From: Chiloscyllium plagiosum
Taxonomy: Eukaryota
Reading direction: 5' to 3'
NCBI RefSeq assembly: GCF_004010195.1
Contig: NC_057753.1
Location: 2,838,782 to 2,887,317 of the forward strand
Length of the DNA: 48,536 nucleotides
The notes under the pieces are model-generated. The model had not been told where the DNA came from, made no database searches, and saw nothing but the letters and a program-made list of their open reading frames with translations. Numbering within the stretch: position 1 is the first letter of the stretch; each line of letters begins with the position of its first letter. Positions 1 through 48,536 of the stretch are shown one piece after another. A program made the translations under genes and the position numbers.

Positions 1-1584
1 GTTTCCACACAGCAGGGAATCTAATCTGGAAGCTTGGTATGCGTTTTCCATTTTAAGAACCGTGTTTTGAAGGAGCTCTGGTCTTCCATTTCAAAGCCAA
101 ACTGGAAGTCAGGTCTTGCGAAGTTCTAAGAAAACAAAAGGGTAGTTTAGATTGTACGTCTGTGGAACATGCTTATGCTGGTGTGTACCAGGAGCTTGGA
201 AGGGATGCATTTCGTCTCGTAAATTTTACAGTCCGAGAGATAGACTGACACATGAAATTAAATATGGAAAATCCATTATTTTGGGTCCAAATCACCTTTC
301 AAATAAATTATCCAGATCTGCCAAACATTTGAATGGACGAATTGCTTCGAAGTGGAAGGCAAATAGATTTTACAAGAAAGTTCCATTGCTTGCAGCTTTG
401 CGTCTCTGCATGTTGTGACTTTGAAATTGCCCAAGTTGAATGTTCAAGTATGCAATGCTTCTTTCGTTTAATTATAATACTAGAAATCTCTTATTTCCAA
501 CCAAAATAATAAAAAGCTGAATGTCTGTCCAGTTTAAATTGTAGGCTTATCAATGTCTTGTTTGTCCTTCTGCATGTACTGTGGTTGTCGTTAGTATCGA
601 GTTCAAAACTAGTACAAAATTGAAGGCATGTATTCCATTGTAAGGACAGCATTTGACTTCACCACGAAACGCTTGAAGTGAGGAACTTTATTATTTCCAG
701 ACGCGGGCTTCACAAAGTCCTGCATTAAGTATCAAATGTAGAATTTGCAATAATGTTGAAAAACAAGTAAGTGCCAAAAAATTTCATTACAATAATTTCC
801 TCATTCCCAAATTTCTGAAATGGCACTCAAGTTCTCAATTGCTGATTCGAATGCAACATTTCATTAACTTTTTCGGCAGTCATGGCTCATATTGTCAGCC
901 CAGGTTTGTTTTGACGCAACGATTTACATTGGTTATGAAGCTGCATTCAAAATAACAAGTCAAGGTTTGACGCTCTGCTTCTACAGTGTCTTGGAAGTGA
1001 CCTGCTTATAAACCAGGCAGGAAAATTATCATAAACTGCTGCCGTCACCTTGAAGACGGGTTTCAAGTTTCGCGTTCTATGTTCATTGATAATTCAAGAC
1101 AGTTTTGGCAGAGTTATTTAATTTGTTCCTCGCTGTTTCAAAGAACCGAAGGCCTTACTATTTCTAATCAGTTCAAATTTAAGCACATCAGGCCCAGCAG
1201 GAGTGCAGTCTGTCAGCAACCTAAATAAATACATCTAAACTCGTACGTGAACACGTGGACTTAACGACTGAAGCTGAGTTGTGTTCTGGGAAAGGAGGCA
1301 AAAATAATATTGCAAGGGGAATGGAGGAAGTAACAGACAGCCTACAACTACTTCGTGTGAGTTTTTCTTTTGTTTTTTGTTATAATAGAGGTGCAGAGAA
1401 AGAAAGAAAAGAAAAGAGTCAGCGAGCCGAGGAAACTGAGGGACATAAGAATCTGGTGAAATGTCTTTTATCATATGCAGTCCAAAACATAAGACGTTAA
1501 TGCTGCACACTTGGAACAAAGTACTTTCAAATAAAGGTGGGTTTGTTTCTCTTTTTTTAAAATCTGATCTCCTATAACGTTAGT

Positions 1585-2315
1585 GTCATAAAGTCAGAGA
1601 GATCTACAGCATAGAATATTACCATTCAGTCCACATTTCCATGCTGGGGAAAACGACCATATTCTGCAAATTCCATTTTCCAACACCCATGCCATTGCTT
1701 TGGATACATAGAATTAACAGCATGGAAAGTGACCCTTCAGACCAACCCGTTCGCACTGACCAGCTATCTGACTGACCTATCCCATTTGCCAACGTTTGTG
1801 AACAGTTTTGGGCACTGCATACACGGCAGAGTGTGCTGACATAGGCGAGTTCTGAGAGGTTAACAAGGATGATCCCAGGGATGAAGGGCTTATCATATGA
1901 GTAGCGATTGCCGACTCTAGGACTGTGTTCGAAGGAGTGTAGAAGGATGGCGGGAGGTATCTTTGAAACAGAATACGGAGAGCACTGTCTAGAGTCAATT
2001 TTCAGATGTTTTCACGAGTAGCAGAGACTAGGACGAGAGGACACAACCGCAGAGTGACGGGAGGGCCCTTCAAAACTGAAATGAAAGGAATGATTTTCAG
2101 GAAGATGTTGGCAAATGAGTGGAACTCGGTGCCTCAGAAAGCTGTCGAGGTCAGGTTGTTGAGTCGTTATCAGAAAGAGACAGATAGTGTCTTATTTAAT
2201 AACTGGAACAAGGGTTACGGGGAGAAGGCAGGAAAAGGGGCCGAAAAACATATCAGCGATAATCGAATGGTGCTGCAGAGTATTCGACAGAATGCCGAAT
2301 TCTGTTCCTGGATCT
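1585..2315. mobile_element. Old nested CR1 LINE/SINE 3' fragments, shared with duplication copy B
   Basis: Minus-strand 3'-tail-like pieces at about 1585-1790, followed by a degenerate + strand CR1 C-terminus (TRTRGHNRRV...FKTEMK...WNSVPQKAVE) in ORF 2006..2518. Confidence 0.7.
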
Positions 2316-2924
2316 CTTTGACAAGTAGTTTTATAGCTGACCTCCAGTCCCCAGAACCTCTAATGCGGCCTCAAAAGAAATGTCCATTTGTGTTGCGATT
2401 GCCATACTCTTTCTTCCATTGCTTCATTCAACAATCAGCGATACATTTTATCAGTCCTAGACATTTACCTGCTTTAAACCTGCCTGACTACTCAGTATCT
2501 TTTCTGTGCCTATCCTAAATTTTACTATTCTTTCACAGACTTTCACCCTAACTTATATGGTCATCTTAACCATCTGAACACCAACGCAAATTATTCACTT
2601 AGAATAATATTGGCATTCTCTTAGCTATGCATACATTATTGCTATGGTTATTTATTGGTCTTACGGTTTCCAGTGTTATCCTGCTGTCTTTCATAAAACT
2701 TTGCAACAACTTAAAATAAAGGAATATCCTCATGCCAGTACCCTTTTATATCGCCCCTTTTTTCCCCCAACCTCTTTATTGAGTTCTTCTTTGCACATTC
2801 TACACTCCTCCAGTGCTTATAATGTCTTGAGCCTTTTTATTTCTTTTTAAACTGAATTTACGTTATTTTTACCTCATGATCAGTGACACGGGATCAGCTG
2901 GCTGAGATCATTTCCTATGTTGAA

Positions 2925-3020
2925 ATATGTGGGATGCTTCTCGGAGGGTCATTGTGAACTCGATGGGCCACATGGCCAACTCCCTTACTGTAGGGATTCT
3001 ACGATTCTATTCTAATCTAT
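2925..3020 (+). mobile_element. HE1-like SINE 3' tail fragment
   Basis: ggagggtc...gatgggcc...actgtagggattctacgattctattctaatct resembles the HE1/HER1 tail. Also present in copy B at about 29515-29600. Confidence 0.6.
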
Positions 3021-3239
3021 GTGTTCTCCATATTTTCCTGTTATGAAACAGATTTACCTGAAGCATGTGCTTCCAGTCGAATATGGCCAAATCATGTCAT
3101 ATCGAGTTTGTTTCTTTTCTACTGGACAGTTCATGGCCTATAAAGCACTACCATTTCTGTGTTTCTTTTTAATTGTTACTTTATGCCCGAAGAATTCTTT
3201 TTGAAATAAATTCGATGATGTCATTTTTCTTTGCTGCAG

Positions 3240-3440
3240 TCAGAGATGCCCTTCCTCAAAATTGCCTCCTTCTCTGTCTAACCTGAAGACCTTGTAAATC
3301 TCGAATTTTGAGCTACAAAGCCAGCCCCTCGATCAACCATGTCTCACTGACAGCAACGGCATGATGTACTCAAGTTTCAGTTAATGACATCAGCTGATGT
3401 GCCTTCTTCATCAGATTCCATGTCTCAAAATACGTAATAT
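3240..3440 (-). mobile_element. Very old CR1 endonuclease-region fragment
   Basis: Degenerate similarity to the CR1 copy at about 18600-18780 (ctgaag...caacca.gtctc). Confidence 0.45.
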
Positions 3441-4107
3441 TATTTAAATTGGCCAAAATATTCTATGTCGTAGCTGAACTGTGATATTCATATATTTCAG
3501 ATTCATTTGTTGTTATTTCTTATGTCAGCAATTCTTCTTCCCTGACTGAACATTCTCTCTGGATCCCAATTATTTCTGTGTTTTTTTTTTACACGCACCT
3601 CAACAACACAAGCACGAAGAGATTAACGTGGAAGGATGACTGATTCATCACACTGCAGGTGCAACGCATCCACCTTCTACAGAACACACCACTCACAAAA
3701 CAGTGCAATAGTCCCAGAAACCTAAGGCCAGAAACGTGTTCAGCTATTTCTCCAGCTAAGCGTCTATCTGGACAAAATCAGTTTGATACTGCTTAGCGTG
3801 TGCCACTGAAAGTGATCCAAAGTGGAGAACACTGCCTGGAAGTGAAATTGTAACACTTTCAAGTCAGGTATTCTAGAAAGCATTGGGAATAACTGAAGAT
3901 AAATAGTCTGCAGAGTTACAGTTAAAATGCAGGCAGATGGCACAAAGCCATAAAATTAAATGCAGAGCTGGTCCAAGCAGTACCAGCTGATTTGCTTCCT
4001 TGTGCATCATAAGACATACATGACTCTGTATCGTCAAAATACACACTGAAGTAGTTCGAGAAGTTCAACCATCTGCCTATCCAACAGTGGCTATACATTG
4101 AACTATA

Positions 4108-5871
4108 TAAAGAACAAAAACAAAGAATGTTTACACACCAGGAACAGGCCGTTTGGCCCTCAAAGACAGAGCCGATCCAAATCCATTGTCTAAACCTTGC
4201 GCCCAATTCCTAAACATCTGCATATCTCTGCTTCCCACCTGCTCATGCATCTGTCCAGACGCATCTTACATGCATCCACCGTGCCTGCCTCTACTACCTT
4301 TGCTGGCAACGCGTTCCAGGCTCCTACCAAACTCTGTGTGAAGTACTTGCGCGTGTATCCCCCTTAAACTTTTTACCTCTAACATTGAAAGGGTGACATT
4401 TCGTTATTGAATCCTGGGAAAAACTTTATCTCTATCTATCCTATCTATTCCCTTCATGATTTTGTAGACCTCACTCAAGTCTCACCTCAATCTCCTACTT
4501 TCTAATGAAAACAATCCAAACCTACTCAACCTTCCTTTATACCTAGCACCTTCCCTACCAGGCAACATCCTCGTAAATCTTCTCTGCACCCTCTCCAAAG
4601 TGTTCACATCTTTTTTGGTAATGTGAGGACCAGAACTGTACACAGTATTCTAAATGTGGCCGAAGCAATGTGTACAATTTTAACATGACCTGCCATCTCT
4701 TATACCCCATGCCCCGTCCGATGAACTCAAGCATATCGTATACCTTCTTGACCACTCTATCCACCTGTGAAGCAACCTTAAGATAAAATGGACCTAAACT
4801 CCCATATCTCTCTGCTCATCAACTTTTCCCAAGGCTCTTCAGTTTACTATATAATTGGCTCTAGAATTAGTCTTCCCAAAATTCATCTCCAACATATTTG
4901 CCTGGATTGAACTCCATCTGCCACTTCTTCACCCAACTCTCCAGTCTATCTACATTCTGCTGTATTCTTTGAAAATCCCCTATGCTTTCAGCTACTTCAC
5001 CAATCTTCCTGCCATCTGCAAACTTGCTGATCATACTAACAGTGCTTCCAAATCATTTACGTATATCACAAACATCAGTGGCCCAGCACTGATCCCTGTG
5101 GAAAACAATTGGTCGCCTTTCTACATTTCGAGAAACTCCATTCAACTACTACTCTCTGTCCCCTGTTGCTCAACTGGTTCTTTATCCAACTAGCTAGAAC
5201 ACCCTGCATACCATATGACTTCACTTTCTTCATTATTCTTTCATGGGGAACCTTATCAAACGCCTTATAAAATCCATGTATATGACAGCTACAGCCATTC
5301 CCTCACCAATCAATTTGGTAACTTCCACAAAGAACTTTATTAACTTAGTAAGGAACGATCACCCCCGCACAAAACCATGTTGGCTATCACTGATAAGCCC
5401 ATTATTTTCCAAATATAAATAGATTGTATACCTCAGTACCTTCTCCAGCAACTTTCCCACCACTGACGTCAGGCTTACTAGTCCATAGTTACCCGAAATA
5501 TTCCTACTACCCTTCTTGTACAGTCGGACAACATGAGCAACCTTCCAGTACTCCGGCACCTCACATGCGTTGAAGGATGCTACAAAGATATCTGTCAGGG
5601 CCCCAGGTATTTCCTCTCTCGCCTCCCTCACCAACCTGGGATAGCTATCATCCGGTCCTGGGGATTTGTCCACCTTATTAAACTCGAGCCTATCCAACAC
5701 ATCTTCCCTACTTCCGCCAACGTGATCCAAAGTAATCACACTTAAATCTCTAACCTCAATATTCATCATGTCCTTCCCCTCAGTGAACACTGATGCAAAA
5801 TAATCATTCAGAATCTCACCCATTCTCTTATGTTAGACACATATCCATCCTTCTTTATCCTTTAGTGGACA
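4108..5871 (-). mobile_element. CR1/HER1-type LINE, 5'-truncated and degenerate
   Basis: Minus-strand ORF fragments [40 protein letters not shown] and RPHLEYCVQFWS. The 3' tail (aagaacaaa repeats) is at about 4108. Absent from duplication copy B. Confidence 0.93.
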
Positions 5872-5889
5872 AGGCTGTCTTATAGGCTT

Positions 5890-7050
5890 GTCTTGATAGA
5901 AAAAAGACAAGAGATTTGGGTGATCCGCTTTGCTTCCACAGAGAACCAAGCTGGGCACATTGTATGGTAATGATACAGTTCCTCACTTGAATTGGGGAGT
6001 CAAGCACCAACTACAAAACGAGCACCCAACCTAATATCAAACATCCCTTACTTATTCTGTCATCTTTTTTGGACTCACATATGTGAGCAACGCCTACAAC
6101 AAATGAATCGCAAAGTAGGGCAACTGCTGAAAATCTTCAAGGAAAAGAGAAAATGCTGGATACATGCTTGAGAACAAACATGGCCATCGACTCATATAGG
6201 TCTTCAGCAGAGAAAAAAGAATATTTTGGGTCATCAAGTCTGTGCTGGTCAAAAGCAAGTAGGTATCTATGGAGAGATTGTTTTAAAAATCCCATCGTCC
6301 AGAATGAATTGATATAGAACTTGAAGAGCAATGTAAACTCAGATGTGCAACAAAAATTGAAAATACGACAAGCAAAACGTTTCTCCCTTAGAACGATCCT
6401 GTGGAAAAATGAAGCTAGTAATATAAATCATGTAGTCATAGGATGGCCAGCAGTGGAAACCTCATTTGAACACAAGTGTCAGAAATACTGAGGCACTCAA
6501 ATAGTTAAATACTGAATAGAGGTTTCTTTTAAAGTGATTATGTGAGAAAAAGGAAGTCATTTTATGGTAGTGAGGTAATCAAAGAGGCCAGTAGTGAAGG
6601 AAAACGATGGAGGGTCATGGATTCAGATCCACCGTGAGGGAACAGTATCTGTCCTCGCCATGTAAACTCCCACAGATTACAGAGCACAGGTAATGGGGGA
6701 AAGCTCCAGCTAATATTCTTTGAAGAAAGTTAATGTCAGTTATCACTGTCAGCTGAGGGTAGAAATTTAGAAAAAGAAAAATAACTCCTTTGGTTTCAAT
6801 TTCCTGGTATTCATTCACCACTTCTTAATTCTGCCAAAGAAAAATCTGTACCTGCTCTCTACTACACTGTGTCCGTCAATGTAGTTGTCAGTCACTTGAT
6901 GTTTTTGTTCTTTGATATAAAAAATGTTGAGAATTGGGAGATGCAGAGGGAATGATTCGAAGATAGCAGCTACTCCAGTTCTTGATTTCTGTCCTCGGTC
7001 TTCATGTGACTGAACAGAGCCGCAGACTTTGACACATGAGGCATTATATC
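5890..7050 (+). repeat. Segmental duplication copy A, part 2 (paralogous to about 29795-30730)
   Basis: ttccacagagaacca, gtgagcaacgcctacaacaaatgaa and gatggccag.agtggaaacctcat occur in both copies. Confidence 0.9.
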
Positions 7051-7742
7051 CCTTAAGTTGCTGGGAGAAAGAGACCAGCATTTACTTAAGGGACATAATG
7101 CCTCATGTGTCAAAATTTGCTGCTCCGTAATGACACATGAAGACCGAGGACAGAAATCAAGACCTGGAGTAGCTGCTACCTTCGAATCATTCCCTCTGCA
7201 TCTCCCAATTCTCAACATTTTTTATATCAAAGACCAAAAACATCAAGTGACTGACAACTACATTGACGGACACAGTGTAGTAGAGAGCAGGTACAGATTT
7301 TTCTTTGGCAGAATTAAGAAGTGGTGAATGAATACCAGGAAATTGAAACCAAAGGAGTTATTTTTCTTTTTCTAAATTTCTACCCTCAGCTGACAGTGAT
7401 AACTGACATTAACTTTCTTCAAAGAATATTAGCTGGAGCTTTCCCCCATTACCTGTGCTCTGTAATCTGTGGGAGTTTACATGGCGAGGACAGATACTGT
7501 TCCCTCACGGTGGATCTGAATCCATGACCCTCCATCGTTTTCCTTCACTACTGGCCTCTTTGATTACCTCACTACCATAAAATGACTTCCTTTTTCTCAC
7601 ATAATCACTTTAAAAGAAACCTCTATTCAGTATTTAACTATTTGAGTGCCTCAGTATTTCTGACAGTTGTGTTCAAATGAGGTTTCCACTGCTGGCCATC
7701 CTATGACTACATGATTTTATATTACGAGCTTCATTTTTCCAC
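6401..7742. repeat. Large inverted repeat (palindrome): arms 6401-7058 and 7084-7742, 25 nt spacer
   Basis: Arms are reverse complements of each other, with identical 68 aa ORFs at 6615..6821(-) and 7321..7527(+). About 14 substitutions and 1 indel counted by eye. Confidence 0.98.
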
Positions 7743-8486
7743 TAATGGCTAATGTGTAAGCAGATACTTTACAAAAATCAAAAAATCATTACATTAACAC
7801 TGATCTAAACGGCTTACCTAATTTCTAATATTAGAAAATTCTGAATGCAATCACAACGGATAAACACAGTACTCAGTTTGAATGCAGTGACAGAGTTCTT
7901 TTTATTCATTTGTGTGACTTGGGCTTGTCAGGCTGGCCAGCATTTATAGCCCATCCATATTTGTCCTGAAGAAGATAGTGGTGAGCTGCCTTCTTGATTC
8001 GCTAAGTGCACTTGCTGTATGTTGATCCACAATAGCAGTGTGGAGTGAATTCCATGATTTTCTTCTTACGTCTGTGAAGGAACGGCAGTATATATCCAAC
8101 TGTGGGTGGAGTATCTTGCAGGTAGTGGTGTTCCCAAGTATCTGCTGCTCTTGTCCTTCATGATGGAAGTATCTTTGGCCTTGGAAGATAATGCCTAAGG
8201 ATCTTTGGTGAATTTCTGAAGTGCATCTCGTAGATAGGACATATTTTTGCCCCTGAGCATCGGTGGTGGACGGATTGAATGTTTGCAGATGTGGTACCAA
8301 TCAAGCGGGTTACTTTGTTCTGGATGAGGTCAACCTTCTTCAGTGTTGTTTGAGCCGCACCATCCAGGCATGTGGGGAGTATTCTATTACACTTCTGACT
8401 TGCGGTGGATAGAATTTGGGGTTTCTGGAAGTGAGTTACTCGCTACAGTATCCCTCGTTTCCCACATGGTCTATTAGCCACTGTGG
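7743..8486 (-). repeat. Inverted paralogue of about 25437-26190 (3' end of an L2/CR1-like LINE plus its unique flank)
   Basis: taatggct...cagatactttacaaaa...ctgaatgcaatcacaac is the reverse complement of about 26040-26190. It continues into the LINE 3' end on the minus strand (about 7900-8486). Confidence 0.85.
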
Positions 8487-8494
8487 TGAAGTGC

Positions 8495-8712
8495 GGGGAC
8501 TGCAGGGGTTTTCCACAGCTTGAATTGAATCAAGAGAAGTCTCTGCTTTTGTCATCTTGAGAAGAGCATAGAGGTAAAACGAGATTAATATGCTAAGCCG
8601 GGCAAGCAGGAAGAGTCTTATTAAATTGCATTTACTGCGAGTTAGCACAGCCATGATGGATTCAATGATCAGCTGTGCACTGTAAACGCCCAATAACTTT
8701 ATTTGAGCGAAA
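8495..8712 (+). repeat. Segmental duplication copy A, part 3 (paralogous to about 32047-32272)
   Basis: gggactgcag...aatatgctaagc.gggcaagcag...catgatggattcaatgatca...atttgagcg present in both copies in direct orientation. Confidence 0.85.
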
Positions 8713-10310
8713 AGCGATCGGTGGATGAAGTTGATAGGTCAGAAGGGGCAGTGATGGACGAGTCCCGAGGGCGGTGCCGATTTGGAGGCTTGGGACTGAG
8801 ATAATGCGGGGGGAGGGGAAATTAAGGAAGCTTTTTCAAACTACATTTATCCCGTGTGGTTGCAGGGTCCCAAGGCAAATATGAGGCGTTCTTCCTACAG
8901 GCTTCAGGTGGCAACAGTTTGGCGGTGGAGACGACCCAGGACCTGCATATCCTTGATGGAGTGGGAGGAGGAGTTGAAGTGTTAGGCCACGGGGCAGTGG
9001 GTTTGGTGGGTGCAGAAGTCCCAGAAATGTTCTCTGAAATGATCTGCAGGAAGTAGTCCTGTCTCCCTGATGTCGAGGAGACCACACCGGGTGCAACGAA
9101 TGCAATCGATAACATTGGTAGAGGTGCAGATGAATTTCTGATGGTCGTGGAAGAATCCCTTGGGACCTTGGATGGAAGTGAAGGGAGTTGTGTGAGAGCA
9201 GGCTTTGCACTTTCTGCGGTGGAAAGGGAAATGTGCCAGGAGTGGGTGTTGGATGGTTGGGGAGGGTTGTGGACTTGACGAGGGAGTGACGGATGGAATG
9301 GTCTTTTCAGAATGCTGATAGCGGTGGGGAGAGTAATATATCTCTGATGGTGGGGTCCGTTTTGAGGTGGCAGAAATGGTGGAAGATGATTCATTGTATG
9401 TGAAGGTTGGTGTGATGGATGAAGAGTATCAGACGGTTCTGTCCTTGTTACGTTGGGAAGGATGGGGTTCAAGGGCGGTGGTGCATGAAGAGAAGGAGAT
9501 GCACTGGAGGACATCATCAACCACATTGGAAGGGAAGTTGGGACTTGTGGAAGAAGGAGGTCATCTGGGACTTTCTGAAGTGGAATTGCTCACCCTGGGA
9601 ACAGATGCGGCAGTGGTGGAGAACTGGTAATAAGTCATCGCGTTTTTAAAGGAGCTAGGGTGGGAGGAGGGGCGTTTAGGTAGCTGAGGATGTTAGTGAG
9701 CATGTAGCATAATTCTGTGGTTAGTCAGTCGCCAGAGTTAGTGATGGAGAGGTTCAGGAAGGGGAAGGAGGTTGCTGAGATGGTCCAGGTGAATTTGATG
9801 TCTCGGTGGAAGATGTTAGTAACGTTGATGAACTGTGCAAGTTTGTGAATCTTAGGAATGAGGTAGAATCGACCAGTGCGGGGTTCATGGACAATGAGGT
9901 TAGAGGCTGTGGATGGGAGATCCCCAGAGGTGATGAGACTGAGGATGGTCTGGGAGATGATGGTTTGGTAATGGCAGGTGAGGTCATGATCAAGTGGACA
10001 GTGGGAGGAGGTGCCTGTCAGTCGGTGCCTGGCTTGGGCAGTGTAGAGGTTGGTGCATCAAACAACTGCTGTACTCTCCATGTTTGTCGATTTAATGATG
10101 AGGTTCGGTTTTGAGGGCTGCACGTTGTGAGTGCCAGAAATTGGAGTGGATCAGGTGGTTGGACAGGTTAAGGCGCTTGATGTCACGGCGGCAGTTTGAA
10201 ATGCAAGGAGGTCAAGGGTGTAGCAGACCAGCATGGGGTGTCCAGGTGATGGAGTGCGTTGGATGCGGGAGAAGGGGTCCTCATTGGGTGAGCAGGTGTC
10301 TTGGTTAAAA
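8713..10310 (-). mobile_element. Penelope-like retroelement (RT plus GIY-YIG endonuclease), degenerate and internally deleted
   Basis: Minus-strand translation gives RFYLIPKIHK (about 9841-9871), QFINVTNIFHRDIKFTWTIS, and a GIY-YIG-type segment NVIDCIRCTRCGLLDIRETG...DHFREH (about 9030-9120). Confidence 0.88.
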
Positions 10311-10792
10311 AGTAGACATGAAGGCAGTGGCGGTGGAAGAAATGTTCAAAATCGCAACATGAATTAAACTTATCAATCTGGACTTTCGAGGGCGAGAAGT
10401 GAAACCTTTACTGAGGACATAGTGCATGTGTGGACAACACTTTCAGCTGGAGATGAGCTGCATGTACGACAGTTCGAAAATGAATATGCGCATCCCCCCT
10501 TTCCAAAACTTTCATACACTTGGAACTGCAAAGATTAATTGCTCACAGTATTAATCACGTGCTAATTCTACACATACGAAGCCCTACAAAGCTGTCCTGG
10601 CTGAAAGAAATGGGCAATGTTTGACACAACGCTAGGTAGAGCGTTGGATATTACTGAAAACAATTTCCAAAAATCAAACTTGTAGACTCTCCGACATATT
10701 CTTAAGTTCGTATTTTATCAATCGATTTCAAGCCAAGTGTCCGATGTGACATGGAGAATAAAATACAATTATGAAGATAGATATATGCCAAG

Positions 10793-11428
10793 CTAGACTT
10801 CCCTAATTTGTTTATGAAACATACTAAACAATTGGCTGAACGGATATTTCAGCCCATTTGTTAACTCGGCTCTGAATATTCTCTGTGTCCCAGCACAAAT
10901 AAACGGGTTAATGCAAGAGCTCAGTAACAGAAGCATAAATCCGCCCTGTTTCAGAATAAATGTGGAATTAGTAACATTGGATCCTGAGGAATATGTAATA
11001 CTTGCAAATCGTACATAAGAGATTGTTGTAAAATATAACAAATTTAAAAGAATAAAACTGCCCGAGATAGCAAAGTTTAAAATAATGGACTTCTTCCGCT
11101 TCTCCATCGCTGAATCATTCTGATTCCCTTCATTACTCTCAGTCCGCAGTCTTCTCCGCGTTCTATTGGCCGCTACAATGTGCCTGACAGTCAGAACATT
11201 GAGCAGTAAAATCAGAATGAATGGGAGGAAAGGGTTGAAAATAGATCGATCCCAATCATAGGTGGTCCAAGCTATTGATGCATACTGTGATAATTTAACG
11301 CTGCAGAACCAGGGTATGTTATTAATTATGTACATAGGTTCGATTTGAAAATATTTGATAACATTTTACATGCAGGTCAGTATGATTACGATTACGATCA
11401 CCTTAACGGCCACTTTCTCACTACAATA
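10793..11428 (-). pseudogene. GPR139-like: GPR139/GPR142-like class A GPCR pseudogene (ICL2/TM4 to C-terminus only)
   Basis: Reads YCSEKVAVKVIVIVIILTCM*NVIKYFQIEPMYIINNIPWFC...LPFILILLLNVLTVRHI...MEKRKKSI...SSCINPFICAGTQRIFR and aligns with the intact gene. In-frame TAA at 11366-11368 where the paralogue has Lys. No clear TM1-TM3 or exon 1 upstream. NPxxY is altered to NPFIC. Confidence 0.9.
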
Positions 11429-11884
11429 CCAGAAACTGAATGCGACAACAACTTAAAACAATTCAGTGTCACGGAACAGAGGACAAGAAGATATAGTTCA
11501 ACCTGCACTGCAGTATCGAATCTACTAACAGCAACTGAGCAAAGTTGTACATTGATGAATGAACTGGGTAAAAAAGGGAGGGAATGAAATGTGTTGAAAC
11601 TGGCGCAACTATCAGTTAATTCTTACTGATAATTAGGCAAAAAAATATTCATTTTGGACAATTCAACAAACAGCGCGCTCAAAACATCCTTATTCAAAGG
11701 AACAGAATATACATCAAACTCGAAAAGGTGTGTCTGTTTTCTGCCAACAGATCTGCTAGATCTGCCAATTTCATTCTCTATATCTGTTGGTGTTTGTGCA
11801 GCCTGCGCATTTAGTTTGCCTGCATTTTAGTCGGGCCAATATTTGAATGGAAGCATTGAGAACTCTCAGTTCGACAATTGGCAA

Positions 11885-12490
11885 TATTACGGACCAGGCC
11901 AGACTCCCTCAAAGCATTTCAAGTATGCAGCCCAGATTTTAACTTTTCTGGTTGATTTAAACAGGTGCAACACGGTTCTTCCAGAAGGGGTTCAGTTGGC
12001 CAAAACACAGTATTTTTTTAAAACAAAACAGAATTTATTTACAAAAGTACAACCAAAAGAGAACAGAACACAGAATAACCTAACCTATCTGAAAACTTCG
12101 GCGGGTCGGTGTGGACTTGTGGGCCGAAGGGCCTGTTTCCACACTGTAAGTAATCTAATCTGTAAGTAATCTAATCTAATCTAGAAAACCTTGTACTCTA
12201 TCCCAATGTAATGTTGCTGTTCCAAATACTTGCAACAATCCCCATAAGCACCCCTTGGCACATAAGGGGTCTTCCAGGAGACATGTCAGAGAAAGAGATA
12301 GCCTCAGCAAAGACCTGCTTCTTAGGTCAAGGATAGCATAACCTTCTTAAATGAGCAGCATCATCGCAACAATCAAGCGAAAGGTTTCATTCTCAAACAG
12401 AGCTATTGGAAATGGCATGTGATGAGGTTTCAGTTGGCTGTCTTTCCTTAAAGGCTGCACTACCCCACTGCTAAAAAGACCTTGTTATTA
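11885..12490 (-). mobile_element. Probable solo LTR (Gypsy-type), degenerate
   Basis: Reverse complement of 11885-11925 (cttgaaatgctttgagggagtctggcctggtccgtaata) resembles the LTR end at about 13830-13869. The far boundary is uncertain. Confidence 0.5.
12097..12183 (+). mobile_element. Heavily 5'-truncated HE1 SINE (3' tail only)
   Basis: ggcgggtcggtgtggacttgtgggccgaagggcctgtttccacactgtaagtaatctaatct matches the tail of the copy at 18266-18573. Flanked by GAAAAC at 12091-12096 and 12184-12189 (candidate TSD). Confidence 0.85.
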
Positions 12491-13319
12491 AAATAGAAAC
12501 TATGCCAGCTTGAACATTCATTCCAGACCTTTGCCCTTGTATGTGTAAGTTTCCACCGAATATACTGATTCAATCAATGTGCAAAATGTAGAAAAAATGG
12601 GTACAGTCTGAGACATTGCTGCATGTTCAGTCATTATTTGGGAATGATTATATCATTGTCAGAGTCAATCATACAACAGTTCTAACTTTGGACAGTACCT
12701 CACAAACTAAAGATTTGAGCTAACAGCGTGAAGGTTCTCTGCCATGATCATTGAGTATATGACAACAGAAACGTGTTTGTTCATAAAGTTTTCGTTATTC
12801 AACAGAAAAATCTGATAATATTACATTAAGGCATTCCCAGTAACAATGGTAATAAAAAGAACTAACAACATGAGACGTAAACTGGATATTGTATAAATCA
12901 AGTAACTGAAGTGAGGGAATGAAGCAAGACAAAATAAAACAACAAAGATAAAGACGAAAATTATTTACTAGCATGAGCAGAAACTATGCAGGAAGAAGGA
13001 AGAAATAACAGTATGAAATGTGACAAAGTATAACATTGGTGTCTTCAAATTACTCCAGCGAAGCAAATCGTAATGATAAAATTTTGATATAATGTTGTTA
13101 AATGGGTTAAGAATGCAAAAATGAGCAAACTATGATTTTAAACATGATCTTAACCATTGCAAACCGATCTACCACGTTGAGTTGAACATGTCAAACGCAA
13201 ATAGGCGGAATTGAGGTTACTCGTGGTGTGATAATACTACGGCTGCAAGAGACATGTTACGTTCTATTTAATTTTATGAAGAAAGGTTGCAACAGTTCGG
13301 TTGAGCAGTTTGCTCCAAA

Positions 13320-15215
13320 ACCAATGAAGTGGGGTGTGTGATGTTGTTTCTCTTTTAAATTTAGATTAGTAGAAGCAGGGTCAGCGAGTTTGCTGACGCT
13401 CCCACAGAGACATGAACTTGTTTTAGTTTTAGCTTCCGGTAATATTTGTTGGAATATTGAATCCGGTTGTGGAAGCTCTTATTCCTCTTCGTTACAGATA
13501 TAAAAAAACAAGAGTTCTATTCCATGTGAGACAATATACTGAAATGACTTTGTGTTAGTCAAGATTGTTTTTTCTTATGAGATGTTACCATACTGGAGCA
13601 GTTAATTAGTAGTAGTTAATAAAACTAATATTTTGTTTAGCACTTTGATAAATTTACAGTTCAGCCAATTTATTTATTTTATTTTTACTTTGACTGTGCT
13701 TTAATGATAGTGTATGAATAATATAGGTTTTACTTCAAACTTGGTAGTTTGACCAATCCAACTGCACCCGAAGCACAACGCCTCATACATACCTTATAAC
13801 AAGAAAATACGTTCGAGTGTAAATAACCTTCTTAATATATTTTGTGGGGGTTTGATTTTGGCCATAGCAAATTGGCAGCTCTTGTCAGGACCAAAATCTC
13901 AAATTCCAGTTTCGGTTCAGGAATACTGCAGTGAAAGGCAGGGGATGGTGTGTGTTCGTGTATTTTTATTTCGGGTGTTAATTGGTTTGGTTCAAGTAAT
14001 GTGTGACTTGTCTCGTAATTGTTCTTTCAGGCATTACGAGTTTACTGGGATGGAAGAAATCATTTTGGGAGTTTTACAGAAAGTGAGCAAAGCAAAGCGA
14101 ATGGAAATGGCAGAAAAGATGAAGTTGGGGTTATCTTTCTGTTTGTGGGCCGTATCTAATAATTTTAGAAAGTAACACATTCACTCTTGTACAATCAATC
14201 GAATCATGATATACAAAATGGCATGGATTCCAGAAATCTTGCGGACACGTCCATCATGGTCAACGAATATTGCTTTGTACTTCTTTGTTTTAGGTTGGGA
14301 TCGTATGCAATTAATTAAGTCTCTCATGAATGGTTCCTCAAATGCGAGAATATCTCGTAAGGGTGCTGGTTGTAACACTGTCTGAGGTTTTCCAATAACC
14401 TCACACTTAGGCCAGAAGAAGGCAAAGGGTTGGTGGTTTAGGAAAACCACTGAAAAAACAGATTTGAGAAATCAGGATATGCAGGGAGTTTTGGAGAAGT
14501 AGGAATGCAAAGCACAGTCGAAGCTAAAAGGCTCACCAGAATGCAAAAAGTGGTCAGTGGTTGATTGTGAAGAGGTTTGCTTATGTATGCCAGTCGGAAT
14601 AGGTAAAAAAAAAGGTTAAATTGTCAGGGATATGGGAAAAAGTCAATCTCTGAAGTTAGAGTTTACGAGGCATGTGATTCAGATGGCCTATTGTCAACAA
14701 TTGGGGTAATATGTGGAAATCACGGGAGGAAGAGCAGTGTCCCATTATATAAAGTGAAAATGGAGAGTCCGGGTTAAGGTAGCGAAGGGGTGCAAAGACA
14801 AATGGAGAAAATCTTTGTTCTGGAAATACAGTTTATCCTTGGTAGAGTAACAGATGAATCACAGGTGGCAGTGTTTCCAATTACAGTCGAAATGCCAGTG
14901 GACAATCAACTGTGATGTTGAACGAAGTATATCCTGAAATTTTGCCGAAATGGGTTGTAGCAAGTTCACAAAGCCATACTTTGAAATAGTTCGAGAAATC
15001 AAAGAATGAAGATGAAGAAGCTGAATTTCAATCATCAGAAACAATACTGCTCAGGTAGCTGGACAGAAACAGGAACCATTGTATGAAAAAGTGGATAGAT
15101 TTAGGTCAGAGAAATTAGTTTAATTACAGAAGAAAGATGGAAAACCAACCTAATTGTTCCAAAGAGTGTAAACAAAAAAGAATTTGCCCCTATGTCAGTA
15201 TGCTGCTATCTGAAA
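13320..15215 (+). mobile_element. Gmr1-like Ty3/Gypsy LTR retrotransposon remnant (LTR, decayed PBS, gag/protease region, inverted integrase fragment)
   Basis: LTR-like end ccatagca at 13869, followed by tggcagctcttgtcagga (resembles the tRNA-Pro PBS TGGGGGCTCGTCCGGGA). Gag-like LGVLQKVSKAKRMEMAEKMKLGL on +. Integrase-like CEVIGKPQTVLQPAPLRDILAFEEPFMRDLINC on - at about 14181-14410. Confidence 0.72.
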
Positions 15216-15590
15216 AGTGACGGACCCGGCATTTCTTTTTTGACACGATCATTATAGTGCAACAGTAATTACAATTCAAAATGAACTTCCTTATCTTTCA
15301 AATAATTGTGGACGTCTTCGTTTTGCTTTATGCCATAATTCTTTTTTACTGCCAATGAGGACGATAGAATCCAAAGGTGAGGTATTTGTTCCCATGTCCT
15401 ATCTCGAGCTGTTTCTATCCTCGAAAGTATCACTTGCTTTTGTCTACGTATTTCCTTATGCATATTTCTGCCTAGCTATGGTGTCATGAGCAGTGTCCAA
15501 CTCTCCTTTTTGTTCTTTCCATCTCTTTACTACCCTCTATTTGATCACACTTTCTAATGAAAATAACGCCTGCCTTAATAAATAATTATA

Positions 15591-18500
15591 CAAAGAGAAC
15601 AAAGAACAAAGAAAATTTACAGCCCAGGAACAGGCCCTTCGGCTCTCCAAGTCAGAGCCAATCCAAATCCACTGTCTAAACCTATCGCCCAATTCCTACG
15701 CATCTGTATCCCTCTGCTCCCCACCTACTCATGCATCTGTCCAGACGCACCTTAAACGAATCTACCGTGCCTGCCTCCACTACCTCTGTAGGCAACACGT
15801 TCCAGACATCCACTACCCTCTGTGTAAAGTACTTGCCGCGTGTATCCCCGTTAAACTTTTCACCTCTCACCTTGAACGCGTGACCTCTCGTTATTCAATC
15901 CCCTCAGCCTGGGAGAAAGATTATCTCTATCGACCCTGTTTATACCCTTCATGATTTTGTAGACCTCAATCAGGTCCTCCCTCAACCTCCTTTTTTTCTA
16001 ATAAAAGCAATCCTAACCTACTCAACCTCTCTTCATAGCTAGCACCTTCTATGCCAGGCAACATCGTCGTAAACCTTCTCTGCACTCTCTCCAAAGCGTC
16101 CACATCCTTTTGGTAATGTGGCGACCAGAACTGTACACAGTATTCTAAATGTGGCCGAACCAATGTCTTGTACAATTTTAACATGACCTGCTGCTCTTTT
16201 ACTCAATACCCCGTCCAATGAAGGCAAGCATACCATATGTTTTCTTGACCACTCTGTCCACCTGTGCAGCCACCTTCGTGGAGCAATGGACCTCACCTCT
16301 GAGATCTCTCTGCCCATCAACTTTTACCAAGGCTCTTCCATTTACTGTATAACTCGCTCCAGAATTAGACTCCTAAAAATGTAACAATTCACATTTGCCT
16401 GGATTGAACACCATCTGTTACTTGTCCGCCCAACTCTCTAATCGATCTATATTCTCCCGTATTCCTTGACAGTCCCCTATGTTTTCTGCTATTCCATCAA
16501 TCTTCTTGTCATCTGCAAACTTGCTGATCAGATCCACAACGCCCTCTTCCAGATCATTTATGTATATTACAAGCCACAGTGGCCCCAGCACTGATCCCTG
16601 TGGGACACCACTGGTCACCTTTCTCCATTTTCAGAAACTCCCTTCAACTACTACTCTCTGTCTCCTGTTGCTCAACCAGTACTTTATCCACCTATTTAGA
16701 ACACCCTGCACACAATGTGACTTCAACTTCTTCATTAGTTTACCATTGGAAACCTTATCAAACGCCTTTTTAAAGTCCATCTTTATGACATCTACAGCTC
16801 TTCTTTCATCTATCAACGTGTCACTTCCTCAAAGAACTCAATTAAGTTGATAAGGCACGATCTACCCCGCACAAAACCATGCTGTCTATCACTAATAAAC
16901 CTATTCTTTTCCAAATATAAATAGATTTTATCCCTCAGTGCCTTCTCCAGCAACTTCCCACCACTGATGTTAGGTTCACTGGTCTGTAGTTGCCTGGAGT
17001 ATTAATACTACCTTTTTTGAACAGGCCGGTAACCTGAGCAAACCTGCAGTCCTCCAGCACTTCACCTGTGTTTAACGATGCTGCAACTATATCTGTCAGG
17101 GCCCCAGCTATTTCCTTTCTCACCTCCCTCAGCAACCTGGGAAAGATCCCATCTCATCCTGGGGATTTGTCCACCTTAATATTCTTTAGTATACCCAACA
17201 CATCTTCGCACCTACTGTCAACGTGATCCAGAGTAAACAAACTTCTATCTCTAGTCTCAGCATTCATCATTTCCCGTTCCTCAGTGAACACAGATGCAAA
17301 GTATTCATTCAGAGTCTCAACCATTTTCTCAGTCTTGACACACAACCTTCCTTCCTTATCCTTTATTGGACCAACCCTTTCTCTGGTTACCCTCTTGTTT
17401 CAAATATAAGAATAAGAGACCTTGGGATTTTCCCAAATTCTGCTCGCCAAAGCTATTTCATGACCCTTTTTAGCCCGTTTGATTCCTCGTTTATGAATGG
17501 TACTACTCACCCGATATTCCTCCAAGGGACATTCTGTTCTTAGCTGCTTGGATCTTATTTACGCTTCCCTTTTTCTCTTTGTTAGTCACACGATTTCTCC
17601 TGTCATCCACGGTCCACGAATCTTGCCTTTCCTATCACTTGTTTTCAAAGGGACATGTCTTCCCTGCGCTATCTTCATGTTATCTTTGAACGCCTCCCAC
17701 ATATCAAATGTGGACTTTCCTTCAAATAGCTGTATCCAATCGACATTTCCCAGCTCCTGCCTAATTTTGACATCATAGACCTAGGCCCAGTTTAGCACTC
17801 ATCACTTAGGACTACTCTCATCTTTGTCGATGAGTATTCTAAAACTTACAGAATTGTTATCACTATTCCTAAAGGAATCACCCACTGCAACCTTTACCAC
17901 GTGTCCTGGCTCATTCCGCAACACCAAGTCAATATGGCCCTTTCCCTTGTTGGTGTATTAACATACGACTGGAGAAAACATTCCTGGGCGCTCCTAACAA
18001 ACTCTGCCCCATTCAGACTTCTAACACGAAGTGTATCCCAATCAGTGTTGGGAAAGTTAAAATCTCCCATCACCACTACCCTGTTGCTTCTACACCTTTC
18101 CATAATCTGTTTACCTATTTGTTTTCTACTTCATGCTCACTCTTGGGGTGCCTGTAATACAGCCCCACCAATGTAACTGCGCCCTTCTTATTTCTCAGTT
18201 CCACCCATAACACCTCACTGTTCAAGACCTCCATAGCGTCCTTCATTAACACAGCCATGATATTAGATTAGATTACTTACAGTGTGGAAACAGGCCCTTC
18301 GGCCCAACAAGTCCACACCGCCCCACCGAAGCGCAACCCACCCATACCCCTACATTTACCCCTTACCTAACACTACGGGCAATTTCGCATGGCCAATTCA
18401 CCTGACCTGCACATCTTTGGACTGTGGGAGGAAACCGGAGCACCCAGAGGAAACCCACGCAGACACGGGGAGAACGTGCAAACTCCACACAGTCAGTCGC

Positions 18501-18950
18501 CTGAAGCGGGAATTGAACCCAGGTCTCTGGCGCTGTGAGGCAGCAGTGTTAACCACTGTGCCACCGTGCCGCCATATTATGCCTGACCATCAGTGAAACT
18601 CCTCCCCACCCCTTTTACATCCCTCCCTATCCCGTCTGAAGCATCTATAACCCAGAACATTTAGTTGCCAATCATGCCCTTCATTCAACCAAGTCTCTGC
18701 TCGCAATAACGGCACCAATCTAAGTTCTAAGTTCTTCTGCCTTACCCACTATTCTCCTTGCATTAAAGTATATGCACTTCATACCGCCGGTTCTTTTGTG
18801 TTGATCTGCACTCTGCCTACTCTTTCTCTTGGCCATGCTAACTTTGTGATGCTTACAGTCTCCACTTTCCATCTCACTGTCTAGTAGTCTTCTCTCCTGG
18901 TTTCCAAACCCCTGCCACACAACTTTAAAACATCTCCAACAGCAGCATTT
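15591..18950 (-). mobile_element. CR1/HER1-type LINE covering most of ORF2 (APE endonuclease plus RT), frameshifted
   Basis: Fragments [76 protein letters not shown] and RPHLEYCVQFWSPH in the expected order. (caaagaa)n tail at about 15591. Confidence 0.95.
18266..18573 (-). mobile_element. Full-length HE1-type tRNA-derived SINE nested in CR1
   Basis: Reverse complement starts ggcggcacggtggcacagtggttaacact (A-box-like) and contains gggttcaattccc (B-box-like). It ends in a (taatc)n tail. TSD ATATTA at 18260-18265 and 18574-18579. Confidence 0.95.
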
Positions 18951-19789
18951 ATCTCAGCATTTTTCCTGATGATTCCTACGCACAGTCGAGAAGGAATCAC
19001 GATTTTCCATGGTTAAACTCTCACACAAGACATAAATTAAAAACACCAGGCATCACTTCTCTGTCTGCGTGACGTAAATGTTAATCAGATAGTAGAAGTC
19101 GTAAAACTAAAGGTGTGGTAGAATCTTTTTTTATGGATAAGACGTAGACTTGTTAGCTATGGCTTTATTTAGAGGTGTTGGTACAGAGAGCAGAAAGAAG
19201 AATGCCTGTACTTATTTAAGGCATTGCTGTATGCAAGTTTGCTGCATTGACTTTATTTTTTCCATAATTCTTACTTTCGAGTTCGGCTCCATTTGACTGG
19301 AAACAGGAAATGCATCTCTTTAATTTAGCAAAAGCGCAATAAGACAGTCAGTGGTAAAATTCATGCCTGTCAGATTACCTTCTATCATAGTCATAATGTC
19401 AGAAAATACGGATAAATAATTTATAGTAGGGAACTTGGAAAACGTTAAGGTATTCAGATAGAGTCAATATATGGCTTTCGAAGAACACAGTGAGTGACTA
19501 GCTGAACATTGGTTCTAATGTGGCAGTGGAAGTTCAACTCTTCCAAAACGTGATGACATCTAAAACTCTGCTGCCCACACCTTGACTCGTCAAAAATCGT
19601 ATTCCAATTATTAGAGTGTAGAAAGGCAATAATCAATCTACAAAATATTCGTGTCTAATTTAAGTGCGTGGACAAACATCTGACAAAAGGACCGCAGGGT
19701 AGGAAATTATGAAATGTTCCAACATGACATAAGGAAAGAAAGGAGAACCATATTACGTAATTGTTTGGAGATTTCAGAGCTTTGCATGC

Positions 19790-20140
19790 TGGGAGATCTG
19801 AACGTCCCAGTCCATGAATCACAAAACATATGCATGCAGGTAGAGCAAGTAATCAGGAATGTTGAGTAACTGTTCTATTCTATTGTGAGGGAAATTGAAT
19901 AGAAGAGTTGTGAGGTTATGTTTCAGTTGTAGAAGACGTAGGTAATACAGCATCTGAAGTTTTGTGTGCAGTACTGTTCACTGCATTTATGGAAGGTTGG
20001 TTTCATTCTGGAAACAATTTATTTCAGATTTATCTTGTGAGGAAAGGCTGGCCAGGCTAGGTTTGTAAAATTGTGAATTTCAATGAGACAGACGAATCCT
20101 AATTGAAAAATGCAAGATACTCAGGGTCATTGACCCAATG
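19790..20140 (+). mobile_element. Old CR1 LINE 3' fragment
   Basis: Degenerate match to the CR1 C-terminal region (gaatagaagag...gttatgtttcagttgta, tgtgtgcagtactg, tcttgtgaggaaaggctgg). Confidence 0.65.
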
Positions 20141-20149
20141 CATTTGGGA

Positions 20150-20266
20150 ATCATGTCCGAAACGTTGATCGTCCTGCTCCTCGGATGCTGCCTGACTTGC
20201 TGTGCTTTTCCAGCGACATACTCTCGACCTTGATAAAGCACCAGCATCTGCAGTCCTCACTTTCTC
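20150..20266 (+). mobile_element. Penelope-like terminal (pLTR) fragment
   Basis: ccgaaacgttgat...ctgctcctc...gctgtgcttttcc...cagcatctgcagtcct matches the terminus at about 40056-40156. Confidence 0.8.
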
Positions 20267-20670
20267 CTCCTCAATATTTTAACCATCAGACATGTTCTCG
20301 CAGCTGCTAATGCTCACTGATGGCCAGGAGCCCATAGGAATGCATGGTATCAGATTGACCCAGAAATGGAGAAAAGGAGAAAGTCCAAAATTTTATTTTC
20401 TGTGTCTCTGGAAGCTTAATCCTGTCCTAATCATTAATTCTTATAACATTCCCCTGTGTTCAATTTGCAAATATTTTTCTTTTATTTGTCACCTTCAAAT
20501 TCCACCGAGTCCAATGTTATTCTGGAGGAAAGCGGTTATATGCTTCAGCTCTTGAGCTCCTGCGTTAACCAGTTCATTTATGCAGGTACCCAGGACAAAT
20601 TTGGAAAGGAGTTAATGAATGGGATAAACACTCTTTGAATCTGACTGTTACGTTATTGAAACGTGGGCAA
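20263..20670 (+). pseudogene. GPR139-like: GPR139/GPR142-like GPCR pseudogene fragment (end of TM5 to C-terminus)
   Basis: LLNILTIRHVLAA...*...QIDPEMEKRRKSKILF / VSGSLILS* / ILEESGYMLQLLSSCVNQFIYAGTQDKFGKELMNG. At least two in-frame stops and two frameshifts relative to the intact paralogue. Confidence 0.9.
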
Positions 20671-21084
20671 CATTCAAACCCAAAATAAATTAAAAGCTAT
20701 ATTATGTTCTTTACGTTTGACATTTCTCACATCGTTTTTACGTTCCAAAACATCGTCGTTTCATTTCAGACCCTCACTCACTTTATAATTTTAATACTGC
20801 TTTCAGACCTCACAGTTCTCTTTTGGTTTTCTCCTCGCAATCAAACTTCGTTCATTTTAAAAAGAGTCGGTGAATAATTTGGCACCAACGTGGGAATTAA
20901 AGTTTACAAATTCTCATCTGTACTTGTATACCATTTTAAACTGTTGAGATAAAACAGAAACAAAGCTTTGTTATGCATCTGTCGAACAAACTGAAAATAA
21001 GGGTAGACACTTAAGTGTCACTGTAAAATCATCATGCATTATATATCGCAAAAAATTACGATCCTGAAGGTCCGAAACCAAAAA

Positions 21085-21225
21085 AAACACTAATTGCTGA
21101 AGAAACGCAGCAGGCCAAGAAGCAACATTGGACAGCTGGAGTCAACATTGCTCGTCCAGTGACCTTTCTGAAGAAGCGTCACTGGACTGGAAACATGAAC
21201 TCTACTTTCTCTCCTCATCCGTAGA
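21085..21225. mobile_element. Degenerate inverted Penelope-like terminal pair
   Basis: Inverted repeat gtccagtgac (21154-21163) / gtcactggac (21178-21187) around ctgaaga, followed by ggaaac. Confidence 0.55.
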
Positions 21226-22009
21226 TTATCATTTATATTGTCAGCATCTCAGCACCATTTGTCTGTTCGTTACTTTGGGAACAAAAGAGTAACTGCAGAA
21301 AATGAACTAACACAATTAATCTTCCTATTTTACATTCCAGACGTTGTGTTCAAAATGGTCAAATGAGTCGTCATTCTAGTGGTCATCAGGTCGAGACGAA
21401 GTCATATGTTTTTCTAACTAAATCCCAATTATACGTACCAAATTAATGACTAATATATCTGCCAAATTGTTGGAATGATATCATTAATATTGGAAGTTTA
21501 CAAAAGAACACTTCATGCACAAATAAACAACAACTGCAATGAAGATAGATTTATGGAATGTTCTTCGCGATTAATCTCTCTCTCTCTATCTTCTTCAGTG
21601 CTGGGAACGTACCAGGAAAGCTGATTTCCCATGACTCATTCCCGCTTTTGTTTGATCGGACGTGAAAAACTACCTGTAACTGAGTGTGCTGTTGAGGCAT
21701 TTCAGAGAGCCGTTTAGAGCCAGATACCATTTGTCAGGTATTGAATCCCATACAGGCATATGATGATTAATTTGTAGTCTAAAGTACATTAGCGAACTGG
21801 ACTTTGAATGACAATCCGGAAGATGGACTTTACTCATTAAATGAGATGAAAATTTTGTTGTCAATGACTTAATTAACTGGATTAAAATAACCTGAATATC
21901 ATTTGATGCACTCATTTGCTCATCATGGACTTTTCCCAACAGCGGCAAAATTCACAATATCCACTTATAAGTCAATGGCAGAATTCCACAATCATTCAAT
22001 ATATGAACA

Positions 22010-23255
22010 ATAAAAAAGAACAAAGAAAATTACAGCACAGAAACAGGCCCTTCAGCCTCTCAGCCTGCACTGATCCATATCCTCCGTCTAAACCTGTCGT
22101 TGGTTTTCCAAGGATCTGTTTCCTTCTGCTCCCTGCCCATTAATGTATCTGTCTAGATACATCTTAAATGACGTGATAGTGGCCACCTTTAACACCTTCG
22201 CTGCCATTGTGTTTCACCCACGAACCAACACCGTAGGTTTCCTCCGGGTGCTCGTGGGTTTTCTTTGGTTTCCCTGGTTTCCTCTCAAAATCCAAAGACG
22301 TGCCGGTCTGGTGAACTGGCCATGCGAAAATAAACATAAGATTCAGGGATGTGCAGGTTAAGTGCATCAGTCAGGGGTAAATATAGAATGATAGGCAATT
22401 AGTTTGATTTGGATATTCTTTGGAGGGTCGGGATAGACTTGATTCATTGTAGAGATTCTAAGAAATTCTAACGATATCTGCATAAAGAACTTTCCACGCA
22501 TATCTCCCTGAAACCTTTACAACTCATCTTGAAGCCATGACTGCTAGAATTTAATCCCATACTCTGGCAAATAGTTTCGTGCTGAAAACCCTGTCTATAT
22601 CTCTCATGATTTTGTGGACCTCAACTTGGTCGTCGCCTCAACGTGTCTTTTGAAAGAAAATAATCCGAATCTACTTTAAGTCTCATCATAGATAACGCCC
22701 TGCATAACAAACAACAAGTGTTGAAGCTTCTCTGCACCCTCTCCAATTCATCCCCACTCGTATGGTAATGGTGTGACCTGAACTGTACACAGTATTCCAA
22801 ATGTGGCCAAAACAAAACCCTATACATCTGTAACAAGACTTGCCAATTATTGTACCCAATGCCCTTCTCTATTATCCGATATTTACCCCTGGCTAATGCA
22901 CCTAATCAAAATATTGCTGATCACAATGGGCAAATTAGCCTGGTCAATTGATCTAACCTGCACATCTTTTTGATTGTGGGATGAAACGAGAGCACCCAGA
23001 GGAAACTAACACAGACAAGAGGAGAATGTACAAACTCCTCACAGACAGTCACCGAAGGCTGGAGTCAAACCTGTGTCCCTGGCACTTTGAGACAGTGGTG
23101 TTAACCAGTGAGCCACCATGCCATACGTTCTGTCAAGCTACTTCTCTGTCCATCAAGCTAGTAAACCCTGGACCCCATGTGACTTCACTTTCCTCTTTCC
23201 CCTGCCATGTGGAATCCTTACCAGACACCTTTCTGAATATCCTTGGTGTTCCCAT
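22010..23255 (-). mobile_element. Old CR1 3' fragment interrupted by two HE1-like SINE pieces (about 22232-22470 on +, about 22870-23122 on -)
   Basis: CR1 tail (aaagaacaaagaaaattacagc) at about 22015 and WPHLEYCVQF in ORF 22621..22836. SINE pieces match 18266-18573 (ggtttcctccgggtgctc; gagcacccagaggaaac). Confidence 0.8.
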
Positions 23256-23339
23256 GAAAAAGACATTGATATAAGCAGATATTTACGGGAGTGTTTATAC
23301 TTGCACCAAACAAAAAAGGACGAAAAGCAAATGAATTCA

Positions 23340-26035
23340 GTGGAGGTGACGGCCTTGTCGTATTATCACTGGACTATTAATCCAGAAACACAAAATCATG
23401 TTCTGGGGACCTGGGTTCGAATCTCGTTAGGGTAGTTGATGGAATTTGAATTCAATAAAATAAATCTGGTTACTGCTGACCATGAAGCCATTATCAATTT
23501 CCGGAAAAACCCACTTGGTTCACCAATGTCCACAAGGGAATGAAATCTGCCATCTTTGCCTGGTCTGGCCTAGTTGCGACTCCAGAGCCGCACCAATGTG
23601 GTTCACTCTCAACTGCCTTCTGAAATGGCCTAGCAAGCCATTCAGTCATGTCATTCGCTAGAAACGCGCGAGAAAGAAAAGGAAACCACTAGTTACCTTG
23701 GAATCGAAGGAGTAAATGGCAAAAACACAAAAAGCCTTGTCGACCATGCAAAATCCTCCTCAGCAACATCAGGGGGCGAGTGCCGAAAATGGGAGAGCTG
23801 TCTCACAGACAAGCCAAGCAACAACCTGACCAAGTCATTCTTATGGAATCATAACTTACAGTAACACTCCAGACAAAACCATTACCATTCCTGCATATGT
23901 CCTGTCCCAATGGCAGGGCAGACACAGCAGAGATAGCGGCACAGTGGGGTACAGATGGAAGGGAGTTGCCCTGAGAGTCTTTGACATCGACTCCGAACTC
24001 CATTAAGTTTCATGGCTTCAGGTTAAATATGGGCAAGGAAAACACTTCCTGGTTGCACGTACCGTGCTACCTCAGCTGATGAATTAGTACTCCTCCATGT
24101 TGAACAACACTTTGAGGAAGTACTGAGGGTGGCAAGGGCACAAAATGTACTTTGGGTGGGAGGTTTCAGTGTTCACCACCAAGAGTGGCTCGGCATCAGC
24201 ATGACTGACCGAGCTGGCCAGGTCGGGATATAAATGCTAGACTGGGTCTGCGGCAGCTGGTGATGCAACTAATAGGAGGAAAAAGCATATTTGACCTCAT
24301 TCTTACAAATCTGCCGATTGCAGAAGTATCTGTCTATGACCGAACGGGTAAAACCCGTCACCATGTGGAGACCAAGCCCCGCCTTCACATTAAGAACAGA
24401 ACCCATCGTTTTGTGTGGCACTATCATCGTGCTGAATGGAACAGACTTCGAATCGATCTGGCAGTTCAAGACTGGGCATGCATGAGGCGCTGTGGGCCAT
24501 CAACAGCAGCAAAACTGTACTCCAGCACAATCTGCAAACTCATGGTCTGGCATATTCCCCCACTCAGCCATTACAATAAAGCCACTGGATCAACACTGGT
24601 TCAAAGGAGAGTGTAGCAGGGCATGCCAGGTGCAGCATCAGGCATACCTAAAACTGAAGTGTCAACATGGTGAGGCGACCACACAGGACAACTTCTGTGC
24701 CAAACGGTATGAACAGCAATTGACAGATAGAGCAAAGTGATCCCGCAGCCAATGGATCCGAAATAAGATCTGCAGTCCATCCACATCCAGTCGTGCATGT
24801 TGGTGGACAATTCAACAACTCACTGGTGCAGGAGGCTCCTCCAATATCCCTTTCCTCAATGATAGAGGAGCTCAGCACATCTGTGCAAAGGATAAGGCTG
24901 ATGCATTCACAATAGTCTTCAGTTAGAAGTGCCGACTGGATGATCCGTCTCGGGCTCCGTCAGTGGTCCACAACATCACAGTATCAATACCCAGCCAATT
25001 CGATTCACTCCACGTGCTATCAAGAAACGACTGGAGGCACTGGATACTGCAAAAGCAATGCGCCCTGGTAATATTCTAACAATACTACTGAAAACACCAC
25101 TCTAGAATTTGCCGCTGCCTTTGTCAACCTCTTCCAGTATAGTTACAACACAGGCTTCTATCTGACAATATGCAAAATTGCCCAGTTACGTCCTGTACAC
25201 CGAAAGCAGGACAAATCCAATCCAGCCAAATACCGCCCAATCAGTCTACTTTCTGTCATCAGTAAGGAGTGGAATGTGTCATCAACAGTGCTATCAAGCA
25301 ACACCGATAGCACTGTTGATCAGGCACACTCACCACCATCTTTGACATTCAACGGTACGACCATCACTGAATCCTGCACTGTCAACATCCTTATGGTTAC
25401 CATTGACGAGATACTGAACTGGACTCACCACGTAAACACAGTGGCTCAAAGACCAGGTCAGAGACGAGGGATATTGCGACAAGTAACTCACCTCCTGGCA
25501 CACCACCTTATGTCTTCCACAAGTCAAGAGTGTGATAGAATACTCTCCCCTTGCCTGGATGGTGCAGCTCCAACAACACTCAAGAAGTTTGACGTCATCC
25601 AGGACAAAGCAATCCACTGATTGGTACCACATCTACAATCAGTTCATGCGTTCACCGCGGGTGCTCAGTATCAGAAGTTTGTACTATATACGAGATGAAA
25701 TAAAGAAATTCACCAAAGATCATTAGACATCACCTTCCAAAACTAAAATCACTTCCATCCAGAAGGACAAGAGCAGCAGATACTTGGGAACACCGTCACC
25801 TGCAAAGTACACTTCAAACCACTCATCATACGCACCTGGATATATGCTGCCTTTCCTTCACAGTCGTTTGGTCAAAATCCTGGAATTCTCTCCCCCCAGC
25901 GTTGTGAGTCAACAAACAGCAAGTAGACTGCAGCGATCCAAGAAGGCAGCTCACCACTGCCTTGTTAAAGACAAATAGAATTGGGCTATCAATGCTGGAC
26001 AGTCAGATAAGCCCAAGTCTCACAAATGAATTTAA
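23340..26035 (+). mobile_element. L2/CR1-clade LINE of a second family with tRNA-like 5' head; endonuclease retained, RT core deleted
   Basis: Head has B-box-like gggttcgaatc (about 23413). Endonuclease-like GKSIFDLILTN and VWHYHRAEW. KIAQLRPVHRKQDKSNPAKYRPISLL at about 25175-25250 jumps directly to a C-terminal segment LTFNGTTI...LNWTHHVN. Confidence 0.8.
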
Positions 26036-26656
26036 AATAATCTGTCACTGCATTTAAACTGAGTACAATGTTCATGGTTGTGATTGCATTCAGAATTTCC
26101 CAATATTGGCATTTAGTTAAGATATTTAGATCAGTGCTGATATGATGATTTTTCGATTTTGTAAAGTATCTGTTTCAACATCAGCCATTAGACGTTGATA
26201 CCAATATGCCATATTTAAATGGTAGGTTTATACTTGACATCAGAAAATTGATTCATTTGTGTAGAAATTATGTTATCGTTTACTACAATGAATGGAAGGG
26301 TTTTTTTTTCTTATTTAAAACATTCCCGAGCAATCATTCTGGGATTGTATCAACAATATTAAGTTTTGGTAACATTTAAAGAGTTTATTCCTATGCACAA
26401 ATAAAGATGCAAACAGAAGGGAAAAGAAACTACAGGAAATTCAGAGGGTACATCGGGTATGGGCATACGGAACATGGATTAATGTTTTGTGCAGCAAAGA
26501 ATGATAGGTACACATACAAAGAGAAAAAAATCAGAGTTCGAAACAGATAGAGACCTCATGCAGAGACAAAGAGTTGCAGGTACCTGTATAAGGAGTTTCC
26601 AAAACCCATTTGGGAAAGATTGGCTCTGATACACTGTGATGTTTTTGTCTGTTGTG

Positions 26657-29600
26657 AAAGCTTGTTATGCATTTTCTATTTTAAAGACTGTATTTGGAAG
26701 GTACACTGGTCTTCTGTGTTTAAAAAAATCAAACTGTAAGTCACGACTGTTAAACGAAATTTTAAGAAAAACGGTCCTTTCGACTGGTTAATTTTGCAAT
26801 GCTGGAGTCAGAATGATACATGAAATTAAATATGGAAGATCTTTCAGATATTTGTCCAAATCGCGTTTCAAATATATACTCCAGCTCTACCAAAACATTT
26901 GAATGGATAAAATGCTAAGAAGTAGAAGGTAAATAGTTTTTACGTGAAGGTGCCATTGCTTGCAGTTTTGCGTCTCTTGTTGTGACTTCAAAATTGTCGA
27001 AGTGGATGTATGTAAGTGTGCAATGCTTATTTCGTGTATTTATAGTAATAAAAATCTCTTATTTCCAACACAATGAAAAAAGGCTGAGTGTCAGTCCAGC
27101 TTAATATTGTAGGCACATTAATGTTTTTTCTCCCCTTTCTGCATGTATTGATGCTTCTCGTGTTGTTAGTACCTCGTTCAAAACTGAAATTGATGAAAGT
27201 ATTGGAATTCCAACGTATGGACAGCATATGATGTCCCCATTAAATCTTTGCCGTAAGGAATTTTATTCTTTCCTTGCACAGTCTTCACGAAGTCTTGCAT
27301 TACGTATCAAATGTGGAATTTGCAATAGTGGTGAAAAACAAGTAAGTGCGAAGTAATTCCATTACTATAATTTTCTCATTCCCAAATTTCTTAAATGCCA
27401 TTCACGTTCTCAATTGCTGATTCGAATGTAACATTTTCATTCACTGTCTCGGGAGTCATGGCTCAAATTGTCAGCCCAGTTTTATTTTGACCCAAAGTTT
27501 TGCAATGGTTATGAAGCTGCATTCAAAACAGCAAGTCAAAGTTGCACGCTCTGCTTCGATAGTGCCTCAGAAGTGACCTGATTGTTAACCAGACAGGAAA
27601 ATTAGCATAAACTGCTGTGGTCACCTTGAAGATGATTTTCACCATTTGCGATCCATGTTCACTGTTAATTAAAGGCATTTTCGGGCAGAGTTATTTAATA
27701 TTCTGCTGGCTACTTCAAATAACCGAAGGCCTCAATATTCCTGATAAGTTCAAATTTAAGCTTATCAGACGCAACAGTCATTCAGCCTGTCAACAACATA
27801 AATCAATACATGTACACTTGCACATGAACACGTGGACTCATTGACTCCAACTATGATGTGTTCTTTAGATAACAGGCAAAAAGAATACCGCAAGTGAAAT
27901 GGAGAAAAGGAAAGACATCCTACAAGCATTTCACATGACTTCGTTTTCTTGTTATACGAGAGGTGCGGAGAAAGAAAGAAAGAAAAACCTGGCGAGTCGA
28001 GGAAAATGATGGAAATACGTATCTGGCAAAATGTCTTTTATCATTTGTCGTTCAAAACATAAGACATTAATGCTGCACACTTGGAACAAAGAGCATTCAA
28101 ACAAAGGTTTTTAACTTTCCTTTTTTTTCAAAGCTGATCTCCTTTAACATTAGAGTCATAAATTCACAGAGATCTAGAGCACAGAATATAGCCCTTCAAT
28201 CCATCATGCCCACGCTGGTGCAAACGACCTTTCTATGCAAATTCCATTTTCCAACACGCGGTCCATAGGTTTGGATGCCATGACATAGAATTAAAAACAT
28301 GGAAAGCGACCCTTCACTCCAACTCCCTCGCACTGACCAGATATCGTTAACCGACCTAATTTGATTGACCAACATTTGTGAACAGTTTTGGGCACCGGAA
28401 ACACGGAGGGTGTGCTGGCAGAGAGGGATTTCTGAGAGGTTTATTTACAAGGATGAAGAGCTTGTCATATGAGAAGCCGACTCTGGGCCTGATTTCCAAG
28501 GTGTGTAGAAGGATGACGGGAAGTTTATTTGAAACAGAATACGGAGAGAACTGGTTAGAGGCAATATGGAGAAGACGTTTTCATGAGTAGCAGAGACTAG
28601 GACGAGAGGACACAACCGCAGAGAGACGGGACTGCCCTTCAAAACTGAGAAGAAGAAAATGTTTATTGTTGGAAGATGTTGGCAAATGAGTGGAATTCTT
28701 TGCCTCAGAAAGCTGTCGAGGTGAGGTAATTGAGTCTTTATCAGAAAGAGACAGATAATGTCTGATTTATAAACTGGATCGAGGATTGCAGGGAGAAGGC
28801 AGGAAAAGGTGCTGAGAAACATATCAGCCATTATCGACTGGTGCTACAGAAGTTTTAAACCGGATGCCTAATTCTGCTCATGGATCTCATTGATATATAG
28901 ACTTATGGCTGGCCTCCAATCCTCCAGTACCTCTAATATGGCCTCAATGGAAGTAACTTTGTTTTTTGCAATGCATTTCTCTTTCTTCCCTTGCTTGATT
29001 TAACCGTCAGAGACGCATTGAATTTTAGTCCTGGGCAATTACCTGTTTTATGCCTGCCAGACTACTCAGTATCTTCTCTGTTCCAATCCTAAATTTGATA
29101 ATTCCTTCACTGACTTTCATGCTGACTTTCTGGCCATCATGTCCATTTCACTACTGAACACTGACGCAAATTATTCACTTTGAATCCGACCAGGATTTTC
29201 TTAGCTATGAAAACATTATTGTTGTGATTATTTATTGTCCTTGTGGTTTCCAGTGTTATCCTTCGATCCTTCATAAACCTGTGCAATAACTTAAAATAGC
29301 GGGACGTCCTGCTGTCGAAACCCTTTTATATCGCTGTTTTAGTCTTCCTAACCTCCTTCTTGAGTACTATCTTGCACATTCTACACTCTTCTGTGTCTTA
29401 TGTTGTCTTGTGCCCGCGGTATACCCAATAATTCTTTTTTTTTACTGAATTTAAACTTCATGGTCAGGTTCACAGGAGCAGATAGGCCTTGTGGTTCCTG
29501 TGTTGAAACATATGGAAGGCTTTTCGGATGGTCAGTGAGAACTCGTTCGGCCAAATGGCCAACTCCCAAACTGTAGGGATTCCATAATTCTCTTCTAATC

Positions 29601-30730
29601 TATGTATTCTCGATTTTCTCCTGTTATGGGAGAGATGAACCTGAAGTATCTGCTTTCAGTCCAATATGGCCAAATCATGTTATCTTCTTAGTTTTGTTTC
29701 TCTTGGACAGTTCACGATCTAAAAAGCGCTCCAACAAATGTGATGGTTTCGTTGTTACTTTTACGTTCTGCCCAAAGGACTACAGTGAGATGAATGTTAG
29801 TCAAAGGGCAGGAGAGTAGGGTGAACAGCTGTGTTTCCACAGAGAACCATGCTGGGAACATTGTATTGTAAAGATTCAGTTACTCAATTTAATTGGGTGC
29901 CAGGGACGAACTACAAAACGAGAACGATACCGATTATTAAAAATCCCTTACTTTGTCAGCGTTTTGGGACTCAGAACTGTGAGCAACGCCTACAACAAAT
30001 GAAACACAAAGTAGGGATGCTACTGAAAATTTTAAATGAAAAGAAAAAATGCTGGAGGTACACTGGAGGACACCCATGACCATTGACTCATGCAGGTCTT
30101 CAGCACAGGACAAAGGGTTATTTTGAACTACCGGGTTTGCACTGATAAAAAGCAAGCAGGTATCCATGCAGATATATACACACACACTTTTTTTCCATAT
30201 GCTCCAGAATGAAGTCATATAGAATTTGAAGAGCAACGTAAGCTTTGAGGTGTGACAGGAATTGAAAATACTACAAATGAAACGTTTCCTGCCTATGAAC
30301 GATCCTGTTGGAAGATGAAGCTAGCAAGAAAGGAACACAAAGTCAGAAGATGGCCAGGAGTGGAAACCTCATCTGAACACAACTGTCAGACAGACAAAAG
30401 CACTAAAATGTCCCGAGCCGTGGAACCTGCCACAGACGATAGCGCATACGTAATAGGCTAAAGCTCTATCTAAGAAGTTTATATCATCCATCACTGTCAG
30501 GCGAGGATAGAAATTCGGAACAGAAAACAATTCATTTCGTTTTAATTTGCTGGTAATATCTCGCCACTTCTGAAAGGTTTGTGCCTCTTCTCTGCTACTC
30601 ACTGCCCCTCAACATGTTTGGCAATCACTTGATTCGAAAATAACGTCTACACAGGGTCTTGAATTCTGTCCTATGTCTGCACGTGACAGAACAGAGCAGC
30701 GAATTTTGATGCATGAGACATTATGTTCCT
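26657..30730 (+). repeat. Segmental duplication copy B (paralogous to about 28-3190 plus 5890-7050)
   Basis: Collinear match to copy A. It lacks the A-specific interval 3200-5870 and about 150 bp corresponding to A 6500-6650. Confidence 0.92.
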
Positions 30731-31249
30731 GGGTTTTCCAGCTCACCCAAAATGTTCAGAAAAACTCTCCCGTCCACCCACCAGATTCATGACTCCCTCC
30801 GCTCCTCTGCATTCTCAAGATTTTTTGGATCAGAGAACAAAAACTTCGGTCAACAGACATTAATGTTTCTGTGCATGCTCCATACACTGTCTGTAACTGC
30901 TTCCTTTCTGGATAAAAAAGATTCACTAGAAGGAACAGTGAGATTCAGTTCATCCTGGCAATGGGAAAACCGCTGACAAACTACAACTATGACAACAGCA
31001 TTTAACACAATTAACAGCATCAACCCTTCCTTGACACTTCAAGTCAGCGTTGACATTCCTCACTTCAAAAGAGTGAGTGCATGCCCGCTCTATTTACCCT
31101 TCAAGAAACTGCAATCGTTTCTGTAAAATGAAAAATGTGAGTGTGTTCATTTTAGCAAACGAACTCAGTGAGTCCAATAAAGATTCATCCCTTTGCCTGA
31201 CATCCTTACTGATGTACCTTGCTTCTTATGAATCAATCTGGAGGATCAG

Positions 31250-31490
31250 ATAGGCATCTACCAGGGCAGTGGAAAAGACAAGGGGAAAATCCGTCTGGAA
31301 GCACAAGGGCAGTAGATCAACGTTCGTTCACTGTCACTGATTCAATATTCTGGAATTTCCTCATTCAGGACATTGTGAGTCAACCTGTGCACTGCAACCA
31401 TTCAAGATATAAGTTCATCAGCACATTCTCAAGTCTAACTATGAACCCAGTGATGCCCATTTCCCACGAATGAATAAGAATAAAAAGAAA
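31250..31490 (+). mobile_element. Degenerate 3' fragment of the L2/CR1-like family
   Basis: caagggcagtagat...ttcactgtcactg...ctggaattt...gatgcccatttcccacgaatgaataa resembles about 25760-26030. Confidence 0.6.
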
Positions 31491-33729
31491 ACTAAGCAAA
31501 AGCTCACCGACATTTGATGGCCATGGTACTTTACGCAGTCAGTTTTTCACGTCAAGTCATTTCCAATGCAAGCAAGATTCACATTTTCCACTGACCTGGC
31601 CACCAGGAAGTACATTAATTCCCATTTGGGGAATGAAGGTTCCCTGCCCTTCTACAACCACTTTTTTTATCCTTTCTTGCCAACTCAGTGAGAGCTGAGA
31701 ATGAATATCTGCAAGAACTATTATTGAGGAACAGGTCAAGAACAAGCCGAGAGGCCTATTGAGAGAGTGAAATTAAAAATGGCCAGTGAGTGATCACGAA
31801 GCACTGACTATTCCGATAGTGGTAGTAGGCGGGTGATGATGACAATGTAGGTGCTACACATGAGCATGCATGCATTTTCTGACAAATCTCAACTATTCAT
31901 TTATAGCAGTACACAGGGCTGACTGGTCTCTTTCTGTGCAGGAGGATCTCTGTATTCACTCCCTGCCTGCCTGTTTTGTTAATCTTCCCATGCAATTTTG
32001 TCAGTAAGATTGCGTGAGAAGATTAACAACAGTCCCAATATTAACAGGGACTGCAGAGGTTTCTGCAGCTGGAATTTAATCAAGCAAAGACTCCTTTTTT
32101 TCATTCTGAGAGCAGGATAGAGGAAATACGAGACAAATATGCTAAGCAGGGCAAGCAGTAGGGGTGCGGCATTGAGAATGGTTCCTTTGCAGCTATCATG
32201 ACTAACCACAATCATGATGGATTCAATGATCATCTGCAATGAAGCAATCATCTAAAAACTTCATTTGAGCGCAATGTTGAGGGCCAGCGCTGTTCTGACC
32301 CACCAGTGAAAGAGACGGAATTCATATGCACGAGAATATTCCTGTTCAGTATCCAGTCCTTCTGACAACTGTTTCCCATTTTACGTGATTTTACACCAGT
32401 GCACGCCCAATTCAACTTCTATCGTGCAAGAATTTCCCTCGAATGATTCTGTTTAAAAACTGGACAAGAACGAAACGGGCTAGCTATGATGAGTAATTGG
32501 CATTCATTATTCGGTCAATATATTCACTTCCTTCAGTTAAAAAGATGCTGAAATTACGAAGGACTGAAATGTCCTGACACACAAATTAGAGGAAGAGTTT
32601 AATATTTTCACTCATACCCAGTGACCTTACATCTCTTTGATTCCATCGGAATTGCTTTGGATTTGGAATAAAAGGAGGAAATACATTTTATTTCGATAAT
32701 TTGCCATCGAGCAATGAACGATCAATCTCTGAGAGGGATTTGAACCCCGGCTGCAGTAGGAAGAGTATTAAATGCCAACTACTCGACCAACAGCGAATTA
32801 ACAACATGCTACCGACATTGTTCTTTGCCACTTGTTTTTTTTTTTCAAAACTAGCCTCTTTGCTCCTCCAGACCTTGTCTTCCCATGGAAATGAAACAAT
32901 TCCGTTATCTGTACCAATAACAATTGCTGTTCCCTCGAACATGATATGTATGCTTTCCATCGGATAGTTGTGAAAGCCTGCATTCTTTGAACTAGATTTT
33001 GCTCACTTCCCCAAATGTGTCTCAGTGTCACACTGTTGTATATGTCCCTGGAAGACCATCCGGGAATGTTTTCAGAGGCTAGGATGCAGGACTTGCTGAT
33101 CTATCCGTAAAGGCGATAAAATGAAAACTGAAGAAAATCTCCTGTTGCATCTATCTTCCTGATATTTTTTTTGTATCGTTTTAATAAGAAATCGCACAAT
33201 GGATGTGACAAAAGGTTGATTTATACATTTAAGACGACACTTTATAACTTCAGCAGAATTGGCGTTACAAGGAAAAGGTGGAATATTGGCAATAACAAAA
33301 TCTCAGAGAAACTGGACAGTCATGTTGGTCTAAGTGATTCCGTCTGAAACATTTCGTGATTCTCAAACCTCCACTGGGAAGTCGCTTGAGATCTGAAATT
33401 GATCCTTTCATCCGCGTCGCCAGTCCTGTCCTTAGTGCTGGTGGTAGGAGAGAGTATAGTGTCAGATTGCTCAAACGTTCCTCATATGTTAAGCCTTACT
33501 TTCCTGGGATCATTCTCGTGACCGTCCACTGGGCACACAGGGTCAATGCATCCTTCCTGAGGTATGGCGCTAACATTGCTCCCAATACTCGAACTGTGGT
33601 ATGACCAGTATCGAAATTTGATCTGATACCGAACCAAGGTTCCTGGCTCTGTGAAGCAACAGTGCTATCAAATTAGCAACTGCGACACAAGTGGATTCGG
33701 GATGAAAAGCCACTTCATGCAATTTGATC

Positions 33730-34010
33730 AGCTGTTTGTCCACATCAATGCAGATGACAGAAATTGAATTCAAGAAAAAAAAAACAGAAATTAAGAGTCT
33801 CATGATGACAGAGAATCCATTATCGACTATTGGAGCGAAATTATCTGATTCATTAATGTCCTTCACAGAAGGAAACTACCATGCTTACCTGGTTTCGCCG
33901 ATATGTAGTCATAGGTTTCTGGAAATCTGTCGATCTCTAAATCAAATATGCACAACAACTCGGGGAGTAAACATATGCAGTGGCCGTGACTTGCCTTGGG
34001 TACATCGGCG
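33730..34010 (+). mobile_element. Degenerate short element homologous to the 5' head of the LINE at 23340
   Basis: ttgaattcaa...tgatgac...ccattatc...ttca.taatgtcc...ggaa...cctgg matches about 23446-23565. Confidence 0.6.
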
Positions 34011-34599
34011 ATCTTAACTACTGTTTCCATGAGTGACACTCAAAACAAGACTTCTCATGAAATTGTGAGGAATTTTCGAGCATTAAACAGGAACAATCAA
34101 CTTTATGCGAATGGATGATGATTGAATATTCAATTGGATTTCGAATAAAATGGTTTTGAAATTGGAGTCCAAAATTGGCGACAGAACAAGAAAAAAACAA
34201 GAATCACAGAAAATCAAACTATTTTCTACAAGGATCAAACAGCCAAGATAATTCGACTGTGTTCTGACATAAATGGTTTCAGGTCAAAGATTGTTTAAAT
34301 AGTTTTGCATTTATTGTAAAACAAAAGTGTTGTGAATGACTGATTAATCATTGTCATCTGGCTACTTCTAGAAGCCCAGAGATTGAAATGTAGAAATTTG
34401 AATGGAATAGAGAAGAAAACAATATCACGAATTTGAGGCACAAATGAAATGATTATGGGGTTTGATGCTATCATGTAAAGGTGTTGAAGACGTCAGATGA
34501 TATGTGGACCTTCATAATGGACGGAATGATCTGGAGGTTCTGGACTTGGTGTGGACAAAACAAAAAGCACACAAGCATCGTATAAGTGTTGGTCTAGGA

Positions 34600-34850
34600 C
34601 CTGGTGTTATATGATTTTTAACTTCATGATAGAAGGATAAAATAGAAGAGCAGGGATGTCTTGCTGCTTTGGCATAGGGTCATATTGAGATCACAGGGTA
34701 TTTTGGCTGCGGAGGGAATGCAACGAATGTTTGCTAGACTGATACCTGGGATAGGAAGGCTATCATATAAAGAGAGACTGGATCAGTTAGAGCTGTATGT
34801 AGTGCCGCTAGGAACAGTGAAGGGCATCTCATCGAAGACTGTGAACATCT
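34600..34850 (+). mobile_element. Old CR1 C-terminal fragment
   Basis: EGMQRMFARLIPGIGRLSYKERLDQLELY in ORF 34661..34945. Confidence 0.7.
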
Positions 34851-35297
34851 GGCAGGAGTCACCAAAGATAATGATTCCAGAACTAAGTCAGTCTCCAAGA
34901 GTCGAATGGACTATTCCTGCTTCAAATTACTATGCTTCTAAATAGACTCCCAACTGGGTTGGGGACCAAATCGCGTTGTGATCACATGCCCTGAATAATG
35001 ATCAGGAGACAGACATCGGCAAAGATTCCCATGAACGTTTCCTTTCTCATCGCAGGTAACCATGAAAATCAAAGCTTTCGGCTTATCTCCATGTACGAAC
35101 CGCTATCGTCTCTGTCAAGAAATGCTACTGGGAAGGCTTCAGGTCTCGGCATATTGCACGCTAAAATATCAAGAAGGTAAATAATTCATTTATCAAAACA
35201 TAAACACCACCTGAGCCACAACGGCTCGGATCTGCTTGTTACGAGGACGTCCATACAACCTAACGAATTAATGAGGTCTCCAGAGCCTGTAATGAGT

Positions 35298-35304
35298 TAT
35301 AAAA
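35298..35304 (+). promoter_or_regulatory. Candidate TATA box of the GPCR gene
   Basis: TATAAAA starting 57 nt upstream of the ATG at 35355, which implies a short 5' UTR. Confidence 0.55.
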
Positions 35305-35354
35305 AGCACAATTTTTCACTGAAATTCTGGACGAGCTCACAGCATCTAATAAAA

Positions 35355-35424
35355 ATGCATGAAGCAGTAAAAGGCCTGCTGTTTGCCATTTACTATCCCG
35401 TAATTGCAGTAATCGGAGTTCCAG
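35355..35424 (+). CDS. GPR139-like: GPR139/GPR142-like class A GPCR, coding exon 1
   Basis: MHEAVKGLLFAIYYPVIAVIGVP is the first half of TM1. It ends at a strong donor CAG|GTGAG (phase 1) and joins in frame to exon 2 (G+CT = Ala). Confidence 0.88.
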
Positions 35425-37313
35425 GTGAGGTACTGTACCTAGTTAGAGACTGCATGAATGTTCGGTGAGCAACATTGAATGAGACACTTTATTAGGAACG
35501 CTTTACCACTTTTCAGGTACTCTCTATCCGAGTTAATGTCTTCTCAATTCACCTTCACCAGTCCAGTGGACTTCCTTTCACTGTGATAATTGTTTTTCAT
35601 CACACTTGCATTACTTCGGTTTTTCAACCTCATGATCTCTGCCACTTCAATCATTTTGACAAAATTTGGCGGGTTTAATCTGTAACTTCTCCACGTTATT
35701 CAAATTCTAAATTCTAAATCACAAGGCTTCTTCATTATTCCCTGCAATTTGATGTTCAGTAATATTCCATCTTCTGAAACGAATGCAATGTCATTGATCT
35801 AATTATGTAATTCGTCCAGTTTAGTGTTGTATCTTGCTCGGTCAATGTAATTCTAATTGGTTCTATTTCTGCAGTGGATTTGCATAATGCGTTCGTGGCG
35901 TCAATTCTATTCTACGTTGGCATTGAATCTGTGCATGTGGGTGAATTAAAGAATGCTTATTGTTGTGCAAATGAGTTCTGTCGTCGCACTGAAGTTTGCA
36001 TTTTATTACCACAGTGCAAATTATGTCGTGTTCTGTAATTCATTTCAGCTGTCCATAATTTGTCACATCGTTCACAGTGTGTAGTTGCTGATTTATTATG
36101 GCATTGACAACTACAGAAAATAAATATAATGATTCAATAATTGAGAAGCATGAACAGTAGAATAATGCATCAATAAATTTAAATATGGAAAATGAAAAAG
36201 GGGAAGCATATGACACCGAGATAATGACCAAATGTCTTTTCAACATCTGTCTGCATATATTTGATCACATTTCCGTTGCCAAATTATCCTGAGATGGAAC
36301 GTGAATCCAAACGTTCCGACCCGAGGTAATGAAGTTACCCCTGCAACAACAACCTGAAATGACTTCTAGATAAGTATTGTGATCATAGCATTTTGATGGA
36401 TCACTGATATATTTTTGCTTTGTTCTCAGCCTCCCCAAAACTCAGTCCTTCAGTATTATTATCCTTCACAGCATTCGCTGTTGTTGAGGGTTCTTTAATG
36501 ACTGGTTTCCTTGCTTTTCATTTTCTCTTCACCCCCCCACCCCAGAAATGCTCACACTCATTTTAATCATATTCTCCAGTTTGAGTAAAATCCTACAATA
36601 GTACGATCTTTCGTAGCCATGATGAATGGATTCTGCCTTTAAGTGTCTACTCAACACTGAAATTATTGAACCAGAAAGTGAAGCGCGTGCATTGGGCGAC
36701 ATTTTAAAAGAGCGTTTCATTGTTTGCACTTTGCCATCTGTAGTTGTACTCCATCCATTCAATGCCGACAAATTCCAATTTATTCCTCTGTGCTGGAGCT
36801 CAAATTTTCAACTGAGCTCCACAAAGCATTTCCTTTTAACAAAATTGAAGATAAAATTATTGTCATTTTGCATTACGCTTGACCTGAATATTTTTTTCAG
36901 CATCTTCAACATCTACTGGTAGTTCAACAATCAATCATTTAAAACATCATTGTTGGGTGTGCAGTGTAACATATTAAATGTCCATGTTGATTTAATTCCT
37001 TATTATCAGTTACACCAGCTTTAGCTAATTCAAAACTTCCTGCACTTTTCTGTACTGTTTCCAAGTCAGTTCTGCCTTCTTCAATGTTAGAAGACATTAA
37101 GCTAATTTTGCAATGTATAGACCTTTGCTGTTCTTTCTCATCTGGATGCTCTGATAAATTAGATAAATAGGTTTGGCGAGATTGCAGCACAATTCACATT
37201 GAAGTTTTGCATCATGAAAGTCTCAAATTTACGAACTATCATTGAAGAAGAATGACTTATTTTGGAATTAAAATTTGTAGCATTCATCTTCTTTCTATCT
37301 CTGTCTGTTACAG

Positions 37314-38224
37314 CTAACTTAACAGTTATTGTGATCCTCTCTCGAAGAAGGTGCGGTATTTCCGCATGCATCACTTATTATCTGGTGTCAATGGCGGTAT
37401 CAGATCTCATGGTCATAGTGACAGCTGTCATATTAAACCGTGTTGCTGGAATTTATTTCCCTTTCAGTTTTCTCTCCATCACGCCCGTGTGCAGTTTGTG
37501 CTCTGCATTCAATTATGGATCTATTGATAGTTCTACATATTTAACAGTTGCTTTCACCATTGATCGATTTATAGCCATCTGTTCTCAGACGCTCAAAATA
37601 ACATATTGCACCAGGAGAATGGCGATGCGCATTGTAGGAATTGTGATCATATTAAGTTGCATGAAAAATGCATTTTTGTACTTCATATATGAACCGAGGT
37701 ACATGGTAAAAAATATACCCTGGTTCTGTAACATAAAAGATATGTTTTTCATTTCACTTGCATGGACTGCATACGACTGGATTCGTTCAATTTTAACCAC
37801 TTGTCTCCCATTCATTCTGATTTTACTGCTCAATGTTCTGACCGTCAGATGCATTCTCGTGGCTAATAGAGCCCGCACGAGACTCCAGAACCAGAATATC
37901 GGAAAAAATCAGAGCGATGCAGAGCTAGAGAAGCGGAAAAAGTCAATTGTTTTGCTCTTTGCCATTTCAGGAAGTTTCCTTCTGTTCAATGCATTGTACT
38001 TTATAACAATCCTGTACGTCCGCATTGGGAATCTTACGTATGCTTCGCGTTCTGACTTTAATAATCTCCCTTTTGTTCTCAATGAAAGTGCAATTATGCT
38101 TCAGTTTTTGAGTACCTGCATGAACCCATTTATTTATGCTGGAACTCAGAATAAGTTCAGGGCTGAGTTAAACAATATGGTGCAACATCCTTGGAGACTT
38201 TTACTCAAAAATCTGAAGATCTGA
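37314..38224 (+). CDS. GPR139-like: GPR139/GPR142-like class A GPCR, coding exon 2 (spliced product 326 aa)
   Basis: Polypyrimidine tract plus TTACAG acceptor ending at 37313. Uninterrupted frame with TM1 PANL, TM2 MAVSD, TM3 Cys and DRF, ECL2 WFC, TM5 LPF and TM7 NPFIY. Stop TGA at 38222-38224. Confidence 0.95.
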
Positions 38225-38260
38225 AGGTAGGCAATATAGAGAGAGCACAGAGTTATTGTC

Positions 38261-38326
38261 AATAAATTAGTAGTCTAGAGTTTCAGACTGATACTGAGAG
38301 CATACGTTGTGAAATGGGTCAATAAA
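38261..38326 (+). promoter_or_regulatory. Candidate polyadenylation signals
   Basis: AATAAA at 38261-38266 and 38321-38326, shortly after the stop codon. Confidence 0.45.
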
Positions 38327-39687
38327 GTAGGTCTCAATGACAGTGATTTCCAAGCTCCCACACAACCCCAACCTCATTCAGCGAAGGCTTCCAGGGAGGG
38401 AAGTTTGCAAAGTTGACCTGATTGTGTCTGTGTGTGACCACAATTCCTCTGAAATGTGATTGACTGTGAACTGAAATAGTAGAGGAAATAGTTCAATTTA
38501 AGGGCCATTGCGCCAATTGATATGACACTGAGATCGAAGCTTTGTGTTCATTAAATCGAAACACCCAGAAAAGCTCGTCTCAGCTCATCCTCTGTTAAAA
38601 TGTGAGTGAGTGACAGACTAACTACTTCCACTATTGAAAAAAAAATGACAATTCATTTGCCTCGTACAATACTGAACAAAACGGCTGACAAACATAACAC
38701 TCTTTCTCCTAACTGAACACAATCCAATCAACATGTTGTTCCTGTAACACACGTATTAACCATTACATTAACTTTATCTCAAGTCCACACAGTGTCTGTT
38801 TCCCCCCGCCTTCTATCTTCCTCCTGCTGATCTCCCTTCTTCTTTCCCTTTACTGTGAGTATATTTTAGAGGAAAAAGATACCGTTTAAATAGAGAAAGT
38901 TTTCTAATACTTAATTTGAGAGCAGGATTTTAAATGGGTAGTTAGTTCTCCGGGTCAACAGCAGTTGCTCTTCCAATTAGTGGCAGTCGGATTGATGAAT
39001 TGTACATGTTTTTATATCACCCAATGTCTTTTGATGTCATTTATCCGATGTTGTCAAAACAATACATTCACAGTCGATTAGATTTTGCTATCTTCGGCAT
39101 AACTTGAAGTACTTGGTTAAATTTGAATTGTTGTCAAAACAGCAACCAAAACTTTGGGCAGCTGAGCCTACACTTTACGTTTGCATCAATATTCAGAAAA
39201 TACGCTCTACTTCAAAGTGGTCATACATGCCTTCGACTTCGTAACACAATGACTGTTGCCTTTGACAGCAATTGCCCATCAAGTAATTGAGGGGTGCACA
39301 GTAAGATGTATAAACAGATTGACTGGGATATATCTTTGATGAGAACTGCTTGCGTTCTGTAATTAAAGGAGAATGCAACACAATTTGATTTTACTTTCTC
39401 ATATTCAGCTGTATTACCACTTTTTTAAGGTTGTTACTAACATGCTAAATAAATCGCCATTCCAAGGATGAGTATAATATGCCATTTTGGCAAATCTGAA
39501 AGTGTAAGCAGGCAAAATCCAACAGAGAGGACACCGGGAATCTTATTTATTCGTGTGTTTAATTTGTAAAATGCTAAACCGAACATATCAATGATTTTCG
39601 ATCCTTGAGACGATTTTAATGCTTTTTGATACCAAATGGAAGCACAAGTATGTTAACAAAAAGTGAAGATGAGCTATTTGAGAAGAG

Positions 39688-39905
39688 ATTGTGTACAGTT
39701 CTGGCATCCCCATTCCAGGATGGATGTGCAAGCATTGGAAAAGATGCAGAGGAGATTTACCAAGATGTTGCCTGGTCTGGAGGGAAGGTCTTATGAGGAA
39801 AGGCTGAGAGAGTTGGATCTGTACTCATTGGAAAGAAGAAGGCAAAGGAGGATTTGATAGAGACAGACAAGATGATCAGAGGATTAGATAGGGTAGACTG
39901 TAAAA
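39688..39905 (+). mobile_element. CR1 C-terminal fragment
   Basis: CVQFWHPH...ALEKMQRRFTKMLPGLEGRSYEERLRELDLYSLERRR. Confidence 0.88.
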
Positions 39906-39909
39906 GACT

Positions 39910-40650
39910 TGCACTCTCCTCTCAGACCTATCACCTCCATCCCCACCCCCATTCACCTATTATACTCTATGTTACTTTCTCCCCACCCCCACGCCCTCTC
40001 ATTTATCTCTCCACTCTGCAGGCACCTGCCTCTATCCCTGATGAAGGGCTTTTGCCCGAAACGTCGATTTTTCTGCTCCTCAGTTGTCCCGTGATCTGCT
40101 GTGCTTTTCCTGCACGATTCTAATCGAGACTCTGGTGTCCAGCATCTGCAGTCCTTGTTTTTACCTAGTTAATTTTAACCCTACTGCGAATCCTCTTGTA
40201 AGGATGCCTGCCTTGATTAAGTTTTCCCACTCTCTCTACAAGAATCTCAGTGAGTCTCTCTCTCTCACTGCAACCCCCAGGTCATCTCCTCTGCCCTGAA
40301 GCTCTTGAACCATGTCCTGAAACAGACTCGCTACCACAGCATCTTCCGCCTCGGAACACTTCAACCTCAGGATATCAATGTGGACTTCACAAGTTTCCAC
40401 ATTTCCCCACCCCATCTCACTTCAGATCCAACCTTCCAGCTCAGCACCGTCCCATGACCTGTCCTACCTGCCTATCTTCCTTTCCACCTTCCACTCCACT
40501 CTCCTGTCTGACCTAGCACTTTCATTCCCACCCCCATACACCCATTGTAATCTTTGCTACCTTCCCCACCCTCCTCTCTGACCTATCACCTCCATCCACA
40601 CCCCCATTCACATTGTACTCTGTGCTACTTTCTCCCCAACCCCACCCCAC
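39910..40650 (+). mobile_element. Penelope-like terminal region with partial direct repeat (pLTR)
   Basis: gacctatcacctccatcc...cccccattcac repeated at about 39926 and 40580. Contains ctgatgaagggcttttgcccgaaacgtc. Part of it is homologous to about 8830-8890 in reverse. Confidence 0.82.
40033..40070 (+). ncRNA. Minimal type I hammerhead ribozyme-like motif (Penelope-associated)
   Basis: CUGAUGA (40038-40044), stem II gggc-uuuu-gccc, GAAAC, GUC. Stem I pairing is imperfect. Confidence 0.65.
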
Positions 40651-40817
40651 TACCTGCTAACGTAGTCAACTCAGCCACATTAGGGAAATTTAAACAATCC
40701 TTAGATAAGCACATGGATGATTTTGGGATAGTATAGGGGACGAGATGAGAATAGTTCACAGGTCGGCGCAACATCGAGGGCCAAAGGGCCTGTTGTGCGC
40801 TGTAGTGTTCTATGTTC
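40650..40817 (+). mobile_element. CR1 extreme 3' end
   Basis: LPANVVNSATLGKFKQSLDKHMD, then a tail ...gggccaaagggcctgttgtgcgctgtagtgttctatgttc. Confidence 0.85.
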
Positions 40818-41129
40818 CATCCTCAGTGCCACTCACTGAAACAGTGGGCATTGCTGAGATAAGAGCAGAAAGAGAAGAGTAAGCCATTCAGTCCCTCGAG
40901 TCTCTTCCACCACTTATTGAAATCATGACTGACTTTTGCCATGACTCCATGTATCTGCCTCTGATCCCTAACCGTGAATTACTTATAGTTACAGTGAAAA
41001 ACATCTCGGCTTGAAAACTACAAAAATATCAAACGTTAACTGCCTTCTGTGAAAGAGTTTTTTTCAACATCTCATCCCCCTCTGTGTGTCGAAGCGCTTC
41101 CTAGCTTGTCTCCTGACTGACTGGACCAA

Positions 41130-42477
41130 ATACATAGAATACATAGAAAGAATACAGAGAAGAATACAGCGCAGTACAGGCCCTTCAGCCCTCGATGTTG
41201 CGCTGATCCAAGCCCACCTAACCTACACTAGTCCACTATCCTCCATATGCCTATCCAATGCCCGCTTAAATGCCCATAATGAGGGAGAGTCCACCACTGC
41301 TACTGGCAGGGCATTCCATGAACTCACGACTCGCTGAGTAAAGAACCTACCCCTAACATCTGTCCTATACCTACCACCCCCTTAATTTAAAGCAATGCCC
41401 CCTTGGAATAGCTGACTCCATACGTGGAAAAAGATTCTCACTGTCAACCCTATCTAAACCCCTAATCATCNNNNNNNNNNNNNNNNNNNNNNNNNNNNNN
41501 NNNNNNNNNNNNNNNNNNNNNNNNNNNNNNNNNNNNNNNNNNNNNNNNNNNNNNNNNNNNNNNNNNNNNNNNNNNNNNNNNNNNNNNNNNNNNNNNNNNN
41601 NNNNNNNNNNNNNNNNNNNNNNNNGCAGTTTTGAGCAAAGTGCAATGTAAATCTGCAAGTACACATTCACCACACAAAATATATGTGTGCCTCACACTTA
41701 GCTACATTGAACTCCATTTGCCATCTTTCTGCCCAGTTCTGCAGCTTATCTATATCCCGCTGTAACCTGCCATATCCTTCCTTACTGTCTACAACTCCTC
41801 CGACTTTCGTATCATCCGCAAACTTTCTCACCCAACCTTCTAACCCCTCTTCCAGGTCATTTATAAAAATGACAAACAGCAATGGTCCCAAAACAGATCC
41901 TTGCGGAACACCGCTAGTAACTGCACTCCAAGATGAACCTTTGCCATCAACTACTACCCTCTGTCTTCTTCCGGCCAGCCAACTCCTAATCCAAACCTCC
42001 AACTCACTTTCAATGCCATACCTCCGTATTTTTTGCAGTCGTCTACCATGGGGAACCTTATCAAATGCCTTACTAAAATCCATATACACCACCTCTACTG
42101 CTTTCCCCTCGTCCACCTCCTTAGTCACCTTCTCAAAGAATTCAATAAGGTTTGTGAGGCACGACCTGCCCTTCACAAAACCATGCTGACTATCCTTGAT
42201 CACATTATTCCTTTCCAGATGTTCATAAATCCTATCCCATACAATTCTCTCTAAGACTTTGCCCACAACAGAAGTGAGACTCACCGCCCTATAGTTACTA
42301 GGGTTATCCCTCCTCCCCTTCTTGAACAAGGGAACCACATTTGCTCGCCTCCAATCTTCTGGCACTATTCCTGTAGACAACGAAGACATAAAAATCAAGG
42401 CCAATGGCTCTGCAATCTCCTCCCTTGCTTCCCAGAGAATCCTAGGATAAATGCCATCAGGCCCAGGGGACCTATAC
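41130..42477 (-). mobile_element. Relatively young CR1 LINE spanning the assembly gap; RT core in one open frame
   Basis: 270 aa ORF 41667..42479 with [37 protein letters not shown] and KFADDTK. 3' end and tail at about 41130-41470. Confidence 0.93.
41471..41624. other. Assembly gap (about 154 N)
   Basis: Run of n characters. Confidence 0.99.
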
Positions 42478-42669
42478 AAAGGCTATTTCCCCAGTTCTTC
42501 AAGCTCCACACAATTGAAATTCTTACTCTTTACCGAACTTGTCTTTTTCATTTTAATGTCTTGAAAACAGCAATCAGATCACTTCCTGAGCTTCCAAATT
42601 CGAGATAATATATCTGGAGACACACATTCTGTACGAGACGCTTGATATTGTCGTTGGGCTCCCTTGTTT

Positions 42670-44538
42670 GTCTCGATATATCTTAAATGACGCTATCGTT
42701 TCCGCCCCTATCACCTTCACTGCAACGCATTGCAGGCACCCACCAAACTCCATGTCAAGGAATTTACACGCATATCTCCCCTAAACATTTCCCCTCTCAC
42801 TTTGAATGCGTGACCCCTAGTAATTGAGTCCCCCTCTATGGAAAAAAAAAATCTTGTTATCCACTGTATCTATACCTCTCATGATTTTGTCGAACTTAAT
42901 CAGGTCCTCACTCAACCTTGGTCGTTCTAATGAAAACCATCCTAATCTACTCAACCTCTCTTCATAGCTAGCGCCCTCCATGTCAGGCAACATCCTGGTG
43001 AACTCCCTTTGCACTGTCTCCAAAGCATCGACATCCTTTTCATAATGTGGTAACCAGAAATTTACGCAATATTCCAAACGTGGCCAAAGCAAAATCCGAT
43101 ACAACTGTAACATGGCCTGCCAACTCTTGTACTCAATACCCCGTCCAAGGGAGGAAAGCATGCGGTATAACGTCTTGATCACTGTATTGACTTCCATTGC
43201 CACCTTCAGGGAACAATGGACCTGAACACTCAGATTCCTCTGTACATCCATTTTCCCCAGGACGTTTCCATTTACCGGAAAGTTCACTCTTGAATTGGAT
43301 CTTCCAAAATGCATCACCTAATATTTGCACGAATTGAACTCCATCTGCCATTTCTCTGCCCAACTCTCCAATCTATCCATATTCTGCTGTCTTCTCTGAC
43401 AGTCCCTTTCACTAGCTACCACTCTACCAACTTATTGTCATCTGCAAACTTGCTAACCAGACCACCAAAACCTTCCTCCAGATTATTTATGCATATCACA
43501 AACAACAGTGGTCCCAGCACAGATCCCTGTGCAGCACCCACTGGTCACATTTGTCCATTTTGATGAATTCCCTTTCCATTACTACTCTCTGTCTCTTGCT
43601 GCTCAGCCAGGTTTCTTTCCATCTACCTCGTACAACCTGGACCCCATGCGAATTCACTTTCTTCATCAGCCTACCAGGGGAACCTTATCAAACGCCTTAC
43701 TGAAGTTCATGTCTATGTCATCTCCAGCCCTTCCCTCATCAATCAACTTTGTCACTTCTTCAAAGAATTCTATTAAGTTGGTAGGTCATGATCTTCCCTG
43801 CATAAAAACCATACTGCCTATTACTGATATACCCAATTTCTTCCAAATTGGAACAGATCTTATCCATCAGTATCATCTCCAACAGCTTCCCTAAAACTGA
43901 CGTTGGGCTCATCTGTCTACAATTACCTGGATTATTCCTGCTACTCTTCTAAACAAGGGGCAACATTACCAATTCTCCAGTCATCCGGGATGTCACCCAT
44001 TTTCAAGGATGCTGCAAAGATACCTGTTAAGGTCACAGCTATTTCCTCTCTCGCTTCCCTCAGTAACTTGTGATCAATCCCATCCAGACTTGGGGACTTG
44101 TCCACCTTAATGCCTTTTTCAATACCCAACACTTCCTCTCTCCTTATGCCGATTTGGTCGAGAATAATCAAACATCTATCCCCAACCTCAGCATCCATCA
44201 TATATCTCTCCTTGGTGAATACCGATTCAAAGTACTCGTTAAGAATCTCTCCCATTTTCTGGCCCCATGAGTAACTTTCTTACTTTCTGTTTGAGTGGGC
44301 AAATCGTTTCTCGAGTTACACTCTTGCTCCTTTCATATGAATAAAAGGCTTTGGGATTTCCCTTAACCCTGTTTGCCAAAGATGTCTCATGACCCCTTTT
44401 AGCCATCTTCAAAACTCGTTTCAGATTGATCCTGTATTCCTGATATTCTTTCAAAGCTTCGTCTGTTTTCAATCGCCTAGACCTGATCTATTGGCCCTTT
44501 TTCCGCGGTTAACCAGTCTCACAATTTCATCTGTCATC
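42670..44538 (-). mobile_element. CR1/HER1-type LINE, 5'-truncated and degenerate
   Basis: GEILNEYFESVFT, KSPSLDGI, MHFGRSN and PRLEYCVNFW fragments in order on the minus strand. Confidence 0.92.
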
Positions 44539-45635
44539 TGTTTAGGGAACAGGAGCGGAAGCTGGATGAGCTTTGAGCCATTAGGAAGGCAGAGCCTGTG
44601 ATAGACAAGAGTTACAGAGAAACAGTTAGTCCTAGGCACGAAGAAAGCTGGATAACTGTTCAAACGGGGAAAAGCATTCAGTGGAGGGATCCTTTGTGGT
44701 CATTCCCCTGAAAAACAAGTATACCGTTTTGGACAATCATTGGGTGGACGACTTACCAAGGGTGTATAGTGGGGTGCAGGTATCTGGCGCAGAGTCTTTC
44801 TCTGTTGAACAGAAGGGAAGAAGGAAAAGGAGGAGAGTGTTAGTCATTGGGGACTCAATAGTTAGAGGATCAGATAGAAGGTTTATTGGGAACGAACGAG
44901 GTTGTTGTGTTGGCTCCCAGGTGTCAGAATCCGTGATGTCTCGGGTCATGTCTTTGGGGTCCTGAAGGGAAAGGGAGACAAGCCCCAAGTCGTGATCCAC
45001 GTAGGTACCAATGACATAGGTACCAAGAGGGATAGGGATGTCAGGCAGGTTTTCGGGGAGTGAGGGTGGACGCTGAGAGCTAAAACAAACAGAGTTGTTA
45101 TCTCTGATTTGTTACCCGTGCCACGTGATAGCTCGGCAAGGAGTATGATGAGACATCCACACGTGGCTGCATGGAAGGTGCAGGAAGAAGCGTTTAAGGT
45201 ACGTGGATAATTGGGGTTCATTCTGGAGAAGGTGGGACCTTTATAAACAGGACAGTCTTCAATTGAACCAGCGGGATACTAATATCCTGAGTGAGAAATT
45301 GTTGTCATTTAGGTAGGTTTAAATTAGCTCAGTAGGGAGATGGGAACCTGAGGTGTGGTTCTCGTGCACAGGAGTATGAGAGTCGGGAGGGCATGGACAG
45401 GATTTCGGGGTCACATGTGTGTGCTGGCGGACTGCAAGCTGGTTCGAAGTATGTCTACTTCAACGCCAGAAGCATCCGAAATCAGGTTGGTGAACTTGCA
45501 GCATGCATGCGTACCTGGGACTTCGGTCTTGTGGCCATTTCAGACACATAGATACAGCAGGGCCAGGCATGGGTGTTGCAGGTTCCAGGGTTTAGATCTT
45601 TCATCAAGAACAGACAAGGCGGTTAATGAGGGAGA

Positions 45636-45844
45636 ATTAAAAATCACACAACACCAGGTTATAGTCCAACTGGTTTAATTGGAAGCACTCTAGCTTTCAG
45701 AGCGCCGCTCCTTCATCACAATGACCTGATGAAGGAGCGGCACTCCGAAAGCTAGTGTGCTTCCAATTAAACCTGTTGGACTATAATCTGGCGTTGTGTG
45801 ATTTTTAACTTTGAACACCCCAGTCCAACACCGGCATCTCAAAA
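45636..45844. mobile_element. 209 bp palindromic non-autonomous (Penelope-related) insertion with 12 bp TSD
   Basis: Arms about 45637-45718 and 45727-45808 are near-perfect reverse complements. Flanked by TAATGAGGGAGA at 45624-45635 and 45845-45856. Confidence 0.9.
45722..45758 (+). ncRNA. Minimal type I hammerhead ribozyme-like motif
   Basis: ac-CUGAUGA (45726-45732)-a-ggag-cggca-cucc-GAAA-GC-UA-gu. Conserved core, 4 bp stem II, palindromic AGCU in place of stem III. Confidence 0.7.
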
Positions 45845-46307
45845 TAATGAGGGAGAGGTGTGGCCTTGTTTGTCCAGGATAGTATAACGGTGGCTGAAAA
45901 GAACTATTGACGAGGACTCGGCTACTGAGGTAGTCTGGGCTGATGTTAGGAATAGGAGAGGAGAGGTCACACTGCTGGGTTCTTTTTAGTAGGCATCTGC
46001 AGATTTCCAAGGAGGTGAATGAGAGGATTGGCAAAATGCTTGTAGGTAGGAAAGGAACAGGGAAAGGAATGGGGGACTTTAACTTCCCGAATATTGACTG
46101 GAAATGCTGTAACTCTAGTATATCGGATGGATCACTTTTTGTCCAATGTGTGCAGGAGGGTTTCCTGTCACAGTACGTCGAAGGTCGGACAAGACGGGAA
46201 GCCACATTGGATCTGGTGCTTGGTAATGAACCAAGCCAGGTATTTGATTTAGTGGGAGGTCAGCATTTTGGAGAGAGTGACCATAGTTCAGTTACATTTA
46301 GTTTAGC

Positions 46308-46664
46308 GATGGAAAGAGATAGGTACATGCCACAGGGCAAGAGTTATCGATGGGGCAAGGGCTATTATAACCCGATTAGGCAAGACTTAGGACGCATAGA
46401 ATAGGGTATATGGGGACAATTGAATTTTTTTAAGAATCAGGTATTGCATGTCCCTTATAGGTATGTCCCTGTCAGGCAGGGAGTAAGATGGAAAGAGATA
46501 GGTACATGCCACAGAGCAAGAGTTATCGATGGGGAAAGGGCTATTATAATGCGATTAGGCAAGACTTAGGACGCATAGAATTGGGTATATGGGGACAATT
46601 GAAATTTTTTAAGGATCAGGTATTGCATGTCCTTTATGGGTATGTTCCTGTCAGGCGTGGAGGA
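46308..46664 (+). repeat. Tandem duplication with a 179 bp period inside CR1
   Basis: gatggaaagagataggtacatgccacag starts at both 46308 and 46487. Copies differ at several sites. Confidence 0.93.
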
Positions 46665-48536
46665 AGTGATAAGTTAAGGGAACCGTGGTTTACTACAGAA
46701 ATTGTATCTCTTGTTAAGCAAAAGAAGGAGGCTTATGTGACGATGAGACGAGGTGGTTCAGATGAGGCGATGGAGATTTTACAGATTAGATAGGAAGGAT
46801 TTAAAGAGAGAGTTAAGAAGAGCAAAGGGAGGATATAAGCAATCTTTAGCTAGTAGAATAAAGGAGACCCCTCATCCATCTTTGGTATGTGAGGAATAAA
46901 AGGATTAGTAGGGTAGGAATAGGCCCAGTCAAAGACGGAAGTGGGAAGTTGCGTGTGGACCCTGTGGAGATTGGAGAGGTGCTAAACGAATATTTCTCTT
47001 CTGTTTTCACTCAGGGAAAGGAAAACATTGTAGAGTAGAAGAATGAGATATGTGATATTAGACTACAAAGGATCGAGGTTAGTAAGGGAGAGGTGCTAAC
47101 AATTTTAGAAGAGGTGAAAATAGACAAGTCTACTTGGTCGGATGCGATTTATCTAAGGATTCTCTGGGAAGCTAGGGAGGAGATGGTGGAGCCTTTGGCT
47201 TTGATCTTTGATTCGTCATTGTCTGCAGGTTTAGTACCAGAGGACTGGAGGAATGCAAATGTTGTACCCTTGTACAAGAAGGGCATTGGAGATGATTCAG
47301 GTAATTATAGAGCAATGAGCCTTACGTCTGTTGTATGAAAAGTTTTGGAAAGGATTATAGGAGATAGAATTTATAACCATCTAGCAAGCATTAATTTGAT
47401 TTCAGATAGTCCACATGGCTTCGTCAAGGGTAGGTCATGTCTCACAAACCTCAGTGAGCTTTTTGCGAAGATTATCAATCGTGTGGATGAGTGCCGCCGC
47501 ACTTGGAATATTATGGACAGTTCTGGTCGCCCCATTACAGGAAGGATGTGGAAGCATTGGAAAAGTTGCAGAGGAGATTGGCCAGAATCCTGCCTGGTCT
47601 GGAGGGAAAGTCTTATGAGGAAAGGCTGAGAGACCTGGGTGTATTCTCATTGGAAAGAAGAAGGCGAAGAGTGGATTAGATATAGATGTACAAGATGATC
47701 AGAGGATTGGATAGGGTAGGCAATTAAAGTCTTAGTCCTAGAATGATGACGTCACCTTGTACAAGAGGGCATATTTGCATAGGTAAATGGGTGGGTAGAA
47801 AATTGAAGGTTACCAAGCAAATGCAGGCAATTGGATATATTGGAATCTATTATGGGGCACCATAATCAGCATGGACCAGTTTGGGCCGAAAAGCCTGTTT
47901 CAATGCTGCATTACTCTATGAGTGTATGACTCTCGAGGCAACGGAGTCAAGTACTGACAGGTTGGACTAGTTTAGTGCGGGAAACATGGTCTGCGTGCAC
48001 AAATTGGACTGAGGGTTTTTCTTCCTTGTTGTATGAAGCTATGACTCCATGATAGATGGTCCTCAAGAAATCTGGCAATGTACCTTTTTTATACTGTATA
48101 GGTTTTCCTCGCCACATTCCGCAATTCTGCATTTTCCTCCAATTTGATTTTTACGTTACAGCAGTGACGACACTTCCATGGCACTTGTTTCTCTTAAAAT
48201 CATCTTTGAAGGTCCTGAGATAGTTAACAGGCTATATTTATAAATAAGCCGGTCATTCTCTCTGTCAGTCATTATAACTGAAAATACAGATGTGTTTATG
48301 TAATATATACATATCTTTGAGCCTCTACTTGCCTCCGAGGTCACTATGCTTATGTTCACCGCTTTATCTGTCTCTATCTTGCTATGTAATCTGTTAACCC
48401 GTAGGTCTCATCAGCTTTGTTTATTTTTCTCTGATGCTCATTGTTTCCTTCTTATTGAAGATTCTCTGGGATGAAATACATCGCTCTAGTGACTATAGTG
48501 AAATCAGAGGTGTTTACAATTTCCTCTTTGCTGCGA

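Follow-up and report, generated by a model that had tools for sequence, protein, structure and literature searches.

The window, by which we mean the whole stretch of 48,536 nt analysed here, lies in a receptor cluster and contains one long open exon at 37256-38224 (+), encoding a receptor of the Pfam family 7tm_1 (E 4e-23). The three Atlas clusters nearest to this receptor bear the name "probable G-protein coupled receptor 139" (0.97-0.98), a lead obtained without alignment, and a PDB sequence search with it gave 0 matches at E 1e-10. In addition, a 200-codon piece at 11428-10829 (-; 55.5%) holds the 3' part only of a receptor, and a decayed receptor fragment occupies 20243-20626 (+; 37%). 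The DNA is vertebrate and, judging by LINE remains with RVT_1, probably shark-like: Pfam recognised RVT_1 at 41670-42482 and Exo_endo_phos_2 at 45937-46401, and returned no family for the open reading frame pieces 8985-9428, 9728-10057, 25072-25617, and 7947-8300. The minus-strand reading frame pieces at 8822-10114 are presumably Penelope-like, and the LINE sequences we take to be of the L2/CR1 type.

The subject of this study is an inverted repeat with arms at 6401-7058 (658 nt) and 7084-7742 (659 nt), separated by a 25-nt spacer. This geometry had been reported in a first-pass annotation of the same DNA and is borne out by alignment and by self-blastn of the arms (2210 bits, E=0.0). Within the spacer, a further 6-bp stem could pair beyond a 3-nt bulge and enclose a loop of 8 nt, and the folding energy of the 1342-nt palindrome as RNA is -1208 kcal/mol. 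Together with its surroundings and an older paralogue, block B, the palindrome resolves into the following features:

6401-6896 (+): X, the outer left arm and apparently the original copy, which departs from the right arm at 3 sites within 6401-6476 and extends the paralogy to block B on the plus strand (30307-30630)
6897-6952 (+): W, a 56-bp piece flanked by TGAT on either side, absent at the equivalent place in block B
6953-7058 (+): Y, the 106-bp left arm of an apparently old hairpin, with 11 differences from Y', present in a contig of organism C (run X18, record 17)
7059-7083 (no strand): the 25-nt spacer, spanned by record 1 of run X1 and by record 17 of run X18
7084-7189 (-): Y', the right arm of the same hairpin
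7190-7245 (+): W', apparently the ancestral sequence to the right of the hairpin, a direct match to block B 30789-30847
7246-7742 (-): X', the outer right arm, apparently a young inverted copy of X, with which it shares window-specific letters
7742-8493 (-): a', an inverted piece paralogous to 25429-26191 (78% over 767)
8496-8712 (+): g, the return to plus-strand paralogy, matching 32047-32274
26655-30870 (+): block B, whose stretch 26655-30730 is a ~77% paralogue of 27-3192 and 5894-7053, and which keeps X, Y, and W' and is without Y', W, and X'

The order of segments is therefore c-d-X-W-Y-loop-Y'-W'-X'-a'-g in the copy that carries the palindrome, and a-b-c-d-X-Y-(short stem)-Z-W'-f-g in block B. 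The W sequence is missing at block B's left position and present on its right in the W' orientation, where 30789-30847 matches 7186-7244 directly (76%) and 6898-6956 in inverted orientation (78%). W is also lacking at this place in contigs of organisms B and C and in those of another copy in organism A, and a W-less joint leading from 7185 to 7242, with 56 positions skipped and 4 bp common to both sides, occurs in all three DNA runs compared below (X1, X11, and X18). We infer that W was probably copied from the right side, namely from W'. Block B does not fold at the equivalent place (z=0.95), and with its ~77% identity it agrees with the earlier proposal that the palindrome is younger than the old block duplication. 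The accompanying statement that the paralogous region is single copy holds only in part, as 30789-30847 matches both arms.

On the right side of the palindrome, no convincing match to f of block B (30860-32046, ~1.2 kb before g) was found in 7245-10800, nor did the copy with the palindrome yield a second copy of b (26192-26655) or of f. The inverted piece a' consists of a LINE 3' end and, since it also includes ~155 bp of unique flanking DNA beyond that end, must be a displaced part of the block rather than an independent LINE insertion. W' ends in ATCA, a 4-bp homology to the X/Y border (TGAT), and X' and a' meet at 7742 with 1 bp (G) of homology; both junction homologies, 4 bp at 7245 and 1 bp at 7742, are far below assembler word length. 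Read segment by segment, the palindrome thus combines sequence from either side, joined at three young junctions (7245, 7742, and ~8495), the latter two of which the first-pass annotation had missed. Splicing or 3' transduction as a source of the X'-a' joint was considered and rejected, there being no GT after a in block B and no AG before 6401. Elsewhere in the same copy, ~2.7 kb at 3192-5894 are absent from block B and consist mostly of LINE sequence related to 15584-17371 and 42680-44260.

The arms appear to contain two age classes of sequence. They differ at 15 sites (14 substitutions and 1 indel), and the label "near-perfect" that they had been given masks an uneven distribution: 11 of the 15 crowd the inner 106 bp, against 4 in the outer 552 bp (Fisher p=9e-7), and a stretch of 431 bp (6477-6907) is free of any difference, a gap found in 0 of 200,000 uniform placements. 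By segment, 6401-6476 holds 3, 6477-6896 none, 6897-6952 one, 6953-7008 two, and 7009-7058 nine. Scored against block B, the 11 differences between Y and Y' split 5 and 6 between the arms, a pattern that would be expected as for two long-separated copies. At 8 of the 8 listed sites checked, drawn from 40 rows among the matches listed, both arms carry the same window letter and the other copy in X1, organism B, and organism C carry another; block B sides with these outgroups at 5 of the 6 sites that can be aligned. These window-specific letters shared by X and X' suggest that the copying of X' is more recent than those changes in the lineage of the window.

Among the 24 sequencing runs listed by a search, those of organism A matched up to 0.67 of the sampled words, those of organism B 0.09-0.12, and that of organism C 0.06. 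Four runs were compared to 6990-8620 at at least 86% likeness, namely X1 (organism A), X11 (organism B), X18 (organism C), and the RNA run X21, and the contig evidence refers to the matches listed, 8 per DNA run (for X1, 8 of 6390). Record 1 of X1 (134 nt, depth 7.2) covers 6991-7124 and crosses the loop with 0 differences, and thus the centre of the palindrome is real. Record 17 of X18 (1382 nt, depth 8.6) corresponds to X at its positions 53-554, to the outer part of Y without W at 555-606, and to 7009-7244 at 607-842, while its remaining 540 nt beyond 7244 have no match among the matches listed; this one contig of organism C accordingly presents a single X and a short hairpin, followed by unrelated DNA. 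Because it combines one outer arm with the short hairpin, and because the organism A contig spans the loop, the ~106-bp hairpin is real and old and the long arms are young. The hairpin would then be older than the split from organism C, although the contigs of both B and C could be paralogues, and not orthologues, of the window copy. That the palindrome extends an older hairpin with ~106-bp arms, common to organism C, had escaped the earlier look.

Two of the eight organism B contigs among the matches listed (contigs 12 and 13) match a' to 7742, where they cease to match and continue with 9 unlike letters, and one of the eight (contig 16) starts to match at 8494, preceded by 83 unlike letters. 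Arm depth in organism B, at 12.8-13.6 compared with 13.8 for a and 12.3 for g, gives a ratio of 1.01. No contig bridging 7245, 7742, or ~8495 is among the matches listed, in which contigs show presence and not absence. As to whether the long arms are real, the centre (6991-7124) is thus spanned by a contig, but the outer arms are unconfirmed among the matches listed. At 7309-7680, X1 also holds at least two further arm copies of 93-95% identity at depths of about 6 and 3 (16 differences from the arm in 224 positions and 8 in 148), and organism C holds three further such copies; the cluster thus contains this unit as a small block in several copies.

Read depth in X1, where contig depth is a rough measure of copy number, bears on the same question. 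The five depth values of the window-type arm (10.3, 7.75, 8.0, 5.9, and 7.4; mean 7.9) stand in a ratio of 0.94 to those of the loop (7.2) and g (9.5), whereas a ratio of 2 is expected of a homozygote. In a rough simulation that assumes 100- or 150-nt reads, such values had a probability of 0.001-0.005 in a homozygous carrier, 0.02-0.05 in a heterozygote, and 0.4 with no extra arm, and the two exact contigs by themselves gave 0.05-0.08 (homozygous) and 0.18-0.22 (heterozygote). The simulation left out the rows at 7509 (8.0) and 7542 (5.9), whose depths are in line with the five values above, and two higher rows at 7707 (20.4) and 7190 (28). The higher rows are next to arm differences or to branch points, at which the depths of overlapping contigs add up, and they could hint at both arm types in X1. 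Since arm depth is about that of loop and g, X1 is probably not a homozygous carrier of the long form. Half coverage of the arms, named at the outset as a sign of misassembly, is hence what X1 shows, but X1 may not be the assembled individual. Summed over X1 contigs of at least 86% likeness, depth is 14-45 on the arm and 5,000-140,000 on most of the neighbouring LINE, so the palindrome is not high-copy, in line with its earlier description as non-transposon-looking.

On balance, we lean towards regarding the long palindrome as a real, young, and probably polymorphic rearrangement that grew from an older imperfect hairpin, and, with the same slight preference, towards regarding the long form as a recent allele that X1 probably lacks. 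The right side looks like a rearranged block whose 1-4 bp junction homologies are such as fold-back template switching leaves, and a short inverted repeat pre-existed at the centre, as the organism C contig with Y-loop-Y'-W' and a single X indicates. In our model, the ancestral order would have been X-Y-loop-Y'-W'-f-g with a upstream, as in that one contig and partly in block B. During replication or break repair, a new strand would fold back on Y:Y', and its 3' end (ATCA, the end of W') would anneal to the TGAT at the X/Y border, from where X would be copied backwards to form X' (~500 bp). Synthesis would then jump to the upstream piece a through 1 bp of homology, copy ~750 bp, and return at g, such that f (~1.2 kb) is dropped; a longer fold-back duplication, later eroded by deletion, would be an equivalent route. 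Finally, the W' bulge would have been copied into the left arm, yielding W. Several observations weigh against a real allele: the three junctions are unbridged among the matches listed, arm depth in X1 about equals that of loop and g, the predicted upstream source of a would lie just outside the window, and the structure in organism C comes from one contig.

The same depth result would also follow from an assembly artefact, a less probable though serious alternative, in which the assembler crossed the real old hairpin between haplotypes or near-identical copies, one of them locally inverted and rearranged, and so placed two alleles of X as the arms. In its favour, the window-type letters of a' (7824, 7826, 7867, and 8067) and a close sibling occur in X1 at similar depths (about 4 and about 4-6, respectively), as two alleles would show, 4 differences in 552 bp are allele-like, and a sized gap of 154 N at 41471-41624, inside a LINE, suggests a gapped scaffold. 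Fold-back and chimeric read artefacts are known (PMC12870357), but a simple fold-back of a read would make the arms identical and would not put W on both sides. Moreover, the joints at 7245 and 7742 do not lie in repeats of word length, so that only the switch inside the hairpin could be false, and the X-W, X'-a', and a'-g joints, with 1-4 bp of homology or less, must exist in real DNA anyway; a mis-join hence presupposes about four separate prior events, and X1, with 0.67 of sampled words matched, may not be the assembled individual. It is because a real allele requires two events against about four that we rank it above the mis-join, despite the depth result. The very sequence of a mis-join would also arise in reality, and without template switching, if a standard and an inverted allele had recombined by crossing-over within the self-complementary hairpin, an exchange that would duplicate X and lose f. 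Receptor copies occur in both orientations, and inversions have therefore happened in the cluster; nevertheless, crossing-over appears improbable, as it would take an earlier inversion, a deletion, and an existing copy of W, about four events like the mis-join, and no inverted allele is among the matches listed.

It is more doubtful still that an old long palindrome has had its arms kept alike by arm-to-arm gene conversion. Conversion would fit the derived letters common to both arms and the way in which the differences cluster around the loop and within the outer 76 bp, leaving 431 bp identical in between; however, among the matches listed the organism C contig has a single X only and the organism B contigs lack both outer joints, with single-copy arm depth. 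The least credible of the readings is a MITE or foldback element, a Penelope-type palindromic insertion, or a hairpin-RNA (endo-siRNA or miRNA) locus. Any transcript would indeed fold into a very stable duplex at the energy given above, but in organism C the core shows no greater conservation than X (16/236 versus 45/502 differences, p=0.39). For a mobile element, the copy number in X1 is low and the arms are colinear with an ordinary duplicated block; no target-site duplication of at least 4 bp was found within 15 bp of either palindrome end, and the hammerhead core motif, searched as a short pattern, is absent from 6401-7742, although the same motif does match at 45726.

If fold-back template switching produced the palindrome, the mutational process is already known and this instance has a readable history. 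For short inverted repeats of 42-229 bp, PMC7999016 describes priming by fold-back, and PMC10766186 describes how palindromic arms erode into an inverted duplication plus deletion. With such INV-DUP-DEL rearrangements (ODIRA and MMBIR/FoSTeS models), our palindrome has in common a centre on a short inverted repeat that was there beforehand, young arms that are nearly identical, 0-4 bp of homology at the distal joints, and an apparent loss of adjacent sequence. Our case differs from them in being very small (0.5 kb of copied arm), non-coding, and set in a shark-like germline, with a seed hairpin that is an old imperfect 106-bp repeat common to several species. Origin dependence and a circular intermediate are ODIRA's own features, and the likeness here is one of sequence structure alone. 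A second parallel is the growth of RNA hairpins by template switching, for which PMC8794818 describes the copying of a bulge to the other half of the stem. As in PMC8794818 and PMC10710096, our palindrome would have had its stem extended and a bulge (here W') copied to the other arm, and in our case an apparent stem series leads from 4-5 bp (block B) to 106 bp and to 658 bp; unlike our 56-500 bp tracts, for which no transcript is known, the stems in those papers are short RNA stems (rRNA, miRNA).

Unlike Penelope-type palindromic insertions, the palindrome has no hammerhead core and no target-site duplication, is low-copy, and is made of locally duplicated DNA. Mammalian sex-chromosome palindromes are said to be maintained by conversion, with arms of kb to Mb, long spacers, and genes, and to be common to several species. 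The present arms resemble them in being far closer to each other than to paralogues and in sharing lineage-specific letters, but among the matches listed the long arm is not seen in organisms B or C. We found no publications on this locus or receptor cluster in the literature searched, which mostly excluded subscription journals.

If the long form is real, it would be a compact record, with its strata dated and its joints legible, of how a long palindrome with a short spacer grew out of a small old hairpin in the germline of a vertebrate, inside an inversion-rich receptor cluster. Its instability could then be tested directly by comparing carriers with non-carriers. A mis-join would instead caution that old hairpins of ~100 bp can give rise to false long palindromes during assembly; in neither case is a new system implied. 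The instability of long palindromes with short spacers, invoked in the first-pass annotation, is indeed established, and since PMC7999016 presents long near-identical ones with short spacers as more recombinogenic, a real allele should not be expected to last. A hairpin or cruciform could form and instability is to be expected, with no function indicated. The suggestion that the palindrome promotes rearrangement of the receptor cluster found no support, as no role was shown and the structure looks rather like the product of a rearrangement. The region is non-coding and most likely neutral DNA between GPR139-like receptor genes.

In the window, Rfam gave 0 matches at gathering score, and two sub-threshold miRNA matches (80 of 144 and 29.8 of 91 bits) were discarded as reflections of the stem shape. 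X21, a sample of 12,955,460 records that makes up about 2% of a single-cell polyA run, has none on 6990-7924, and the 53 X21 reads that matched are less than 95% alike and lie on LINE sequence. This blank is weak and does not count against transcription, nor is it evidence that no RNA run was named as holding the sequence among the 24 runs listed. The idea that the palindrome yields dsRNA is accordingly unsupported in this shallow sample, and silencing of block B by siRNAs is unlikely, 65-78% identity making it a poor target; only the closer sister copies in X1 would be plausible siRNA targets. A germline palindrome still segregating and growing stepwise (4-5, 106, 162 with W, and 658 bp), which once transcribed would release siRNAs directed at sister units of the GPR139-like cluster with 92-95% identity, is a speculative scenario to which we give little credence.

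Two smaller structures were noted near the end of the window. At 45637-45808, a scan found no target-site duplication beside a small palindrome with 82-nt arms (93%) and an 8-nt loop, which contains the hammerhead-core-like motif at 45726 and fits a Penelope-type mini-insertion. Within the LINE at 46308-46656, a 179-bp unit is repeated in tandem (1.9 copies, 94% alike), reflecting either local duplication or assembly overlap.
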